Part shown: one piece after another, positions 1 to 64,000 of the stretch
Position numbering within the stretch: position 1 is the first letter of the stretch
Layout of the letters: every line of letters starts with the position of its first letter
Origin: a virus
Taxonomy: Duplodnaviria; Caudoviricetes
IMG/VR virus record: IMGVR_UViG_2775507207_000001
Coordinates: 8,017-72,016 of that record
Length of the DNA: 64,000 nucleotides
Strand: one strand, 5' to 3'
The notes under the pieces: generated by a model
The model's database searches: none
What the model saw: only the letters and a program-made list of their open reading frames with translations
What the model was told of the DNA's origin: nothing
Translations under genes and position numbers: made by a program

Positions 1-95
1 CCAGTTCCTCCCGGCACACACCACCACAGTGCTGTCGGGTCGCGACGAAGGTAGGAGGGCACACCACATGCAAACCACCTCCCTTTATCGCGCTG

Positions 96-183
96 CCAAG
101 ACACGGATGTCTTGGGTTGCTGCCTTTTCCACCACAGATTAGGCAGCTGTTGCGCCAGAGGTGAGCAACGGATTGTTCGCCTC
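96..183 (+). ncRNA. Two ACGGAT-loop hairpins (TwoAYGGAY-like, candidate RsmA/CsrA sites) in the leader of the CII gene
   Basis: CCAAGAC-ACGGAT-GTCTTGG (96-115) and GAGGTGAGCA-ACGGAT-TGTTCGCCTC (158-183). Confidence 0.6.
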
Positions 184-301
184 GGCACGGTGCCGGTTTT
201 GATCCCTAGATCTTGCCGGCGTTTGGGCCCTTTCAAGCCACGCGGCAAATGTATCACCACTACACGTCGCGGGGCACTGGCAACTTAGTAGGATTAATGC
301 C

Positions 302-820
302 ATGAGCCGAGTAGCTTTAAGCTGTGTTGATCGAGCGCAAAAGGAAGTACTGACGCTCGAATTAGCCTTGTACCACGCCGCACGGGACTATCCCGGCGGT
401 GCCGCAGCAATCGCCGCCACCACCGGCCGCAATGCCACCACGCTGCAGCACAAGTTGTCTCCCACCCATCCCTCGCACACCGTCAACATTCAGGAGTTCG
501 GCGAGATCCTCGAACTGACCAAGGACCGCCGCATTCTCGATGCGGTGCATGCCCTTGTCGGCGACACGATCTGGCAGGAACTGGCTGAGGCGTACACCAA
601 TGACATGCCTGAGACCCTGACCACGGGTATCGCCATGTTTTTCCGGCAGGTTGCCGATTTGTCCGAAACCTGGGCCAAGCATATTGGCGACGGCAAGGTC
701 GATGACCGTGAGCTGGCCGAGATCCGCCAGTTAGTGTTTCGCGGTATCCAGGGTTTGTTGGGCATGTACAACCGCGCCCGCTACGTCAACCAGACGACTT
801 GTGGGGTGGAACGTGGCTGA
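302..820 (+). CDS. Phage regulatory CII-family protein
   Basis: YPGGAAAIA...TLQHKLSP motif typical of CII-like proteins; located upstream of the replication genes. Confidence 0.8.
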   Translation: MSRVALSCVDRAQKEVLTLELALYHAARDYPGGAAAIAATTGRNATTLQHKLSPTHPSHTVNIQEFGEILELTKDRRILDAVHALVGDTIWQELAEAYTNDMPETLTTGIAMFFRQVADLSETWAKHIGDGKVDDRELAEIRQLVFRGIQGLLGMYNRARYVNQTTCGVERG

Positions 821-1040
821 TATCGCTGACTTCGCAAATGACCTGGTGCAAGAGCGCATAGATCAGGCCGTCGCTGCACGCCTGGCGCTGATGCCCAACA
901 CGGCTCAGCATTCGCTGATGTTCTGTGACGAATGCGATGGCCCCATTCCCGAGGCCCGTCGTTTGGCACAGCCCGGTTGCACGCTCTGCATTGAGTGCAA
1001 GACCGCCGATGATCAGAGGGCTGCCCGTTATGCTCGATGA
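813..1040 (+). CDS. TraR/DksA C4 zinc-finger protein (PtrB-like)
   Basis: CDECDGPIPEARRLAQPGCTLCIEC; GTG start overlaps the upstream stop. Confidence 0.85.
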   Translation: MADIADFANDLVQERIDQAVAARLALMPNTAQHSLMFCDECDGPIPEARRLAQPGCTLCIECKTADDQRAARYAR

Positions 1041-3246
1041 TGTGATCAATCAGTTCGCGGACTATGGTCTCGAGCCCGCTCAACCCTTGGTATTCGGCAA
1101 ACTCACCCGCTGCAAAACCACCCAGGACAAAGGCAAAGAAAAAAACGGCTGGTACGTCATCCACGAACACCGCACTGAAAAAAACGAGACGCTGATCTTC
1201 GGCAGCTTCGGTGACTGGCGTTCTGGCGACACCCTGAAGATCAAGGTTAAACCCGGACGTATGAGCCCCGAGGAGCGCGAGGTCATGCGCGCTCGCCAGG
1301 AGGATGCCAAGCGTAAAGCTGCCGAGATCGCGGCCAACGCATCACGCCGAGCGGCCAACCGTGCTGCCGGTCTGTTCAAGCGAATGCCCGAAAAGGGTAA
1401 GAGCGCTTATCTGGATCGAAAGCAGATCGTCGGCTTCAAGGTTCGCTATGCGCCACGTACTGGCGCATTTTTGGTGCCCATGTGCAACGTCCGTGACCAG
1501 ATCGTCGGCCTGCAGGTGATCTTTCCAGCGAAGCATGAAGACACTGGGCGGGATAAGCAGTACTGGCCGCCCGGTATGTCAAAAGAGGGCGCTTTCCACC
1601 TGATCGGCCCCCACCCAGAGCCAGGCGAACCGGTGCTGGTGTGTGAGGGCTACGCCACGGGCGCAAGCTTGCACATGGCGACGTCGCTCACTGTTGCTAT
1701 CGCCTTCGACGCGGGCAACCTGCTGCCTGTCTCCAAGGCCATGCGCGAGCGCTTCCCTGGCTGTCCACTTATCATCTGCCGGGACGACGACTGGAAAACC
1801 AAGCGTCCCAATGGTGGCCCCTGGAACCCCGGCGAAGAGAAAGCCAACAACGCCGCGCTGGTTGTCGGTGGTCAAGTCGTCTCCCCGGTGTTCTCCGGCG
1901 AGCGCGAGATCAAGTGGACCGACTTCAACGACTTGCACGTCGCCGAGGGGTTGGAGGCCGTCCGCCGCCAGGTGCTTGCGGTGGTCAAGCCTCCTGCAGC
2001 GGGTGGCTGGAAGGATCAACTGGCCCGCACCGAAAATGGCTCCCTGATCGCGCACATGCAAAACGTCGAGCTGATCCTGGGCAATGACGAACGCTGGGCC
2101 GGTGTCATCGGCTACAGCGTGTTCAGCTCCAAGATCGTCAAGCTGCGGTCTGCGCCCTTCGGCGGCGGTGCCGGCGACTGGGCTGACATTGACGACATGC
2201 GAGTGATGAAGTGGCTCGCGCAGCAATACAACCTGCGGGTCAAAGCCTCCCATGTGATCGAGGCGGTCAGTGTGGTTGCCCACGACCATGCCTTCCACCC
2301 GGTGCGTGAGTACTTGGAGAAGCTGGAATGGGATCGCGTGCCACGCATTGAAACCTGGCTGACCGACGTGCTGGGCGTTCAGGCCAGCGAGTACTCGGCA
2401 AAGGTCGGCAAGCGCTGGCTAATCTCGGCTGTGGCTCGGGTTATGCGCCCAGGCTGCAAGGCCGATTCTGTGATGATCCTCGAAGGCGGGCAGGGCGCCG
2501 GTAAGTCCACGGCCATGGGCGTCCTCGGCGGCGAGTGGTTCATGGACACGCCCTTTGCCCTCGGTGATAAGGACAGCTTCCAGGCGATTCGCGGCAAATG
2601 GATCGTCGAGTTGGGCGAGCTGGACAGCTTCAACAAGGCGGAAAGCACCAAGGCCAAACAGTTCTTCTCTGCTTCCACCGATACCTACCGAGAGAGCTAC
2701 GGCCGCAGAACGAATGACGTGCCACGCCAGTGTGTTTTCGTGGGCACCACCAACCAAGAGGAGTACCTCAAGGACGCCACGGGCAACCGCCGCTACTGGC
2801 CGGTGTTCTGCAACAAGGTCGATCTGGAGCAACTGCGCGAGATCCGCGATCAGCTGTGGGCTGAGGCGCTGTTCTGCTTTGAAGCGGGCGATATCTGGTG
2901 GGTGAATAAGGACGAGTCCAAGATGTTCGCCGAGGCTCAAGACGAGCGTTTCGTGGTGGATGAATGGGAGGGGCCAATCCTGGCCTGGATGGAAGAGTCG
3001 CAGATCGGCGAAACCGCCACCGGCAATGAGATTCTGACCCAGGCGCTGAAACTGGACTTCGGCCATTGGGGTAAACCCGAACAGATGCGGGTCGGGGCGA
3101 TCATGCACCGGCTGGGCTGGCGCAAGCGGCGTATGCCTGCTCTGCCAAAAAGCGGTGTGCGGCCATGGGCCTATGAAAAGCCTGCGGGTTGGGGGCGTGT
3201 GTCTGCGTTGCAGCAGGCGGTGATCGAGGAGCCTTGCTTTGATTAA
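1030..3246 (+). CDS. Phage primase-helicase (TOPRIM plus VirE/VapE NTPase)
   Basis: VCEGYATG and DFND toprim motifs; Walker A GGQGAGKS; TGNRRYWP VirE motif. Confidence 0.9.
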   Translation: MLDDVINQFADYGLEPAQPLVFGKLTRCKTTQDKGKEKNGWYVIHEHRTEKNETLIFGSFGDWRSGDTLKIKVKPGRMSPEEREVMRARQEDAKRKAAEIAANASRRAANRAAGLFKRMPEKGKSAYLDRKQIVGFKVRYAPRTGAFLVPMCNVRDQIVGLQVIFPAKHEDTGRDKQYWPPGMSKEGAFHLIGPHPEPGEPVLVCEGYATGASLHMATSLTVAIAFDAGNLLPVSKAMRERFPGCPLIICRDDDWKTKRPNGGPWNPGEEKANNAALVVGGQVVSPVFSGEREIKWTDFNDLHVAEGLEAVRRQVLAVVKPPAAGGWKDQLARTENGSLIAHMQNVELILGNDERWAGVIGYSVFSSKIVKLRSAPFGGGAGDWADIDDMRVMKWLAQQYNLRVKASHVIEAVSVVAHDHAFHPVREYLEKLEWDRVPRIETWLTDVLGVQASEYSAKVGKRWLISAVARVMRPGCKADSVMILEGGQGAGKSTAMGVLGGEWFMDTPFALGDKDSFQAIRGKWIVELGELDSFNKAESTKAKQFFSASTDTYRESYGRRTNDVPRQCVFVGTTNQEEYLKDATGNRRYWPVFCNKVDLEQLREIRDQLWAEALFCFEAGDIWWVNKDESKMFAEAQDERFVVDEWEGPILAWMEESQIGETATGNEILTQALKLDFGHWGKPEQMRVGAIMHRLGWRKRRMPALPKSGVRPWAYEKPAGWGRVSALQQAVIEEPCFD

Positions 3247-3604
3247 GCGAATCGATGAGATGCTCAAACTGTGGGCGCAGGATCTGCATTCGCCTGTGCC
3301 AGACGGTGCTGGCGGGCCGAGTGGCGGCAACATGATCGCCATGCTGATGGAGTGCAAAGGGGAGTTGATACGCGGCACGCGTGGAAGTCGGGTGCTGCTG
3401 GATGAATCGGCCGACATTGAGCTGATCGTCAACAAGCACTTGCCGCCGCAGCTGTCGCTTGTCGTACGCGAGCACTACTGCAACCACGAAAGCTTCCTGT
3501 CGCAGAAGTACACCCACTGCGGATGCAGCCGGGATACCTATTACCAGCGGCTCCATGAGGCACACCTGCACATCGCCGGCATGCTGATGGGGAAGGCTGC
3601 ATGA
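3239..3604 (+). CDS. PA0613-like phage protein, possible late regulator or antiterminator
   Basis: C-terminal HTH-like segment (CGCSRDTYYQRLHEAH); occupies the Q-like position before the lysis/late genes. Confidence 0.55.
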   Translation: MIKRIDEMLKLWAQDLHSPVPDGAGGPSGGNMIAMLMECKGELIRGTRGSRVLLDESADIELIVNKHLPPQLSLVVREHYCNHESFLSQKYTHCGCSRDTYYQRLHEAHLHIAGMLMGKAA

Positions 3605-3629
3605 TCCTCGGCATCACTCCGCGTGCCTC

Positions 3630-3906
3630 TGTCCTACTGTCCTGCTTTGTCCGACTGCCATTTGGCGCAGTCGGACAGGCGCAGGCCGCGCCGTTGCTGG
3701 GCTGTCCTACTGTCCAACCTTTACCCACCCCACGCACACATGAGCATAGCGGGCACGTAGTCGCGCCCATGGCGCGCACGCGTGCTTTTAGCTTTCTCTC
3801 TATACACAAGAGAAAAGTAATAAAGGTAGGACAGTAGGGCAGAGCCCTGTATTTAGGCGTCTGTAGCTGTCCTACTCCGATCTAGAATAGTGGGACAAGT
3901 AAGACA
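3630..3906. repeat. Iteron array (TGTCC[T/G/A]AC-type octamers in both orientations) flanking an AT-rich core; putative phage replication origin
   Basis: About 11 copies, e.g. 3630, 3638, 3648, 3703, 3711, 3868 (+) and 3670, 3826, 3834, 3890, 3899 (-); AT-rich 3785-3825. Confidence 0.7.
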
Positions 3907-4087
3907 GGGCACCAGAAGCGATAGCCGATAGAATGCGTTGTCCCTGCGTCGCACCTGCGTCATACCTGTATCGCACCCATATTGCGCCATGGCATTAAAA
4001 CTCCCTTGCTGCCACCGGAATCCACCTGTAAAAAGTACCCATCTTCGATAGGTGCGACCGCAAGCAGCGGGACACACCACCACACTG

Positions 4088-4112
4088 AACCCGGCCATTG
4101 CGCCGGGTTTTT
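4088..4112 (+). terminator. Intrinsic terminator in the late leader
   Basis: AACCCGGC-CATTGC-GCCGGGTT followed by a T tract. Confidence 0.75.
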
Positions 4113-4142
4113 GCGTTTATGGAGGGGGCAGAAGTGATTTTT

Positions 4143-4505
4143 TCAGTTCTCGGAGGGTTCGGCTTTTTCGGCTCTTTCCTTGAGCACGGTCGCTCGCCAA
4201 ATTGCTGCGAACAGAGTTCCGGCGCCAAGGAATACGAAGAAATTCATGAAATACACAAAGAGTTCGATCACTTCAATTCTGCTCACTGGCCCATTCGACG
4301 TTGCAAAGGTTGCAAAACCATATGCACTTCTAGCCATTACGAATGCCACCATGACCAATACGGCTACTTTGGCGCCGAATGACCGAATCTTCCGTATCTG
4401 CATTGCCGCACTCTGTCTGCTCTCGGGGCTGGCGAACAGCCAGGCAACGATACCGCCTGAGATTACAGACGCGATTACTGTTTGAACGAAAAGCGATGTA
4501 TCCAC
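4143..4505 (-). CDS. Small multi-TM membrane protein (moron)
   Basis: AAGGAG RBS with GTG start; three hydrophobic segments; antisense to the late operon. Confidence 0.65.
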   Translation of the reverse strand: MDTSLFVQTVIASVISGGIVAWLFASPESRQSAAMQIRKIRSFGAKVAVLVMVAFVMARSAYGFATFATSNGPVSRIEVIELFVYFMNFFVFLGAGTLFAAIWRATVLKERAEKAEPSEN

Positions 4506-4597
4506 CTGATTCTCCTTGAATCGTAGTTGGGGCGAATGAGCAGACCTTATCAAAGAACCCGGTTTGAAAGCCGGCTTCTGCATTTCTGGAGTTGTGT

Positions 4598-4942
4598 ATG
4601 ACGAACGAGCAGCAAGCGCTTATTGATATGCCGATCTGGATGGTGATCGTGCTGTCCCTGGTCGGCGGCATATCCGGCGAAGCATGGCGGGCCGACAAAG
4701 CGGGGGTAAGTGGCTGGTCCTTGATTCGCCGCTTGCTCCTTCGATCCGGGGCCTGCGTGGTTTGCGGGCTTTCCACCATGATGTTGCTGCACGCTTCGGG
4801 CATGTCGGTCCTGGCGGCAGGGAGCATCGGATGCCTCACCGCGATGGCCGGCGCCGATGTTGCCATCGGGCTGTATGAACGCTGGGCCGCCAAGCGGTTG
4901 GGCGTGTGCGATGTGCCGCCCTCGGGCAGCGGTCAGGCGTGA
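4598..4942 (+). CDS. Phage holin
   Basis: Hydrophobic TM segments; clearly homologous to the tailocin holin at 37484. Confidence 0.85.
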   Translation: MTNEQQALIDMPIWMVIVLSLVGGISGEAWRADKAGVSGWSLIRRLLLRSGACVVCGLSTMMLLHASGMSVLAAGSIGCLTAMAGADVAIGLYERWAAKRLGVCDVPPSGSGQA

Positions 4943-5010
4943 TGCTCTGGAGGCCACGGAATACGTGGCTTGTGGCGGTGCGCGTCAAAATGGTGCGCCG
5001 AAAGTCGCCG

Positions 5011-5135
5011 GGGACCCTGGCGGCATTCGAGGGACACGGGGCATGAAACCCGCGGGAAAGCGTTAGCGGCAGGGCTGCCAGCTTACTGAAATTCAATCCA
5101 CTGAAATTGAAAGGTTTCCATTGAAAAGCCGTTGA
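5011..5135 (+). other. Lambda-like cos site (cosQ-, cosN- and cosB-like elements)
   Basis: GGGACCC (5011-17); ACG^GGGCATGAAACC^CGCGGG (12-mer at 5039-50) parallels lambda ACG^GGGCGGCGACCT^CGCGGG; TGAAA repeats precede terS. Confidence 0.7.
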
Positions 5136-5147
5136 AAAGGAGGGCTT

Positions 5148-5753
5148 ATGACGGATCCACTGTTCCTGTCTAAAAGCGCCTTCGCGGTTCGCATCGGCAG
5201 GACGCCGAGCTACATCACTTGGCTGAAAGACAACAACCGCCTGGTGCTGTCGCCGGATGGCAAGAAGGTCGACGTGCTGGCAACAGAAGCGCTGATCCTC
5301 GAAACCGCCGACCCCAGCAAGGCTGCCGTCGCGGCTCGGCACCAACAAGACCGGCTCCAGCGTGATGTTTACAGCCAACTGTCCCCCATGGTCGAGCCGA
5401 CTAACACGGCTGCGCCGCCGCAGCCTGCTGGCGCGAAGAGCGGGCAACCCGACTTCCAGAAGGCCCGCGCACACCGCGAGTACTACCTGGCCCAGCTGGC
5501 CGAAGCCGAGTTTCACAAGGTGCAGGGCTCGCTGGTGGATATGAAGGCGGTCACCACCGGGGCCTACAACGCCGGACGCATGCTGCGCGATCAGTTGCTC
5601 AGCATGCCCCCGCAATTGGCCCCAGAACTGGCGGCGATGTCCGACCCTTGGGAGATTGAGCAGCACCTGACCAAGGCGCTGCGGCAGTCCCTGGAAGAGG
5701 CCGAGCGCATGTCTTCGGCTGACCTTGAACGCGATCTGATCACTACGAGTTAA
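5148..5753 (+). CDS. Terminase small subunit
   Basis: N-terminal HTH and coiled coil; lies between cos and the large subunit. Confidence 0.85.
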   Translation: MTDPLFLSKSAFAVRIGRTPSYITWLKDNNRLVLSPDGKKVDVLATEALILETADPSKAAVAARHQQDRLQRDVYSQLSPMVEPTNTAAPPQPAGAKSGQPDFQKARAHREYYLAQLAEAEFHKVQGSLVDMKAVTTGAYNAGRMLRDQLLSMPPQLAPELAAMSDPWEIEQHLTKALRQSLEEAERMSSADLERDLITTS

Positions 5754-5756
5754 CCC

Positions 5757-7757
5757 ATGCAGACGGAAAAACCTGACGGCGCTGAGGTGTACCGTGAGGC
5801 GTATTTCCGTGGGCTGCGTCCAGACCCCAGCCTCTGGGTGGACGAGTGGGCCGACGAGTACATGCGCATCCCGCGTGATACCGGCGCCGCCGAGCCAGGG
5901 AAATATCGCACCGTGCGAACGCCCTACGCACGCGAGCCAATGCGTTGCCTGTCACCGGCTCACCCGTGCAAGCGCGTGGTCACCATGGTTGCCTCGCAAC
6001 TGATGAAAACCCAGATCGCATTGAACTGGATCGGCGCGTTGATTCACATGGTGCCGTCGAACATCCTCACGCTGCTGCCCAGCCTGGGTCTGGCAAAGCG
6101 GGTGTCGTCTCGGATAGGCAAGACCATCAAGGCCACCCCGGTGCTGCGCGAACGTGTGGCGGCGAGCCGCTCGCGGGACTCGCGCAATACCATGGACACC
6201 AAGGAGTTCGAGGGAGGCTCGCTGTACGTCACCACTGCCGGCTCTGCGGCCAACTTGGCCGAGTTGTCGGCGCGCTATGTGTACGGCGATGAGATCGACC
6301 GTTGGGAGGTCGACGTAGGCGAAGAGGGCGATCCCATCGAACTGGCGGAAACGCGGGGCAGTACCTTCGGCCGCAATGCCAAGTTCTACTTCTCCAGTTC
6401 GCCGACCATCAAGGGCGCCTCGCGCATCGACGATCTGTTCGAGGGTAGCGACCAGCGTTACTACTACGTGCCGTGCCCCACCTGCGGGCACATGCAAACC
6501 TTGGAGTGGGAGCGGCTGCATTATTCCCAGGACTTCAGCGTGGTGCATTACGAGTGCGCCGGGCCTGACTGCGATGTGCTGATCGAGGAACACCACAAGG
6601 GAGACATGCTCGCCCGAGGCGAGTGGCGTGCCCATGCCAAGGGCGATGGCGAGACGGTCGGCTTCCACCTCAACGCGCTGTATTCACCGCTGGGATGGAC
6701 GGGCTGGAAGTCGCTGGCGAAGCAATTCGAGAAGGCGAAAAAGGCCCAGGCCAAAGGCGACCTTGAACCCATGCAGGTGTTCTACAACACCCGCCTGGCT
6801 AAGGTGTGGGACAGCGCGCAAGAGCAGACCAAGGCATCGGTACTGATCGAGCGTGCACGCCGGGAAGGGTTCTCCCTCGGTGCGATGCCCGCCGCCGTGA
6901 TGATGATCACGGGCGCCGTCGACGTACAGGCCGACCGTCTGGAGTTCATGGCAATGGGCTGGGGTGTCGGCATGGAGCGCTGGGTCATCGACCACAGGGT
7001 GATCGCGGGCGACCCTTCGGACGAGCGCACCTGGGCGGTACTGGATGAACTGCTGAAAGAGCGGTACCGGCATCCGTGTGGCGTCGGCCTGGGCATTCTC
7101 GCGGTCGCCGTCGACTCCGGCGGCCACCACACCGACGAGGTCTACCAGTTCTGCCGCGTGCGGCGCTGGCGCAACATCTTCGCCATCAAGGGCGCGAGCA
7201 AGCCCGGTAAGCCGGTGATCGCTCAACGGCCGTCCATGGTTGATGTGACCTGGAAGGGCCAGACCGAACGAGGCGGCGCCGAGCTGTGGTTTGTCGGTAC
7301 CGACACCGCAAAGGACTGGATATACAACCGTTACCCGTTCGAGTCCGGCCCAGGTGCGCTGCACTTTGCCAACGACCTGCCGGACGAGTTCTTTGCCCAG
7401 TGCGTGGCCGAGCGCAAGGTCGCCAAGTACGTGCGGGGCCACAAGCGTATCGAGTGGATCAAGGGCAAGGCCGAGCGAAACGAAGCCCTCGACCTGATGG
7501 TGTATTGCCTGGCGATGGCGCATTACCTCGGCATCAACCGGTATCAGGAACACGACTGGGATCGGGTACGGAACTCGCTGGCACAGGCCGGTTTATTCGA
7601 TGAAAAGGTGGTCGCTGCTGAGCGTGTAACGGTTGCCCCACAGGCTACCGCGACACCGCAAGTGGCGCCGCAACCCGTTGCCCCGGTCGCCCAACCGCGA
7701 CCCGCTGCACCCCCACAACGCCGCAGTTCCACCAGCGGTTACCTGAAGAGACGCTGA
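5757..7757 (+). CDS. Terminase large subunit (GpA family)
   Basis: ASQLMKT Walker A variant, YGDEID Walker B, SSPTIKG, zinc finger, RNEALD. Confidence 0.95.
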   Translation: MQTEKPDGAEVYREAYFRGLRPDPSLWVDEWADEYMRIPRDTGAAEPGKYRTVRTPYAREPMRCLSPAHPCKRVVTMVASQLMKTQIALNWIGALIHMVPSNILTLLPSLGLAKRVSSRIGKTIKATPVLRERVAASRSRDSRNTMDTKEFEGGSLYVTTAGSAANLAELSARYVYGDEIDRWEVDVGEEGDPIELAETRGSTFGRNAKFYFSSSPTIKGASRIDDLFEGSDQRYYYVPCPTCGHMQTLEWERLHYSQDFSVVHYECAGPDCDVLIEEHHKGDMLARGEWRAHAKGDGETVGFHLNALYSPLGWTGWKSLAKQFEKAKKAQAKGDLEPMQVFYNTRLAKVWDSAQEQTKASVLIERARREGFSLGAMPAAVMMITGAVDVQADRLEFMAMGWGVGMERWVIDHRVIAGDPSDERTWAVLDELLKERYRHPCGVGLGILAVAVDSGGHHTDEVYQFCRVRRWRNIFAIKGASKPGKPVIAQRPSMVDVTWKGQTERGGAELWFVGTDTAKDWIYNRYPFESGPGALHFANDLPDEFFAQCVAERKVAKYVRGHKRIEWIKGKAERNEALDLMVYCLAMAHYLGINRYQEHDWDRVRNSLAQAGLFDEKVVAAERVTVAPQATATPQVAPQPVAPVAQPRPAAPPQRRSSTSGYLKRR

Positions 7758-7758
7758 T

Positions 7759-7965
7759 ATGTCGTTTACCCCGAAGCACCTCGAAGCCATCGAGCGCGCC
7801 ATTGCACGCGGTGAAAAGACCGTGCGCTACAGCGACCGCACGGTGGAATACCGTTCCATCGACGAACTGCTCAAGGCTCGTGACGAGATCCGTACGTCGC
7901 TGAGTCAAGCCGCCGGGCCGCGATCTCGCGTCGTTCGGCTCATGCATGGAGGCAAAGGACTATAA
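7759..7965 (+). CDS. Head-tail joining protein (gpW-like)
   Basis: 68 aa, RTVEYRSIDEL, located between terL and portal. Confidence 0.8.
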   Translation: MSFTPKHLEAIERAIARGEKTVRYSDRTVEYRSIDELLKARDEIRTSLSQAAGPRSRVVRLMHGGKGL

Positions 7966-9446
7966 TGGCACGACACTATCCGACGCTGACCCGTAATGGA
8001 TTCTTGCTGCCGTCGAACATCAAGGCCAGTTACGAAGGCGCGGGTGAGGGCCGACGCTCGGCCAGTTGGGAAGCCACCGACAACGGCATCAACAGCATCA
8101 ACACCCCGGCCCTGCGTAACCTGCGGGCGCGTTCACGGGCGGCGGTGCGCAATGATCCGTACGCCTTCAATGTCATCGACAAGCGCGTCAGCAACCTGAT
8201 CGGCACCGGCATCACCCCCAGGCCGACCACGGATGACGCGGAACTGCGCAAACTCCAGCAGCAATTGTGGGACGACTGGGTTGATGAAGCGGACGCCGAT
8301 GAACTGACCGACTTCTACGGCATGCAGGCCCTGGTGGCGCGCACGGTTGAAACGGCCGGTGAGTGCTTTGTGCGGTTGCGGCCGCGCAGCCTCAGTGAGG
8401 GGTTAGCGGTGCCGCTACAACTGCAGGCGCTGGCACCTGAGTTTGTCCCACATGACAAGTTCGAGACGGCCAAAAACGGCAACGGCATCCGCGCCGGGAT
8501 CGAGTTCAATCCGGCCGGCAAGCGTGTGGCGTACTGGATGTACTTGTCGCACCCACGCGATTCGTCGTCGTTAAACGTCGGTTACAACCAGCTGGTGCGG
8601 GTGCCTGCGACGCAGGTGCTGCATATCTTCGAGCCGATGGAGCCAGGGCAACTGCGCGGTGTACCACGCTTGGCCCCGGTGTTGAAACGCTTGCGAAGTC
8701 TGGACAACTACGACGACGCAGTGCTATTCCGCCAGGAGGTGGCGAACCTGTTTGCCGGCTTCATCAAGCGTCCTGCACCTGAGGCCGGGCCGCAGGCGCG
8801 CAACCCGATGACCGGGGAGCTGCTGGTCACCGACCGCGACGGCTTCACGCCCATGGTCGCCCTGGAACCCGGCACCATGCAGGAGCTGGGGCCAGGTGAA
8901 GAGGTGGAGTTCTCCAAACCGCCGGACGCCGGCAACAACTACCCGGACTTCATGCGGCAGCAGCTGATGGCAGCGGCGGCGGGTTCGGGCACGCCGTACG
9001 AGATCCTCACCGGCGACATGCGCGAGGTCAACGACCGGGCGTTGCGGGTCGTGCTCAACGAGTTCAGGCGGCGCCTGGAGCAGCTGCAATTCGGCGTGTA
9101 TGTGCATCAACTGTGTCGCCCGGTGCGTGCCGCCTGGATGGACATGGCGGTGCTGTCCGGTGCCCTGGTGCTGGAGGACTACGCCCAACGTCGGCGCGAA
9201 TACCTGCGCACACGCTGGGTGCCACAAGGCTGGGCCTACATCCAGCCGGTGCAGGACGTGCAGGCGCGGCGGATGGAAGTGCAGGCGGGCTTCGGTTCGC
9301 GCAGCGAGATGTGTCTGCGCAACGGCTACGACGCGGAAACCATCGACGCGGAAAACGCGGCCGACCTCGCCAGGTCCACCGATCTGGGCCTCAACTACAC
9401 CACGCTTGATGCCATCGAGCCGATTGATGACAAGGAACAACCATGA
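7965..9446 (+). CDS. Portal protein, lambda family
   Basis: LRARSRAAVRND and GQLRGVP motifs. Confidence 0.93.
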   Translation: MARHYPTLTRNGFLLPSNIKASYEGAGEGRRSASWEATDNGINSINTPALRNLRARSRAAVRNDPYAFNVIDKRVSNLIGTGITPRPTTDDAELRKLQQQLWDDWVDEADADELTDFYGMQALVARTVETAGECFVRLRPRSLSEGLAVPLQLQALAPEFVPHDKFETAKNGNGIRAGIEFNPAGKRVAYWMYLSHPRDSSSLNVGYNQLVRVPATQVLHIFEPMEPGQLRGVPRLAPVLKRLRSLDNYDDAVLFRQEVANLFAGFIKRPAPEAGPQARNPMTGELLVTDRDGFTPMVALEPGTMQELGPGEEVEFSKPPDAGNNYPDFMRQQLMAAAAGSGTPYEILTGDMREVNDRALRVVLNEFRRRLEQLQFGVYVHQLCRPVRAAWMDMAVLSGALVLEDYAQRRREYLRTRWVPQGWAYIQPVQDVQARRMEVQAGFGSRSEMCLRNGYDAETIDAENAADLARSTDLGLNYTTLDAIEPIDDKEQP

Positions 9447-10585
9447 GTAAAAAAGCGATCCCGCGCATTTATGACAAGGCTGGCAAGCAGGTAAAAGTCG
9501 CGGATAAAAGTTGGTACACATTCCAGGCCAGCGGTGAAGCTGAACAACAGACCATTGAGGTATTTGTATACGGTGAGATCGGCACCTGGGGTGTCAGCGC
9601 TAACCAGTTTGTTCAGGACCTGCGGGCGATGGATGACGGCGTTTCCCCGGTCGTTGTGGCGTTCAACAGCATTGGCGGCGACCTATTCGACGGCCTGGCT
9701 ATTCACAACGCGCTGTCGCGCTTGGGCGAGCGCTGTACCGGGCGCATTGATGCGCTGGCGGCCAGCGCGGCCAGTGTTGCCGTGTGTGGCGCTCACCGGG
9801 TGGTGATCGCGGCCAATGCCATGTTGATGATCCACAACCCCTACACCTTTACCGGCGGTGATGCTGAGGACTTCCGGCGTGTCGCCGACGTGCTGGACCA
9901 GACACTGGAAGCGATTATTGCGGCCTACAAGTCCAAAGCGCCGGACATCGACGAGGCCGAGCTTCGGCGCATGGTTAACGCCGAAACCTGGCTGACGGCC
10001 AACGAAGCAGTCGCCTTGGGCTTGGCCGATGAAGTGGGCGACGGGCTGAAGGTGAAAGCCTGCCTCGGGCAGGGCAGCGTGTTGCAGCGCTTCCAGAACG
10101 CCCCGGCTGAATTGCTGGCTCAGTTGGACGAAGAGCCGGATGTCGAGCCGACTGATCCTGTAAATCCTGCGGATCCAGCACCCGTATTGGACGCTGCCGG
10201 ATTGGCGTTGATGGTTACCAAGGGGTGTGCGGCGGCTGGCATCAGCAACCTGGTGGACCCGATACTCGCTTCGACAAAGCTGGAAAGCGAAGCGGTAGTC
10301 ACTGCGGCGCTGACCAAGGCGAAAGCGCTGCACGGCCTGTGTGTCGCGGCACGATTGCCGGAACTGACCGGCGAATTTCTGGCTGCCGGTCTGGATGAAG
10401 CTGCTGTCAGGGCGCGCCTGTTCGACAAGCTGGTAAGCAGCGGTGGCGGTTTTGAAATCAACAACAGTCTGCCGCTCGACAATGATCCGGCACCCACTAT
10501 CAAGGCCAAACAGGTCGACAGTCATTCAATCTGGGCAAGCCGGCAGGCGGCGCAGAACGGAACCTCGAAAGGAGTAAGAGCATGA
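9443..10585 (+). CDS. ClpP-like head maturation protease with scaffold extension
   Basis: NSIGGD, LAASAAS, MIHNP, ETWLTANEA motifs. Confidence 0.92.
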   Translation: MSKKAIPRIYDKAGKQVKVADKSWYTFQASGEAEQQTIEVFVYGEIGTWGVSANQFVQDLRAMDDGVSPVVVAFNSIGGDLFDGLAIHNALSRLGERCTGRIDALAASAASVAVCGAHRVVIAANAMLMIHNPYTFTGGDAEDFRRVADVLDQTLEAIIAAYKSKAPDIDEAELRRMVNAETWLTANEAVALGLADEVGDGLKVKACLGQGSVLQRFQNAPAELLAQLDEEPDVEPTDPVNPADPAPVLDAAGLALMVTKGCAAAGISNLVDPILASTKLESEAVVTAALTKAKALHGLCVAARLPELTGEFLAAGLDEAAVRARLFDKLVSSGGGFEINNSLPLDNDPAPTIKAKQVDSHSIWASRQAAQNGTSKGVRA

Positions 10586-10920
10586 AAACTGAATCGATGC
10601 ACGCGGGCGAGTTCCTACTGTCCGAAGGCGCTGGCAACATTTCCCGCGAAGCGATCAACGTAGCGGCAGGGCCTGCCCTGGAACCGGGCCAGATCCTCGG
10701 CCTGGTCACAGCCAGCGGTGAGTTTGCGCCTTATAAAGCGACAGCTGAGGACGGCACCGAAAACGCCGTGGCGATCCTCTACGGGCCTTTAAGCGAATCC
10801 GATGTTGTCCGGCGCGGTCGTGCCATCGTGCGGCTGGCTGAGGTCAGCGAGGCGCATTTGACCGGCCTTGATCCTGCCGCCGAGAAAGCCCTGAACAACC
10901 AGCACGTGATCGTGCGCTAA
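10582..10920 (+). CDS. Head decoration protein
   Basis: Size and position between protease and capsid; gpD-like sequence. Confidence 0.8.
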   Translation: MKTESMHAGEFLLSEGAGNISREAINVAAGPALEPGQILGLVTASGEFAPYKATAEDGTENAVAILYGPLSESDVVRRGRAIVRLAEVSEAHLTGLDPAAEKALNNQHVIVR

Positions 10921-10983
10921 GACGCTTATCCCATTTATCCATCCCGCCGAGTGCGGGATTTTTCGTTTCTGGAGTGTACCCCC

Positions 10984-11979
10984 ATGGCCGATATCGCCAT
11001 TTTTGAAGACGATGCGTTCAGCGTTTCCTCGTTGACTGCCGCAATCAATGAACAGGAATACCTGCCGGGCCGTATCAGCAGCCTCGGCCTTTTCCGCGAA
11101 GAGGGCATCAGCACGCTGACCGTGCAGATCGAGAAAGACGGCGACACTCTGGCCCTGGTGCCATCTGGTGAACGTGGTACTTCTGGCCTGGTGGTCGGTG
11201 CGAATAAGCGTCAGTTGATCCCGTTCAACACCGTGCACCTGCCGGAGCGCTTCACCATCAAGGCCGATAAGATCCAAGGCATTCGCGCCTTTGGTACCCG
11301 CAGCGAACTGCAGGCCGTGCAGGATGTAGTTAACAAGCGCCTGGCAAAGGCCCGCCGACAGCTGGATGCCACCCACGAATTCCAGCGTATGGGTGCGTTG
11401 AACGGGCAGGTGCTGGACGCCGATGGCAAGACAGTCCTGTTGGATATTTATAAATCCTTCGGCGTGAATCGCCAGAAACTGCCGATGGGCTTGAACAGCC
11501 CAGATACCGAGCTGCGCGTCAAATGCGGCGAAGCGCTGGATATGCAAGAGGAAGCCCTCGGCAGCGTCACCAGCAGCGGCTCCCGCGCGTTGTGCGGCAA
11601 GAACTTCTGGAACAAGCTGATCGTGCACAAGTCGGTCAAAGAGACCTATCTCAACACCATGCAGGCCGCGTCACTGCGTGGTGATGCACGTGAAGCTTTC
11701 GAGTTCGGCGGGATCGTCTGGGAGCGGTATCGCGGCAAGGTTGCTGGCGTTGCGTTCGTCCATGACGACAAGGCACTGCTGGTCCCCGAGGGCGTCCCTG
11801 ACCTGTACATCTCGTCCTTCGCACCGGCCGACTACATGGAAACGGTCAACACCCAGGGCATCCCGTACTACAGCAAGATCGAGCCGCTGCCTTTCAACAA
11901 GGGTGTCGCCGGGGAAGCCCAGTCCAACCCGCTGCACCTTTGCACGCGGCCTCGCGCGCAGATCCTGCTGGAGATGTGA
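10984..11979 (+). CDS. Major capsid protein (lambda gpE family)
   Basis: EAQSNPLHLCTRP C-terminus and FAPADY motif. Confidence 0.92.
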   Translation: MADIAIFEDDAFSVSSLTAAINEQEYLPGRISSLGLFREEGISTLTVQIEKDGDTLALVPSGERGTSGLVVGANKRQLIPFNTVHLPERFTIKADKIQGIRAFGTRSELQAVQDVVNKRLAKARRQLDATHEFQRMGALNGQVLDADGKTVLLDIYKSFGVNRQKLPMGLNSPDTELRVKCGEALDMQEEALGSVTSSGSRALCGKNFWNKLIVHKSVKETYLNTMQAASLRGDAREAFEFGGIVWERYRGKVAGVAFVHDDKALLVPEGVPDLYISSFAPADYMETVNTQGIPYYSKIEPLPFNKGVAGEAQSNPLHLCTRPRAQILLEM

Positions 11980-11981
11980 TC

Positions 11982-12302
11982 GTGGCCTTCCGCGATCTGA
12001 TCGAAGACATCGACGAAGTGGTCTTCGAAACACTGGGCGATAGCGCACGGATTGAGGGCCGCGAAGAGCCGGTGCTTGGTATGTTTGCGGCGCCCTGGTT
12101 GCAGCCGAAGCTCGGCAAGCTCAATACCGGCTTGCGTGAGCCTCGGTTTGAGATCCGCGTCAGTGATTCGGAAGGCTTGAAACGCGGGCTTTTGGTCAGC
12201 ATCGACTTGCCCGCCCTGGACGGCGGCGGCGATTACGACTTGCTGCAGCTGGAGCCGAGCGGCGACGGTCTGGTCGCCTTGATCCTGAGGCTGCGCCCAT
12301 GA
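11982..12302 (+). CDS. Head-tail joining/closure protein
   Basis: Position after the capsid; GTG start uncertain (11976 or 11982). Confidence 0.65.
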   Translation: MAFRDLIEDIDEVVFETLGDSARIEGREEPVLGMFAAPWLQPKLGKLNTGLREPRFEIRVSDSEGLKRGLLVSIDLPALDGGGDYDLLQLEPSGDGLVALILRLRP

Positions 12303-12958
12303 GCATCGGTAGCTACGTCAAACCCTCGGCCGGCGGCGGGATGATCTCGATCCAGTCGTCAGCTGCAGATCTCCAGGCGTTTCAGGACTTCGCCAAGTTG
12401 GTGCCCAAGGCAGCTGCTGCGGCCCACCGACGCGCGATCAACAAGACGTTGGGCTGGTTGCGCACGCACATTGCCCGTGCAGTCAGCAGGCAGGAGCGCA
12501 TTGCTGTCGCGGCAGTGCGTCAACGGTTACGCAGCTACCCAGTGTCCGGCGGGGCATCGAGCGGCAAGTTGTGGTTCGGCTTGAATGCCATCGAGTCCAG
12601 CCGGATTGGCCGGGCGCGGCAAACCGGTAGCGGAGTGTCGGTGGCGGGGCGGCGTTATCAAGGCGCGTTTCTCAAGAAGGTCTACGGCAACAAGCCAGAC
12701 ATTTGGATTCGCACTGCTAGCAAGCACTTCAATGCTGATGATTACCCAGACAGCACGGTATCCGCTGGTCGCGGTGCAAGTTCTGGATGGGTCGCAGAAA
12801 ATGGAAATCGTTTTCCATTAGCGAAAGCCAAGGTGTCTCTGGAACAAGCCCGTCCGCACTTTGAAAGCTGGGTACAAAAGGCGGACGAGCGTCTGTTGGA
12901 GATCCTGCAGCAGGAGCTCAACTTCGAACTACAGAAATACTTGAAGAGGATCGGTTAA
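12299..12958 (+). CDS. Minor tail protein Z-like
   Basis: RRAINKTLGWLRT basic motif; neck-region position. Confidence 0.65.
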   Translation: MSIGSYVKPSAGGGMISIQSSAADLQAFQDFAKLVPKAAAAAHRRAINKTLGWLRTHIARAVSRQERIAVAAVRQRLRSYPVSGGASSGKLWFGLNAIESSRIGRARQTGSGVSVAGRRYQGAFLKKVYGNKPDIWIRTASKHFNADDYPDSTVSAGRGASSGWVAENGNRFPLAKAKVSLEQARPHFESWVQKADERLLEILQQELNFELQKYLKRIG

Positions 12959-13473
12959 TGGCTGACCAACCTTTTAGCCTGGACCAGCTTTACCGGGCGG
13001 TCGAGCAACACCTGGTGGGCCATCTGCCAGGGGTTCAGACGGTAAGTGCCTGGCCGGACATTCAGGATCGCATCGCTTTACCGGCGGTCTTTCTGGAGCT
13101 GGCTGAGATCGAGCCCGGTACCGATATCGGCACGGGTGAAACCACATTGGTGTGTAAGTTCGAGGCACGTATCGTCGTCGACCCGATCTATCCTCTGCAT
13201 CAGCAACAGGCGGTGCAGCTGGCTACCCAACTTGCGGTCCTACTCCGAGCTCAGACCTGGGGGCTGGAAGTCGAGCCGGCAGAGTTCGTTCAGGCACTAC
13301 AGGACTGGACCCAGCCAGTGTTGGATGGTTACACCGTTTGGCTGGTGGAATGGACGCAGCAGGTTTACCTCGGTCCTGAAGAGTGGCCTTGGCCCGATCA
13401 GCCGCCCGGCATGCTGTTGTTTGGCTTTAACAACGACGTCAAAGAGGACTTTGTTCCAGCGGAGGACTTGTGA
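12958..13473 (+). CDS. Tail completion/terminator protein
   Basis: Position; WLVEWTQQVYLG resembles the tailocin gene at 37846. Confidence 0.6.
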   Translation: MADQPFSLDQLYRAVEQHLVGHLPGVQTVSAWPDIQDRIALPAVFLELAEIEPGTDIGTGETTLVCKFEARIVVDPIYPLHQQQAVQLATQLAVLLRAQTWGLEVEPAEFVQALQDWTQPVLDGYTVWLVEWTQQVYLGPEEWPWPDQPPGMLLFGFNNDVKEDFVPAEDL

Positions 13474-14036
13474 GCGGCTATGCCACTGCCCAGCATGACC
13501 GCATGCTTGCGGGGGTGGTCAAGGATTGCTTTGTGGTGGCGGTCGATCTGGCTGCCTCCCCTCCGATGTGTCGGGTTTCGGACGGCGAATGGACTAGCGC
13601 CTGGGTGCGCTGGCACAGCATCGCCGCCGGCAAAGCCAGGCATTGGAGGGCTCCGTCTCTGGGTGAGCAGGGGACATTGGTCAGTGCCAGCGGTGACGTG
13701 TCACAGGGCACGTTCATTCCGGGATTGTATGGCAACGCGGGTCCGCCACCGGATAACCGGGATCATGTGGAAGTCTGGCGGTTTGATGATGGCGGCTCGC
13801 TGATTTACGACTGGCAGGCAAAGAGCTACAGCATCACCCTGCCGAGCGGTACGGTGACCATCAAAGTCGCCAGTACAGAGGTGGTCGTGACGGACAGCGC
13901 CGTGAACGTGACCACCGGCAACATCAATCTGAAAGCAGCGGTGATGATCGATGGCGCGTTACACGTCACGAAAGGCATCACCAGTGCCGGTGCGATCATC
14001 GACGCCGGTGGCAACAGCAATCACCACACGCATTAA
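13470..14036 (+). CDS. Baseplate spike protein V
   Basis: WRAPSLGEQ motif and C-terminal HHTH metal-binding motif. Confidence 0.9.
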   Translation: MSGYATAQHDRMLAGVVKDCFVVAVDLAASPPMCRVSDGEWTSAWVRWHSIAAGKARHWRAPSLGEQGTLVSASGDVSQGTFIPGLYGNAGPPPDNRDHVEVWRFDDGGSLIYDWQAKSYSITLPSGTVTIKVASTEVVVTDSAVNVTTGNINLKAAVMIDGALHVTKGITSAGAIIDAGGNSNHHTH

Positions 14037-14093
14037 TTTCAACCCACAAACAGCCCGCCCAGTGCGGGCTTTTTCATATCTGGAGTCTGCTTT

Positions 14094-14363
14094 ATGAGTA
14101 AGTCTAGAACTGATGGCGATTCTGCCGAGGCCACTGTGGTTCCGGGGTTGAAGCCGGCGCCGCTGGGTTTTCCCGTGACTGCTGACGCGGTTGAGCCCAT
14201 CGGACCAGGGCGTGTTTTTCGCGACAAGGTTTTCACCTCGCGGACATTGATCCTACCCGGCGGCGGGACGCTTCCTGTTGTTGCTGGTCGAGTTACCGCA
14301 TGTGGTGATGATCAATTTGCGTTCTTGAAAGCGCATCCAGATCTGGAGCAATTGAAGGAGTAA
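14094..14363 (+). CDS. Hypothetical phage protein
   Basis: GGAG RBS; lies within the tail operon. Confidence 0.6.
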   Translation: MSKSRTDGDSAEATVVPGLKPAPLGFPVTADAVEPIGPGRVFRDKVFTSRTLILPGGGTLPVVAGRVTACGDDQFAFLKAHPDLEQLKE

Positions 14364-14368
14364 TCACA

Positions 14369-14695
14369 ATGATCGGAATGGATCGCCACACCGGCCAACC
14401 CATTTCCGGCATCGCACACTTGCGGCAATCGGTTCCAGACATATTGGGCACGCCGTTGGGCAGCCGGCGGCATCGGATGGCTTACGGCAGCAAGCTCCGG
14501 CGATTTGTGGATTTGCCCGTCACCGATGGCTGGAAAAGCGCCGTGCAGGCGGAGGTCGCCCGCGCACTGGGCCGCTGGGAGCCGCGTTTGAAGCTGGATC
14601 AAGTGCGCGTCATTTCCGTTATCGGCGGGCAAATTAACCTGAAGATCGTCGGGCAGTACCTAGGCGACAGCGTCACGCTGGAGGTGGCCGTATGA
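14369..14695 (+). CDS. Baseplate protein W/gp25 family
   Basis: TPLGSR...YGS and RWEPR motifs. Confidence 0.9.
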   Translation: MIGMDRHTGQPISGIAHLRQSVPDILGTPLGSRRHRMAYGSKLRRFVDLPVTDGWKSAVQAEVARALGRWEPRLKLDQVRVISVIGGQINLKIVGQYLGDSVTLEVAV

Positions 14696-15573
14696 GTATC
14701 GTGGATCTGTCGTCGTTACCGGCGCCGACCGTGTTAGAGCCGCTGGACTTCGAAGAGGTTTTTCAGGAGGGGCTGGGCGTCTTTCGCGGATACATGGGCG
14801 GCAACTGGACTGCAGCGCTGGAGAGCGATCCGGTGCTTAAGGTGCTGGAGGTTGGCGCTTACATCAAGGTCGGCAATCGCGCCCGAGTGAATGACGCCGG
14901 CAAAGCGGTATTGCTGGCGCACGCCATACGCGGTGACCTCGATCACCTGGGGGCCAACGTCAACCTCAAACGCCTGGTCATTCAAGCAGAGGATCTACTG
15001 GCCTTTCCGCCAGTTCCTGAAGTCAAAGAAGACGACGATGCGTTCCGAGAGCGCATCCAGTTGGCCTATGAGGGACTGACCACGGCCGGCCCGCGTAACA
15101 GCTACATCCTGCATGCGCGTAACGCCTCGGGGCTGGTGGCGGATGCCACGGCCGAAAGCCCGGCGCCTTGTTACGTGACGGTAACGGTGCTGGGATTGGA
15201 CGGGGAGGGTGAGGCTTCCCCGGAGCTGCTCGCCACGGTGGCAACTGCGCTGAATGACGACGATGTCCGGCCGGTGGGGGATAGGGTGACGGTTCAGAGC
15301 GCCCAGGTGATCCGCTACCAAGTCAAGGCGATCCTGCACATGACCAGCGCGGGCCCAGAAGCTGATGCCAGTTTAGCCGAGGCGAAAAGTCGACTGGCTG
15401 CATGGATCAATCCGCGCAAACGGCTCGGCGTTGAAGTTGCACGTTCCGGCGTAGACGCTCAGTTACACGTTGCCGGCGTTTCTCGGGTTGAGCTGGTCGG
15501 CTGGCAGGACTTGGCCCCGACCAAAGCTCAGGCGGCGTACTGTACGGGCTACACCGTGACGCTGGCGGCTTGA
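14692..15573 (+). CDS. Baseplate J protein
   Basis: LESDP, TTAGP, DVRPVGDRV motifs. Confidence 0.92.
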   Translation: MSIVDLSSLPAPTVLEPLDFEEVFQEGLGVFRGYMGGNWTAALESDPVLKVLEVGAYIKVGNRARVNDAGKAVLLAHAIRGDLDHLGANVNLKRLVIQAEDLLAFPPVPEVKEDDDAFRERIQLAYEGLTTAGPRNSYILHARNASGLVADATAESPAPCYVTVTVLGLDGEGEASPELLATVATALNDDDVRPVGDRVTVQSAQVIRYQVKAILHMTSAGPEADASLAEAKSRLAAWINPRKRLGVEVARSGVDAQLHVAGVSRVELVGWQDLAPTKAQAAYCTGYTVTLAA

Positions 15574-15574
15574 A

Positions 15575-16264
15575 ATGAAAAGCCTTTTGCCGATCAACAG
15601 CACGCAACTTGAACGGGCCATGGAGGCTACGTTTTTCGAGAAAACGATTGTCCCGCTTCGCGACCTCTACAACGCTGATACCTGCCCGGTGCATTTGCTG
15701 CCGCATCTGGCATGGGCATGGTCGGTGGATCGCTGGGATTACCGATGGACCGAGGCGACCAAACGCGCCGCCATCAAGGCCTCTTATTACATACATGCCC
15801 ACAAGGGCACCATCGGCGCGTTACGCCGTGTGGTAGAGCCTCTGGGCTACCTGATCGAGATTATCGAGTGGTTCAACATGAGGCCCGAAGGGACCCCAGG
15901 CACCTTTGCGTTAAAGGTCGGAGTGTTGGACACCGGTATCACTGAGGAAATGTATCAGGAGCTGGAGCGGCTGATTGATGACGCCAAGCCCGTCAGCCGT
16001 CACCTGACAGGGCTGGCGATTAGCCTGGAATCCACCGGGGCTATAAACATTTTTGCAAGCATATCTGACGGAGAAGTTATTGATGTTTATCCGCCGGTAC
16101 TTAGTGACATCGAGGTGACAGGTTTTATCGGAAGCGGGATTCGAGAGTGTTCCATAGATGAAATAGAAGTTTATCCTCCTGCGCCTGAACCTATCTTGGT
16201 TGACTGCTATGTCGGGGTGCCTGGTCGCGAACATTCCATAGACCATTTGGACGTATACACATGA
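15575..16264 (+). CDS. Tail protein I (P2 gpI)
   Basis: LPHLAWAWSVDRWD and HKGTIGALRR motifs. Confidence 0.92.
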   Translation: MKSLLPINSTQLERAMEATFFEKTIVPLRDLYNADTCPVHLLPHLAWAWSVDRWDYRWTEATKRAAIKASYYIHAHKGTIGALRRVVEPLGYLIEIIEWFNMRPEGTPGTFALKVGVLDTGITEEMYQELERLIDDAKPVSRHLTGLAISLESTGAINIFASISDGEVIDVYPPVLSDIEVTGFIGSGIRECSIDEIEVYPPAPEPILVDCYVGVPGREHSIDHLDVYT

Positions 16265-17850
16265 TTGATGCTAATTCGAAGTTTTTCGCGTTACTGACGG
16301 CGGTTGGCGAGGCAAAGCAAGTTAAGTCAGATGCAGGGCTGCTAACTTGGAAGCTGACCCATATGGCTGTAGGGGACGCAAACGGTACTGACCCTATCCC
16401 TGATCGCTCACAGAAAACACTGATTAATGAGCGCCGCCGGGCTCCATTGAATAGCCTGGAGCCTCATCCGACTAACCCTGGGATCCTAGTAGCCGAGCAG
16501 ATTATTCCAGCGGATGAAGGTGGGTTCTGGATTCGCGAATTGGGGCTTTTCGATTCTGACGGAGATTTGGTTGCCGTAGCTAATTGCGCGCCAAGTTACA
16601 AGTCGCTGCTTGCCCAAGGGTCTGGTAAAACACAAGTTATACGGATGAATTTTGTTGTTTCAAGTTCTACTAACGTTGTGTTGTTGATAGACCCGGCTGT
16701 TGTAAACGCTACTCGAAAGTATGTTGACGACTCGGTAGCGAATGCCGTCAACCGGCTTGATTTTAAACATTCGGCATTAGTCGCAACCACGGGCCCTGTG
16801 GTCCTGGCGGGCGTTCAAGCTATCGACGGTTTCGCGGTGCCAGCAGGTTCGCGGGTGCTGGTAAAAAATCAAGCGCAGGCGAAAGACAACGGCTTGTACG
16901 TCGTTGGGCCTGATAGCTGGGTGCGTTCGGTAGATGCGGACGCATCTGAGAAGGTGACGCCAGGTATGCAAGTGACCGTAGAGCGTGGAGCAGTGAATGC
17001 TGACACGTTGTGGTTTCTAACGACCGATGGAACAATCGATCTTGGTACCACTGCCCTAAGCTTTCGGAAGTTTACGGAGGGGCTGGCAGCGCTGGATTCA
17101 CCAGTTTTTACTGGTGACCCGAAGGCACCTACGCCACCCCAGTTCGATAGGGATAAATCCGTTGCAACCACGGAATTTGTAGGAAATTCGCAAGGCTCCT
17201 ATCGGGGGTTAGAGGTTGTTACCACGGCAACGAAAACACTGACCAATGCACATATTGGCTTCATGATGGCGTTATCGGGTAGCGGGTCAGTTTCTGTGAC
17301 ATTGCCACCCGCTAGCTCAGTGCCTGCCGGTGCGAGTATTAGTTTTTTTGCTGACCATGTTTACACGGCGCCCGACACTGTGCGAGCGGACGGAACTGAT
17401 ATTATCAACTTTGGGCTTGGTGCGTTTCTGCCCTCGATTAAAATCAATAATGGCGACTTTATAACACTTGTCAGTAATGGCGTGGGCGGTTGGTGCGCTA
17501 CGAGTAGGAGTGTGAGACTCGAACAGTCTTCAGAGTTTAGGCAGTCAAAAGGTGTGAACGGTTATCGGTACTTGCCGGGCGGGATGCTTGAGTGTTGGGG
17601 GCTGTCCGCAGCAACTACTGACAAAGTAAATATAACGTTTCCTGAGCAGTTTTCTGCTGCACCTTTCATTGTTCCCTATGACAGCTCAATGGAGGGCGCG
17701 GCCGTAATGACCTTGTGGCAAAACACAGCCATAACAACGACCGGTTTTATCGCTCAGAACATGTGCTCTTTAGTGCGTGGAAGTTCGGTTGTTAATGGTG
17801 TGACAAATTCGCAATGTAACTGGCGCGCCTTTGGTTGGGTGAACAAATGA
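16261..17850 (+). CDS. Tail fiber protein
   Basis: P2 gpH-type N-terminus (MAVGDANG, GGFWIRELGL) with a variable lower-GC C-terminus. Confidence 0.9.
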   Translation: MIDANSKFFALLTAVGEAKQVKSDAGLLTWKLTHMAVGDANGTDPIPDRSQKTLINERRRAPLNSLEPHPTNPGILVAEQIIPADEGGFWIRELGLFDSDGDLVAVANCAPSYKSLLAQGSGKTQVIRMNFVVSSSTNVVLLIDPAVVNATRKYVDDSVANAVNRLDFKHSALVATTGPVVLAGVQAIDGFAVPAGSRVLVKNQAQAKDNGLYVVGPDSWVRSVDADASEKVTPGMQVTVERGAVNADTLWFLTTDGTIDLGTTALSFRKFTEGLAALDSPVFTGDPKAPTPPQFDRDKSVATTEFVGNSQGSYRGLEVVTTATKTLTNAHIGFMMALSGSGSVSVTLPPASSVPAGASISFFADHVYTAPDTVRADGTDIINFGLGAFLPSIKINNGDFITLVSNGVGGWCATSRSVRLEQSSEFRQSKGVNGYRYLPGGMLECWGLSAATTDKVNITFPEQFSAAPFIVPYDSSMEGAAVMTLWQNTAITTTGFIAQNMCSLVRGSSVVNGVTNSQCNWRAFGWVNK

Positions 17851-18296
17851 ACAGCGAAAAAGAACTGGTAAGCACGGTTTATGCAAAGTGGGTTGATGAA
17901 GACGGGCGATATGCCTTTTCATCTACTGATAACGGGGGAATGGTAATTACTGGCGAGTACCGTCAAGAGCTTCTTGCCGGTGAAACGGATGGGCGTCAAA
18001 TTGCGCCAGATAGAACGGGGAGGCCAGTATTGGTAGACCCGCCGCCGCCATCGCCGGAAGTTCTGGCCGAACAAGCCAGGCAATGGCGAGACGCTGAAAT
18101 TGAAAGTGTTAAGTGGTTGCGCGAGCGGCACCGTGACGAAACTGATGCGCAGCGACCCACTACCTTAACGGCGAGCCAATCAGGAGAGCTGATCGACTAT
18201 GTGCAGGCGCTACGTGATTGGCCTGCCAGTCGTGATTTTCCTTTGTTGGAATCTCGGCCTTCTAAGCCTGATTGGATCCGCCAGCAAACCTCATAA
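17847..18296 (+). CDS. Tail fiber assembly chaperone
   Basis: WRD...YVQALRDWP motif. Confidence 0.85.
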   Translation: MNSEKELVSTVYAKWVDEDGRYAFSSTDNGGMVITGEYRQELLAGETDGRQIAPDRTGRPVLVDPPPPSPEVLAEQARQWRDAEIESVKWLRERHRDETDAQRPTTLTASQSGELIDYVQALRDWPASRDFPLLESRPSKPDWIRQQTS

Positions 18297-18398
18297 CGCC
18301 CCGCGCTGTCGGGGCGTTTTGCATTCCGACACACGTAACACAAACACCCTCCCGGCCTCGCTTATGCGGGGCTTTTTCGTTTCTGGAGCATTAGCTTT

Positions 18399-19565
18399 AT
18401 GAGTTTCTTTCACGGCGTTACTACGACTGATATCAAGACAGGCGCGCGCACTATTTCCTTGCCGTCGTCTTCCATCATCGGACTTTGCGACACCTTCACC
18501 CCGGGCGTCCTCGGCGGCGGTACCGCCAAGGCCGGCGAGCTCAAGTTGATCACCACCGAGCGCGAAGCTATTGCTGCCTTCGGCGCCAACTCGGCGATCA
18601 CCAAGGCTTGTAAAGCGATCTACACGAAGGCCAAGGCGGTGATCGTTGCCATCGGCGTGCCGAAGCTGGAAGACGCGGCGCTGCAAACCTCGGCGATCAT
18701 TGGCGGCGTTCTGGCCTCGGGTCAGCGTACCGGGCTACAAGCCTTGCTCGATGGCAAAAGCCTGTACAACGCGCAGCCTCGGCTGTTGATTGCGCCAGGT
18801 CACACTGCCACTCAGGCGGTCGCTACCGCGCTTGATAGCCTGGCGCAGAAGCTGCGGGCAATCGGCATTCTTGATGGCCCTGGCACCACGGATGAGGCGG
18901 CGATGCTTTATGCCGATAACTTTGGCAGTCGCAACCTGTTCATGGTCGATCCGGGCGTTCAGTACTGGGACACCGAGTCCAGCAAGACAGTTGATGCGCC
19001 GGCCTCGGCCTGGGCGGCGGGCTTGTTCGCTTGGACCGATGCTGAATACGGCTTCTGGGCCTCGCCGTCGAACAAGGAGTTCACCGGTATCACCGGTACG
19101 ACCCGAGCTGTCGAGTACTTGGACGGCGACGAGACGTGCCGGGCCAACCTGCTGAACAACGCCAATATCGCGACGATCATTCGCGACGACGGCTATCGCT
19201 TGTGGGGTAACCGCACGCTGTCGAGCGATCCAAAGTGGGCGTTTGTCACGCGTGTTCGCACGCTGTTCATCCTTATGGATGCTGTTCAGGCCGGCCATAA
19301 ATGGGCTGTTGACCGCTCGATCACCAAGACCTACGTCAAGGACGTGACGGATGGGCTGGATGCGTTCATGCGCGACCTCAAAGCCCAGGGCGCGATTATC
19401 AATTTTGAGGTGTTCCCGGACACTGAGCTGAACACTGCCAGCCAGATCGCCCAGGGCAAAGTTTATTGGCGCATCCGTTTCACCGACGTGCCGCCGGCAG
19501 AAAACCCGAATTTCCTTTTCGAAGTCACCGATCAGTGGATGACCGAAGTTCTTGAAGCAGCCTAA
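18399..19565 (+). CDS. Tail sheath protein
   Basis: FFHGV, WASPSN, LWGNRT motifs. Confidence 0.95.
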   Translation: MSFFHGVTTTDIKTGARTISLPSSSIIGLCDTFTPGVLGGGTAKAGELKLITTEREAIAAFGANSAITKACKAIYTKAKAVIVAIGVPKLEDAALQTSAIIGGVLASGQRTGLQALLDGKSLYNAQPRLLIAPGHTATQAVATALDSLAQKLRAIGILDGPGTTDEAAMLYADNFGSRNLFMVDPGVQYWDTESSKTVDAPASAWAAGLFAWTDAEYGFWASPSNKEFTGITGTTRAVEYLDGDETCRANLLNNANIATIIRDDGYRLWGNRTLSSDPKWAFVTRVRTLFILMDAVQAGHKWAVDRSITKTYVKDVTDGLDAFMRDLKAQGAIINFEVFPDTELNTASQIAQGKVYWRIRFTDVPPAENPNFLFEVTDQWMTEVLEAA

Positions 19566-19577
19566 GGGGCCTAGTCA

Positions 19578-20081
19578 ATGATTCCTCAAACCTTGTTTAA
19601 CACGAACATGTTTGTCGACGGTGTTAATTTCGCTGGCGACGTGCCGAGCCTTACGCTGCCCAAGCTGACCACCAAGACTGACGAGTATCGCGCTGGCGGC
19701 ATGGCCGGTGCGATTGAGATGGACCAAGGCCTGGAAAAAATGGAGGCGTCCTTTGTTACCAAGGGCGTGCGCCGTGAGTCGTTGAAGCACTTCGGTCTGG
19801 CCGATGGCACCGCTTTCAATGCTACGTTCCGGGGTGCCTTCAAGGGGCAGAAAGGGGCAGTCACGGCTGTGGTTGCCACCCTGCGCGGTCGCCTCAAAGA
19901 GCTCGATCTGGGTGACTGGAAAGCCGGTGACCCTGCCGAGATCAAGCACGCCGTGGCAGTCGCTTATTACAAGCTCGAAATCGACGGGCGCCTCATGTAC
20001 GAAATCGACATGGTCGCCGGTGTTCAGGTGATCGACGGCAAAGACCAACTCCTTGAAGTGCGCACCGCACTCGGCCTCTAA
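19578..20081 (+). CDS. Major tail tube protein (P2 FII)
   Basis: LPKL...EYRAGGM motif; follows the sheath gene. Confidence 0.93.
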   Translation: MIPQTLFNTNMFVDGVNFAGDVPSLTLPKLTTKTDEYRAGGMAGAIEMDQGLEKMEASFVTKGVRRESLKHFGLADGTAFNATFRGAFKGQKGAVTAVVATLRGRLKELDLGDWKAGDPAEIKHAVAVAYYKLEIDGRLMYEIDMVAGVQVIDGKDQLLEVRTALGL

Positions 20082-20095
20082 GGGAATAGATCCAA

Positions 20096-20695
20096 ATGAA
20101 TAAAGCAACGTCTAAAGCAGTACCGGCTTGGCTATCACTCACTGCGCTTGCAGCCGTCGTAACGCTCACGCGACCTACCAATGCCAACGGCGTGCTGGTC
20201 GAAACATTGACCTTGCGGGCCCCGCTGGTACGGGAAGTGCGGGCAGCCGACCGCGCCTCTAACGGCAACGAAGAACAGCGAGAGCTGATGTTGTTTGCTG
20301 GTCTGGCAGAGGTGGGTGTTAAGGATCTTGAAGGCCTGAAGCTGGCGGATTACCGCCGTGTTCAAGCCGCTTATGCACACTTGGTGCCGGATACCGACTA
20401 TTCGGAATCAATGCCGTCGTGGCTGTCGGTCAACACTGATCGCGCCCAGGTCACCCTGACCTGCCCAAGCGAAATCAATGGGGTATCGGTTGATACCTTG
20501 GCCCTGCGCTCCCCTACAGTGGGCGATGTGCGCGCGGCTAATCGTGACGCGGGCGGGGATGACGAACAGCGGGAATTGATTTTGTTTGCCGCGCTTGCCG
20601 GTGCGCCTGTCACGGACCTGGAGGGCCTGAAGCTGGTGGATTTTAACCGTCTGCAGGCCGGCTATTTTCGTTTGGACCAAGACGACGGGGTTTAA
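20096..20695 (+). CDS. Tail assembly chaperone with two tandem GpE/gp41-like domains
   Basis: Internal repeat LRAP..RAA..EQRELMLFAGLA / LRSP..RAA..EQRELILFAALA. Confidence 0.85.
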   Translation: MNKATSKAVPAWLSLTALAAVVTLTRPTNANGVLVETLTLRAPLVREVRAADRASNGNEEQRELMLFAGLAEVGVKDLEGLKLADYRRVQAAYAHLVPDTDYSESMPSWLSVNTDRAQVTLTCPSEINGVSVDTLALRSPTVGDVRAANRDAGGDDEQRELILFAALAGAPVTDLEGLKLVDFNRLQAGYFRLDQDDGV

Positions 20696-20807
20696 CCCTC
20701 ACGTCATAAAGATGGCCGCGAAACGTCTGGCGGCGGAAACAGGATTTTCCGCTGCTGAGATTTTGTCGATGCCCTTTGCAGAAATGGTGTGGTGGCTCAC
20801 GGACTGA
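20688..20807 (+). CDS. GpE'-like chaperone extension (frameshift product or short ORF from ATG 20712)
   Basis: GFNPHVIKMAAKRLAAETGFSAAEILSMPFAEMVWWLTD in the +1/-2 frame. Confidence 0.6.
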   Translation, partial: GFNPHVIKMAAKRLAAETGFSAAEILSMPFAEMVWWLTD

Positions 20808-20845
20808 GCCGCCTTCGATAAGGCTATCCAAATGAGGGCCGTGAC

Positions 20846-23800
20846 ATGGCGAACAAAATCGCCCTCGGGCTGGTGATCGGCGGCGCCGTCAGTTCGACTG
20901 TCGGTGCTGCGTTTAAAGATGTAACGGGGCGCATCAAGCGTCTTGAGGCGGAAGGCAACAAGGCGCGTGTCCTGCAGCGCACTATCGGTGACACCATTCG
21001 CCTGCGCGACGAGTGGAAGAAAGCCCACGACAGCGGATCACAGGGCGCGACCAAGTTGTTGGGCCGGTTGAATTCCAACCTCGATAGTTTGAAAAAACAG
21101 GGAATCGAGGTCGGCCGACTGGAGAAAGCCTATCGCTCTATGGGGCAGACCGCCATCAAGGCGGAGCTCAAAGCCAAGGGGCATCAGCAGATCGATGCTG
21201 GTAAGACTGGCATGAAAAGCGCCGTCGGCGCCGCTGTCGTCGGTGTCGGCATGCTGGCTGTTCCGACCAAGGTCAGTGCGGATTTTGGGGCGATTGTTCG
21301 TGATATCGCGATCAAAGCTGGCATTGCCAACAAACCGCAAGAGCAGGAGATGTCGCAAAAGATCATTGATACGTCGCGCGACACGGGCATGGCGCGTAAT
21401 GACGTGGCCGATGTGGTTAACCAATTGGTTGGCGCCGGCATGGACTTGAGCAAGGCCCTGGAATATGCGCCAGTCGCGGCCAAATTCGTCGTGGGGCAAG
21501 GGTCGAGCGGTGTTGATACAGCGAAGATGATCAACGCGCTGGGTCAGAATGCCAAGATCACAGATCCTAGGCAGATGCAGCAGGCCCTGGAAGCAATTGC
21601 CTACCAAGGGCAGGCCGGTAGCTTTGAAGCGGCCGACATGGCCAAGTGGTTTCCTGAGCTGTTGGCGAACATGGGCAGCCTCGGCATTACCGGCATGGAT
21701 GCGGTTACACAGTTGGGTGCCATGCTGCAAGTGCAGATGAAATCTGCCGGCGGCGCCGATGAGGCGGCAAACAATCTCAAGAACTGGATGGGCAAAATCG
21801 GCTCTGGCGACACCGTCAAGGCGTATGCAAAGGCGGGTATTGATTACAAAGGGTCGATGCAGACCGGTTTGCAAAACGGTATGTCCACCCTTGAAACCAG
21901 TATGTCACTGGCGCAGAAGTACATTCAGGCCACGGATCCGAAGCGCGCGGCGGCGATGGCTGAGGCGACGGCGAAGATCAGCAAGGAGTCGGACCCGGAG
22001 AAAGCCAAGGCCATGATGGCCTCGCTGGAAGAGTCACTGCGCACCGGTGACCTGTTCGCTGACATGCAGGTAAAGGCTGCGCTCTCTGCCTATATGCAGA
22101 ACAAGGCGCTGTACAGCCAGCTTAAAAACGATTCGCGCGATGCAACGGGCATTCTCGACAAGAACCTCAGCGAGCGACGTGAGGCGTCGTCGCAGAAGTG
22201 GGCCGAAATGGCCCAGTCAATGGATGACGCCATGCGCAGCGTTGGGGACGCCCTGCGCCCGGTCACAGACACCGTGGCGGAAGCACTGACCAAAGTCACC
22301 AGGGGCATTACCTCGCTGTCTGACAGCGCGCCAGGTGTGGTGACGGGTATCGCGGCGGTCGGGGGAGGGTTTGTCGCGCTCAAGGGGCTGCTCAGTTCGT
22401 TCAAAATCGCTAAAGGTTTGCTCAACGTCGCGCGGGGATCGTTGGGTGGCAAATCCGGCGAAGTGCAAAAGGTCTTTGTGACCAACTCCAAGGATGGCGC
22501 TGGGGGCGTAGGAAAGGGCGGCGAGGCGAAAGGTAAGGCCAGCAAGGCCCTGTCGTTAGTTGAGACTGGGCTCAAGGCAGTAGCCGCTCTCAAGGGTGAG
22601 TCGGTTGATGGTGAGGGAAAGGATGAGAGTAAGACCGGTAAGTTAGGCATCGTCGCGACTGGCCTCAAAGTGGTTTCGCTGGCTAAAGAAGCGGTATCTG
22701 GCGATGACAGCGCGGGAGGTGACGATGCTGCGTCGAATGGCGACGGCGTCCAAAAGGTCTTCGTCGTTAACTTGAATGCCATGGGGGGACCTGGGGGGCC
22801 AGGTGAAACCCGCCGACGTGGGCGCGGTTCAAGACGTAATATTCCGCGACGTCGCCCGACCTCGCTGCGTGCTCGGATGCCGGCTCCGCGTCCACCGGTA
22901 CCACGGCCTGCAGCACCGACTCCGCGTCCTCCGGTGCCACGGCCTGCAGCACTGGCTCCGCGTCCGGCGTTGCCACGGCCTGCAGCACCGGCTCCGCGTC
23001 CGCCGCTGCAACGGCCAGCAGCACTTGTCCCGCGCCCAGCTGTGCCACTGCCTGCAGCGCCGGCTCCGCGTCCGCCGCTGCCTCGGCCAGCAGTACTGGT
23101 CCCGCGTCCGCCGGTGCCACTGCCTGCCACACCGGTTCCGCGTCCACCGCTGCCACGGCCTGCGGTACCGGTCCCGCGTCCGCTTATTCCACCTGTTTCT
23201 ATTCCAAGCGGGGCGATAGCTAAACTGGGCGGGGTTGTGCAAGCGGTCGGTAAGATTGGTAAAGCCGCCAAGGCAATACCTGGTGGCTCGCTCATTGAGG
23301 CCGGCGCCATGGCCTTTGACACCTATGAGAATGCTAAGACCAAGGACGAAAAGGCCGAGGGTTATGGTGCTGCCGCTGGCAATCTCGCCGGCACTATGGC
23401 CGGTGCTGCTGCAGGAGCGGCTATTGGCTCGGTGGTGCCTATCATCGGCACCGCTATTGGTGGGCTGGTAGGCGCTTACTTAGGCAGCATGGGTGGTTCG
23501 GCGCTGGGCGGTGCTGCAGGTAAGTCGTGGTTCGGAGGGGAGGACGAAAAGCCCGCGCCACCGGTGACGCCGTTGCTGATGGCGCCTCGACCGGGCCCAG
23601 CCATTCCAAGCTTGGCCGCCATGGGCAAGTCATTCAACCGGGCAGACGGTTCGGGTGCATTGCTGATGGCGCCTGCACCGCAAGCGCCAATCCTGGGTGA
23701 TGTAGCACGGTCTCTAGCGGTGTCGGCTCCGACCAAGCCGGCGGCTGTAGCGATCCAGCCCAAAGAGCCGGAAAAGCCTGTCCCGACCAAAGTGGAACAG

Positions 23801-23956
23801 CAGTTTCAGTATTCGCTGAACATGCCGGTTAACGTGCAGGGGGATGTGAAAGACCCGCAACGCCTGGCGCAAGACCTCATGCCGCACATGCGGCTAATGA
23901 TGGCTGATGCGGCGAAACAAAACGCCGCAAAGCTGTACGACGAACCGCACCTGTAA
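20846..23956 (+). CDS. Tail tape measure protein with a proline-rich repeat insert
   Basis: Ala/Gly-rich helical core, C-terminal glycine zipper, position after the chaperone. Confidence 0.9.
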   Translation: MANKIALGLVIGGAVSSTVGAAFKDVTGRIKRLEAEGNKARVLQRTIGDTIRLRDEWKKAHDSGSQGATKLLGRLNSNLDSLKKQGIEVGRLEKAYRSMGQTAIKAELKAKGHQQIDAGKTGMKSAVGAAVVGVGMLAVPTKVSADFGAIVRDIAIKAGIANKPQEQEMSQKIIDTSRDTGMARNDVADVVNQLVGAGMDLSKALEYAPVAAKFVVGQGSSGVDTAKMINALGQNAKITDPRQMQQALEAIAYQGQAGSFEAADMAKWFPELLANMGSLGITGMDAVTQLGAMLQVQMKSAGGADEAANNLKNWMGKIGSGDTVKAYAKAGIDYKGSMQTGLQNGMSTLETSMSLAQKYIQATDPKRAAAMAEATAKISKESDPEKAKAMMASLEESLRTGDLFADMQVKAALSAYMQNKALYSQLKNDSRDATGILDKNLSERREASSQKWAEMAQSMDDAMRSVGDALRPVTDTVAEALTKVTRGITSLSDSAPGVVTGIAAVGGGFVALKGLLSSFKIAKGLLNVARGSLGGKSGEVQKVFVTNSKDGAGGVGKGGEAKGKASKALSLVETGLKAVAALKGESVDGEGKDESKTGKLGIVATGLKVVSLAKEAVSGDDSAGGDDAASNGDGVQKVFVVNLNAMGGPGGPGETRRRGRGSRRNIPRRRPTSLRARMPAPRPPVPRPAAPTPRPPVPRPAALAPRPALPRPAAPAPRPPLQRPAALVPRPAVPLPAAPAPRPPLPRPAVLVPRPPVPLPATPVPRPPLPRPAVPVPRPLIPPVSIPSGAIAKLGGVVQAVGKIGKAAKAIPGGSLIEAGAMAFDTYENAKTKDEKAEGYGAAAGNLAGTMAGAAAGAAIGSVVPIIGTAIGGLVGAYLGSMGGSALGGAAGKSWFGGEDEKPAPPVTPLLMAPRPGPAIPSLAAMGKSFNRADGSGALLMAPAPQAPILGDVARSLAVSAPTKPAAVAIQPKEPEKPVPTKVEQQFQYSLNMPVNVQGDVKDPQRLAQDLMPHMRLMMADAAKQNAAKLYDEPHL
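22880..23190 (+). repeat. 36-bp tandem repeat, about 9 copies (PRPPxPRPAAPx)
   Basis: CCGCG(T/C)CC recurs every 36 bp from 22886 to 23174. Confidence 0.95.
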
Positions 23957-23965
23957 GGAGGGCCT

Positions 23966-24811
23966 ATGGCTTATATGGAACAGATGCAGTCGGGCTTCAA
24001 GTACCTGGTTGACGCCGGGGAGGCTGGTAGACGTAGTGCTGAGGGCATGCTTGGGCCCGTCAACGGTGCTATAAGGGAGATAACGGGTGCAGCGGCCGAG
24101 CTGGAAAATATCCCGTTCGTGGGACCTGCTGTCGGTGCCAAGCTCCAGCGGGTGATGCGCGGCGTGGATGCGGCACAGGCCAAGGCCGGCCAGGTGCTGG
24201 CTGTGTACAGCCGTGCGACACGGGGCGCCGCCGAAGTGCAGGAGCGAATGGGGGCGTTGAAGGAGCAGGCGGGAAAAGCTGCGACGGCGATCAACAAGGT
24301 CGCCGGAAAGGTTAATCCCTCGTTGGCAAACATCGTGCCCACCAGCGCATTTGCCGTGGATGCCACGCCGGCACCCGAAGCGGTGAAGCCATTTCCGCAC
24401 CTGCTGATCATCCAGCCCAGGGATCCTAAAATTCAGCCGTACTACTTCAACTTGGATACAGCGGCCTTCGACGAATTGAGTCGCTCGACCGAATTCCGCT
24501 GGGCTTCACAGGAGCGGCTATCGCGGCGCCCGGCGCAGCAGGCCGTGGGCATGGGCGAAGAAAAGCTCACACTCAAAGGTACGATTTATCCCGGCTTCAA
24601 GGGGGGCCTCAAGCAGCTTGACACGTTACGCACCATCGGTGGGCGGCTGCAACCGCTCACTCTGACCACGGGTTATGGCGAGGTGATTGGCACCTGGTGT
24701 CTGAAGTCGATCAACGAGGAGCAGGGCGCGCTGCTGCACGGCGGTATTCCGCGTAAACAAGTATTCACTCTGGAGTTCACGCGCTATGGGGACGACATGC
24801 AGAACATCTGA
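23966..24811 (+). CDS. Tail protein U with N-terminal extension
   Basis: C-terminal GpU domain (RWASQERL, LTLKGTIYP, FTLEF). Confidence 0.85.
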   Translation: MAYMEQMQSGFKYLVDAGEAGRRSAEGMLGPVNGAIREITGAAAELENIPFVGPAVGAKLQRVMRGVDAAQAKAGQVLAVYSRATRGAAEVQERMGALKEQAGKAATAINKVAGKVNPSLANIVPTSAFAVDATPAPEAVKPFPHLLIIQPRDPKIQPYYFNLDTAAFDELSRSTEFRWASQERLSRRPAQQAVGMGEEKLTLKGTIYPGFKGGLKQLDTLRTIGGRLQPLTLTTGYGEVIGTWCLKSINEEQGALLHGGIPRKQVFTLEFTRYGDDMQNI

Positions 24812-24992
24812 CGGGGACATGCTCGATGTCATATGCAATAACGTTTATGGGCACTTGAACGGCAGCGTCGAGGCAGTTCTGGATGCCAATCAGGGCTTGG
24901 GAGACGAGCCCCAGCCTTTCCGCGCTGGTGTGGTGATCCTGCTGCCGGATCTGCCAGCCCCGACCGAGGAAGGGATTAGCTTGTGGGACTGA
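24786..24992 (+). CDS. Tail protein X
   Basis: GDMLDVIC...YG...LDANQGL...LWD. Confidence 0.88.
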   Translation: MGTTCRTSDGDMLDVICNNVYGHLNGSVEAVLDANQGLGDEPQPFRAGVVILLPDLPAPTEEGISLWD

Positions 24993-25085
24993 CTCCGAAC
25001 GGCACCGCCTGCAGCCCGTTGCGTTAAGCGAAAAGAAACTTTGTATTCAGCCCGCCCTGTGCGGGTTTTTCTTTGGAAAAAAACC

Positions 25086-26132
25086 ATGACCCCCACTTTT
25101 CGTATCGTTGCCGACGGTGCCGATATTACGTCCAAGATCAATGATCGACTGTTGTTACTTAGGACTTCTGACAAGCCGGGTATGGAGTCCGACGAGTTTG
25201 AATTGCGTATCGATGACCGCGACGGCCAGGTGCAGTTGCCCCGGCGAGGTAGCTCAATCGAGATTCACCTGGGCTATGCCGAAACGTCTTTGATGCGCCT
25301 AGGGCTTTACGCGGTCGACACGGTCGAAGTTTCCGGCCCGCCGGACACGATTGTGATCAAGGGTAAAGCCAGCGATATGCGCGGCAGTGGTAAGACTATC
25401 CGCAGCGGAAGCTGGGAGGATGCGCCGTTGTCGAAGATCGTGGCCGACATCGCGGCTCGAAATGGCTGGCAGGCAGGCTGTCCGGTGGCGACGAAGGTCG
25501 CTCGTGTGGATCAGCTCAACGAGTCCGACTTTAATTTCATCACGCGCCTGGCTAAGCAATACGACTGCACGGCCAAGGTCGCAGATGGCAAATTGTTGGT
25601 GATGCCACGCCAGGGAGGCCAGACAGCCAGCGGCAAAACGTTCGGGGCGATCACGCTGACCCGCAGCGATCTCAGTCGCTGGCAATTCAGCTTAGGGGAT
25701 CGCAATTCGCACAAGGCCGTGGCGACTAAGCATCAGAACAAAAAGGACGGCAAATTGGCGGTGGTCACCATCGACAACGATGACGCTCCGGACGGCTTGC
25801 CGGCGGTGCACACGGATCGGCATATCTATCCGAACAAGACTGCTGCTGAATCAGCAGCCAAGGCAAGGTTAGCGGCATTCAATCGCTCGACCGCCGACGT
25901 GCGTTTCGAGATGCCTGGCCGGACTGACATTTTTGCCGAGCGCCTGATCAACGCCCAGGGCTTCAAGGTCGGGCTGGATGGCGAATACCTGGCAGATTCA
26001 GTGGAGCAGGTGTTTACCCAGTCTGGCTGGTCGACCACGGTCGAGTGCAATGCCGGCAAGCAAGGCAAATCCAAGGGTAAGAAAAAGAAGGAAACGAAGC
26101 CGCTCAAGGTCGTGAGCGTCGAGAAGCTGTAA
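25086..26132 (+). CDS. Late control D / baseplate hub protein
   Basis: ESDEFELRIDD and QLNESDFNFITRLA motifs. Confidence 0.9.
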   Translation: MTPTFRIVADGADITSKINDRLLLLRTSDKPGMESDEFELRIDDRDGQVQLPRRGSSIEIHLGYAETSLMRLGLYAVDTVEVSGPPDTIVIKGKASDMRGSGKTIRSGSWEDAPLSKIVADIAARNGWQAGCPVATKVARVDQLNESDFNFITRLAKQYDCTAKVADGKLLVMPRQGGQTASGKTFGAITLTRSDLSRWQFSLGDRNSHKAVATKHQNKKDGKLAVVTIDNDDAPDGLPAVHTDRHIYPNKTAAESAAKARLAAFNRSTADVRFEMPGRTDIFAERLINAQGFKVGLDGEYLADSVEQVFTQSGWSTTVECNAGKQGKSKGKKKKETKPLKVVSVEKL

Positions 26133-26180
26133 TGCAATCCACCGCCGCCTGAGTGCGGTATTTTTTTGTCCGGAGTTTTT

Positions 26181-26744
26181 ATGACGATCACTGAACAACA
26201 GCTACAACGCATCATGCCAAACGCCCGCCGACAAGCGGGCGTTTTTGTATCTGCCCTGAACGCGGCAATGGCGCATCGGCAGATCAATACACCGAAACGC
26301 CAGGCTGCTTTCCTGGCGCAGCTTGGTCACGAGTCCGGTCAACTGCAGTATGTCCGCGAGCTGGGCGGGGACCAATACCTGAGTAAATACGATACCGGCA
26401 CTCTGGCTGCCAAGCTTGGTAATACGCCAGCTGCAGATGGTGATGGTCAACGCTATCGTGGCCGAGGGTTGATCCAGATTACCGGGCACGATAACTACCT
26501 GCGCTGCAGTCTGGCACTGTTCGGCGATGAGCGATTGCTGCGCACTCCCGAGCTGCTCGAGCAGCCGCAATGGGCGGCAGAGTCGGCGGCGTGGTTCTGG
26601 TCCGTGAATGGGCTGAATGCGCTCGCGGATCAGGACCAGTTCAACACGATCACTCGCCGGATCAACGGCGGCCTTAATGGCCTGGAGGATCGGCTGCAGT
26701 TGTGGGCCAGGGCGAGGGCGGTGTTATGCGTCTCTTCGATCTGA
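26181..26744 (+). CDS. Endolysin, glycoside hydrolase family 19
   Basis: FLAQLGHES, YRGRGLIQITG, TRRINGG motifs. Confidence 0.95.
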   Translation: MTITEQQLQRIMPNARRQAGVFVSALNAAMAHRQINTPKRQAAFLAQLGHESGQLQYVRELGGDQYLSKYDTGTLAAKLGNTPAADGDGQRYRGRGLIQITGHDNYLRCSLALFGDERLLRTPELLEQPQWAAESAAWFWSVNGLNALADQDQFNTITRRINGGLNGLEDRLQLWARARAVLCVSSI

Positions 26745-27268
26745 TCCCGGCGCAGTTCCGTATCGCCGCTATCAGCTTGCTGTTAGTGGTGGTGTCCGCA
26801 GGATCTGCAGCGTTGGCCTGGACTGCTCAGGACTGGCGTTATGGCAGCGTGCTGGAGCGGCAAGCCCGGCTGCAGGCGGACACCCTCAACGAAATATCCC
26901 AAGCTTCTGCTGCTCTGCAGCGTACCGAGCAGGACAAGCGCCTTGCCCTGGAGCTCCGCCTGCAGAACAAAGACGAAACCCACTACAAGGAATTGACCGA
27001 TGAGCAAATCAAGCAGGCTCGTCTGCGTGATCGCCTGGCTACTGCTGATCTGCGGCTGTCGGTCGTACTCGCCGCCACCGAAACCGCCGGCAGCTGTTCA
27101 GTGCCAACCACCACCGCCACCGGCCGCGTGGTTCATGGCGCCACAAGAGCCCAACTTGACCCAGCGCATGCTCAACGAATTATCGGAGTCACCGATGCCG
27201 GCGACCGAGGATTGATCGCCCTGCGGGCCTGTCAGGCTTACGCAAAAGAAGTTTCTACACCGAAGTAA
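26726..27268 (+). CDS. i-spanin Rz
   Basis: N-terminal TM, coiled coil, ALRACQAY. Confidence 0.88.
   Translation: MRLFDLIPAQFRIAAISLLLVVVSAGSAALAWTAQDWRYGSVLERQARLQADTLNEISQASAALQRTEQDKRLALELRLQNKDETHYKELTDEQIKQARLRDRLATADLRLSVVLAATETAGSCSVPTTTATGRVVHGATRAQLDPAHAQRIIGVTDAGDRGLIALRACQAYAKEVSTPK
27000..27215 (+). CDS. o-spanin Rz1 lipoprotein (embedded in Rz)
   Basis: Lipobox LICGC and proline-rich tract; out of frame within Rz. Confidence 0.8.
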   Translation: MSKSSRLVCVIAWLLLICGCRSYSPPPKPPAAVQCQPPPPPAAWFMAPQEPNLTQRMLNELSESPMPATED

Positions 27269-27383
27269 AAGGAGCGGCCGGGCAGGATGCGTCAACATCC
27301 AACCCGGCCACCTTCCCCGCAGATCGTCCCTGCAAGTCCAGCCAAGGCTCCTGCTTCGTGCACAAAGCGGAGCGAGCCTAGCA

Positions 27384-27399
27384 CTGTTTATCCATACAG
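27384..27399. promoter_or_regulatory. LexA (SOS) box upstream of the methylase
   Basis: CTGTTTATCCATACAG matches CTGT-N8-ACAG. Confidence 0.8.
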
Positions 27400-27417
27400 C
27401 AAAGGTCTTGCTTTTTT

Positions 27418-28212
27418 ATGTCTACACCCATCGTCCCTTGGATGGGCGGCAAACGCCGCCTGGCCGACCGCCTTATCCCGCTCTTCCCGCCACACGAATG
27501 CTACGTTGAAGTCTTTGCCGGCGGCGCCGCGCTCTACTTCATGCGTCCCCAGGCAGCGCCTGTTGAAGTTCTTAACGACATCAATGGCGACCTGGTCACG
27601 CTGTACCGCGTCGTGCAGAACCATCTGGAAGAATTCGTCCGCCAGTTCAAATGGGCGCTCAGTTCCCGCCAGGTGTTCGAGTGGCAAAAGATGACCCGCC
27701 CGGAAACCCTCACCGACATCCAGCGCGCCGCCCGTTTCTTTTACCTGCAGCACCATGCCTTCGCGGGCAAAGTGACCGGGCAGACGTTCGGCACTGCAAC
27801 GACCGGCCCAGCCATTAACCTTCTGCGGATCGAGGAAAACCTGTCTGCAGCATGGCAGCGTTTATCCGGCACTTATGTTGAAAACCTGGGCTGGCTTGAA
27901 TGTGCCGAGCGCTACGACCGTGCCCATACGTTCCACTACATGGATCCACCTTACTGGCAGACCGCCGGCTATGGTGTGGATTTTCCATTTGAGAATTACG
28001 AGCGCATGGCCGACTTTATGCGGCGCTGCAAAGGCAAGGTGATGGTCAGCATCAACGATCATCCCGATATCCGGCGAGTGTTTGATGGGTTTCACTTTGA
28101 GATGGTGGACATTCGTTACAGCACCGCGAATGCGCGGCAGGGCAAGACCGAAGTCAGCGGAGAGTTGATAATCATGAACTGGGAGCCTGCAGCATTGGGA
28201 GGCCTGTTCTGA
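27418..28212 (+). CDS. DNA adenine methyltransferase (Dam/D12 family)
   Basis: WMGGK, EVFAGG, NDIN and DPPY motifs. Confidence 0.93.
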   Translation: MSTPIVPWMGGKRRLADRLIPLFPPHECYVEVFAGGAALYFMRPQAAPVEVLNDINGDLVTLYRVVQNHLEEFVRQFKWALSSRQVFEWQKMTRPETLTDIQRAARFFYLQHHAFAGKVTGQTFGTATTGPAINLLRIEENLSAAWQRLSGTYVENLGWLECAERYDRAHTFHYMDPPYWQTAGYGVDFPFENYERMADFMRRCKGKVMVSINDHPDIRRVFDGFHFEMVDIRYSTANARQGKTEVSGELIIMNWEPAALGGLF

Positions 28213-28403
28213 TTTGAGAGGTAGATTACGCATCGCAATTTGCTATTCAAGTGAGGCGGCATGTCCATCTCGCCTGATGCTTACTCACGCTTATTAAGAG
28301 TGGTGGCGTAATGGGTTCATTGAACTAAGATGAACCCTTTAGAGCTTATTGTGATCTTTCAATTACTCATTGGTAGCAGATGGACAAGCGCATCGCAGGT
28401 CTT

Positions 28404-29153
28404 TCATTTCTGCTTACTCTCGGCTGGGTCACAGCCGTTATGTTCGTCATGTGGTTTTTCAGCTGATGGGTTCGGCCTTATAAGCTCTGCCCCCTGATTC
28501 CTGACGCTGCCCACTGCTTTGCCAACCGCATACCACTCAAAGTCCTCCACAGGCTGGCAACATTCCTTCGCTATTTCCTCGGCCCGGGCTGGAGTAAGGT
28601 AGGGGTCGATCCACTCCCTGGCATGCTCAGGTGTCAGCACCAACGGCTTGCGGTCGTGGATGTCCACCATGCCCTGATCACTGGCAGCGGTGATGATCAC
28701 GAACCCATCGCCGTCCTGGGGATCCAGGCCAGGATGAATCTGGGCTAGTGCGCCAAAGAACATGGGCTTCTGACTCTTCAGGCGAATGAAGTAGGGCTGC
28801 TTTCTCTTCGGATCGTCAGGGTCTTTAACCCACTCATACCACCCTTCACTCGGCACCAGGGCTCGGCCATTCGGCCAAAGTTGCTTAAAAAACTTTCCCG
28901 TGGTGACCGTCTCTACACGGGCGTTAATCGGGTCGGGGCGTTTGCCCTTGGCCCAGAACGGCGCCCATCCCCATTTGACTGCATCGATATGCAGCCCGTC
29001 CTCTGCGGCGTGCAGCAACTGAACCCGTGTCGACGGAGCGACGTTGTAGCGATCAATTGGCTGAGCGTCATAGCCGCTGAATAGCTCTATTTGGGGGCTC
29101 AGTTCTTCAATGAAGATCGCCATCCCTTCGTACTGCACAAATCGTCCGCACAT
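28404..29153 (-). CDS. SOS response-associated peptidase (SRAP/YedK/HMCES family)
   Basis: MCGRF start, YNVAP, INARVE, WYEW, IHDRKP. Confidence 0.95.
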   Translation of the reverse strand: MCGRFVQYEGMAIFIEELSPQIELFSGYDAQPIDRYNVAPSTRVQLLHAAEDGLHIDAVKWGWAPFWAKGKRPDPINARVETVTTGKFFKQLWPNGRALVPSEGWYEWVKDPDDPKRKQPYFIRLKSQKPMFFGALAQIHPGLDPQDGDGFVIITAASDQGMVDIHDRKPLVLTPEHAREWIDPYLTPARAEEIAKECCQPVEDFEWYAVGKAVGSVRNQGAELIRPNPSAEKPHDEHNGCDPAESKQK

Positions 29154-29217
29154 ACGCCTTCTCCGTCTGTCGAAATCCCCTACAGAAAAATTGACCGCAC
29201 GCGTCCTACAAAGTTAA

Positions 29218-29233
29218 CTGTACATTCGTACAG
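29218..29233. promoter_or_regulatory. LexA (SOS) box between SRAP and umuD
   Basis: CTGTACATTCGTACAG. Confidence 0.9.
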
Positions 29234-29253
29234 TGCATGTAAAAGGTCGCATC

Positions 29254-29679
29254 ATGAGCTTCACCATTTTAGGTCCTATCGCCGAGGCAGGCGTGAAGCT
29301 GCCTATGTGTTCGTTCCAGGTTCCGGCTGGCTTCCCTTCGCCGGCAGCGGATCATATTGAGCAGCACATCTCATTGGATGAGGTCCTGAATATCCGCGCA
29401 CCGCATGTGTACCTGGTAGCCATCACCGGGGAAAGCATGCAGGGGATTGGTATCTTCGAAGGCGATCTCGCGGTGGTGGATCGTGCCATTGAGCCGGCGC
29501 ACGGGCATGTGGTAGTGGCTCTGCTGAACAATGAGCCCGTCTGCAAGCGCCTATGTAAGCGCGGCCGAGAGGTAGTCCTTTTGTCAGAAAATCCCAAATA
29601 CCCGGCGCGATACGTTCTCGAAGGGGATGAGCTATCAGTCTGGGGCGTGATCACCAGCACAGTGCGCAGCCATGTCTAA
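29254..29679 (+). CDS. umuD: UmuD/RulA, Pol V subunit (S24 peptidase)
   Basis: VPAGFPSPAAD cleavage site, GESM, VCKRL. Confidence 0.92.
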   Translation: MSFTILGPIAEAGVKLPMCSFQVPAGFPSPAADHIEQHISLDEVLNIRAPHVYLVAITGESMQGIGIFEGDLAVVDRAIEPAHGHVVVALLNNEPVCKRLCKRGREVVLLSENPKYPARYVLEGDELSVWGVITSTVRSHV

Positions 29680-30949
29680 GCAGCAACCGACCCTTGCGCT
29701 GGTCGACTGCAACAGCTTCTATGCCAGTTGCGAGCGAGTATTCCGGCCGGACTTGGCGAAGGTGCCCATCGTGGTGCTGAGCAATAACGACGGCTGTGTC
29801 ATTGCTCGCAGCTACGACGCCAAGCCATTCATCAAGATGGGCGAGCCGTATTTCCAGATCAAGCACAAGCTCAAGCAACACGGCATTGTCGCGTTCTCCT
29901 CCAACTATGCGCTGTACGGCGACATGAGCGAACGCGTCATGAGTCTGATTGAGGCGATGGTGCCGGCAGTTGAGGTGTACAGCATCGATGAGGCATTTGC
30001 CGATCTGACCGGTGTCGGTGGTTTGGATGCCTTAGGCCGGCAGATCCGCGCCCAGGTACTTCGCTGCACCGGCATACCTGTTGGTGTCGGTATTGCTCAT
30101 ACAAAGACCCTGGCGAAGCTGGCAAACCACACTGCGAAGCGCCTGCAATCGCAGACCGGTGGTGTGGTCAATATCACCGATCCGGTTAAGCGGGACTGGG
30201 TACTGCGTAATACGGACGTGGCGGAGGTGTGGGGCGTTGGCCGAAAGATGAAACTCCACCTCGATGCGATGGGAATCAAGTCTGCAATGGATTTGGCGAA
30301 GGCGGACCCCTGGACGCTCCGTAAGAAGTTCAGCGTTGTGATCGAGAAGACGGCCAGGGAGCTGGGCGACACGCCTTGCTTGGAGCTGGACGACCCGGAT
30401 CCGCCGAAGCAGGAGATCTGCTGCAGCCGGATGTTCGGCCAGCGGCTGACGGAGCTGCCGCCTATCAAGGAAGCGGTGGCCACCTACATGATGCGAGCTT
30501 CTGAAAAGCTCCGCGCCCAGAACTCGCTGTGCAAGACGGTGCGCGTGAGCATCCGTACCGGCATGTTCAATCCAGAGGAGGCGAAGTATGCCAACGGAGT
30601 GGTGGTAGACATGCCATATCCCACCGATGACGTGCGACTGCTAACAAAGGCGGCTGTTGATGCGGTCGATCGTATTTACCGACCAGGCTTCAAATACAGT
30701 AAGGCTGAAGTGATGCTGCTCAACCTGTGTCAGCCCGGCGAGTATACCGATGATCTTTTCGCTATTTCGCAGCCTGCTGAGTCCACCCGTGTGATGACAG
30801 TGCTAGACGAGATTAATGGTCGATGGGGGAGGGGAACGCTGCGGTCTGCCAGCGTTCCCAGCAACCCTGCTTGGGCTATGCGCCGGGAGATGATGAGCCA
30901 CAGTTATACAACGAGAGTGGATCATTTATGGAGAGTCCGTTGCGAGTGA
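29672..30949 (+). CDS. umuC: UmuC/RulB Y-family DNA polymerase
   Basis: DCNSFYASCE, SNNDGC, YSIDE, WAMRRE..S..YTT. Confidence 0.95.
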   Translation: MSKQQPTLALVDCNSFYASCERVFRPDLAKVPIVVLSNNDGCVIARSYDAKPFIKMGEPYFQIKHKLKQHGIVAFSSNYALYGDMSERVMSLIEAMVPAVEVYSIDEAFADLTGVGGLDALGRQIRAQVLRCTGIPVGVGIAHTKTLAKLANHTAKRLQSQTGGVVNITDPVKRDWVLRNTDVAEVWGVGRKMKLHLDAMGIKSAMDLAKADPWTLRKKFSVVIEKTARELGDTPCLELDDPDPPKQEICCSRMFGQRLTELPPIKEAVATYMMRASEKLRAQNSLCKTVRVSIRTGMFNPEEAKYANGVVVDMPYPTDDVRLLTKAAVDAVDRIYRPGFKYSKAEVMLLNLCQPGEYTDDLFAISQPAESTRVMTVLDEINGRWGRGTLRSASVPSNPAWAMRREMMSHSYTTRVDHLWRVRCE

Positions 30950-31039
30950 GCGGATTAGCCTAGTTTAGAATGAAGCACGTACGACAAAATTATGACGAAA
31001 AAAAACAGAATGTCGCTCTGTTGACAAAATCATGACGGC

Positions 31040-31090
31040 AGGTACGATCAAGGCATGCGCCGCAACGCGGCGCATGCCTTGATCGTACCT
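31040..31090. repeat. Perfect 24-bp inverted repeat with a 3-nt loop
   Basis: AGGTACGATCAAGGCATGCGCCGC-AAC-GCGGCGCATGCCTTGATCGTACCT. Confidence 0.95.
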
Positions 31091-31110
31091 ATGCACAAAA
31101 ACTACCTAAC

Positions 31111-31138
31111 AAAAAACCCCGCATTTGCGGGGTTTTTT
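31111..31138. terminator. Bidirectional intrinsic terminator
   Basis: AAAAAACCCCGC-ATTT-GCGGGGTTTTTT. Confidence 0.85.
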
Positions 31139-31152
31139 GGCGAAATAGGCTG

Positions 31153-31467
31153 TCAGGCTATTGCCCGTTCCTCTTTCAATTGATGTGCTCTATCGTTAAT
31201 CACGAACTTGATAATCGACTTGACATCATCAGGGCAGTTCTTAAACGAAATATGCGACAGAACGGTGCGACCACGTTTAAGGATCAGCCCACCGATCAGT
31301 TCGTCCACGAAGGACTGTGTGGCATCTTTGCCCGAAAAATCGATTGCAACATTCTGGCCGGTTTCCAGGCATCGTTCGATTTCCTTTCGAAACGGCGTGG
31401 CAGATGCCCTCATACCCAGCGTGCGGATGCTTTCTGATCCTTTCGCTAAGATGATTTGAGTTTGCAT
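31153..31467 (-). CDS. STAS-like (DUF4325-type) protein
   Basis: VAIDFSG..ATQSFVDELIG STAS signature. Confidence 0.75.
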   Translation of the reverse strand: MQTQIILAKGSESIRTLGMRASATPFRKEIERCLETGQNVAIDFSGKDATQSFVDELIGGLILKRGRTVLSHISFKNCPDDVKSIIKFVINDRAHQLKEERAIA

Positions 31468-31566
31468 GGCGCTTCCCTCGGCAATTTTATGCGTTGTACA
31501 AAATTTATCGTACGCATCAGTGAAAATATTAGCTAGATCTATCTGGTAAGTAAATTGACGCTAGGA

Positions 31567-32598
31567 TCACTCAAAACTGATGTCGTCATCGACTGCATCC
31601 TCTACATCAGGCAGCAGCGCAGCAATTGTGATCTGCGGCAATTTGTCGCGGTTGCAGTGAAAAGAGATAGCAACCCCTTTCCAGGGAGCATTTTCCAACC
31701 GCACTGCGTCGTCCGTTTTTGTGTTCAAGCAAGCGTCTCCGCTTGCTATTACGAGAAAGCCATCAGCTGCCTGAGCAATTCTAGCTGTTGTTGTCAAACC
31801 TACACCTTGATTTTGGCTATCTCCTTCATAGCCAACCAACGGCCCCCGATTACAACTGACGCGAGCGACCAGCGCTGCACGGATAGCAGCTGAATCAGTT
31901 CGTTCCTTAAGCTGAGCGTGCCCTCGGAGGGTTGCAAGGAAGCCACAACCGTTGTCAACGATAGCTAGTCTTACGTCTCCATTTGACTGGAAGTGTTGAC
32001 ATGCGACCCATACCGAAGCCTGAAAATTCCCTTCTTTTTTTGCATGAGAAAGCGCATTTTCTAGGAGTTCTTTTAGCGCGTATTCAATCGGGCGCCTGTA
32101 TGAGTCCATTTCTTCTTGAGTTCGCTCCTCCGCCTCTCCAACCATGGCAACTGCGAGACGCGATGCAATCTCTTCAGATTGGCCATTGACGACCTTAACC
32201 AGCTCAACACATCGATCCGGTTCACCCTGAGGGTTTCTTGCAGTCTCGACATCAATACCGTCAACGCTCAAACCTCCGAAAAACTCCATCCTGATCAGAT
32301 AATCAAGTAGGTGCTGTTGCATCCAGCGCACATGAAAAGTTTTATCGATAGCTGACTCGAGAGTGGCACGGAGCAAAGCCAGACCCAACGGATCGACAAA
32401 CGAAAGCGTCGATGCGTCCAGAATCACATCCCCATCACGATTGGCGATTTGTGAACAGAACTCAAAAATCAAGCCCGGCTCTGAGTCGCTTAGCGTTCGA
32501 GGGAAATAGATAACATCTTCCGTTGTGAGTACATCCTGCTCGACCACACTCAAATCCTTGAAAAATTTTGGCGACAGACTATATCGATGTGCCAGCAT
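31567..32598 (-). CDS. STAS-like plus HATPase (GHKL) protein
   Basis: VILDASTLSFVDPLGL N-terminus; ELLENALSHA, IVDNGCG and NQGVGL GHKL boxes. Confidence 0.8.
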   Translation of the reverse strand: MLAHRYSLSPKFFKDLSVVEQDVLTTEDVIYFPRTLSDSEPGLIFEFCSQIANRDGDVILDASTLSFVDPLGLALLRATLESAIDKTFHVRWMQQHLLDYLIRMEFFGGLSVDGIDVETARNPQGEPDRCVELVKVVNGQSEEIASRLAVAMVGEAEERTQEEMDSYRRPIEYALKELLENALSHAKKEGNFQASVWVACQHFQSNGDVRLAIVDNGCGFLATLRGHAQLKERTDSAAIRAALVARVSCNRGPLVGYEGDSQNQGVGLTTTARIAQAADGFLVIASGDACLNTKTDDAVRLENAPWKGVAISFHCNRDKLPQITIAALLPDVEDAVDDDISFE

Positions 32599-32984
32599 CC
32601 ATTCAATGAGTTGCAGACTGTAAGCTCGTCTGGCCGATGAGTGGCCTCAATCATTTACGCTTATGCTGTATGAATATACAGGATTTTGCAATCAATGAAT
32701 GGCTATATTTTGGCTTTCAGATTTTGAGCACCTATCCCAGTCTGCTACCAGCATTTTTTAGAGAGGTGCCTCAAGCGAGTGGGCATATTCGAGAATCTTG
32801 CGGACCCGAAGTGACGCGACCATGAACTCTGTGCGTAGTGGCGGGATGATCAAGGACTGGTTGCTTAGGAATTGCTACGGGAGCTGATGCGCTACGCCTT
32901 GTATGCAGAGCCTGCTCAACATTTGGGGAGGACTATGTCCAATACATCATCGAAGCAAGGTACAGACTGAATTGACCGAACCCC

Positions 32985-33052
32985 ATGGGGCAAAAATGGG
33001 GCAAACCGTACGCCAATCTATGCCATTCAATGCCAATTATGCATTTATGCAA
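32985..33052. repeat. Putative att arm sites: ATGGGGCAAA x2 and roughly 10-bp-period ATGC(C/A) repeats
   Basis: Direct repeats at 32985 and 32996; ACGCCA/ATGCCA/ATGCCA/ATGCAT/ATGCAA at 33010-33052, about 80-140 bp inside the junction. Confidence 0.55.
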
Positions 33053-33117
33053 CCCTGTGTGATCTAGCTGTATAGCCAGAAAACACGGGGCTGTCCTTCA
33101 AAATACCCCACATACCC

Positions 33118-33165
33118 CTACACAATCGGGGTGTGGGAGGACAGATCGGAGGTGTTTTTACTCAT
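33118..33165 (-). pseudogene. mutS: mutS 5' stub left by prophage integration
   Basis: ATG AGT AAA AAC ACC TCC GAT CTG TCC TCC CAC ACC CCG ATT GTG TAG = MSKNTSDLSSHTP-IV*; MutS normally continues HTP-MMQQY; fluorescens-group tailocins typically lie next to mutS. Confidence 0.85.
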
Positions 33166-33216
33166 TGGGTAATAGGCAAATTCGTTGAAAGTGATGGGGC
33201 AAAGGGGGCGCGTGGT

Positions 33217-33401
33217 CCAGTGTCGATCAGTTTAGAAAGGCGCACGTCAAAACAAAGCAGGTCGAATGTGGGAGCTGTCGAGCTTCAGCGAGGCTGCGAT
33301 GGGATCACCGCCCTGTACCGGCGGGCCGAAGCACCCGCATCGCTGAAGTTCAAAAGCTCCACACCTTGCCCAATCGTGGTCGCTTAACTGATCGGCATTG
33401 G
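33217..33401. mobile_element. MITE-like insert with an internal degenerate REPIN in the mutS leader
   Basis: Terminal IRs CCAGTGTCGATCAGTTTAG / CTTAACTGATCGGCATTGG (16/19); flanking near-direct repeats GGGCGC(G/T)TGG(T/C)CCAG; internal GTGGGAGC...GCTCCACAC pair at 33267-33364. Confidence 0.6.
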
Positions 33402-33488
33402 GCGCTTGGCCCAGCATTTTTTGCGATGGGCGCAAGGTTAACATGCGAAGTCGACCCTTCGCAGGTCGCAAACGACCCGGTAGAAATA

Positions 33489-33535
33489 GAAGAAGGGGCG
33501 GCGCATTTATCAAAATATGCCGCCCCCTTCTTTTT
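33489..33535. terminator. Hairpin downstream of the DUF3077 gene
   Basis: AAGAAGGGGCGGC...GCCGCCCCTTCTT. Confidence 0.6.
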
Positions 33536-33544
33536 ATCGCCCCT

Positions 33545-33826
33545 TTACTGAATGTTGCCGGGCGAATCCAACACCTTCACCACATCATCAACTACCGCCT
33601 TGACCATCTCCTGCAAGTAGTGCGACGCCCACGCATAACGGTCCGTCTCCTTGGTCATCGCCGCATCTTCTGCGAGCAGCTTGGCGACATGGAGAAGATC
33701 GGAGGCGTGGTGCAGGGCTTCTTGCAGGGAAACACCGCTGTTGACGCGGAATAGAGGTTGGTCGGAGTGAAAGGAGAAGGGGGTGACGCCGAGGGTGGTT
33801 AACGCAGGCGGATTTGTAGCGGTCAT
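33545..33826 (-). CDS. DUF3077-family protein
   Basis: LFRVNSGVSLQEALHHASDLL...AWASHYLQEMVKAVVDD; GGGAG RBS. Confidence 0.8.
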   Translation of the reverse strand: MTATNPPALTTLGVTPFSFHSDQPLFRVNSGVSLQEALHHASDLLHVAKLLAEDAAMTKETDRYAWASHYLQEMVKAVVDDVVKVLDSPGNIQ

Positions 33827-33880
33827 CGGTAAAACTCCCATATCAAGTGAGAGCTACCACGTTCGTTATCAGGCGAATGG

Positions 33881-33960
33881 GGTGGCAGCTGTGCGCAGGC
33901 TGATAAACCGGAGATACAGGAACCCGGCAGACCCGAAGGTCTCCCACGCACAGCCGCCAT
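33881..33960 (-). ncRNA. C4 antisense RNA (P1/P7 c4-like)
   Basis: ATGGCGGCTGTGCG-TGGGAGACCTTCGGGTCTGCCGG...CCGGTTTATCAGCCTGCGCACAGCTGCCACC multi-stem structure; complementary CTGATAA sites lie upstream (~34036-42) and downstream (~33866-72). Confidence 0.75.
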
Positions 33961-34239
33961 TGCACGAAATGAGGGGCGAAAAAAAACGCCTGCAAATCGG
34001 GTTTGGTGGCGCTTGTTGCGCCTGCATCTTGACGGGTTATCAGGCCCGGTCGCTGAATTGGCAGCGACGAATGGAAGGGTAGCGTGGTGATAGGGAGGGT
34101 GCAACTGGGAAACTGTGTCCTGGAAATAAATGCGTCCGCTTTTCTCCAGTAGGCAGCATTGGAGAAACACCCCTCCTAGAACGATGTGGCAGGTAATATC
34201 ATGATTCGACTAGTTTGAACTTCGCAACCTGGAAAATTT

Positions 34240-34788
34240 ATGACGAGTACCCTGAAGTATCAGATTCTTGCTGGGCTACCGGGCGAAGGGCCTCTTCCTT
34301 TGCAGTTCAGCGCTACCGGCCAAGGGCACCATAGTGAAGGATTCGTCATCAGGTTCTCGCCAGAGGCGAAGCCTTCTTGGGTGGGGAATTTTCAGCCGGG
34401 TTTTTGCCGCTTCAGTTGCGTTCTGACGCTGGGTTCAACTTTTCATGTGATGATAGTTGCCGGTGGTCAGGGTTATATCGTGGACATTCGTAGCGGCGTT
34501 CTCTTGAAGCATTTCGGTGGCGATATCGAGTACTTGGTCAGCATTCCAGAATTAGACAGCATCCTTGTTTCAAATGGGGTGTGGCTCAGGCTTGTTAAAG
34601 GCGAGGCTGAGGTCTGGTGCTCTGAGCGCCTGTCTCTGGACGGGATTAGAAATATCCAAATCTCGCTCGCGGATGGGATCATTACAGGGGAGGGATGGTA
34701 TGTAGACGATTGCTGGTATCCGTTCAAAGTCTGCATCTCCTCGGGTGAAGCTACGGGAGGAGTTTTCGAGTCGCTTGACTTCAGCTAA
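34240..34788 (+). CDS. Hypothetical protein (182 aa, lower GC)
   Basis: Long ORF with ATG start, beta-rich; no family recognised. Confidence 0.65.
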   Translation: MTSTLKYQILAGLPGEGPLPLQFSATGQGHHSEGFVIRFSPEAKPSWVGNFQPGFCRFSCVLTLGSTFHVMIVAGGQGYIVDIRSGVLLKHFGGDIEYLVSIPELDSILVSNGVWLRLVKGEAEVWCSERLSLDGIRNIQISLADGIITGEGWYVDDCWYPFKVCISSGEATGGVFESLDFS

Positions 34789-35072
34789 GTCCATTTCTGC
34801 GTTTCTGAATGATTAGCTACCGGCCGCTCTGGAAGCAGTTCGCGCCGAATCACCAAGCAGTAACACCGCCATAACTCAGCGATTCATCGTTCTGATCACT
34901 CTTTTTTTCCAGCGCCATTTTTACAACCTGTCACGTTGGGATAAGGCAGGCAGACCAGAATCATTTTACTCTTCGGTTCAAAGCCGATGCGATCAATGCC
35001 GGGAAGGTGATGATCTGGCTTTTCGCAGCATATTAATCCTTCAAAGTTGGAATGACTGCGCGGTCCAATAGG

Positions 35073-35444
35073 CTATTTTGACCTACGCCCACTAGCCGGA
35101 AACAACCCTCGGATCACCCCAAGAAACGCCGCAAACAGATTGATTGAAGTCGCCGTAGTGATAGCAATCAACACATTGTCCGAGAACGGCGCTTTGCCCG
35201 AGTAATACGTCGACCACCCATTCCACACCAGTAAAACCGCCCAGAAGATCACACCACAAGCGGCAAACCAAAACGCCCGACCCGCATATTTCTTGCGCAG
35301 TTGCCTTTCGGCCTTCTGGTCTTTGAGGTTCTGGTTTCTTTCATCGTCGGTGCCTATGGCTTGCTCGCCACCGGCTTGGGTGTCCTGGTCAGGCCCTGCC
35401 GCGGGGGGCAGGGTGAGTTCCAGGTTGTCGAGTTCTTCACTCAC
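35073..35444 (-). CDS. Putative membrane toxin paired with the Panacea antitoxin
   Basis: GTG start overlaps the antitoxin stop; two TM helices after a basic stretch. Confidence 0.65.
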   Translation of the reverse strand: MSEELDNLELTLPPAAGPDQDTQAGGEQAIGTDDERNQNLKDQKAERQLRKKYAGRAFWFAACGVIFWAVLLVWNGWSTYYSGKAPFSDNVLIAITTATSINLFAAFLGVIRGLFPASGRRSK

Positions 35445-35925
35445 GGATGCGGCTCTTTGGGTGAATGAGTGTTGCCATGTCTTCCCAGTCGATGGCGGAA
35501 CCGTCGGCGCCCTTGAGGGCCCAGGCTGTGCCGTCCTCGTGGGAGAGGTTGGACAGTTGGGTGCCAGACCACTTGCCGTATTTGTTGATGATCCGGTCAA
35601 TCAAACGATGGGTGTAGGTGTCGCTCTCAGGCACTCTCGGTGTCACGAACACAATATCTTCGGCGTCGGGCTTCAGATTGCTGAGCAACGACGTCACCGG
35701 ACGATTACCGTAGGATTTCAACTCATGGTAAAGCGACGGGATGACCGGACCATATTGCCAGCGGGCAAAGTGATCATCCATAAGGGGCTGATCCCGTTCG
35801 CGCAAATGCCAGGACTGCGTATAAAACAGCAGTTTTTGCAGCTTCATGGGCGTCAGGCCCGAAAGCTTGCCTTCCTTCGCACGTTCAATGAAGGCGTTAG
35901 CGACAGCTAGCGCTGAATAAGCCAT
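35437..35925 (-). CDS. Panacea/SocA (DUF4065) antitoxin
   Basis: LTPMKLQKLLFY, WQYGPVIPSLY, LSNLSH..GTAW. Confidence 0.9.
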   Translation of the reverse strand: MAYSALAVANAFIERAKEGKLSGLTPMKLQKLLFYTQSWHLRERDQPLMDDHFARWQYGPVIPSLYHELKSYGNRPVTSLLSNLKPDAEDIVFVTPRVPESDTYTHRLIDRIINKYGKWSGTQLSNLSHEDGTAWALKGADGSAIDWEDMATLIHPKSRIRE

Positions 35926-36046
35926 GAGCACCTCCGTCGTTGCTGGCTACGTTGTCCAAGAGTTTTATACATAGGCCTTGAGTTGTCGACATGCAAGGTG
36001 TCGACCGGCAGCAATACCAAGCTGTCGGATAATAGAGCGTCGATAA

Positions 36047-36062
36047 CTGGTTGCATATACAG
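36047..36062. promoter_or_regulatory. LexA box between the TA pair and prtR
   Basis: CTGGTTGCATATACAG (CTG-N10-CAG). Confidence 0.65.
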
Positions 36063-36158
36063 TATTTTGATTCAAGTTAAGTGAAAGACGCGTGTTTAAT
36101 GCATAAATATGCAAATTAGCATTTGCCAACCCCAAAAACTCCCGTCACTATCCGCGCT

Positions 36159-36893
36159 ATGCAAAAACGCAACGTTTCTATCGTCTTAAGAGAGCTGCTG
36201 GACCGCGACCGGATCTCCCCCACGGAGCTTCACCGGCGCACTGGCGTGCCTCAATCCACACTGTCCCGGATCCTCAGCGGCAAGATCGTTGATCCGTCGG
36301 ATAAACACATCTCCCGTATCGCCGAGTATTTCCGCGTGAGCACTGATTACCTGCGCGGGCGCGCGGCAGTGGGTGCTTTGCGCGATGACGGGCGTGACCC
36401 GATGCATTCGGAACTCAAGGACATAAGCCTGTGGGACGACGACACCCCCGTTAATGATGACGAGGTGTCGATCCCCTTTCTGCGCGAGGTTGAATTGGCT
36501 GCTGGATCAGGAAGATTCGTCATCGAGGAAAGCGAGAAGGCCAGCCTGCGGTTCGGCAAGCGCAGCCTGCGGCATAACGGTGTGCAGTTCGACCAGGCCA
36601 AGTGCGTGACGGTACGCGGCAACAGTATGTTGCCGGTGTTGCGCGACGGCGCCACGGTAGGGGTGAATGCCGGCAAGAGCGGCATTGGCGATATCGTCGA
36701 TGGTGACTTGTATGCCATCAATCACAACGGCCAGTTGCGGGTTAAACAGCTCTACCGCCTGCCTTCCGGCATTCGCCTGCGCAGCTTCAATCGTGATGAG
36801 CACCCCGATGAGGACTACAGCTTCCAGGAGATCCAGGATGAGCAGATCAGTATCCTCGGTCATGTTTTCTGGTGGGGCATGTACGCCCGCTAA
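36159..36893 (+). CDS. prtR: PrtR-like repressor (HTH plus S24 peptidase)
   Basis: HTH (VPQSTLSRIL), ELAAGSG cleavage site, GNSM, RVKQL. Confidence 0.88.
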   Translation: MQKRNVSIVLRELLDRDRISPTELHRRTGVPQSTLSRILSGKIVDPSDKHISRIAEYFRVSTDYLRGRAAVGALRDDGRDPMHSELKDISLWDDDTPVNDDEVSIPFLREVELAAGSGRFVIEESEKASLRFGKRSLRHNGVQFDQAKCVTVRGNSMLPVLRDGATVGVNAGKSGIGDIVDGDLYAINHNGQLRVKQLYRLPSGIRLRSFNRDEHPDEDYSFQEIQDEQISILGHVFWWGMYAR

Positions 36894-36910
36894 CCTCCAC
36901 GCGTAAGAAG

Positions 36911-36937
36911 AAACCCGCCCATGTGCGGGTTTTTTTT
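36911..36937 (+). terminator. Terminator after prtR
   Basis: AAACCCGC-CCATGT-GCGGGTTT with T tract. Confidence 0.8.
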
Positions 36938-36979
36938 CGCCCCTAAAAAACCGGCCAAGCCCAAGCCCGCAAGGCTTCC

Positions 36980-37053
36980 AATGCATTAATGCATTTCCAT
37001 GGTAAAAATAAATGCATCTGTGCATTGACTGTATATGCATACATGCATATTCT
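36980..37053 (+). promoter_or_regulatory. Sigma70 promoter of the tailocin operon with ATGCAT operator-like repeats and a near-SOS box
   Basis: TTGACT (37025-30), 17 bp spacer, TATTCT (37048-53); CTGTATATGCATACAT; several ATGCAT palindromes, also present upstream of prtR. Confidence 0.75.
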
Positions 37054-37060
37054 TCACCTC

Positions 37061-37413
37061 AAGCCAGCCAACAAGGCCTGGTGGAGGCGGCAAGGATGCT
37101 GCCAAGGAAGACAAGGAAGGCACGCAACATCGGCAAGGACGCCATCGAAGCGATGGCAGGGATGCCAGGCAACACCGGCAAGGATGCCGACGCTCTTTAG
37201 TTTCAACGCTTCAACAACAGGCAGCGATGAACCGGCCTTAACGGTTCAGAGGGTTGGCAACTGACCCGGGTGTGCAGCGTAAAGCACCAGAAGCAGTTAT
37301 CCGGCAGACAGGGATCGTGGTCGGAAAAACATCGAGGAAAGGACCGTACCGCGCCAGTAGCGCCGAAAGTCCGAGGACAGCATTACTGAAAAGCCCGGGC
37401 GACCGGGCTTTTT
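37061..37413 (+). ncRNA. Structured leader RNA with GGA hairpins, a boxA-like site and a terminator
   Basis: Four stem-loops with (A/G)GGA loops at 37086-37189; CGCTCTTTA at 37191-99; terminator at 37390-37413. Confidence 0.6.
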
Positions 37414-37483
37414 GGAATGCCTACCTACCCAAGCATTTGTAAATGAAATACGGACTATTTATTGCTCAGCCAGGAGGCGTGAC

Positions 37484-37822
37484 ATGACAAATGAACAGCA
37501 AGCGTTAGCGGAAATGCCTATCTGGCTGGTGATCGTATTGGCGGTGATCGGCGGGGTCTCAGGTGAAATGTGGCGCGCCGATAAAGAAGGCGCACGTGGC
37601 TGGTCGCTGATCCGCCGATTGGCCCTGCGTTCCGGGGCGTGCATGGTCTGTGGGGTGTCGGCCCTGATGCTGTGCTACGCCGCCGGCATGTCGATCTGGA
37701 CCGCCGGCGCCATTGGTTGCCTGACCGCCATGGCCGGTGCCGACGTGGCCATCGGCCTTTATGAGCGATGGGCGGCCAAGCGCATCGGGATCAACCAAGG
37801 CTCCGGCCAGGACCCGCACTAA
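37484..37822 (+). CDS. Tailocin holin
   Basis: AGGAGG RBS; TM segments; homologous to the prophage holin. Confidence 0.88.
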   Translation: MTNEQQALAEMPIWLVIVLAVIGGVSGEMWRADKEGARGWSLIRRLALRSGACMVCGVSALMLCYAAGMSIWTAGAIGCLTAMAGADVAIGLYERWAAKRIGINQGSGQDPH

Positions 37823-37845
37823 TCGTTGCAAGGACGCGACTTAAA

Positions 37846-38361
37846 ATGACGTTTATCGAAAAGCCATCCCAACTGCCCCAAGCCATCGGCGCGGTGCTGC
37901 ATGCGGCCTTCCCGGACATCAAGGTCGGCAGTCACCAGGACTTTCAAGGCGATGCTGAACAAACCGGCGTAATGGTTACGGTCGAAGGCAATGGCCCGGG
38001 CATTCGTTCTCGCGAGGGGCGCAAGGCCCACGTTCTGGCCATTTCACTCAGGGCCATGGTCGCCCCCGGTGCATTGCCGTTCGACGCCTGCGACCTGGCC
38101 AGCCAACTCATGGACCTGGTGCTGGATAACCGTTGGAACCTACCCCAGGCACAGTGCGATTTGCCGGCGAATATCGTCGCTGCGCCCGCTGTGCGCACGT
38201 CCGTGCAAACGGACTACGACACCTGGACGGTTTCCTTCACGCAAACCCTCTATCTGGGGCCGACGTTACTCGACGATCCCACAGGCCAACCGCTATTTGC
38301 CTGCACCTGGGACGTCTCCAACATCGACGACCCGGCCCAATACAAGCCACTGGCGGAGTAG
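37846..38361 (+). CDS. Tail completion/terminator-like protein
   Basis: WTVSFTQTLYLG; position before the spike gene. Confidence 0.6.
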   Translation: MTFIEKPSQLPQAIGAVLHAAFPDIKVGSHQDFQGDAEQTGVMVTVEGNGPGIRSREGRKAHVLAISLRAMVAPGALPFDACDLASQLMDLVLDNRWNLPQAQCDLPANIVAAPAVRTSVQTDYDTWTVSFTQTLYLGPTLLDDPTGQPLFACTWDVSNIDDPAQYKPLAE

Positions 38362-38364
38362 CCC

Positions 38365-38976
38365 ATGTTCGACGCGCTGTTACGCATGCAATTGGGACCG
38401 ATCGTCGAACGCCTGGCCGAGATGGAGTCCCAGCTCGAGGACCTCTACCGCCGCGCCGAGAGCTTCTGCCGGATCGGTATTTGCCAGCAGGTTGATGCGG
38501 CCAGCAACACCTGCAAGGTCAGCCACGGTGACCTGCTCACCCCGGCGATCCGTTTTTTCAACCCCAGTGCCGGAGCACAAACCGAAACCCGCATTCCCAC
38601 CGTGGGTGAGCAATGCCTGCTGCTCAACTACGGCGGGGGGGAGGGCGGTGTGCAATCCGTGGCCCTGTTCGGCCTTAACAGTGATCGCTTCCCGCCAGTC
38701 TCCAGCGTGGCGACGCTGACCCGGCGCCGACATCAAGACGGCACCCAAAGCGACTACGACGACGCCAGCCATACCTTCAACTGGGTCAACGGCCCGACCA
38801 CCTTCAGCGGTTCCCGCGAACAGGTTGACGTCAAAGTCGGCGCCGCCAGCCTGACCCTCAGCGCCCAGGGCATCACCCTGCAAGTCGGTGGCACCAGCCT
38901 GTTGCTGGATGCCGGCGGCGCGCACTTCAGCGGCCCGGTGGTGGACCATCAAGGACGCGTCATCAGCCCCCGATAA
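38365..38976 (+). CDS. R-tailocin baseplate spike V
   Basis: RIPTVGEQCLLL OB-fold motif. Confidence 0.85.
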   Translation: MFDALLRMQLGPIVERLAEMESQLEDLYRRAESFCRIGICQQVDAASNTCKVSHGDLLTPAIRFFNPSAGAQTETRIPTVGEQCLLLNYGGGEGGVQSVALFGLNSDRFPPVSSVATLTRRRHQDGTQSDYDDASHTFNWVNGPTTFSGSREQVDVKVGAASLTLSAQGITLQVGGTSLLLDAGGAHFSGPVVDHQGRVISPR

Positions 38977-38985
38977 GGACACCCC

Positions 38986-39318
38986 ATGCTCGGAATCGAT
39001 AGGAACACCGGGGCGGCCGTCGACGACTGGCTGCAATTTGTGCAGCGCGCCACCCGAGCGCTGACCACCCCTGTGGGCACTCGCCAGAAGCGCCCGTTGT
39101 ACGGCTCGCTGATCCCGCAATTGCTCGGCCAAAACCTTGGTGACGACCTGTTGATCCTCGCCCAGAGCCACGCCGCGCAAGCCTTCTACAACACCCACAA
39201 CGGCATCGGCGACTTCGACCCTCAGGTCATCGTCGCCACCCGCCAAGGCGCCGGCCTGCTGTTGCGGTTTGCCGGCACCTGGAAAAACCGCCAACAATCC
39301 TTCGAGGTCGTGACATGA
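38986..39318 (+). CDS. Baseplate W/gp25
   Basis: LTTPVGTRQKRPLYGS. Confidence 0.85.
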   Translation: MLGIDRNTGAAVDDWLQFVQRATRALTTPVGTRQKRPLYGSLIPQLLGQNLGDDLLILAQSHAAQAFYNTHNGIGDFDPQVIVATRQGAGLLLRFAGTWKNRQQSFEVVT

Positions 39319-40310
39319 GCATGCTGATCCCCGGCCAGAACCAACTGGCGGAACCGGCCATCATCAAGGTCGATGAGTTCGAACCGTTGCTGGCCGAATT
39401 CAAAGCGTTTGTCATCGACTACGTCGCCACCCGCGCACCGCAAAGCGCAGCCAAACTCCAGGTCAGCCTCGACAACGAAAGCGAACTGCTGACCCTGGCC
39501 CTGGAAGCCTTTTGCGTGCGTCTGCAAACCCATGAGCGCAAATACAACGCCCGCATCAAGCAGATGCTGGCGTGGTGGGCCACCGGCAGCAACCTGGACG
39601 CACGCCTGGCCGACATGGGCCTGGAACGCCAAGTACTCGACCCAGGCGACCCAGCCGCGTTCCCGCCGGTGCCGCCCACCTTGGAAAGCGACGACGACGC
39701 CCGCCTGCGTTACTACCTGGCGCCCCACGCCCCAGCGGCGGGCTCGCGCATGCAGTATCGCCGTGAAGTGTTCACCTTGGGCGAGCGCCCAGCAGTGAAA
39801 GTGCAAAGTGCGACGCCCGGTGTGGTCACGGTCACCTACACCTTCGACCCGGACGGTTACGCGGCCCAGGTCAAGGACGGCAACGCTCGGCGCACCGCAC
39901 CGGGTGAAGTCATGGTCACTGTGCTTTCCAGGGAGGGCGACGGCACGCCGTCTGCCGACTTGCTTGACGGTGTACGTCGACATTTTGCACGGCCGGATGT
40001 AAGGCCGGAAACCGATCTTGTCAGCGTTCAAGGCGCACAGATTCAACCTTATAAAATTCGCGTGGTGGCCATGATCAACGCCGGCCCAGACTCGGGGCTG
40101 ACCCAAGTGGCGGCGCAGAAACTGCTGCAAGACTACGCAGAGTCCTGCCACCGCCTGGAAGGGCGGGTGGACCCCAGCTGGATCGACTACGCCATCCACA
40201 GTGCTGGCGCTGCGCAACTGCACATCCTCGAACCGCTGGCGCCGATTGTCAGTACCGCGTTCCAGGCCCCGTACTGCACGGGCGTCGAGGTGGAGGTGCG
40301 CACACTATGA
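39315..40310 (+). CDS. Baseplate J
   Basis: ATGSNLD, ESDDDARLR, DVRPETD motifs. Confidence 0.88.
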   Translation: MSMLIPGQNQLAEPAIIKVDEFEPLLAEFKAFVIDYVATRAPQSAAKLQVSLDNESELLTLALEAFCVRLQTHERKYNARIKQMLAWWATGSNLDARLADMGLERQVLDPGDPAAFPPVPPTLESDDDARLRYYLAPHAPAAGSRMQYRREVFTLGERPAVKVQSATPGVVTVTYTFDPDGYAAQVKDGNARRTAPGEVMVTVLSREGDGTPSADLLDGVRRHFARPDVRPETDLVSVQGAQIQPYKIRVVAMINAGPDSGLTQVAAQKLLQDYAESCHRLEGRVDPSWIDYAIHSAGAAQLHILEPLAPIVSTAFQAPYCTGVEVEVRTL

Positions 40311-40945
40311 GTGAACCCAACGCAAGTTTGCTGCCGGCCAACAGCTCGCCGCTGGAAAAGGCCCTGGACCTGGGTTTCGGCAGATTGCTTGAGCGCGTCA
40401 CCCCGCCGTTTCCGGCGCTGATGAACCCGCTGTACACCCCCAGCGAATTCCTGCCTTACCTGGCCGCCGACCGCGGCGTCAGCGAATGGGATGCCGAGGC
40501 CAGCGAAGCGGAAAAACGCCTGACCGTGGCTTTGTCCTGGCAGATCCAGCGCCAGGCAGGTACGCCCAAGGCGCTGAGCCACGCGGTGGAATCATTGGGC
40601 TTCACGCCCAATATCAGCGCCTGGTACCAGCAACGTCCGCTGGGCGTGCCTTACACCTTCGACGTGCAGGCGATCATCGGGCGCAGTTGGTCCAGCGGCG
40701 ACCACAACCGGCTGATTCGCCGCATCAATGCAGCCAAAAGTGAGCGCGATCAGGCGACGATCACCATCGTGCATGAAACCGAAGGCCAGCTCGCGCTCAC
40801 GCAAGTGCTCGACGCGCCTTTAAGCGACGGCGAGTTCTACCTGAACGGCGCGTTGCCGGAATTGGCGCTGGTGGCTCGGCTCAACAGTGCCGGGGTTGCC
40901 CAGCACTACACCATTAACGATTACGACCTCAGGGCGCAGCCATGA
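40307..40945 (+). CDS. Tail protein I
   Basis: SLLPANSSPLE, FLPYLA, AGTPKAL. Confidence 0.85.
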   Translation: MSEPNASLLPANSSPLEKALDLGFGRLLERVTPPFPALMNPLYTPSEFLPYLAADRGVSEWDAEASEAEKRLTVALSWQIQRQAGTPKALSHAVESLGFTPNISAWYQQRPLGVPYTFDVQAIIGRSWSSGDHNRLIRRINAAKSERDQATITIVHETEGQLALTQVLDAPLSDGEFYLNGALPELALVARLNSAGVAQHYTINDYDLRAQP

Positions 40946-41472
40946 CAGATGAAATCACGCGCCTGGTGCGCTTCACCTCCAAAGGTTTGGATGAAGTGCT
41001 ACAGGCAAAGAACCAGGGCCTCAAAGGCGAAATCACCCACATCGGCGCCGGCACCGGCCGCTACAACCCCGACGGCACGGAAGTGGCCTTGCGTGACGAG
41101 CGTCAACGGGTGGCCATCGTCGATTACGAAGACCTGGGCGAACGCCAACTCAGGATGGCCGCGCTATTTGACGGCGACGGCGAGTATGAGATTGGCGAGT
41201 TCGGGTTTTACCTCGCCAGCGGCACCTTGCTGGCGGTGTATTCCGTGGCGGGGAAGTTGCTGACGTATAAAGCGGCGGCGGCGCGGGTGCTGCAGAAGTT
41301 TACGCTGGATGTTTCGCCGTTGCCGGCGGATAGCGTGACGATTGTGGTGGGGAGTGAGAACTTGAATCTGTTGTTGGCGGAGGAGATCGCGATTATGGCG
41401 GCGGCTTCGGTTGGCAATATGTCCCGCCACGTTGATTTGATGTTTCGGGTTATGCAGCTCGAAGCGAAGTAG
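40942..41472 (+). CDS. Tail fiber proximal (collar) protein
   Basis: ITHIGAG...EIGEFGFYLASGTLLAVYS baseplate-attachment domain only (176 aa). Confidence 0.75.
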   Translation: MTDEITRLVRFTSKGLDEVLQAKNQGLKGEITHIGAGTGRYNPDGTEVALRDERQRVAIVDYEDLGERQLRMAALFDGDGEYEIGEFGFYLASGTLLAVYSVAGKLLTYKAAAARVLQKFTLDVSPLPADSVTIVVGSENLNLLLAEEIAIMAAASVGNMSRHVDLMFRVMQLEAK

Positions 41473-41516
41473 TAGCACTGACAAAAGTGCTGGAAAGATT
41501 AACTGACAGGGAGTTG

Positions 41517-42302
41517 ATGATGGGACTTGAAACGACTATCACGAAAGTTGTGGACGCATGTAATAAGCTTACGGAAACGGTTACCAACCAAATTGGGAAG
41601 ATTGATGCGCGGGTAGAGGCCGCTTCAAATCAGTTTACTGCTTGGCGTAATAGTGTGCAGGCGAAGGATATTAATGGTCGTGCGCTTTATAAACAGGATA
41701 TTGATCTCACTGGGTTGTCTACCGACGTATTTTACCCTGTTTGGTGGACTATGCCCGGTAACGAGGCGGGTGAAACAGAAATTACCGTCTCGCGGGTATA
41801 TTATCGAGACCAGGAAAAAGCGCCCTTTGGTCAAGGGATTTATCACATCGCTGGCTTGAACTTGCAGCTTGAGGGTGTCGGATATATATGGAATGGTGAT
41901 GCTAACTTTCTAGCTATTAAGCGGATCTCCCAAACTTACCGTGAAACGGTGAGAGGTGTTTCGTTTGGTATGATTTGTACAGCGCGTGCCATTACTGGGC
42001 TCAAACCTATGTACTTAGGTTTGGTCGCGGGGCAACAAACGAACGCTCCACAGTTTTCTGGGATGTACCTGAGGGGTGGGCTGAGCTATACCATCACTAA
42101 AACGTTTGATTATCCTGTTAACTACAGCAAGTTAGATACTGAAGTGATTATGAAGGATGACGTTAACGCTGATTGGGAAGTTCGTTGGGCGGTGAAACCT
42201 TATAGCTTGACTCAGGCTGACGCTGTGCTCGGCAAAGCCTTTGAAGAGAAGCGCCTGGCCTATTCCCACGATAACGACGCTCGCTATACCGCCAAGGTTT
42301 AA
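41517..42302 (+). CDS. Tail fiber distal / receptor-binding protein
   Basis: N-terminal coiled coil, lower GC, fiber position. Confidence 0.65.
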   Translation: MMGLETTITKVVDACNKLTETVTNQIGKIDARVEAASNQFTAWRNSVQAKDINGRALYKQDIDLTGLSTDVFYPVWWTMPGNEAGETEITVSRVYYRDQEKAPFGQGIYHIAGLNLQLEGVGYIWNGDANFLAIKRISQTYRETVRGVSFGMICTARAITGLKPMYLGLVAGQQTNAPQFSGMYLRGGLSYTITKTFDYPVNYSKLDTEVIMKDDVNADWEVRWAVKPYSLTQADAVLGKAFEEKRLAYSHDNDARYTAKV

Positions 42303-42313
42303 GGACTGATCAA

Positions 42314-42616
42314 ATGACTTTGTTTATCGGAAAGTTGGTAACTCCTGCGGGCGACTCGTTGATCAACGTACCCGCCAGCCCGCAGACCCTCAAAGGTCTG
42401 GGCTTTAGCGATGAGGCCGCTCAGACGCTGATCGAGAACGCCGCGGCCGCAGCCGCACTCGCTAGCACTATTGCTGCCCGCCGTTCTGCCTATGTCAGCG
42501 AAGCTGACCCGATGTACCTCGAATGGCAATTCGACGGTACGGCTGAGAAGGAAAAAGAATGGCGAGCCAAAGTAGCCGAAATCAAGGCGCGCTACCCTTT
42601 GCCAGAAGAAAAGTAA
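42314..42616 (+). CDS. Tail fiber chaperone
   Basis: RRSAY..EADP...W...VAEIKARYP. Confidence 0.75.
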   Translation: MTLFIGKLVTPAGDSLINVPASPQTLKGLGFSDEAAQTLIENAAAAAALASTIAARRSAYVSEADPMYLEWQFDGTAEKEKEWRAKVAEIKARYPLPEEK

Positions 42617-42703
42617 CCCCCACCGCGAAAGCGGTTTTTTTTCGCCTCCCCAAAGCCCCTCCCCGCAGGGGCTTTTGCATTTTCCACCCGGAGATTTCCA
42701 CCC

Positions 42704-42877
42704 ATGCCCACCCGCCAAACCTACACCGTCCTCATCCCATTCCCCATCGGCAACGGCCATTGGTCCACCGCCGGCGAGGAGCTGGAACTGCTCGACGTCG
42801 AAGCATCCGCCCTGCGCACCGCTGGCCGCCTGGAACTGACCAGCGTCCTCAACTCCACCCCCAAGAAGGCTGAATAA
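42704..42877 (+). CDS. Small hypothetical protein (57 aa) before the sheath gene
   Basis: GGAG RBS; MPTRQTYTVLIPFP...KKAE; strong host codon bias; below the ORF track cutoff. Confidence 0.7.
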   Translation: MPTRQTYTVLIPFPIGNGHWSTAGEELELLDVEASALRTAGRLELTSVLNSTPKKAE

Positions 42878-42879
42878 CC

Positions 42880-44046
42880 ATGGCAGAAGTCCTGAACTTC
42901 GAGCACAACGGCATCACTGTGAATGCCACTGAATCCCCCGAGGCCATGGGTGGCCTTGGCGATAACGTCATCGGCCTGGTCGGCACTGCACCGAATGCCC
43001 ATGCGTCGATCCCGAAAAACGCGCCGTTTCGCATCAACAGCTTCACCACCCAGGCGCTGCTGGACCCTACCGGCACCGAGTCGGGCACCTTGTTCCAGGC
43101 GGTGTACCAGATCCTCAAAGTGGTCAAGGTGCCGGTCTATGTCGTGATCGTCGAAGAGGGCGCTACCCCGGCCGACACGATCAACAATGTGATCGGCGGC
43201 AACGACCCGGTCACCGGCCGAAAACTGGGCCTGGCGGCCCTGAGCAGCGTGCCAGAAGACCTGACCATCATCGGCGCTCCAGGCTTTACCGGCACCAAGG
43301 CTGTGGCCGGTGAGTTCGCCTCCTTCGGCAAACGCATCAAGGCCCGTGTGGTGCTCGATGGCAAAGACGCTTCCGTTGCCGACCAAGTGACCTACAGCGG
43401 CGAACTGGGCGGGGCCGACCTGGGCTTCGACCGTTGCCTGCTGGTGCACAACATGCCGTCGGTGTACTCCAAGGCCGCGAAGAAGAACGTGTTCCTGTCG
43501 CCATCCTCGCTGGCCATCGCCGCACTGGCCAAGGTCAAGCAGTGGGAAAGCCCGGGTAATCAGGTGACCTTCGCCGAGGACGTTTCCCGCGTGGTCGAGT
43601 ACAACATCCTCGACACCTCCACCGAAGGCGACCTGCTCAACCGCTATGGCGTGAGCTACTACGCCCGCACCATCCTCGGCGGCTTCTCGCTGCTCGGTAA
43701 CCGCTCCATCACCGGCAAGTTCATCAGCTACGTCGGCCTGGAAGATGCCATCAGCCGCAAGCTGGTCAAGGCCGGCCAGAAAGCCATGGCCAAGAACCTC
43801 ACCAAGTCCTTCATGGACCAAGAGGTCAAGCGCATCAACGACTGGCTGCAAACCCTGGTGGCCGACGAAACCATCCCCGGCGGCAGCGTGTATCTGCACC
43901 CAGAACTGAACAGCGTCGAGAAGTACAAGAACGGCACCTGGTTCATCGTCATCGACTACGGCCGCTACGCGCCGAACGAACACATGGTTTATCAACTCAA
44001 CGCCCGCGATGAAATCATCGAGCAGTTCCTGGAGGACGTTCTCTAA
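42880..44046 (+). CDS. R-tailocin sheath
   Basis: FEHNGI, VIGLVGTAP, WESPGN, LLGNR. Confidence 0.92.
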   Translation: MAEVLNFEHNGITVNATESPEAMGGLGDNVIGLVGTAPNAHASIPKNAPFRINSFTTQALLDPTGTESGTLFQAVYQILKVVKVPVYVVIVEEGATPADTINNVIGGNDPVTGRKLGLAALSSVPEDLTIIGAPGFTGTKAVAGEFASFGKRIKARVVLDGKDASVADQVTYSGELGGADLGFDRCLLVHNMPSVYSKAAKKNVFLSPSSLAIAALAKVKQWESPGNQVTFAEDVSRVVEYNILDTSTEGDLLNRYGVSYYARTILGGFSLLGNRSITGKFISYVGLEDAISRKLVKAGQKAMAKNLTKSFMDQEVKRINDWLQTLVADETIPGGSVYLHPELNSVEKYKNGTWFIVIDYGRYAPNEHMVYQLNARDEIIEQFLEDVL

Positions 44047-44552
44047 TGTTTACCAACCGAGTCAGACAGGCCATTGCGGCCACCCTTCAAGGCCTGCCGT
44101 TGTCCGCAACCGTGGAAGAGTTCACCCCGCCGAAGATCGAGTTCGACATGGAGCCCATGTCCGGCGGGCGCTTTATCGCCGAGGAAATGGCCAAGAGCGG
44201 CAAGGTGCTCAATGCCAAGCTGGTGCTGCAAGGTGCCGGCCCGGAAATCATGCTGGCTCTGGGCGTGCGCATGGGCGACGACATTTTGCTGAACGTGCGT
44301 GAAGCCGGCCAAGACCAGGACGGCAAGACCTACTTCACCTACCACACCGTGGGCGGCAAGCTCAAATCCCTGGAGGAGGCGAAGCTGAAAATGGGCGACA
44401 AGGCCACCACCACGCTGGAGCTGTCCTGCCGCACCTACAACCGTCTGGAAAATGGCATTTCGGTGATCGACATCGATGTGCGCACCCAGAAGTTCGTGCT
44501 CAACGGCGTCGACATTCTGGGCGATGCGCGCCGCGCCGTGCTGATGCCTTAA
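44046..44552 (+). CDS. R-tailocin tube
   Basis: Follows the sheath; 168 aa with FII-like features. Confidence 0.88.
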   Translation: MFTNRVRQAIAATLQGLPLSATVEEFTPPKIEFDMEPMSGGRFIAEEMAKSGKVLNAKLVLQGAGPEIMLALGVRMGDDILLNVREAGQDQDGKTYFTYHTVGGKLKSLEEAKLKMGDKATTTLELSCRTYNRLENGISVIDIDVRTQKFVLNGVDILGDARRAVLMP

Positions 44553-44585
44553 GGGCCGGCGCAATCTGAAGCGAGCACGGTCAAG

Positions 44586-44670
44586 GTGGGAGCTGGCTTG
44601 CCTGCGATGCAGGCGACTCGGTATCCCTGGAGCATCGAGTGGATGCCATCGCAGGCAAGCCAGCTCCCAC
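44586..44670. repeat. REPIN (inverted REP doublet)
   Basis: GTGGGAGCTGGCTTGCCTGCGATG and its perfect reverse complement at 44647-44670. Confidence 0.9.
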
Positions 44671-44733
44671 AGGGGCCGTGCTCAGGTTTAGATTTTTTGC
44701 ACTTTTCAACACCGCTCAACAAGGAATTGCCCC

Positions 44734-45306
44734 ATGGCCTGGATGCCTCCGTTGCACATCCTGCTGTCCCCGATCACCGCCGATACCGGTGCAATGATCG
44801 AGCAGGTTCAACTCAAGCCGTTGTTCTACGCCGCGCAGAAAGACGCGCTGGCCCGGGCCGGTGATGACGAGGACGACCAGTTCTTCGAACTGGCGAAACT
44901 CGCCACCGGCCTGTCGGAAAAAGAGCTCGACCAACTCAAGCGCCCGGACTACGTGAGCATTGCTCAGTACGTACACGAAATGTCGACCCGGCCAGCGTCG
45001 TTCTTCCTGAAGGCACAAGACGTGACGCCCCACGACCAACCCGTCCCTCTGCTCTTGCCCTTGGAAGCCGCTGGCCGAACCTTCACCGAACTGCCCCTGG
45101 AAATGCCCGCCCTGCGCGCTACCAAGGTGATGAAGAAACTCGCCACCAACAAAGAGCGCGCCGAGTTCATCACGGCCCATTGCACCGGCCTGATGATCCC
45201 CGACCTGGCCGGTTTGACCGTGCCCGACTGGACGGAACTGCAGGAGCGTATCGACGATTTTTTAAATCAACCGGCGGCCTTCTTTCGCAGCGCGACATCG
45301 AAGTAA
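44734..45306 (+). CDS. Tail assembly chaperone
   Basis: Position; LDQLKRPDY; T TTT TTA slippery site at 45258-64. Confidence 0.8.
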   Translation: MAWMPPLHILLSPITADTGAMIEQVQLKPLFYAAQKDALARAGDDEDDQFFELAKLATGLSEKELDQLKRPDYVSIAQYVHEMSTRPASFFLKAQDVTPHDQPVPLLLPLEAAGRTFTELPLEMPALRATKVMKKLATNKERAEFITAHCTGLMIPDLAGLTVPDWTELQERIDDFLNQPAAFFRSATSK

Positions 45307-45428
45307 TCCTCGATGTGGTGCCGCTGATCTACTCGGTCAATGAGGCGGAGATCCTCGACTGGGACGCCGGAAAAGCATTGCGCCGCTACGACATCGCGAT
45401 CACTCGCCTTGGCGTCAAACAGGAGTAA
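45258..45428 (+). CDS. -1 frameshift extension of the chaperone
   Basis: Open -1 frame (…ILDVVPLIYSVNEAEILDWD…) downstream of the slippery heptamer. Confidence 0.65.
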   Translation, partial: FFKSTGGLLSQRDIEVILDVVPLIYSVNEAEILDWDAGKALRRYDIAITRLGVKQE

Positions 45429-45433
45429 GCGGG

Positions 45434-47263
45434 ATGCAGGACAATTATTCGCTCGCCTATGCCGTCGCCAGGAATGGCCGGGATGCGTTCGGCAGTACAG
45501 GCGGCGCACGTGACGCCGATATCCTTAGCCCTGGCGCGTTGTCGGTTGGCAGCTCTACCCCGTCAACAGATTTGGCTGACTTGTCCGGAACCGTTGCCGC
45601 ACTCACCAACGCAACGCTCAAACTTGATGAGCTCGCACTGTCGCTCGGCTCATTGCGTGAGGGTGTGGATTCTCTCGACACGGCGCTGTCGTCGCTGAGG
45701 GCCATTGAGGTGCGTTCACCCAAGCTGGGTGAGCAGGCAGAATCGAAGAGGGTGTCTGAATCCGCCTCGACTACCTCAGAGAATTTGCGCCATACCCGCG
45801 AGGCCATGACGCTGGGCACCGCGCAAATAATCGACCTGGCAAGTGCGCTGCAGCATTCAGGCAGCCAACTGAAGTTTGATAAAACCGCAACGTCGGAAAA
45901 GTCGATCAAGGTGCTGCGCGAGGAGTCCAGCGAAAGCGGCAAACGTTTCTCTACGACCCTGGATGCCACGCCGGTATTGGGCGAAGCGCTTTGGCTGAAA
46001 GCCAAGGCGGGCCTGATGGACAGCGCCAGTGACGTGGCTAAAGATTCACCGGCTCTGGCTGGCGCGATTAAAACGGCTGGAGCCATTACGCCGGTGTTTT
46101 CCAGCTTTTTTTCAAGTGTGGGAGACACGATAAAAACCCGCGTTGCTGGCAACGTGGTTGATGCGACGCTGGGTAAGCTTCCCGGTGTTGGCAAGCTGTT
46201 CAAGGATGGCGGTTCTGCGAAAGATAAATCGTGCTGTTGTGCGACGGCCACTCAGCACCCCATCGAAAGTCCTCGTTCGCGCTCGCAGGGCTCGCGCGGG
46301 AAAAAGAGCCCTCGTCAGTCGAAGTCGCAAAAAAAGCAGAGCGTTCAAAACACTCAGCGCGCGCAGATCAGGCAGCAAAAACAGCCGCTAGTGCCCAAGA
46401 CAGCCTCGACCAAACGATCGCCTGCCAGCAAAAAAGGCGGTGTATTTTCGAGGCTGCTAACCAGCCTCGAACGTGATGCAAAGGCATTGTTACCTGCGCC
46501 GTTCTTAGGCTTCGATGCGGGGCGGACGGCTCAAAGGTTGCAACCGCGTGCGGTCGTGGCGAACCGTCCAAGCAAGAGCAGGTCTTCAGGCCAGTCGACA
46601 GCGAGCAGAGGCCCTGGGTTGATCGAGGCAGTAGAGCGCAAGCTTATCCCCTTGCCTTCCGAAGGCCGGGTAACTGCTGCTGCGCCCCATACTCTCCATT
46701 TCAGTCGTGAGGCTTTGCCTGGCCCGCTGAAGATGCCTTCCAACCCGCTGGGAACAGTGAGCAAATTGGGAGTGGCCGGTGCTCGCCGCCTTGGCCCGAT
46801 GAGGTACGCCGACACTGCTTTTGATGTGATTCAGGGCGTACGCAACGGGGATGTCAAGGCGGTCGGGACTGGCCTGAGCAGCGCCGGTGGCGCCTGGGCT
46901 GGAGCGTCCGCCGGTGCCGCGCTCGGTACCCTGGTTTTCCCCGGTGTCGGCACCGCAATCGGCGGCGCCATCGGTGGCCTGCTGGGCAGCGAGGCGGGCA
47001 GCTGGCTGGGTGACAAGGTGTTTGGCGCAAATGATCGCCTACCTGCGCCCAACGCGCTGAGCAAGGAACTCAACAGTGCCCGTACCGACAATGTCCAGGT
47101 CACGCTCTCACCGAGTATCCAGATTACCGGCGTTAACCCGGCGGATGCCCAGCAAGTGGTCAATCAAGTGATCCAGGCCCTGCAGTTCCAATGCGTGCCG
47201 ATGGTCACCGATTCCCTGGGCATTCGACGCAACGCGGCATTGGCCGATCCAGGAGGTGATTGA
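45434..47263 (+). CDS. R-tailocin tape measure-like protein
   Basis: Position between chaperone and U; C-terminal glycine zipper. Confidence 0.75.
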   Translation: MQDNYSLAYAVARNGRDAFGSTGGARDADILSPGALSVGSSTPSTDLADLSGTVAALTNATLKLDELALSLGSLREGVDSLDTALSSLRAIEVRSPKLGEQAESKRVSESASTTSENLRHTREAMTLGTAQIIDLASALQHSGSQLKFDKTATSEKSIKVLREESSESGKRFSTTLDATPVLGEALWLKAKAGLMDSASDVAKDSPALAGAIKTAGAITPVFSSFFSSVGDTIKTRVAGNVVDATLGKLPGVGKLFKDGGSAKDKSCCCATATQHPIESPRSRSQGSRGKKSPRQSKSQKKQSVQNTQRAQIRQQKQPLVPKTASTKRSPASKKGGVFSRLLTSLERDAKALLPAPFLGFDAGRTAQRLQPRAVVANRPSKSRSSGQSTASRGPGLIEAVERKLIPLPSEGRVTAAAPHTLHFSREALPGPLKMPSNPLGTVSKLGVAGARRLGPMRYADTAFDVIQGVRNGDVKAVGTGLSSAGGAWAGASAGAALGTLVFPGVGTAIGGAIGGLLGSEAGSWLGDKVFGANDRLPAPNALSKELNSARTDNVQVTLSPSIQITGVNPADAQQVVNQVIQALQFQCVPMVTDSLGIRRNAALADPGGD

Positions 47264-47646
47264 TGCGACAACAAATGGTACTGGGCGACTTTATTTTTGG
47301 TTTATCCCGAGGGTTCGCCTATTCAACACTGACCCGCAACAGCGATGGTGGCTGGAGCGACCTGGCGATTATCGCCAGCAAACCCCAGTCGCGGCAGAAC
47401 GGCCAGAAGCTGGAAAAACTCACGTTCAGCGGTACAGCCATGCGCGCTATCGGCATGCAGCGCCTGGACCAATTGCGCGCTCTGCAAAATGCGCGAGCGC
47501 CTTTGCCGCTGGTGGATGGCATCGGCCGCAACTGGGGCCTGTGGCGTATCAATTCGGTAGTGGAAGCCCAAAGCAATGTGATCGATGACGGCACCGCCAT
47601 GGTCATGAATTGGACCCTTGAGCTGGAGGAATTCGTCAATGCGTAG
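47263..47646 (+). CDS. Tail protein U
   Basis: MVLGDFIF, PLPLVDGIG..WGLW. Confidence 0.88.
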   Translation: MRQQMVLGDFIFGLSRGFAYSTLTRNSDGGWSDLAIIASKPQSRQNGQKLEKLTFSGTAMRAIGMQRLDQLRALQNARAPLPLVDGIGRNWGLWRINSVVEAQSNVIDDGTAMVMNWTLELEEFVNA

Positions 47647-47851
47647 AGTGCGAAGTATTGCCGGTGACTCGGTCAACCTGTTGCTCTACCGCGAGTTGGG
47701 CCGTTGCGATGACGCCGCCGAAGAAACCCTTTGGCGCTTGAACCCCGAACTCGGCGAATACGGCCCGGTACTGCCAGCCGGTGTCTGGGTGATCGTGCCT
47801 GAGATACAAGCACGACCGGCCGCCATGCGGCCCGTTCTGGCCTGGGATTGA
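47639..47851 (+). CDS. Tail protein X
   Basis: GDSV...LNPEL...LPAG...WD. Confidence 0.85.
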   Translation: MRRVRSIAGDSVNLLLYRELGRCDDAAEETLWRLNPELGEYGPVLPAGVWVIVPEIQARPAAMRPVLAWD

Positions 47852-47860
47852 GGAGGCTGC

Positions 47861-48871
47861 ATGGCACAGGAATTTACGCCGATCGTGGAGTTCTACGGCG
47901 CCAACGCGGCGCTGCTCAATCAACGCCTGATGCACTGGAGCCACACCGACGCTGCAGGCATCGAGACCGATCGACTGGAACTGACCCTTAATATCGAAGG
48001 GTTGGAAGGCTTGCCCAGCCTCAGTGGCAAGATCGGCCTGCGCGTCGGCTATCAGGAAACGGGGCTGGTGGAAAAAGGCGAGTTTGTGGTCACCCAGCGA
48101 ACCCCGGTGCTGTTTCCGATGCGCCTGATGATCGTCGCCACCGCCGCGCCCTTCAGCGTGGTGGATAAAAGCGGCTACCGCCAGCGCCGTTCCGCCAGCC
48201 ATGGGCCGACCACCTTGGGCGCCTTGTTTCGCCAACTGGTCAGCCGTCATGGTTTTTCACCGCGTGTGGCACCGACGTTGGACGGTATTGCGATTGAGCA
48301 TATCGATCAGTCAAACGAAAGCGACATGGCCTTCATCACCCGCCTGGCCAAGCGTTACAACGCGGTCACCAAGCCGTTCAACGAGCTTTATGTGCTGGCC
48401 GAAGCGGGGCAGGCCAAATCACTCACCGGCCAGCTATTGCCCGAAGTGAAGTTATCCGTGACACGCGACAACCGCCCGGGAGAGCAGGCCTTTATCACCG
48501 CCAAACTTGATGAAAAATCACGCTCCAAATACATGGGCAGCCGCGTCAGCTGGTGGGACGCCGCCGCCGGCAAGCAGCGGGTGGTCCAGGTCGGGATCGC
48601 CCCGTTCAAGACCTTGCGCCAGCCCTGCCAGAACGAAGCCGAAGCCCGCGCCGTGGCCGAAGGCGAACTGCGCCGCGTGGGCCGTGAAGGCTTGAAGTTA
48701 CAGATTGATTGCCCAGGCAACCCGTTGCTGGCGGCCGAAGGGTTGCTGGTGCTGGATGACACCTGGCCTGTGTACATGCAGGGGCGCTGGTCGATCACCA
48801 AGGTGACCCACGTTGGGGACCCTGCGACGGGATATCGCAGTTCGATCCTGGCCGGTGGCTTGGCGTCGTGA
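47861..48871 (+). CDS. Late control D / hub protein
   Basis: HIDQSNESDMAFITRLA. Confidence 0.88.
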   Translation: MAQEFTPIVEFYGANAALLNQRLMHWSHTDAAGIETDRLELTLNIEGLEGLPSLSGKIGLRVGYQETGLVEKGEFVVTQRTPVLFPMRLMIVATAAPFSVVDKSGYRQRRSASHGPTTLGALFRQLVSRHGFSPRVAPTLDGIAIEHIDQSNESDMAFITRLAKRYNAVTKPFNELYVLAEAGQAKSLTGQLLPEVKLSVTRDNRPGEQAFITAKLDEKSRSKYMGSRVSWWDAAAGKQRVVQVGIAPFKTLRQPCQNEAEARAVAEGELRRVGREGLKLQIDCPGNPLLAAEGLLVLDDTWPVYMQGRWSITKVTHVGDPATGYRSSILAGGLAS

Positions 48872-48916
48872 TCACCACCGCTGCACGTTCACCACTGACT
48901 CGCTACAGGAACCAGG

Positions 48917-49114
48917 ATGCCTATGAATGACGAAGAATTGGCCGCGATCAACCGTTTGATCGCCGCCCTGCAAACCCAGACCGATGGCCAGGTGGCGCTC
49001 AATGCCGCCATTCGGCTGTTGGCCCAGAGCAACCAGGCGTTGGTCGACGTGATCAAGAGCCGAGAACCGGACCCGAATGCACCGCCTTACCTGGACGGCA
49101 AACCGGCGCCCTGA
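48917..49114 (+). CDS. Small hypothetical protein at the R/F junction
   Basis: AGGA RBS; coiled coil ending in YLDGKP. Confidence 0.6.
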   Translation: MPMNDEELAAINRLIAALQTQTDGQVALNAAIRLLAQSNQALVDVIKSREPDPNAPPYLDGKPAP

Positions 49115-49206
49115 TCCCGTCTCGACCTGCCTTGTACGCAGCACCATAGCCGTTGCACCCCACAACCCGCCTTCGCGGGTTTTTTATTGTTCATGGAGAA
49201 CACTCG

Positions 49207-49698
49207 ATGTCGATTCTTACCCAAGGTACCCAGATTTTCGCCCTCGTTCCGCCGGTCTCCGGCACCGGGCCCTATACCGTGCTGGAAGTCGAGCACGCCA
49301 CTTCGTTCGAACCGGGCGGCGCGCCGGCCGAGCAGATTGAAGACACCAGCCTCAATGCCGAAGAGCGCAGCTACAAGAAAGGTTTGCGCACCCCTGGCAC
49401 AGCGAGCCTGGGCCTGAACGCCGACCCCACCAATGCCAGCCACATCCGCCTGCACCAGCTGTCGGAAGCCAAGGGCGATACCGGCGTGAAGTGGGCCGTG
49501 GGCTGGTCCGACGGCAAGGATGTACTGCCGACCGTCAACGCTAAAGGCGATGGCTTTGAACTGCCGGCGACGCGCACCTGGTTCACCTTCGACGGCTACG
49601 TGTCGGACTTCCCGTTCAACTTCGCACTGAACGCGGTCGTGACCACCACCGTCACCATCCAACGTACCGGCGCCAGCGCCTGGATCAAGAAAGCCTGA
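49207..49698 (+). CDS. F-tailocin major tail tube protein
   Basis: [29 protein letters not shown]. Confidence 0.85.
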
Positions 49699-49706
49699 GA
49701 GACGCC

Positions 49707-50057
49707 ATGAACCTCAAACAACTGAAAGCCAAGGGCGGCATCGTCGATGGCCAACTGGTGAAGAAGGAAATCAGCTGGACGCACCTGGACAGCAAAACTG
49801 GCAAGGAAGTGACTGACACGTTCACGTTGCACATTCGCCGCCAGTCCTTCGGCGTGATCGAGCGTCTGTTCAGTCAGGGCGAATCGGCACAGAGCCGTAA
49901 CGCCAGCTACCTCGCCGCCTCAGTGTCGTTGGGTGCCGAGGGTGATGAAGCCCTGAGTTATGACGATGCCTTCGGCCTTGAGCCGTCATTGGGGTTTGTG
50001 ATGCTCAATGCAGTCAATGAGGTCAATGGCACCCAGGGTGGCGGCGCAAAGAACTGA
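49707..50057 (+). CDS. F-tailocin tail assembly chaperone
   Basis: Position after the tube; ends GCA AAG AAC TGA. Confidence 0.75.
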   Translation: MNLKQLKAKGGIVDGQLVKKEISWTHLDSKTGKEVTDTFTLHIRRQSFGVIERLFSQGESAQSRNASYLAASVSLGAEGDEALSYDDAFGLEPSLGFVMLNAVNEVNGTQGGGAKN

Positions 50058-50086
50058 CGGTCGCCGATGAGTTCTGGCACGAACTG

Positions 50087-50341
50087 GTGCTGAACGGAGT
50101 CGGCGGCCGCACGATCGCCGAAGCCAAGGAACGCATGACATACCACGAAGCCCTGGCCTGGGGACGCTATATCGACCGATATGGCTCCCTGCACGCCGGT
50201 AGGCGGCTGGAGGCGGGCAGCGCGTTGGTGGCGCTGCAGACCCACCGGCTGGGCGGCGGCACGGCCGAGATGATTGACTTCATGCCCCACGAGCTGCGCC
50301 GGGGTGTGTCGCTCGAACGTGCGATGAACGAGTGGCGTTAA
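50087..50341 (+). CDS. Chaperone extension (gpT-like, -1 frame)
   Basis: GGRTIAEAKERM...W...YGSL...DFMPH. Confidence 0.7.
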   Translation: MLNGVGGRTIAEAKERMTYHEALAWGRYIDRYGSLHAGRRLEAGSALVALQTHRLGGGTAEMIDFMPHELRRGVSLERAMNEWR

Positions 50342-50403
50342 GGACGACGCGACTTTCCTTGAAACCCGTTTCGACGGGTTTTATCCATGACCCGGAGAAA
50401 CCT

Positions 50404-51564
50404 ATGGCAACTGCTTCCCAGGGTAATCTGACGCTCAACCTCGGCAGCCTGGAGCAGGCCCTGGCGAAGGCGTCACGGATTACCGAAAACAGCATGCGCG
50501 AGATGCAGCAGAAGATCGAGGACGCCAGCAAAAAGGTCAGCGCCTCTGCCGCAGCGGCGCTACAGGTCACGTCCGGCCAGTTCAAGGGCTTTCAACGGGC
50601 CTATGACCCGGCCACGGATGCGGCGGAAAAATTTATCCAGAAAAATGCGCAACTGGTGCAAGTGCTCAAGCAGAGCCAGGGGGCGCAGAATGATTTTGTT
50701 GGCGCGTTGGATGCGCAGTCCAGTTATACCGAGCGGGTCGGGCTGAAGTTTCCAACGGGTGGGCCGTATGGGGATGCTGCCTCATCGGATCAGGAGGGGA
50801 TGGCACTTCTGAGTCAAGAAAAAACCGGGCAGATTAAAAGTAATTTCGCCGATATGTCCCAGTTGCTTAATGACTGGCGCAATGGTGCCAATGCCGCGTT
50901 CGAAGAGTATTCAAACAACGCAGGTACGGCAGCCGAGCAATCGAAGGCAGTGTTCGCCAGTGCTTTTGAAAAGATGGATGCTGCGGTCCTTACATTTGCG
51001 ACTACGGGTAAGTTCAACTTCTCTGATTTTGCCACCTCTGTGCTCAAAGACATGGCAGCGATGGCTGCAAAAACTGCGGCCTCTAGTGCTCTGAAGTCGT
51101 TGTTCAGTTTGGCCGGCTCGGCTATCACCAGTTGGTTGCGTCCTTCTGTTCCCGCAGGTTCTGTGCTGGGGCCAAGCGGGTATCAAAATGAACTCAATGT
51201 CTCCGGCATCAAGTATGCCAATGGAGGGGTATTTACCAACTCCATTGCAACCGGCCCCACCCTGGCCCCCATGGCCCTTTTCGGCGAAGCCGGCCCCGAA
51301 GCCATCATGCCTCTGAGCCGTGGTTCCGACGGCTCCCTGGGCGTGCGCGCATTGGGCGGCGGTCAATCAGGCAACACCAGCAGCAACCAGGTGGTGATCC
51401 AGCAAACCATCAACGTTGCCGACGGCCAAGGCTCAGGCACCGACACCAACGCCCAGAACGTCGCCCGCGCCTATGCCGGTTCCGCCCGCCAGGGCGCTGC
51501 CGAACAGATCGCCCGCGACCTCAAGCCGGGCGGGCAAATCTGGTCGGCCATCAACGGCCGCTGA
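50404..51564 (+). CDS. F-tailocin tape measure protein (short, 386 aa)
   Basis: Lambda TMP C-terminal features (FATTGKFNFSDFA, GEAGPEAIMPL, KPGGQIW). Confidence 0.82.
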   Translation: MATASQGNLTLNLGSLEQALAKASRITENSMREMQQKIEDASKKVSASAAAALQVTSGQFKGFQRAYDPATDAAEKFIQKNAQLVQVLKQSQGAQNDFVGALDAQSSYTERVGLKFPTGGPYGDAASSDQEGMALLSQEKTGQIKSNFADMSQLLNDWRNGANAAFEEYSNNAGTAAEQSKAVFASAFEKMDAAVLTFATTGKFNFSDFATSVLKDMAAMAAKTAASSALKSLFSLAGSAITSWLRPSVPAGSVLGPSGYQNELNVSGIKYANGGVFTNSIATGPTLAPMALFGEAGPEAIMPLSRGSDGSLGVRALGGGQSGNTSSNQVVIQQTINVADGQGSGTDTNAQNVARAYAGSARQGAAEQIARDLKPGGQIWSAINGR

Positions 51565-51592
51565 TCATCAACGGCTTACGCCTGGAGAAAAC

Positions 51593-51931
51593 ATGAGCAC
51601 AGAAACTTTCACATGGGTGCCCAAGGTGGAGCCCGTCGGCAGCGTCGAATTTCGCCTGAAGACGGCCAAGTTCGGCGACGGCTACCAGCAAACGGCCGCG
51701 GATGGGATCAACAACAAAACTCAGTCCTGGCCACTGACGTTCGTGGGTGACGAAGCGCGCATCAAAGCGATCGTTGCTTTCCTTGATCGCCATGCTGGCG
51801 CCAAAGCGTTCAGTTGGACCGCACCACTGGCAGAGCCTGCGTTGTATCGCTGCAAGGGTTACCAGCCAACGCCCATGGGCGCCGGGCTCTACTCCCTGAC
51901 GGCGACGTTCGAGCAAGCCTTCCACCCCTAG
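51593..51931 (+). CDS. Minor tail protein M
   Basis: FGDGYQQ..DGIN, FLDRHAG..AFSW. Confidence 0.9.
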   Translation: MSTETFTWVPKVEPVGSVEFRLKTAKFGDGYQQTAADGINNKTQSWPLTFVGDEARIKAIVAFLDRHAGAKAFSWTAPLAEPALYRCKGYQPTPMGAGLYSLTATFEQAFHP

Positions 51932-51982
51932 CGCCGCCTCCACCCCGCCGTAGTGCGGGGTTTTCTTTGCCCGGAGAATCAT

Positions 51983-52666
51983 ATGTCCATCACCGCAGAT
52001 ATCCAGACCCTGGAGCCCGGGGCCTGGGTGGAGCTTTTCGAGCTCGATGCCACTCCCCTGGGCGCCGAGCTGTACCGGTTTCACGGTTACCCCCAGGAAT
52101 CATCGATCTTCTGGCAGGGCCACGAATATTCACCCTGGCCGATCCAGGCCGAAGGCTTTGAAATGTCGGGGCAGGGTACCCAACCGACGCCGACGCTGGC
52201 CGTAGGTAACGTCGGCGGTTTCATCACGGCGCTGGTGCTGTATTTCGAAGATCTGGTAGGCGCGCGGCTGATCCGCCATCGCACCTTGGGCAAGTACCTC
52301 GACGGCCAACCCGAAGCCGACCCTGAAGAGGAACTGCCGCCGGACATCTGGTACGTCGAGCGCAAAGTCGCGGAAAGCAGCGAGACGGTGAAGTTTGAAC
52401 TGGCCAGTGCGCTGGACTTCAACGGCGTGCAACTGCCACGTCGACAGATCGTCGCCAACGTGTGTTGGTGGCTCAGTTGCGGCGGTTACCGCGGCCCTTA
52501 TTGCGGCTACAACGGCGGGCCGGTGGCGGATGCCAATGACGTGATCGTCACCGACGCTGCCAAGGATAAATGCGGTGGGCGGCTGACTAGCTGCAAGCTG
52601 CGTTTCGGCGAGAACAACCCACTGCCCTACGGTTCATTTCCAGCGGCGGGCCTGTTGCGGAGTTGA
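51983..52666 (+). CDS. Minor tail protein L
   Basis: FELAS, PRRQI..NVCWW, C-terminal Cys motif CKLRFG. Confidence 0.92.
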   Translation: MSITADIQTLEPGAWVELFELDATPLGAELYRFHGYPQESSIFWQGHEYSPWPIQAEGFEMSGQGTQPTPTLAVGNVGGFITALVLYFEDLVGARLIRHRTLGKYLDGQPEADPEEELPPDIWYVERKVAESSETVKFELASALDFNGVQLPRRQIVANVCWWLSCGGYRGPYCGYNGGPVADANDVIVTDAAKDKCGGRLTSCKLRFGENNPLPYGSFPAAGLLRS

Positions 52667-52668
52667 GC

Positions 52669-53442
52669 ATGAACAAGACCAACCTGGCGGCGATTGCCCG
52701 GCACGCCGTGGCCGCGTATCCCCATGAGTGTTGCGGCTTGCTGATTCGTGAAGGGCGCAAGCGTGTGTATGTGCCTTGTCGAAATACGGCGAGCACACCC
52801 AGCGAACACTTTCGGCTGGCGCCCGAGGACTATGCCGCCGCGGAAGAACGCGGCGAAATCCTCGCTGTAGTGCACAGCCATCCGGATTGCCCGGCGACAC
52901 CCAGTGAAGCAGACCGCGTGGCGTGCGAAGCCTCCGGGTTGCCTTGGCACATCGTTGAAGTACGCACCGACGACGACGGGCAGGTGCGCACCGGTGAATG
53001 GGCCAGTTGCACGCCAAACGGCTACCAGGCGCCCCTGATCGGTCGCGCCTTCGCCCACGGCGTGCATGACTGCCTGAGCATTATCCTTGACTACTACCGC
53101 CGCGAGCTGGGCATCGAGCTGGGTGACTATCAGCGTGAAGACGGTTGGTGGGACAAGGGCGGCAACCTCTACCTGGACAACCTGCCGGCCGCTGGCTTCG
53201 TGCAGGTCAGCCAACTGCAACAGGGCGATATCGTACTGATGCAGATCCGCTCGCCAGTGCCCAACCATGCTGCGATCTACCTGGCCGACGGCGTGCTGCA
53301 AAGCGAACCCGAACATTACCCGGCGCCAGGTTCGATCCTGCACCACCTGTATGGTCGCGACAGCAAGCGCGACACCTACGGCGGCTACTGGGGTGAGGTG
53401 ACAGTGAGCTATTGGCGACACGGCCTGCGGGCCAAACATTAA
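52669..53442 (+). CDS. Tail assembly protein K (JAB plus NlpC/P60)
   Basis: YPHECCG, VHSHP, HGVHDC, NHAAIY. Confidence 0.92.
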   Translation: MNKTNLAAIARHAVAAYPHECCGLLIREGRKRVYVPCRNTASTPSEHFRLAPEDYAAAEERGEILAVVHSHPDCPATPSEADRVACEASGLPWHIVEVRTDDDGQVRTGEWASCTPNGYQAPLIGRAFAHGVHDCLSIILDYYRRELGIELGDYQREDGWWDKGGNLYLDNLPAAGFVQVSQLQQGDIVLMQIRSPVPNHAAIYLADGVLQSEPEHYPAPGSILHHLYGRDSKRDTYGGYWGEVTVSYWRHGLRAKH

Positions 53443-53475
53443 CCACATCGGCGGATCATTCGCCAGGAGGATGCC

Positions 53476-54105
53476 ATGCATCATGAAAAAGTCAGGACGG
53501 TGCGCCTCTACGGCAGCCTCGGCGCGAGCTTCGGGCGCGTGCATCGACTGGCGGTGAGCAACGCCTCGGAAGCGATCCATGCGCTGTGCATTCTGGTGCC
53601 GGGGTTCGAGCGCTTCCTGATGGAATCCAAGGACCGGGGCGTGACGTATTCGATTTTCCTGGGCCGCGACAACATTGGCCAGGATCGCCTCAAGGCACCT
53701 CCAGGCGCTGCGGATATCCGTATCGCACCGGTACTGGTGGGCAGTAAGCGCGCAGGGTCGATGCAAACCATTATTGGCGTTGCGCTGATTGTGGCGGCGT
53801 CGTACTTCTCTGGCGGTCTGGCCTCGGGGAGTTCCTCTGCCTTGATCGGTGCTTCATCCACCACTGGCTGGACCTTTGCCGCGAGCATGGGGATTTCCAT
53901 GGCCATGGGGGGCGTCGCGCAGTTGATGTCGCCGATGGCCAAGGGCCTGGGCACCATGGACCGTCCGGAAAACCGTGCGAGTTACAGCTTCAATGGGCCG
54001 GTCAATACCAGTATTCAAGGCAGCCCGGTGGGTCTGCTTTATGGTCAGTTGACGGTAGGCAGCGCGGTAATCAGCGCGGGCATTTATGCACAGGACCAAC
54101 TATGA
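53476..54105 (+). CDS. Tail assembly protein I, copy 1
   Basis: VRLYGSLG..FGR, SYSFNGPVNT, VGSAVISAG. Confidence 0.9.
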   Translation: MHHEKVRTVRLYGSLGASFGRVHRLAVSNASEAIHALCILVPGFERFLMESKDRGVTYSIFLGRDNIGQDRLKAPPGAADIRIAPVLVGSKRAGSMQTIIGVALIVAASYFSGGLASGSSSALIGASSTTGWTFAASMGISMAMGGVAQLMSPMAKGLGTMDRPENRASYSFNGPVNTSIQGSPVGLLYGQLTVGSAVISAGIYAQDQL

Positions 54106-54761
54106 GGAAGATTGCGGTGACTCCCAATTCCCAAACGTGTGTGCCAGCCATACAACAAACTGCTGCCGAAAAGGTGCGCACGGTTCGCCTGTATGGCGTG
54201 CTGGGTGCGCGCTTTGGCAGAGTGCATCGATTGGCGGTCAGTAGCGTTTCAGAGGCCATCCGAGCCCTGAGCATCCTCCTGCCTGGCTTTGAACGTTTCC
54301 TGATGGAATCCAAAGACAATGGGCTGACGTATTCGGTGTTCATGGGCAAGCAGAACATTCCCCAGGAGCGCCTCGGTGCCCCTGTCGGCAATGACGACAT
54401 CCGCCTGGCGCCGGTGCTGATCGGCAGCAAACGCGCAGGCGCCCTGCAGACTATTGTCGGTGCGGTGCTGATCGTCGTTGGCGCGATTATCACGGGCGGC
54501 ACCTTTGGTGCCGGCGCACCGTTTGGTTCGAGCCTGATCATGATGGGCGCCTCCATGGTAATGGGGGGCGTGATGCAAATGCTGTCGCCTGTACCCAAGG
54601 GCCTGGCGGCGCAAGATGGCCCCAACAACCGCGCCAGCTACAGCTTCAACGGACCGGTCAACACCAGTGCCCAGGGCAACCCGGTGGGCCTGCTTTACGG
54701 CCAACTGATCGTCGGCAGCTCAGTAATCAGCGCCGGGATCTACACCCAGGATCAACTCTAA
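54102..54761 (+). CDS. Tail assembly protein I, copy 2
   Basis: Same motifs as copy 1. Confidence 0.9.
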   Translation: MRKIAVTPNSQTCVPAIQQTAAEKVRTVRLYGVLGARFGRVHRLAVSSVSEAIRALSILLPGFERFLMESKDNGLTYSVFMGKQNIPQERLGAPVGNDDIRLAPVLIGSKRAGALQTIVGAVLIVVGAIITGGTFGAGAPFGSSLIMMGASMVMGGVMQMLSPVPKGLAAQDGPNNRASYSFNGPVNTSAQGNPVGLLYGQLIVGSSVISAGIYTQDQL

Positions 54762-54820
54762 CGTTCCTGCTCTTCAACCTGCCCGCCGAGTGCGGGCTTT
54801 ATTTCGCCTGAAGGAAAGCC

Positions 54821-57800
54821 ATGACTGACCTCACTCTCGCTGGCAGCAAAGGCGGCGCGTCCAAGCCCCGTCCCTCCGTGGAGGCGCCAGACAGCCTGCA
54901 AAGTACGGCCTATGCCCGTATCCTCGATCTCGTCAGCGAAGGCGAGATTGTCGGTTTGAAAAACGATAAGCGCTCGGTGTTTCTTGACGAGACCCCGCTG
55001 GCCAACGCCGATGGCAGCCTCAACTTCAGTGGCGTGACCCTCGACACCCGCAATGGCAGCCAGGACCAGTCACACATACCTGGCTTCCCGGCGGTGGAAA
55101 ACGAAAGCCCGGTGTCCGTCGAGCTGCGCAGTGATCAGCCCTGGACCAAGTCCTATTCCAACCTGCAACTGTCGGCGGTACGGGTTCGCCTGGCCGTGAC
55201 GCGGCTGTCGCAGACCAACACCAGCAACGGCGACACCAACGGTTATACCGTGCAGTACGCCATTGACCTGTCCACCGACGGCGGCGCATTTACAGAGGTG
55301 CTGGCCGCCGCGTTCAGTGGCAAAACTACCACCAAGTACGAACGTTCCCACCGTGTCGACTTGCCACCTGCGAAAGTCGGCTGGACCTTGCGCGTGCGCC
55401 GTATCACGCCGAACTCCACCAGTGGCGCGATTGCCGATACCACCACCGTAGAATCGTCCACCGAGGTGATTGACGCCAAGCTGCGCTACCCGGGCTCGGC
55501 GCTGATCGGCCTGCAATTCGATGCCGCGCAATTTCAGTCGATCCCCTCGCGCTCCTTCGAACTGCGCGGGCGCATCATCAAGGTGCCAAATAACTACGAC
55601 CCGCAAACCCGCACCTACAGCGGTGTATGGGACGGTACGTTCAAATCGGCCTGGACCGACAACCCGGCGTGGATCTACTACGACCTGCTATTGCACCAAC
55701 GCTATGGCCTGGGCCACCTGCTCAACGCCGGTCAAGTGGATAAGTGGGAGCTTTACCGCATCGGCCAGTACTGCGACCAGCCGGTGTCCGACGGCAAGGG
55801 CGGCACCGAACCGCGCTTCACCTGCAACCTGTACCTGTCGGTGCGTGCCGATGCACTGAAGGTGCTGCAAGACTTGGCGACTACCTTCCGGGGCATGGCC
55901 TATTGGGGCGCGGGTTCCGTGATGGCGGTGGCGGATATGCCGGAAGACCCGGTGTACACCTACTCCAACGCCAACGTGATCGGCGGCCAGTTCATCTACG
56001 GCGGTTCGGCGAAAAAGACCCGCTACACCGTTGCCCTGGTCAGTTGGAACGACCCGACGGATTTCTATCGCCAGAAGGTGCAATACGTCGACGACGCCGA
56101 AGGTATCGCGCGCTATGGCATCCAGCAAACCGAAATCAGCGCCACCGGCTGCACCTCCCAGGCGCAAGCCCAGCGCATCGGCAAATGGGCATTGCTGACC
56201 AACCGCCTGGAAACCGAAAGCGTGACCTTCGCGGTCGGCCTCGACGGCACCCTGGCGCGGCCCGGCCAGATCATCCGCGTGGCCGACAACGACCGCGCCG
56301 GCCGCCGCATTGGCGGGCGTCTGCGTGCCGCCACCCTCGACACCCTGACCCTGGATGCCGAAGTCACCGCCACTGCCGGCGACACCATCACCCTGGTGAT
56401 GCCCAACGGCAAGGCTGTATCCCGAGCGGTCAAATCCGTCAGCGCCGCAGGTGCGGATGAGCAGTTGGTTACGCTGCAAACCAAGCTCGACGACATGCCG
56501 CCGGCTCAATCGATCTGGGCCGTCGACTCCGCGACCCTGGCTTTGCAACAGTTCCGCGTACTGTCGATTTCCGAAGACTTTTCGGATGACGAAATCAAAT
56601 ACAGCCTCAGCGCGGTCAAGCACGTACCGAGCAAATTTGCCGCCATCGACAACGGCGCAAAAATCGACAGCCCACCGATCACCGTAATCCCGCCGAGCGT
56701 ACAAGCGGCCCCGATCAACGTGACCGTCAGCAATGACCATTTCGTCGAGCAGGGCAGCGCGGTCAATGTCATGACCATCGAGTGGCAGCGAGTGGCCAAT
56801 GCCATTGCGTACGAGGCGTACTGGCGCAAGAACGACGGTGAATGGGTCTACGCAGGCCGCACGGGCGGCGGTTCTATCGAAGTGTCCGGCATTTATGCCG
56901 GGCGTTATGTGGCCAAGGTACGGGCGATCAACGCGCTGGATATCGGCTCCCTGTATAGCGAGTCTGTAGAGACTGTACTTAACGGCAAGACCACATTGCC
57001 GCCGACCGTGGCAGCGCTGACGACGGAGTCGTTGGTGTTTGCGATCAAGGTGAAATGGCTGATTCCGCAGGGAGTGAGCACGGCGGATTTGCAGCGTACG
57101 GAAATCTGGTACGGGAAGACCTCCGACTTGGCGCAAGCGACCAAGCTCGGGGATTACGCGTTCCCGCAGACCGATTTGACCATGATGGGGCTGGCGGCGG
57201 GGGCGTCGTTGTTTTTCTGGGCGCGGCTGGTGGATCGTACGGGGAATATCGGGCCTTGGTTTCCAAACGGATCGGGCGTCAACGGGCAAGCGAGTTCGGA
57301 TGCATCTCCGATCCTGGATCTGATCGCCGGGCAAATCAGCGAGACGGAACTGGGTAAGCACTTGCTCGACCGTATCGAGCTGATTGATGGATCGGGCGCG
57401 GGTTCGGTCAACGACCGATTGGACAATACCCGTAAAGAACTGCAAGCACTGGTTGATCAAGTCACGGATGCGTTGCTGTACGACGCGGCCAGGGCATATG
57501 CCAGTGGCGAGTTTGTACGCCAGGAGAATCATCTTTACCAAGCTATCCAGGCAGTACCGGCTAACAGCCCACCGCCTAACGCGGCTTATTGGCTGGACAT
57601 TGGCTCCCTTGTGCAAACCAGCAATGCATTGGCGTTGCAGATCCAGCAGAACAAAACGGCGATCGAGACGGTGGACGGCAAGGTCACCAGCACTGCCCAG
57701 AAAACCGACGGGGTGTATGCCCAGGTCAACCCGAAGATGGCAGGTGATGAGCAAACCTCATTCGCGGGTGATGACGTTTCCATGGCTGGCACCTGGTCGG

Positions 57801-58645
57801 TGATGTCAGCGATTGTCGAGGGTGATATTGCTCAGGCGATGAAGACCGATGCGTTGGAGGTGAGGGTCAGTCAGAACCAGGCCAGTATTACCAACGTAGA
57901 CAGCGCTTCTGCTTCCCGGGATGAGGCCCTTGCCCAGCGGGTTACGCGGCTGGATGCAAGGGTCAGTCAGAACCAGGCCAGTATCACCAACGTAGACAGC
58001 GCTTCAGCTTCCCGGGATGAGGCCCTTGCCCAGCGGGTTACGCAGCTGGATGCAAAGGTCAATAACAACTCGGCGTCGATTGATACGCGACTGACGACCT
58101 TGGCCACAGCGGACAAAACGCTGGCCCAAAGTATTGAGACGGTGCAGACCAAAGTTAACCAACAGTCAGTGAGTATCCAGACCAATGCCTCGGCGATTGC
58201 GGATACCAATGGGAAGTTGGCGGCGAATTGGTCAGTGCGGATGCAGGTTGCCGCAGGCGGAGGGTACAAGTTCGCCGGTATTGGGTTGGGTATCGAGAAT
58301 GGTCCAGGTGGGTTGCAAAGTCAGTTTCTGATTTCGGCGGATCAGTTTGCGATTTATAACGAAAATACGCCGGGTAAACCTTCGACACCGTTCGCGGTTA
58401 GAGGTGCTGAAACATTTATCGATAGTGCATTCATTCAGAACGGCACGATCACTAACGCCAAAATTGGTCAGGTTATTCAGTCCAATGATTATCAGCCGGG
58501 TGTCAGTGGTTGGAAACTTGATAAGGCTGGTGGGTTGGAACTTAACGGCGTGGGGGGCGGTGGTCGGATGACCATCAGCAATCAGTTGGTTCAAGTATTT
58601 GATGCTAACCAAGTGTTGCGTGTTCGATTCGGGATCTGGGGTTAG
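54821..58645 (+). CDS. Central tail tip / host specificity protein J
   Basis: GSKGG, SEGEI, WTDNPAW, FN3-like region, coiled coil, FIDSAFIQNGTITNAKIG. Confidence 0.93.
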   Translation: MTDLTLAGSKGGASKPRPSVEAPDSLQSTAYARILDLVSEGEIVGLKNDKRSVFLDETPLANADGSLNFSGVTLDTRNGSQDQSHIPGFPAVENESPVSVELRSDQPWTKSYSNLQLSAVRVRLAVTRLSQTNTSNGDTNGYTVQYAIDLSTDGGAFTEVLAAAFSGKTTTKYERSHRVDLPPAKVGWTLRVRRITPNSTSGAIADTTTVESSTEVIDAKLRYPGSALIGLQFDAAQFQSIPSRSFELRGRIIKVPNNYDPQTRTYSGVWDGTFKSAWTDNPAWIYYDLLLHQRYGLGHLLNAGQVDKWELYRIGQYCDQPVSDGKGGTEPRFTCNLYLSVRADALKVLQDLATTFRGMAYWGAGSVMAVADMPEDPVYTYSNANVIGGQFIYGGSAKKTRYTVALVSWNDPTDFYRQKVQYVDDAEGIARYGIQQTEISATGCTSQAQAQRIGKWALLTNRLETESVTFAVGLDGTLARPGQIIRVADNDRAGRRIGGRLRAATLDTLTLDAEVTATAGDTITLVMPNGKAVSRAVKSVSAAGADEQLVTLQTKLDDMPPAQSIWAVDSATLALQQFRVLSISEDFSDDEIKYSLSAVKHVPSKFAAIDNGAKIDSPPITVIPPSVQAAPINVTVSNDHFVEQGSAVNVMTIEWQRVANAIAYEAYWRKNDGEWVYAGRTGGGSIEVSGIYAGRYVAKVRAINALDIGSLYSESVETVLNGKTTLPPTVAALTTESLVFAIKVKWLIPQGVSTADLQRTEIWYGKTSDLAQATKLGDYAFPQTDLTMMGLAAGASLFFWARLVDRTGNIGPWFPNGSGVNGQASSDASPILDLIAGQISETELGKHLLDRIELIDGSGAGSVNDRLDNTRKELQALVDQVTDALLYDAARAYASGEFVRQENHLYQAIQAVPANSPPPNAAYWLDIGSLVQTSNALALQIQQNKTAIETVDGKVTSTAQKTDGVYAQVNPKMAGDEQTSFAGDDVSMAGTWSVMSAIVEGDIAQAMKTDALEVRVSQNQASITNVDSASASRDEALAQRVTRLDARVSQNQASITNVDSASASRDEALAQRVTQLDAKVNNNSASIDTRLTTLATADKTLAQSIETVQTKVNQQSVSIQTNASAIADTNGKLAANWSVRMQVAAGGGYKFAGIGLGIENGPGGLQSQFLISADQFAIYNENTPGKPSTPFAVRGAETFIDSAFIQNGTITNAKIGQVIQSNDYQPGVSGWKLDKAGGLELNGVGGGGRMTISNQLVQVFDANQVLRVRFGIWG

Positions 58646-58673
58646 TCACCCATCCACCAACAGGAGAGAGGGT

Positions 58674-58943
58674 ATGGCAGCAGGATTTCAAGCGTTCAAC
58701 GCGCAGGGCGAAGTACTGGTCGATGTAAACAGTCGGCTTGCCCGGGTAATTGGCAGAATAAGTAGCGGAACGGGAGCAGGGTCATTGGTGGTTGATGCAT
58801 TCGCTCAAGGTCGCCCTTGGTATATGGTCACACTTGAGGCCGGCATCAATGTCACTGATGGGCCCCAATGCAGTATTTCGCAGAACACGTTGATGTGGAG
58901 TGCCTGTGTCAATCCAGGGATTATTACTTACGGTATTTCATGA
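58674..58943 (+). CDS. Small tail-tip accessory protein
   Basis: MAAGFQAFNAQG...ITYGIS; follows J. Confidence 0.7.
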   Translation: MAAGFQAFNAQGEVLVDVNSRLARVIGRISSGTGAGSLVVDAFAQGRPWYMVTLEAGINVTDGPQCSISQNTLMWSACVNPGIITYGIS

Positions 58944-59653
58944 TGGCTATTGGTTTTCAAGTTCTAAACGATGACCGTAGTGTGCTACTCGACCAAAACT
59001 TTAAAACCTATGGTTTTGTGAGTAAGACAACTCAGGTGAGTACCGCCGCCAGCAGTAACCCAGCATGGGGGCAGTACTTGGATGTCTGGATACCGGATGC
59101 CGAGGAAATTGTGGCTGTACGCGCTCAGAATGAAGCTCACTCAGTGTGCTTGGCGAATGTATCGCGCAGTGGAGGCGGTTACATCCAGCGTTACGTCACG
59201 GATGGTTCAACGATCGTCAACCTGGACGTTTATCGTTTCCGGCCGGGCGTGTCTGCGGGAGGAGCCTTTGGCATGCAGATATTCAATGACCATGGCGAGT
59301 TGGTGTATGACGCGACGACGCCTCAGTTAATTGTAAGAGACGTATTGGTAGGGACGGATAATTTTGAGGCGGTGGTCGGCGATCATAATTATGAGACAGG
59401 CAAGAAATATGCAGTTGTGTTTGGAGGTCGATGTGGGCGAAGTTGGCGTACCACGCAATTTACGGGTGGTGGTGGAAACTTCAGGATTAATGAATATGCG
59501 AGCACTAACTTCTTCACTCATGGTCCAGGTAAAATAAATTTTAAGGTCAAATATTATTATTACTATGGGTATACCAAGCAGCATCAGGTGAAAGAGTTCA
59601 ATTATCGAGCTGAAGCCTACAGCTACCTCGTAGTCGATGTGAGCGGGATATGA
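58940..59653 (+). CDS. Tail-tip accessory / receptor-binding protein
   Basis: GFQVLND, FGMQIFNDHGELVYD repeat-type motifs; AT-rich C-terminus. Confidence 0.7.
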   Translation: MMAIGFQVLNDDRSVLLDQNFKTYGFVSKTTQVSTAASSNPAWGQYLDVWIPDAEEIVAVRAQNEAHSVCLANVSRSGGGYIQRYVTDGSTIVNLDVYRFRPGVSAGGAFGMQIFNDHGELVYDATTPQLIVRDVLVGTDNFEAVVGDHNYETGKKYAVVFGGRCGRSWRTTQFTGGGGNFRINEYASTNFFTHGPGKINFKVKYYYYYGYTKQHQVKEFNYRAEAYSYLVVDVSGI

Positions 59654-59719
59654 CTGCAAGTGATAATAAGATAAGGAACTTGCTGAGGTTGAAATGGATT
59701 TTCAATTTGGAGGTTAAGG

Positions 59720-60715
59720 ATGTCTCGACAAGAAATTGATCTCGGTACGCGCCCCAGCGGTGTGGGCGGTGATACACCGCGCAGCGCCATGATCAAAATC
59801 AATGCAATGACCAACGAGTTGTATAAAGGCGATGCACTGGCAAAAGCCAGTGGTTGGGGAGGGAATGTTCCCTTCGCTATGCAACCCACCGACAGCGCCG
59901 ATGGCCTACCCGTGATAAATGGGCTGTTCATGTTCGGCAATGGTGGTGTCTCCCTGCCATACCCTTACGTATTCATCATTCAGGTGCTCTCGGGATCGGG
60001 GGGATATGTGCGGCAAATTGCCTATAGCCTTTTAGAGAACGTGACTTGGGAACGTCAGTTTTTGCAAGGAGCCGCTGCGGGCAAAGCCTGGACGCAGGTT
60101 ATCAAGGCGGGTGATTTTGGCGTAGGCGGTGTGGTCAAGATACTCACCACCAGTGCGGACGCAGTGGCGGCCACCGGAGAGTACTACGGCAACAATATTC
60201 CCGGTCCCAATGGCCCCAACAGCTATGGCTTTTTGTCGCACAAATATTTGTCGGCTGTGTACTCCACTCAGGAGTGGGTCAACCCCGACACCACGAACAC
60301 CGCGTTCAGGCGAGTCAATGCCAACGGCACGTGGACGCCATGGGCGCGTCTGTACACCGGTGCCAACGCCGAGGGCGACCCGGCATCCGGAATCGGGTTG
60401 ATGAGTAAAACGGTGGTCGGTGGCTGGAACATCAGCAAGTACATCAACGGCCAAATCTGCGTTCAGGGCGTCAGCGCGGTCAGTGCGGTTCTGCCACCGA
60501 ATCAGCCGACGGTGGTGACGGTTTCGTTGCCCGTGGCAATCGTTTTGGGAAGTGGCAGTGTTTACGTGAATCCGCAGCCACAAATGACTTATGAACATTT
60601 CGGTGCGGTGAACTGCTATGTCAATGGAACCAGTGCGGTGGACATCATCATTAGAAATGGCTCGACAGCTCAAAGTTTCCAAAACGCCGTGACTGTATGG
60701 GGAGCCTGGAAATGA
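59720..60715 (+). CDS. F-tailocin side fiber 1
   Basis: RQEIDLGTRPSGVGGDTPRSA N-terminus; pyocin-knob-like segments. Confidence 0.8.
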   Translation: MSRQEIDLGTRPSGVGGDTPRSAMIKINAMTNELYKGDALAKASGWGGNVPFAMQPTDSADGLPVINGLFMFGNGGVSLPYPYVFIIQVLSGSGGYVRQIAYSLLENVTWERQFLQGAAAGKAWTQVIKAGDFGVGGVVKILTTSADAVAATGEYYGNNIPGPNGPNSYGFLSHKYLSAVYSTQEWVNPDTTNTAFRRVNANGTWTPWARLYTGANAEGDPASGIGLMSKTVVGGWNISKYINGQICVQGVSAVSAVLPPNQPTVVTVSLPVAIVLGSGSVYVNPQPQMTYEHFGAVNCYVNGTSAVDIIIRNGSTAQSFQNAVTVWGAWK

Positions 60716-61068
60716 TCAGGATCAAACTGTTTCCCTTTTTGACGGATGAGCCGCTGAAGGTCTCTGTGCGCGATGAAGTGATCACGGTTAATGGCCGGGC
60801 TTTTGATCTTTCGGTCATCCCGGACGGTTATCGCATTCTGGCCAGTGCAATGGGAAGTGACTGCTTTGTCGATGCCGTCGTACGTATCGACGGCGAGCTG
60901 ACACTGACGCTTAAATTGCCGGTCAAGTGGGATGATCCGCCGTCACTGCGCAACCCGGTTGAGCCTACGATCATTGAGGTGAGCTCCAATGGGCCAGTTG
61001 AAATACCCACCTCTGCAATAACTGAAGAACGTTCAGCACCCTCCCAGGAAGAGGTGATCCATGATTGA
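60712..61068 (+). CDS. Fiber-associated chaperone A
   Basis: VNGRAFDLSVIPDG; homologous to the gene at 62433. Confidence 0.65.
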   Translation: MIRIKLFPFLTDEPLKVSVRDEVITVNGRAFDLSVIPDGYRILASAMGSDCFVDAVVRIDGELTLTLKLPVKWDDPPSLRNPVEPTIIEVSSNGPVEIPTSAITEERSAPSQEEVIHD

Positions 61069-61273
61069 TGTCAGCCAATTGCAAAAAATAAAGAGCGCCC
61101 AGGAGCTGGAGGAGGATCTCGCCCTTGATCAGGCCCATGGCTACCTCAGGGACAGTGACTGGTATGCGTTTGCGCAGATGGAGGAAGGCACCCCGATGCC
61201 TGCGGATATCAAAGCCGCTCGCAATGCGGCACGCGCCACGATCTACAGGCTTGCTGAAAAACGCCTGCCCTGA
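61061..61273 (+). CDS. Fiber-associated chaperone B
   Basis: YLRDSDWY...E.G.PMP...AR..AR. Confidence 0.7.
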   Translation: MIDVSQLQKIKSAQELEEDLALDQAHGYLRDSDWYAFAQMEEGTPMPADIKAARNAARATIYRLAEKRLP

Positions 61274-61341
61274 AAAATGCACAGACATCCCGTACCCGCT
61301 TTTTAACGGGTCTTTTATTGCCCAGACTATGGAGAGTCCCC

Positions 61342-62436
61342 ATGGCACGACAGGAAATCAATATTGGTGCGGCACCCACTGGCGTCGGCGGCGACACACC
61401 GCGCAGCGCCAGTATCAAGATCAACGCAATGACCCAGGAGTTGTTCGCTCGCCAGGCTCAGTTGGGCACAGCAGCCACTCAAAACGTAGTGACCGGCAGC
61501 GATGACTTCACCCCTGGCCGGGTGTCAATGATGGGGCATGCGGGCTGGGGCGCCGAGCCCATTTCGAAACAGCCGACCGACGACGCCAATGAGTTGCCGC
61601 GTGTCAGTGGGTTGTTTCAGTTCGGTAATGGAGGGCTGAACCTGCCCAATCCTTACGTGCAGATCCTGCAAATTGCCAATTCAGGCGGCTACGTCTGGCA
61701 AACGGCGAAGGCCATGCTTGATGAGTCCGTGTATATGCGGGGGCGACGGGGTGATGGTGCCTGGTCTCCATGGCGTGCCGATATCAATTCATCGTTGTTT
61801 GCGATCGGTATAGGGCAAGGTGCCGCTGCGGGGGAACTGATGGGGTTGTCATCTGCACAATCCGCGTCTCCGAATAAAGCCAACACGGGTCTGTACAGCT
61901 ATTACGGCCACCCGGATGGCGTGCCAGGCTTCGGGGCAATCAGCGTACTGTCTCAGGCTTGGGGACATGACCCACAATGGCGAGCGCAATTGTCGATGGC
62001 TGTATCGGGGGATGGTATTCACTTCCGCCAGTTCAGCGTTAACCCAGGTGCAGCTGCGCCCAACTGGCGAAGCATTCTTCATAACGGCAACGCGATATCC
62101 GGGGTGCTCAATGCTGGCCCTTCGGGCGCCTTGCCGATTAATTCGGGGCTCATCGAGCGCGGTGGTTCGCTTGATAACTGGTATTTCCGCTTTGCCGGTG
62201 GCTTGCAAATTTGCCAGCAGCGGTTTACCGGCTACACCGCTGGTGTCACGCGTAACGTCGCGTGGCTGGCGGCTTTTGCGGACACCCCTGTGGCGGTGTT
62301 CCCCAACATTTACCCGTCGGTTGACTGGGACATGTCTGCCAGGTGCTACGGCAACGTCGGTTCCTACTTCTTTATGTCCGACCGGACGCTGAACAATATC
62401 GTGACAGTGACGGCAATCGGGAGATGGCACGCATGA
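61342..62436 (+). CDS. F-tailocin side fiber 2
   Basis: RQEINIGAAPTGVGGDTPRSA N-terminus; AIGRW C-terminus. Confidence 0.8.
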   Translation: MARQEINIGAAPTGVGGDTPRSASIKINAMTQELFARQAQLGTAATQNVVTGSDDFTPGRVSMMGHAGWGAEPISKQPTDDANELPRVSGLFQFGNGGLNLPNPYVQILQIANSGGYVWQTAKAMLDESVYMRGRRGDGAWSPWRADINSSLFAIGIGQGAAAGELMGLSSAQSASPNKANTGLYSYYGHPDGVPGFGAISVLSQAWGHDPQWRAQLSMAVSGDGIHFRQFSVNPGAAAPNWRSILHNGNAISGVLNAGPSGALPINSGLIERGGSLDNWYFRFAGGLQICQQRFTGYTAGVTRNVAWLAAFADTPVAVFPNIYPSVDWDMSARCYGNVGSYFFMSDRTLNNIVTVTAIGRWHA

Positions 62437-62786
62437 TCATTCACCACGTTCCTTTTCGGCCTCTTGGCGCCGCGACTCCCACGACAGCCTTTGTCGAGGG
62501 TGAAACATTGATCCTGAATGACCAAAGGATTGACCTTTCGCTGATCCCTGAAGGGATGACCCTACCCATGTCCGCCATCGGACATGAGTTGTTCGCAGGG
62601 CCCGTCAGCCGTCGTAACGGCGAGATCGAGTTGACCTTGAGACTGGCCGTCAATGCGGATGCGCCAGCTTACATGTGGCAGAACGGCAGGCTCCAGGTAT
62701 CGGCCGGGCCGGTTCCCTTTCCGGTCGAGCCGATTGATCTGCCCAACCACTCAGCCAAACCTGCGGAGGACTTGAGCGATGTTTGA
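62433..62786 (+). CDS. Fiber-associated chaperone A'
   Basis: LNDQRIDLSLIPEG. Confidence 0.65.
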   Translation: MIIHHVPFRPLGAATPTTAFVEGETLILNDQRIDLSLIPEGMTLPMSAIGHELFAGPVSRRNGEIELTLRLAVNADAPAYMWQNGRLQVSAGPVPFPVEPIDLPNHSAKPAEDLSDV

Positions 62787-62970
62787 TTTGTCGAAGCTTG
62801 AAAAAAACCAGACACCCCAAGACCTCCAGGCACAAGCTGATTCGCGTGAGGCCCTTGCTTATCTGGCGTCTACCGACTGGTACAGCTTGCGGTTCCTTGA
62901 AGAGAATACGCCCATACCCGAAGCGATTCTGGCAGCCAGGGCGGTGGCCCGTGGCAAGGTCATCCCATGA
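62779..62970 (+). CDS. Fiber-associated chaperone B'
   Basis: YLASTDWY...PIPE..LAARAVAR. Confidence 0.7.
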   Translation: MFDLSKLEKNQTPQDLQAQADSREALAYLASTDWYSLRFLEENTPIPEAILAARAVARGKVIP

Positions 62971-63518
62971 CGCTCACGCAACTTCAGCAAGTCTTCCCAC
63001 GCGCCCGCTCTCTAGCGGGCGTTTTCATATCCTCACTCAACTTGGCAATGCGGAATCGGCAAATCAACACTCCCCAACGCGCCGCTGCCTTCCTCGCTCA
63101 AATCGGTCACGAGTCCGGTGAACTGCACTACGTGCGCGAACTGGGCAGTGATCAATACCTGAGCAAATACGACACCGGCGTCTTGGCGGCGCGCCTGGGT
63201 AACACTCCCGAAGCGGACGCAGATGGACAAAAGTATCGTGGCAGAGGGCTGATCCAGATAACTGGCCGCCGTAATTACCTTGCGTGCAGCCAGGCACTTT
63301 TCGGCGATGATCGCCTGCTGCTCCAGCCGCAACTGCTGGAACAACCGCAATGGGCCTGCGAATCCGCCGCCTGGTTCTGGCAAAGCAACGGTCTCAACGA
63401 GCTCGCCGACAAAGGCCAGTTCACCACCATCACCCGGCGCATCAATGGCGGCCTCAATGGCCTGGACGACCGTTTGCAGTTGTGGGCGCGGGCGAAGGCG
63501 GTGCTATGCGTTTCCTAG
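62967..63518 (+). CDS. Tailocin endolysin, GH19
   Basis: FLAQIGHES, YRGRGLIQITG, TRRINGG. Confidence 0.95.
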   Translation: MTLTQLQQVFPRARSLAGVFISSLNLAMRNRQINTPQRAAAFLAQIGHESGELHYVRELGSDQYLSKYDTGVLAARLGNTPEADADGQKYRGRGLIQITGRRNYLACSQALFGDDRLLLQPQLLEQPQWACESAAWFWQSNGLNELADKGQFTTITRRINGGLNGLDDRLQLWARAKAVLCVS

Positions 63519-64000
63519 GCGCGTTTGGCTTGATCGGTGTGTGTCTGCTTATGGCGCTTGTGTGGCAGGTGCAGGCATGGCGATACGGGGCGCAGTTGGA
63601 GCTGCAATCAGTCCGACATGCACAGGCGCTCAGCCAGCAAAACCAGGCAATCCTCCACCAGCAACAGGCCGAACAGACCAAACGCCAGGCCCTTGAACAA
63701 CAGCTCTCTACTAGTGACCACCAACATATTCAGGAATTGAACGATGCCCAAGGCAACCAAGCTGCTCTGCGTGACCGCCTGGCCACTGCTGATGTGCGGT
63801 TGTCAGTCCTTCTCGACACCGTCGCCAGTGGCTGCACAGTGCCTGCCGCCCCCAGCCCCGGCGGCGTGGTTCATGCAACCTCGCGAGCCCGACTTGACCC
63901 GGCGCATGCTCAGCGAATTATCCGCATCACCGACGACGGCGACAACGCCCTGATCGCCTTGCGTGCTTGCCAGGCCTACGTGCAGGCCGTCGCGCATTAG
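63506..64000 (+). CDS. i-spanin Rz
   Basis: N-terminal TM; LRDRLATAD; ALRACQAY; TAG at the window end. Confidence 0.88.
   Translation: MRFLGAFGLIGVCLLMALVWQVQAWRYGAQLELQSVRHAQALSQQNQAILHQQQAEQTKRQALEQQLSTSDHQHIQELNDAQGNQAALRDRLATADVRLSVLLDTVASGCTVPAAPSPGGVVHATSRARLDPAHAQRIIRITDDGDNALIALRACQAYVQAVAH
63744..63953 (+). CDS. o-spanin Rz1
   Basis: Lipobox LMCGC; PPPAPAAWFM. Confidence 0.78.
   Translation: MPKATKLLCVTAWPLLMCGCQSFSTPSPVAAQCLPPPAPAAWFMQPREPDLTRRMLSELSASPTTATTP

Follow-up and report, generated by a model that had tools for sequence, protein, structure and literature searches.

A prophage integrated at the HTPMMQQ motif of a Pseudomonas mutS gene, probably with replacement of the gene's 5' end

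In the 64,000-nucleotide stretch of provirus DNA analysed here (the window), the right end of a prophage abuts the orphaned first codons of a Pseudomonas mutS gene. From comparison with related lysogens we consider it very probable that a phage integrated site-specifically and replaced the 5' end of the gene, mutS remaining functional under phage-supplied control and excision returning the native leader. In the mechanism that we propose, window 33118-33165 would be the attR of a temperate lambdoid Pseudomonas phage, and an arm-binding tyrosine integrase and an excisionase would recombine the phage attP with codons 11-14 of the host mutS. The exchange would fall in an identity block, CACACCCCGAT, and probably inside ACCCCGAT. 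The P arm of attP, beside int, would carry a leader like that of mutS, together with an ATG and 13 codons; integration would then produce a chimeric, in-frame mutS at attL on phage-supplied 5' sequence, and would leave the native promoter, leader and first 13 codons at attR as a 15-codon stub. Excision would put the native arrangement back, a precise event giving MSKNTSDLSSHTPMMQQYW.

The native mutS 5' end at attR

The features at the junction are the following:

32984..33124, minus strand: P' arm of the prophage, with three GGCRT repeats at 10-nt spacing (33010-33034) and the tandem TTGCCCCA (32985-33005)
33118..33165, minus strand: orphaned native mutS 5' end (attR), 13 native codons MSKNTSDLSSHTP and then IV and a stop from the phage arm
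33125..33135, no strand assigned: core identity block CACACCCCGAT (mutS orientation), from attL/attR pairs in all but one lysogen
33166..33220, minus strand: native mutS leader, at least 41 kb from the mutS body, with a degenerate copy of the tandem motif, GCGCCCCCTTTGCCCCA

Direct reading of the minus strand from 33165 to 33118 gives MSKNTSDLSSHTPIV and a stop (ATG AGT AAA AAC ACC TCC GAT CTG TCC TCC CAC ACC CCG ATT GTG TAG), confirming the stub ending in IV-stop that the first-pass annotation had described. Judged by its first 13 codons, which also begin intact mutS at many loci of the group, the stub is the orphaned native 5' end of a Pseudomonas fluorescens-group mutS. To obtain comparison loci, the window 23-mer at 33125-33147 was scanned across one genome per species, which gave 43 loci (42 from Pseudomonas and one from a Lautropia MAG). 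The frame continues as ...DLSSHTPMM(Q/R)QY..., an ordinary MutS start, in 40 of them (39 Pseudomonas and the Lautropia MAG). It is broken in the other three, namely P. haemolytica (L003) and Pseudomonas sp. QS1027 (L037), which break at HTP/IV like the window, and P. lactis (L006), which breaks 5 codons later, at MMQQY/GLEMV-stop.

When window 26000-37500 was compared with the 43 loci by blastn, the alignment started exactly at 33125 in 32; it started elsewhere in three (at 32985 in P. haemolytica and QS1027, at 33111 in P. lactis), and eight gave no alignment over the stub. Since similarity to 32 of the 43 mutS loci begins at 33125, the boundary between host and phage is sharp, at CCGAT/T, and the insertion point lies within the HTPMMQQ codons of mutS, after HTP (CCG AT/T). 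What had been proposed from the letters alone is thereby upheld: the MutS match stops after CACACCCCGAT, at the base where the 32 host alignments begin; the prophage sits at HTP/MMQQ, through which 40 of 43 loci read; and mutS is parted from its native promoter and start, the native leader and 13 codons being stranded at attR. Among 401 Pseudomonas species genomes, 14 contain a 15-mer spanning the junction (33121-33135), at 16 places in all, and one contains the reversed control; the junction is therefore no chance match. The full 34-nt junction, searched for exactly, was absent among the one-per-species genomes scanned and present in one other IMG/VR record. No second stub was found in the window, where the sole other 11-mer match, with one mismatch at 63533, is expected by chance.

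Repeats had been noticed beside the break and likened to att arms, and the comparison bears this out. The sequence ATGGGGCAAA stands twice, at 32985-32994 and 32996-33005, 11 nt apart (direct repeat D2), and the tandem is kept in all 15 aligned attR arms (the window and 14 others; one place, G007:C2, and both places in G253 were left out of the alignment). In these arms about 140-150 nt are conserved, with three GGCRT repeats before the tandem and an abrupt end after TTGCCCCA-N3-TTGCCCCA. Of 18 attL sites next to an integrase, at the other end of the prophages, 17 have the tandem motif as well, at -77 counted from the His codon. Taken with the arm-binding domain of the integrase described below, the motif fits lambda-type arm sites, and the repeats are putative integrase arm sites.

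The record edge

The source of the window is a 72,016-bp IMG/VR provirus (G000) that ends 1 nt past an integrase start codon. Neither the MutS_I nor the Phage_integrase (tyrosine integrase) model gave a match in the 72-kb record, and a six-frame search gave no MMQQ-type frame; a sister provirus (G005) was likewise without MutS_I and integrase matches. Positions 1-165 of the record are 90% identical in nucleotides to the DNA that immediately precedes the start codon of a 420-aa integrase gene of Pseudomonas sp. QS1027, and the first ORF of the record (3-164, minus strand) is an excisionase (phrog_539, E 5e-10). Two further IMG/VR records (L113 and L123) begin at the same 26-mer, at the same base. 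The QS1027 match, the excisionase as first ORF and the shared 26-mer start indicate that the record was trimmed at a gene edge, before the integrase and attL. The integrase, attL and mutS body of the window prophage are out of view because the record is cut 1 base past the integrase start, and the integrity of mutS in this host is therefore read from relatives. As three IMG/VR records illustrate, boundary calling for proviruses can stop one gene too early in such prophages, and integrase, attL and host gene are then lost.

Related lysogens and the rebuilt mutS

The QS1027 integrase carries an Arm-DNA-bind_2 domain (E 2e-21) and a Phage_integrase domain (E 5e-17), so that a lambda-type module is composed of a tyrosine recombinase with an N-terminal arm-binding domain, in the relative, and the excisionase of this record. 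With a threshold of E <= 1e-60 the 420-aa integrase was found in 23 of 401 Pseudomonas species genomes, and 18 of the 23 have the 5' end of mutS at most about 2.3 kb downstream of it: in 13 genomes (14 of 24 loci) the mutS start is within the 1.5-kb flank, and in five more it is at 1.4-2.2 kb, behind a cargo gene. In the remaining five genomes the flank was covered to 1.5 kb. None of the isolated phages has this integrase: identity stays below 60% in all 181 matching phage records, and the best match is Aeromonas phage pAEv1818 (42.4% identity). The integrases of the Stx phages 933W and VT2-Sakai and of their relatives show 36.7% identity over 93% of the protein; the integration site of 933W is wrbA, not mutS.

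Integrase and junction stand on one contig, 39-40 kb apart in five genomes and 80 kb apart in a sixth. Both ends were compared in six lysogens, the five with 39-40 kb spacing and QS1027, one of the six being a 10.7-kb remnant. At attL, all six have an in-frame mutS starting MNK(A/Q/P)(I/F)(S/T)DLS(S/A)HTP followed by MMQQYW, that is, a phage-borne leader, ATG and 13 codons: MNKAISDLSSHTP, then MMQQYW. At attR, all six have a stub with a different, host-type start (MSKNTS.., MSDLSA.., MNKAVS.., MDLSS..). The identity shared by attL and attR is CACACCCCGAT in five lysogens and only ACCCCGAT (33125-33132), the smallest block of any lysogen, in G169; judged by the polymorphism of this one lysogen, strand exchange probably takes place within these 8 bases. 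The locus of QS1027 runs fdxA, mutS, a PIN-domain gene, integrase, a 147-aa ORF, C5 methylase, lysis genes, dam, cargo, P' arm and stub; its mutS begins MNKPISDLSSHTPMMQQYW, and its stub is of the host's own type (MSKNSP...), now frameshifted.

The replacement start was also found on phage DNA. IMG/VR was scanned for the 26-mer at the excisionase start, which gave 21 stretches, and in 5 of them an attL-type mutS start follows the integrase. In a sixth, the 38,967-bp metagenomic viral contig L133, the P arm with its ATG and 13 mutS-like codons MNKAISDLSSHTP is joined directly to the P' arm, TGTGTTGGAGTAC..., which is the same P' arm as in the window, and both arm motifs are present. By this arrangement L133 is the unintegrated attP form, which indicates that the phage itself carries the replacement start. 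The other 15 stretches have too little DNA or gave no such site.

For mutS the first-pass annotation had allowed two outcomes, inactivity or expression from a phage-supplied start, and had asked what lies at the left prophage end. Looked at in the relatives, that end has an integrase and a mutS with a replacement start in six of six. The phage-start alternative is the one that the relatives favour, given the in-frame gene at attL in all six and the free attP with its own start; simple inactivation of mutS is unlikely. We infer that the attL of the window prophage resembles those of its relatives and that the phage leader would drive adequate mutS expression.

That mutS is inactive or strongly under-expressed in the lysogen, the prophage being a real mutator switch in the manner of SpyCI at mutL and repair coming back only on excision, is in our judgement very improbable. 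It would be in keeping with the removal of the native promoter and start to at least 41 kb away, and the umuDC genes beside attR would fit a mutagenic lifestyle. The P arm of a relative offers no promoter above chance either: a sigma-70 scan of one attL region gave 4 sites against 2.5 +/- 1.6 in shuffles, which is the chance level (the same scan of the native leader gave no site). Against it, mutS is in frame with its own ATG in all six related lysogens, the leader is conserved, with the tandem motif in register in 17 of the 18 integrase-adjacent attL sites, and for P. putida F1 the inference of Chu et al. was that mutS is in frame. Moreover, P. gessardii has kept its mutS on a phage-type start despite a truncated integrase and a genome in which the junction 15-mer was not found, which suggests that the chimeric mutS is good enough to keep. 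The idea of a mutator switch thus survives at most as a possible swap of two promoters, and not as an on/off disruption, as frame and start are restored in all six relatives. The precedents named for it, mobile elements in mismatch-repair genes such as SpyCI and those of Vibrio, hold up.

The prophage body

The DNA to the left of the stub belongs to a lambdoid prophage of complete appearance, identified from its PHROG matches; its visible length is at least 41 kb, and the whole prophage probably measures about 43 kb.

1..33124, plus strand, continuing 8016 nt further left to the record start: lambdoid prophage body (PHROG matches)
925-3246: primase/helicase (PHROG)
5757-7757: large terminase (PHROG)
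7965-9446: portal (PHROG)
9443-10585: protease (PHROG)
10951-11979: major head (PHROG)
20846-23956: tape measure (PHROG)
25041-26132: tail protein (PHROG)
26166-26744: endolysin (PHROG)
26702-27268: Rz spanin (PHROG)
27418..32598, no strand assigned: cargo block adjoining attR (Pfam matches)
27418-28212, plus strand: Dam methylase (Pfam)
28404-29153, minus strand: SRAP, SOS-response-associated peptidase (Pfam)
29233-29679, plus strand: UmuD (Pfam)
29672-30949, plus strand: UmuC, Y-family polymerase (Pfam)
31153-31467, minus strand: DUF4325 (STAS-like) protein (Pfam)
31567-32598, minus strand: HATPase (HATPase_c) protein (Pfam)

The terminase and portal region is 72-73% identical in nucleotides to P. 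aeruginosa temperate phages, and the 8 kb to the left of the window hold a repressor, a KAP NTPase, a C5 methyltransferase and the excisionase. The sister provirus G005 is collinear with the window prophage at 74-92% nucleotide identity.

These data bear on the possibility that the stub is a fossil, with no working attL beside mutS, no excision and mutS on a native-type leader. A rearrangement of this kind is seen in P. haemolytica, which has an intact MSKNTS-type mutS, a stub 6.2 kb away and about 190 nt of duplicated leader, and remnants are found in QS1027 and P. gessardii too. Here, however, phage genes from excisionase through lysis genes run without interruption for at least 41 kb to the left of the stub, in the same order as in the lysogens of about 40 kb, and the sister provirus shares the same layout at the identity given above; we regard a fossil as very improbable here. 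The existence of rearranged and decayed versions in P. haemolytica, P. gessardii and QS1027 nevertheless means that the state in this host could differ from the replaced 5' end that we favour.

Several cargo genes deserve mention in their own right. SRAP and umuD-umuC (28404-30949) are carried beside the mutS attachment site and survive in the 6.2-kb remnant of P. haemolytica. The DUF4325/HATPase pair just inside attR (31153-32598, minus strand) could be a defence module; in PADLOC it gave weak matches alone, to the N-terminal part of DrmA (E 6e-6 and 4e-8), and a defence role is not claimed on matches so weak and partial. A KAP-family P-loop NTPase encoded 2.5-1.1 kb to the left of the window (G000:C1:5502-6896) matches the candidate defence family PDC-S20 (E 1.5e-138).

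The right flank

Beyond the stub, the native leader is followed by an insertion, by variable cargo and by a tailocin locus.

33221..33399, no strand assigned: 179-nt insertion in the leader region, with a 24-nt inverted repeat I1 (33271-33294 / 33337-33360)
33545-33841, minus strand: DUF3077 protein, in the variable cargo between mutS leader and prtR (33545-35931)
34240-34788, plus strand: 182-aa ORF, variable cargo
35073-35600, minus strand: 175-aa ORF, overlapping the SocA/Panacea-like protein
35437-35931, minus strand: SocA/Panacea antitoxin-like protein, overlapping the 175-aa ORF
36123..64000, plus strand: prtR repressor (36123-36893) and tail-only cluster, the known mutS-cinA tailocin locus

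The 32 loci with an alignment start at 33125 show the leader to be conserved: identity is 79-98% from that base to an end point at 33186-33220. The 179-nt insertion appears in most loci as a gap between the blocks 33125-33220 and 33400-33474, and is continuous in L005 and L006. It lies 56 nt upstream of the native mutS ATG, is common to P. lactis and P. paralactis, the latter with an intact mutS, and resembles a small mobile element, or a REP-like one, within the promoter region of mutS. The SocA/Panacea-like protein and the 175-aa ORF may be a toxin-antitoxin pair.

The prtR gene, on the strand opposite to the phage repressor, is 82-86% identical in nucleotides to that of the P. fluorescens Q8r1-96 element DVM-2008. 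The cluster behind it comprises baseplate, sheath, tape measures, central fibre J and tail fibres; all nine structural ORFs tested are tail proteins, and none is a head protein or a terminase. As window 36123-64000 holds a contractile tail set (sheath, baseplate) and a lambda-like one (fibre J), followed by several tail-fibre genes, the locus has the appearance of an R-type and an F-type cluster combined. In IMG/VR it is included in the provirus. An entry of the tailocin cluster itself through this att site was considered but is not claimed.

Other users of the site

The mutS motif is used by at least one other kind of element. In P. lactis DSM 29167 an element with a 332-aa integrase, which has no BLASTP similarity to the first (420-aa) family, supplies MTDLSSHTPMMQQY followed by W and leaves a stub ending ...MMQQYGLEMV-stop. 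There the rebuilt mutS starts MTDLSSHTP and is immediately preceded by the 332-aa integrase and a Zeta-toxin-domain protein (L051, 15041-17013). In L108 (IMGVR_UViG_2791355519_000002: 34481-44832) a start of the first family, family A (MNKAIS...), lies downstream of a family-A integrase (88% identity) and is itself cut at MMQQY/GLEMV-stop by the second, P. lactis-type family (family B). A family-A start cut by a second junction means that the elements stack.

Decay leaves traces of its own. In P. gessardii the phage-type mutS start stands beside the truncated integrase. The 6.2-kb right-arm remnant of P. haemolytica (partial dam, SRAP, umuDC, DUF4325, HATPase, P' arm and stub) adjoins the mutS with native-type start and duplicated leader.

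The leaders of intact mutS genes carry a further sign. The tandem GCCCCA-N5-GCCCCA of both phage arms is present at -76/-77 in 29 of the 37 intact mutS loci of the 23-mer set, two of the 29 being known attL sites, and is missing in eight. The motif is thus shared in register by intact loci, and leaders of non-lysogens may be fossil P arms. On this basis we put forward, tentatively and as the less probable side of the question, that the Pseudomonas mutS 5' end is a palimpsest and that many "native" leaders, including that of the window, are fossil phage P arms. Each element may overwrite the promoter, leader and first 13 or so codons and push older elements outward, the 5' end outlasting their decay. 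Two unrelated integrases at one site, the P. gessardii start and the family-A start cut by a family-B element are compatible with it. The reverse direction, a phage arm copied from a host leader, is the alternative. If the palimpsest is true, the last-integrated element sets mutS regulation.

Comparison with known systems

Elements of this kind have been described by Chu et al. 2017 (mBio 8:e02045-16, PMC5296598), who report elements, some of them prophages, in the mutS HTPMMQQ motif of hundreds of beta- and gammaproteobacteria. According to their account the elements cut the gene off from its host start and bring a start and promoter of their own; excision, with mutS in frame, was shown by PCR in P. 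putida F1, E. coli 536 and B. multivorans CF2, and in V. splendidus 12B01 it gave a 2-bp scar and a hypermutator. The window element is a further example of what that account describes: the insertion is in the same motif and the host start is orphaned, as read in the window, and a new start and upstream region with mutS in frame are found in the relatives. What it adds, since the kind was already described, is mainly a well-resolved example from the P. fluorescens group. Unlike the reported V. splendidus 12B01 element, no 2-bp scar is implied here, and unlike the elements in the account of Chu et al. that of the window has mutS on one side and a tailocin cluster on the other. Chu et al. searched for integrases related to that of V. 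splendidus 12B01 and adjacent to mutS; in the family described here, adjacency to mutS is seen in 18 of 23 genomes. By BLASTP the 420-aa integrase shows no similarity to the truncated one next to mutS in E. coli 536. New here are the arm motifs, the two unrelated integrases at the same site, the stacking beside a tailocin cluster and a hint that old phage arms survive as "native" mutS leaders.

In Streptococcus pyogenes, too, the 5' end of a mismatch-repair gene, mutL, is occupied by a phage-like element, SpyCI; the accounts of it describe a proposed regulator of mutation rate whose integrated form interrupts expression and gives a mutator phenotype. The present case differs from those accounts in that the reading frame and start codon are replaced, as seen in six of six relatives, so that a loss of mutS function would not be expected.

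Prophages beside tailocins have been reported in a "mutS-cinA intergenic hotspot" in P. putida BW11M1 (Ghequire et al. 2015) and P. chlororaphis O6 (Vacheron et al. 2021), and the same hotspot holds the Prophage 1 loci (Loper et al. 2012; Mavrodi et al. 2009). The neighbourhood and the order mutS, prophage, cargo, prtR/ptbA and tail genes are the same here. These papers, in the passages that concern the site, treat it as intergenic, whereas in the present case the att site is inside mutS codons 11-14 and the 5' end of the gene is rewritten. Besides the general account of Chu et al., our literature search found no paper placing the P. fluorescens-group att site within mutS, although Table S2 of Chu et al. 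may list such strains. The "mutS-cinA intergenic" tailocin and prophage hotspot thus includes an attachment site inside mutS itself.

The consequences concern mutagenesis. Because mutS sets the mutation and recombination barrier of the cell, a swap of its promoter and start by a prophage could shift the mutation rate with lysogeny and with induction. With umuDC and SRAP beside the site, lysogeny may affect mutagenesis in two ways.

Follow-up and report, generated by a model that had tools for sequence, protein, structure and literature searches.

A conserved folded leader RNA of temperate-phage origin at the head of a Pseudomonas tailocin operon

Closest described systems and the head of the operon

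Lysis in phage lambda is gated by a terminator, in the arrangement PR'-6S RNA-tR'-S, with Q as the antiterminator. Leaders with multiple GGA motifs that are controlled by CsrA or RsmA are known from hcnA of P. protegens and pgaA of Escherichia coli; in the case of pgaA, binding of CsrA promotes Rho termination. The activator PrtN is, to our knowledge, missing from environmental pseudomonads. According to the accessible part of PMC9378689, the put element of phage HK022 is a cis-acting RNA that works with no phage partner protein in a long operon with terminators downstream, and the accessible part of PMC7969949 presents alpBCDE of P. aeruginosa as a terminator-gated lysis operon with AlpA.

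For tailocins, the available portion of one report describes a 516-bp prtR1-hol region of P. protegens CHA0 that drives an approximately 3 log induction of a reporter by mitomycin, which persists after deletion of the entire tail cluster (PMC12066065); within the limits of that portion, passage to the reporter therefore requires no cluster-encoded protein. The same portion records that the reporter is still inducible without PrtR1 and leaves 'other important mechanisms of regulation' open (PMC12066065). We infer from the operator-to-hol distance of 391 bp given there that the CHA0 leader is of the same build as the one described below. A conserved, structured leader with a terminator before the holin is an obvious candidate for a further layer of regulation, and the published 516-bp reporter already includes it. 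The literature searched contained no description of the leader RNA, of a link between Rsm and tailocins, or of put-like RNAs in Pseudomonas.

All coordinates refer to the window, that is, the whole stretch of 64,000 nucleotides that was analysed. Between promoter and holin lies a predicted RNA species of approximately 355 nt, an untranslated leader in which the promoter is followed by four GGA hairpins, boxA, a strong terminator hairpin and the holin, in that order. The features of this region are as follows.

36123 to 36893, + strand: prtR, LexA/cI-type autocleavable repressor (Pfam HTH_3 and Peptidase_S24; PHROG phrog_4, transcriptional repressor)
36911 to 36937, + strand: terminator hairpin of prtR with a run of eight T, identified by reading
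36981 to 37053, + strand: operator/promoter region from the promoter scan (-35 at 37025 to 37030, -10 at 37048 to 37053)
37063 to 37082, + strand: 5' hairpin ('hairpin 0') with a CAACAA-type loop (fold -8.9 kcal/mol, alone not significant)
37086 to 37189, + strand: GGA array from sequence and fold, comprising four A(N)GGA hairpins and two linear sites, together six CANGGANG
37191 to 37200, + strand: boxA (CGCTCTTTAG), present in 74 of 74 core-carrying leaders
37215 to 37330, + strand: four-helix core RNA (P1 to P4) of 116 nt (model R1, 138 bits; covariation; phage homologues)
37341 to 37372, + strand: P5 stem (GGAC/GUCC) enclosing an invariant GCGC-CAGUA-GCGC hairpin (compensatory changes at four of four stem pairs, 73 sequences)
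37380 to 37420, + strand: 3' module, a long intrinsic-terminator-like hairpin with a GC-rich top and five U, before the holin (-27.6 kcal/mol, z = -6.5)
37484 to 37822, + strand: holin, first gene of the operon (Pfam Phage_holin_3_5, 174.8 bits)
37825 to 37840, + strand: hairpin presenting CAAGGACG over the ribosome binding site (RBS) of gene 2 (fold -5.8 kcal/mol)
37846 to 38361, + strand: gene 2, of unknown function (PHROG match phrog_1072; no Pfam family)

The operator/promoter region contains ATGCAT-type palindromes and, 5' of the -35 hexamer, the operator-like motif ATAAATGCAT (37008 to 37021), a type of motif reported for P. protegens CHA0 in the accessible part of PMC12066065. A LexA-box-like sequence with one mismatch was located at 37029 to 37044 by a pattern scan that returned three matches in the window against 0.02 expected. 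The promoter, TTGACT-17-TATTCT (37025 to 37053), matches at nine of 12 positions, was the sole sigma70-like site detected by the promoter scan between 36000 and 39000, and is by its sequence of the PrtR/LexA type. The preliminary description had named it a strong sigma70 promoter; a promoter is present, but 'strong' was an overstatement because the -10 hexamer matches at only four of six positions. The 5' hairpin that follows was found, by reading, to be retained in the leaders of tailocins and phages, with changed stems. The possibility that the leader encodes a peptide or small protein was considered and rejected: the ORFs that overlap it are not conserved or start 5' of the promoter, locus L040 has lost one conserved ATG, and array indels are not multiples of three.

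The core RNA and boxA in tailocin and phage leaders

The ancient and nearly invariant core, downstream of boxA, is a conserved folded RNA of temperate-phage origin, common to the leaders of tailocin operons and of temperate Pseudomonas phage early operons. Among 34 diverse sequences, in an alignment that had been fitted to the model, 95% of cells were paired compared with 85.8% in shuffles, with compensatory changes at 17 of 27 pairs. The covariation score of 0.354, against 0.181, was matched by none of 500 shuffles, and a control with slid partners gave 30 to 43% paired. The conserved G-U pairs fit the + strand only, and beside the covarying stems the primary sequence of loops and junctions is very highly conserved. 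The earlier claim that the leader is a real control region acting at the RNA level is supported, and the region is conserved; the core had not then been singled out.

Conservation of the segment as DNA, for example through additional operators or a site of recombination, or the chance formation of hairpins, would be another account, and Mavrodi et al. note that the conserved prtR-hol segment borders a recombination hotspot (accessible part of PMC2647930). This is nevertheless very improbable: RNA helices are kept by compensatory changes, the G-U pairs are strand-specific, the leader is always sense to the operon, and the clustering of GGA-containing sites described below is far above chance.

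The promoter, boxA, core and terminator occur as a module in 74 of 80 related tailocin loci anchored on the holin, and in 33 of 34 loci of an independent sample of the genus, the 34th being a prophage copy. Of 151 genomes sampled from the genus, 90 contained the core, a frequency sufficient for comparative work, as did 10 of 151 genomes of a family-wide sample, three of these matches being weak but genuine-looking. One tally of matches takes in a genome flagged as unpublished (G101, two matches), on which no other claim rests. Outside the genus it was found in none of 150 other genomes of a class-wide sample. None of 4227 Rfam models reached its gathering score in the leader, and a weak match to RsmY was the single match of the core at E up to 10. 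Existing annotation passes over the element or, in one GenBank record, wrongly assigns it to the beginning of a 'Com' gene.

In phages PseuP_224, Orimi01, Aurca01 and Medea1 the early operon opens with the core, which adjoins or follows the cI-type repressor and comes right after the repressor-controlled early promoter, the position of lambda nutL or HK022 putL. Each phage has one copy. The gene directly downstream differs between phages, which therefore argues against a conserved protein partner. Resemblance to putL and putR of the lambdoid phage HK022 consists in the cis-position just 3' of a repressor-controlled early promoter, where the leader may act in a similar way, in the long operon with terminators downstream, and possibly in the absence of a phage-encoded partner protein; for the leader, hints of such independence come from the differing genes downstream and from the CHA0 reporter in a tail-cluster deletion, as described in the accessible part of PMC12066065. 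The elements differ in that put is approximately 70 nt long with two stem-loops and occurs twice per phage, whereas the core has 116 nt and four helices and occurs once. Suppression by put reaches terminators far downstream and works through the beta' zinc-binding domain of RNA polymerase. Homology between them was considered and is not supported; the best match of model R1 in the HK022 genome scored 9.7 bits (E = 0.16).

The boxA directly 3' of the array, as already claimed in the preliminary description, is genuine by sequence. Its first nine letters, CGCTCTTTA, contain the core GCUCUUUA and are identical to the host-type rrn boxA; in a 99%-identical genome (G001) this 9-mer lies 153 nt upstream of six of six 16S genes. 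Among 21 phage and prophage leaders read, boxA was present in eight, on the other side of the 5' hairpin, and missing from 13; it was also missing from six tailocin-type leaders read from other Pseudomonas groups. The likeness to lambda nut and to the rrn boxA-Nus system thus includes the nine shared letters and, in the eight phage or prophage leaders, the succession of boxA and hairpin as in boxA-boxB. A boxA of the Nus-factor type is a binding site for NusB-NusE. In contrast to lambda, the 39 ORFs examined include no N-like gene, and different genes occupy the first position downstream; the hairpin of the window lies on the 5' side of boxA, whereas boxB is 3' of boxA in nut. The leader differs further from nut and rrn in that boxA is dispensable in many members of the family and a large structured RNA is added.

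The terminator module and passage into the operon

An intrinsic terminator had been proposed before the holin, and the 3' module possesses both the GC-rich hairpin and the U run of such a terminator: the 6-bp GC stem at 37393 to 37413 is extended to 18 pairs and followed by five U, although a simple terminator scan did not list it. The module was present in 74 of 74 leaders and in 32 of 33 in the second sample. The segment that separates it from the core is variable and takes insertions of 40 to 110 nt. Phage versions of the hairpin have a conserved internal loop in place of the U run, and the original role of the module may therefore not be termination.

Copies of the 3' module were located in 21 loci, 15 downstream in the sense orientation, three upstream and one antisense; it recurs after successive genes and is duplicated with each inserted cargo gene. 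This pattern would suit a leader that acts in RNA processing, stability or translation, for example as a 5' stabiliser or as a set of nuclease entry sites, either of which would shape the long polycistronic transcript, with the recurring module marking the boundaries of cistrons, and the conserved internal loop suggests a recognition site. Such a role leaves unexplained boxA, the gain of a U run in the tailocin versions and the fixed place of the core at the start of the transcript in one copy per element, and we consider it unlikely.

Downstream, the operon for R- and F-type tails extends over more than 25 kb and contains at least five internal terminator-like hairpins on the + strand.

42622 to 42685, + strand: two intrinsic-terminator-like hairpins (42622 and 42652) at the boundary of the fibre genes and the sheath gene
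49164 to 49191, + strand: terminator-like hairpin where the R-type and F-type tail genes meet
51942 to 51971, + strand: terminator-like hairpin within the F-type tail genes
54781 to 54807, + strand: terminator-like hairpin before the central tail fibre gene

No sigma70-like promoter was found on the + strand between 37400 and 57399. The original interpretation would have been undermined by a holin promoter downstream of the terminator; the promoter scan found none in 37417 to 37483, a stretch that is variable in length and sequence among loci. That the cluster carries no gene for an activator or antiterminator was likewise confirmed: among 39 ORFs from 36123 to 62433, compared with PHROGs and/or Pfam (several ORFs with both), PrtR is the only regulator.

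Taken together, these observations lead us to favour, with moderate confidence, a cis-acting elongation-control (antitermination) leader of phage origin, to which a clade-specific RsmA/E input has been added. The leader probably decides whether transcription continues into the lysis and tail genes. DNA damage would take PrtR, and probably LexA too, off the promoter at 37025 to 37053, and the nascent transcript would fold into the 5' hairpin, boxA and the four-helix core at 37215 to 37330. The core, alone or with host Nus factors recruited by boxA, may then render RNA polymerase resistant to termination, such that it would pass the hairpin at 37380 to 37420 and the five or more further terminator-like hairpins of the operon. 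The source of repressor, promoter and leader module is the early-left ('PL') region found in lambdoid phages of Pseudomonas. The lambda Q and AlpA systems share with this arrangement an SOS-controlled promoter, a short terminated leader and a terminator immediately 5' of the first lysis gene; they differ in using a protein antiterminator loaded at the DNA, in place of which the tailocin operon, with no such protein encoded, has a conserved RNA. Should the core prove to be an antiterminator RNA, it would join put as the second natural family, in a genus that is well suited to genetics.

There are observations that run counter to antitermination. In natural locus L046 the array, boxA and terminator are kept and the core is lost, and boxA is missing from the 13 phage and prophage leaders and the six tailocin-type leaders mentioned above. 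A terminator that is always bypassed in cis also brings no obvious benefit.

A local attenuator, in which the core acts as a sensor, in the manner of a riboswitch or through a bound host factor, and switches the 37380 to 37420 hairpin with no processive effect, would accommodate the very highly conserved loops and junctions beside covarying stems and the terminator hairpin that follows. Room for a second input is left by the inducibility of the CHA0 reporter without PrtR1 (accessible part of PMC12066065), but a LexA-box-like promoter site can explain PrtR-independent induction (accessible part of PMC8544851). The core has no match to an Rfam riboswitch, and in phages the hairpin that follows it is not a terminator. 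The variable segment between core and hairpin, with its insertions, fits poorly with a defined alternative pairing, and a local attenuator leaves the five internal terminator-like sites unaddressed. We regard such a sensor as improbable, though somewhat less so than the processing element, and retain antitermination as the preferred reading.

The GGA array and its putative RsmA/E sites

Counted over both strands, the window contains 42 copies of the RsmA/E consensus CANGGANG, the level expected by chance (41 ± 7). Six of the 42 are on the + strand within 37091 to 37186, where approximately 0.03 would be expected in 96 nt, and a seventh site is found at 37829. Between 37086 and 37189 there are seven GGA, six of them in full CANGGANG sites and four in predicted hairpin loops, and all of the GGA hairpins and further GGA sites listed in the preliminary description are present. 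The hairpins are H1 (37086 to 37103, -10.6 kcal/mol), H2 (37132 to 37143, -4.3 kcal/mol), H3 (37154 to 37167) and H4 (37176 to 37189, -7.4 kcal/mol); a stronger middle hairpin at 37141 to 37157 (-12.4 kcal/mol) competes with H2 and H3. Among 43 distinct sequences GGA is kept without exception, while the N positions differ. The array bears the exact signature of RsmA/E sites, to which these proteins would be expected to bind.

The array is an insertion of approximately 100 nt between the 5' hairpin and boxA, confined to loci of the P. fluorescens subgroup. Of 74 tailocin leaders, 45 have it and 29, identical in other respects, do not; it was also absent from all leaders of phages and prophages that were read. 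Array, boxA and terminator had been taken to form a single device, a view that is not compatible with this distribution. Nor can RsmA/E serve as the general licence for read-through that had been envisaged, because the array is a clade-specific insertion; its predicted sites indicate at most an additional input, limited to the P. fluorescens subgroup.

It is conceivable that the terminated leader of approximately 355 nt acts mainly in trans as a small RNA, in the P. fluorescens subgroup as an SOS-induced sponge similar to RsmY and RsmZ that frees the targets of RsmA/E in tailocin-firing cells, with read-through into the holin being a leak. The density of seven GGA in 146 nt is comparable with that of host rsmZ (eight in 135 nt) and rsmY (eight in 118 nt), and as in the RsmZ/RsmY/RsmX RNAs (Rfam clan CL00106) A(N)GGA motifs are placed in hairpin loops, here four of six full CANGGANG sites, with a terminator downstream whose strong 3' hairpin could stabilise a discrete RNA. 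A weak match to PrrB_RsmZ was obtained in a 1-kb search (E = 0.009), but its 22.2 bits are half of the Rfam gathering score of 44, RsmY reached 15.5 bits against 57, and the rsmX covariance model gave no match on the leader strand. Homology of the array to rsmZ or rsmY beyond the motif was considered and is not supported (local score 25, shuffle maximum 28). Host rsmZ is located approximately 4.8 kb upstream in the near-identical genome.

The GacA upstream activating sequence has the form TGTAAG-N6-CTTACA, and this motif is carried by host rsmZ. No such sequence was found within 300 nt of the leader promoter; the nearest match, with three mismatches, is inside prtR at 36709, and the window contains 10 matches against 11.3 expected. 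The leader thus differs from RsmX, RsmY and RsmZ in being under PrtR/LexA-type control without a GacA sequence, and in having its GGA array embedded in the leader of an mRNA. Leaders of phages and prophages that are free of the array, like the 29 tailocin leaders without it, still hold the core and the 3' module, and sponging therefore cannot explain the conserved part. The 3' hairpins of phages have no U run, and no discrete RNA is therefore to be expected in phages. A predominantly trans-acting role appears doubtful, to about the same degree as the sensor.

Under the antitermination reading, insertion of the six-site block in the P. fluorescens subgroup may couple tailocin expression to the Gac/Rsm state, either through RsmA/E on the leader and on the RBS of gene 2, or through titration of RsmA/E by the leader. 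The resemblance to hcnA and pgaA would lie in several high-affinity sites together with one over the Shine-Dalgarno sequence, all of them predicted here; the tailocin sites differ in being 300 to 750 nt from the regulated RBS and in adjoining boxA and an antiterminator-like RNA. A more far-reaching reading, which we advance tentatively as a possibility less probable than the antitermination leader itself, takes the core as a new class of processive antiterminator RNA, protein-independent or Nus-assisted, that is a functional analogue of put with an unrelated fold. It would commonly head early operons in temperate Pseudomonas phages, would have been captured with the repressor for tailocin operons lacking PrtN, and would have gained the RsmA/E array in the P. 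fluorescens subgroup. Tailocin suicide might then occur only when DNA damage coincides with the 'high-density' Gac/Rsm state, or firing itself might free the Rsm regulon. The array would in this way connect an SOS-controlled lysis decision with the Gac/Rsm switch of social behaviour, a link that bears on the number of self-sacrificing cells and on their timing.

The hairpin with an AAGGA motif that had been noted over an RBS at 37825 to 37840 is present, the RBS being that of gene 2 and not of the holin. The array is always accompanied by this seventh site: the motif was found in 46 of 46 orthologues of gene 2 in the clade with the array and in none of 23 without it, a co-occurrence that compares one clade with another and may rest on a single evolutionary event.

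Promoter, leader and operon

The tailocin operon lies on the + strand, extends for more than 25 kb and begins with a leader in which no credible ORF was found from approximately 37060 to the holin start at 37484. The holin is followed by an unknown gene (phrog_1072, gene 2), by P2-like genes for baseplate, fibre, sheath, tube and tape measure, and lastly by a lambda-like tail gene set, a content which identifies the cluster as a combined R-type and F-type tailocin. PrtR was the sole regulator among the 39 ORFs scanned, in agreement with the preliminary description, which had seen no activator or antiterminator gene in the cluster. The hairpins, boxA and pre-holin terminator that it had reported were all located, between 37086 and 37420.

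Features of the leader and operon
36123-36893: PrtR, LexA/cI-type repressor with HTH_3 and Peptidase_S24 domains
36911-36937: terminator hairpin of prtR itself
37063-37082: 5' hairpin
37086-37189: GGA array, four hairpins presenting A(N)GGA and two linear sites
37191-37200: boxA, CGCTCTTTAG
from after boxA up to 37372: conserved region
37380-37420: long hairpin, GC-rich top then five U (-27.6 kcal/mol, z = -6.5)
42622, 42652, 49164, 51942 and 54781, + strand: strong terminator-like hairpins inside the operon

The complete 363-nt leader folded better than shuffled sequences (z = -3.4). An AT-rich stretch with ATGCAT palindromes separates the prtR terminator from TTGACT-17-TATTCT (37025-37053), the sole sigma70-like promoter within 36000-39000. 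A promoter of the holin's own past the terminator, the arrangement that the preliminary description had set against its proposal, did not appear, there being no sigma70-like promoter on the + strand in 37400-57399. The promoter spacer carries a LexA-box-like sequence with one mismatch (37029-37044), one of three such sites in the window where 0.02 were expected. The other two lie at 32666-32681 and 27384-27399; one of them matches perfectly and the other deviates at one position.

In a study of P. protegens, which lacks PrtN, direct binding of PrtR1 to the promoter was reported; a 516-bp prtR1-hol fragment gave approximately 3 log induction, and induction was the same in a strain without the entire tail cluster (PMC12066065). 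For the SBW25 tailocin, an upstream LexA site has been reported (PMC8544851). A LexA-like box can explain residual induction without PrtR1.

The conserved core RNA and its relatives in phages

A holin-anchored fetch yielded 80 loci of the P. fluorescens lineage, of which 74 share a module of promoter, boxA, conserved region and terminator. Of the remaining six, five are second holin copies without a leader, and one locus, L046, has kept array, boxA and terminator and lost the core between the latter two. The core (37215-37330) is almost unchanged across the 74 loci and matches no Rfam family. A blastn comparison with phage records recovered it from the Q8r1-96 tailocin record, temperate phage PseuP_224 (host P. 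protegens), the temperate P. syringae phages Orimi01, Aurca01, Medea1 and three Orisa phages, and one unclassified phage contig. Each phage record holds exactly one copy, at the head of an early operon that runs away from the immunity region and from which cro and the replication genes diverge, directly after or near a cI-type repressor. Lambda nutL and HK022 putL occupy the same position, although the core has no detectable likeness to put. A covariance model built from 11 sequences had matches in 90 of the 151 genomes sampled within the genus (113 in total, two or three in 20 genomes), 10 of 151 in a family-wide sample and none of 150 other genomes sampled across the class.

Pairs were counted in 34 diverse members, in an alignment fitted to the model and therefore favouring structure: the four helices were 95% paired, against 85.8% in shuffles, with compensatory changes at 17 of 27 pairs. 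The observed covariation was reached by none of 500 shuffles, and pairing fell to 30-43% when partners were slid. Compensatory variants of P1 are visible in the raw sequences (GAACCG/CGGUUC, GAAUCA/UGAUUC, GAGUCG/CGACUC), an additional stem (37341-37344 with 37369-37372) shows covariation at each of its four pairs when 73 sequences are simply aligned by MAFFT, and the conserved G-U pairs are compatible with the + strand only. On these alignments the core is a structured RNA common to tailocin leaders and phages. Covariation, suggested earlier as a check across tailocin loci, was seen in the core, among the diverse members aligned, and in the 37341-37372 stem; the array itself proved clade-specific.

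Since the first gene after the leader changes from phage to phage (GerE-type regulator, CsrA homologue, Com zinc ribbon or unknown small proteins), the core has no fixed protein partner encoded alongside it. No description of this RNA, or of an Rsm array in a tailocin leader, was found in the literature searched or in Rfam; what Mavrodi et al. recorded of the prtR-hol segment is its conservation (PMC2647930).

Several records merit individual mention. In L204 (EU982300.1) a 'Com' CDS is annotated at 2025-2333, with its start falling within the leader RNA and its frame crossing the terminator hairpin; its zinc-ribbon domain starts at an internal ATG, 2151, past the hairpin. The first gene after the PseuP_224 leader (L202, 4234-4536) is a 101-aa ORF that lacks annotation and contains a GerE/LuxR helix-turn-helix; L263 has a similar ORF. 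In Orimi01 (L203, ~4140-4290) a 14-bp long-range stem downstream of the core encloses a tRNA T-arm-like GGTTCGAATCC, possibly a second structured RNA.

Mosaic structure of the leader and the Rsm-type array

One genome has a leader with 99% identity to that of the window; in it, CCGCTCTTTAACAA stands 153 nt upstream of the 16S genes (6/6) and shares the 9-mer CGCTCTTTA with the leader. This identity, and retention in 74/74 leaders of the P. fluorescens lineage, bear out at sequence level the rrn-like boxA proposed earlier. In other Pseudomonas groups, six tailocin-type leaders lack the motif. Of 21 phage or prophage leaders, 8 carry it, placed upstream of their 5' hairpin, just as boxA precedes boxB in lambda nut. 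Because its distribution outside the lineage is patchy, boxA is best regarded as a frequent, non-obligatory companion of the core.

The pre-holin hairpin is conserved along with its flanks. An extra copy is present wherever cargo genes sit between leader and holin, each inserted ORF being followed by another copy of the module (22/74 loci). These 22 loci have gaps of more than 600 nt (e.g. L075, L081, L060), and from their sequences the cargo ORFs presumably resemble tail-fibre-assembly proteins. A homologue of this hairpin occurs in phage leaders; it shares the internal loop, lacks the U run and repeats after successive genes (15 downstream in sense, 3 upstream, 1 antisense; 21 loci). The appearance of an intrinsic terminator is confined to tailocin versions of the module.

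The distance from promoter to boxA is bimodal among the 74 loci: 167-184 nt in 45, all of the P. fluorescens subgroup (e.g. P. lactis, P. salmasensis, P. poae, P. veronii, P. simiae), and 55-94 nt in 29, from the koreensis, brassicacearum and related groups. Four to six copies of the RsmA/E consensus CANGGANG lie in this interval in the long class and none in the short. As the difference in distance is the array itself, the GGA array is an insertion, approximately 100 nt long, in a leader that is older than it. For P. protegens the operator has been placed at a distance of 391 bp, which would fit an array-less leader of the same build (PMC12066065).

Across the window CANGGANG occurs at chance frequency (42 found, 41 expected); yet 96 nt of the leader hold six copies, and the gene 2 ribosome-binding site carries a seventh. 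Among 43 distinct array sequences GGA is invariant in four hairpin loops and one linear site, while the N positions take several letters. Orthologues of gene 2 occur in both clades; their ribosome-binding site carries CAAGGANG in 46/46 of the array clade, despite protein divergence to 57% identity, against 0/23 of the array-less clade, which have plain AAGGAGG or ACAGGA instead. As the comparison is of one clade with another, this co-occurrence may reflect a single event. The Rsm-type array first described accordingly stands as to its RsmA/E signature and invariant GGA, but it is confined to the P. fluorescens subgroup. It equals host rsmZ and rsmY in GGA count but shares no homology with them; the GacA activating sequence is missing, and the score with Rfam PrrB_RsmZ is half of the threshold.

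In the near-identical genome, a true rsmZ (G001:C1:4885737-4885871, locus L268; 122 bits), with a GacA activating sequence, precedes the tailocin leader by only approximately 4.8 kb. A CsrA/RsmA-family protein (Pfam CsrA, 95 bits) is the first or second operon gene in two prophages headed by divergent members of the leader family, at L265:2171-2359 (-) and L259:2000-2164 (-); by tblastn it occurs in 2 of 277 sources searched.

Besides L046, natural deletion variants include L248, where a truncated core is fused to the holin start and the terminator is lost, and L242, where the 3' part of the core is replaced. L076 (JBNQGB010000002.1) is titled Gordonia sp., yet the tailocin locus in it is typical of Pseudomonas, at 84% holin identity; mislabelling or contamination of the assembly is probable.

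Proposed working of the leader and neighbouring features

What was observed comprises the anatomy of the leader, its conservation, fold and phage ancestry, the identity of boxA and the statistics of the sites. Beyond this, we infer control of transcription elongation by the leader: the core, whether or not Nus factors assist it, would allow RNA polymerase to pass the pre-holin hairpin and also the internal terminators. The published P. protegens data fit this reading (PMC12066065). Against it, the 3' hairpins of phages do not appear to be terminators, a terminator bypassed every time would serve no clear purpose, L046 kept its terminator on losing the core, and the core is unlike put. RsmA/E is a probable ligand of the array and of the gene 2 site in the P. 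fluorescens subgroup, where it would either gate read-through and translation or be titrated by the leader acting as a sponge.

Between the upstream prophage and prtR, 33878-33964 (-) is a full-length match to C4 antisense RNA (RF01695; 82.7 bits, gathering score 45), adjoining a DUF3077 ORF (33545-33838, -). Just upstream of prtR, a SocA/Panacea antitoxin domain is encoded by an ORF (35437-35928, -) that shares sequence with an overlapping, family-less 174-aa ORF (35073-35597, -), and the two are possibly a toxin-antitoxin pair. The first half of the window is occupied by a separate prophage (925-30949) with a VapE-type primase and a gpA-type large terminase, after which come an SRAP peptidase (28404-29150, -) and a polymerase resembling umuC (29672-30946).
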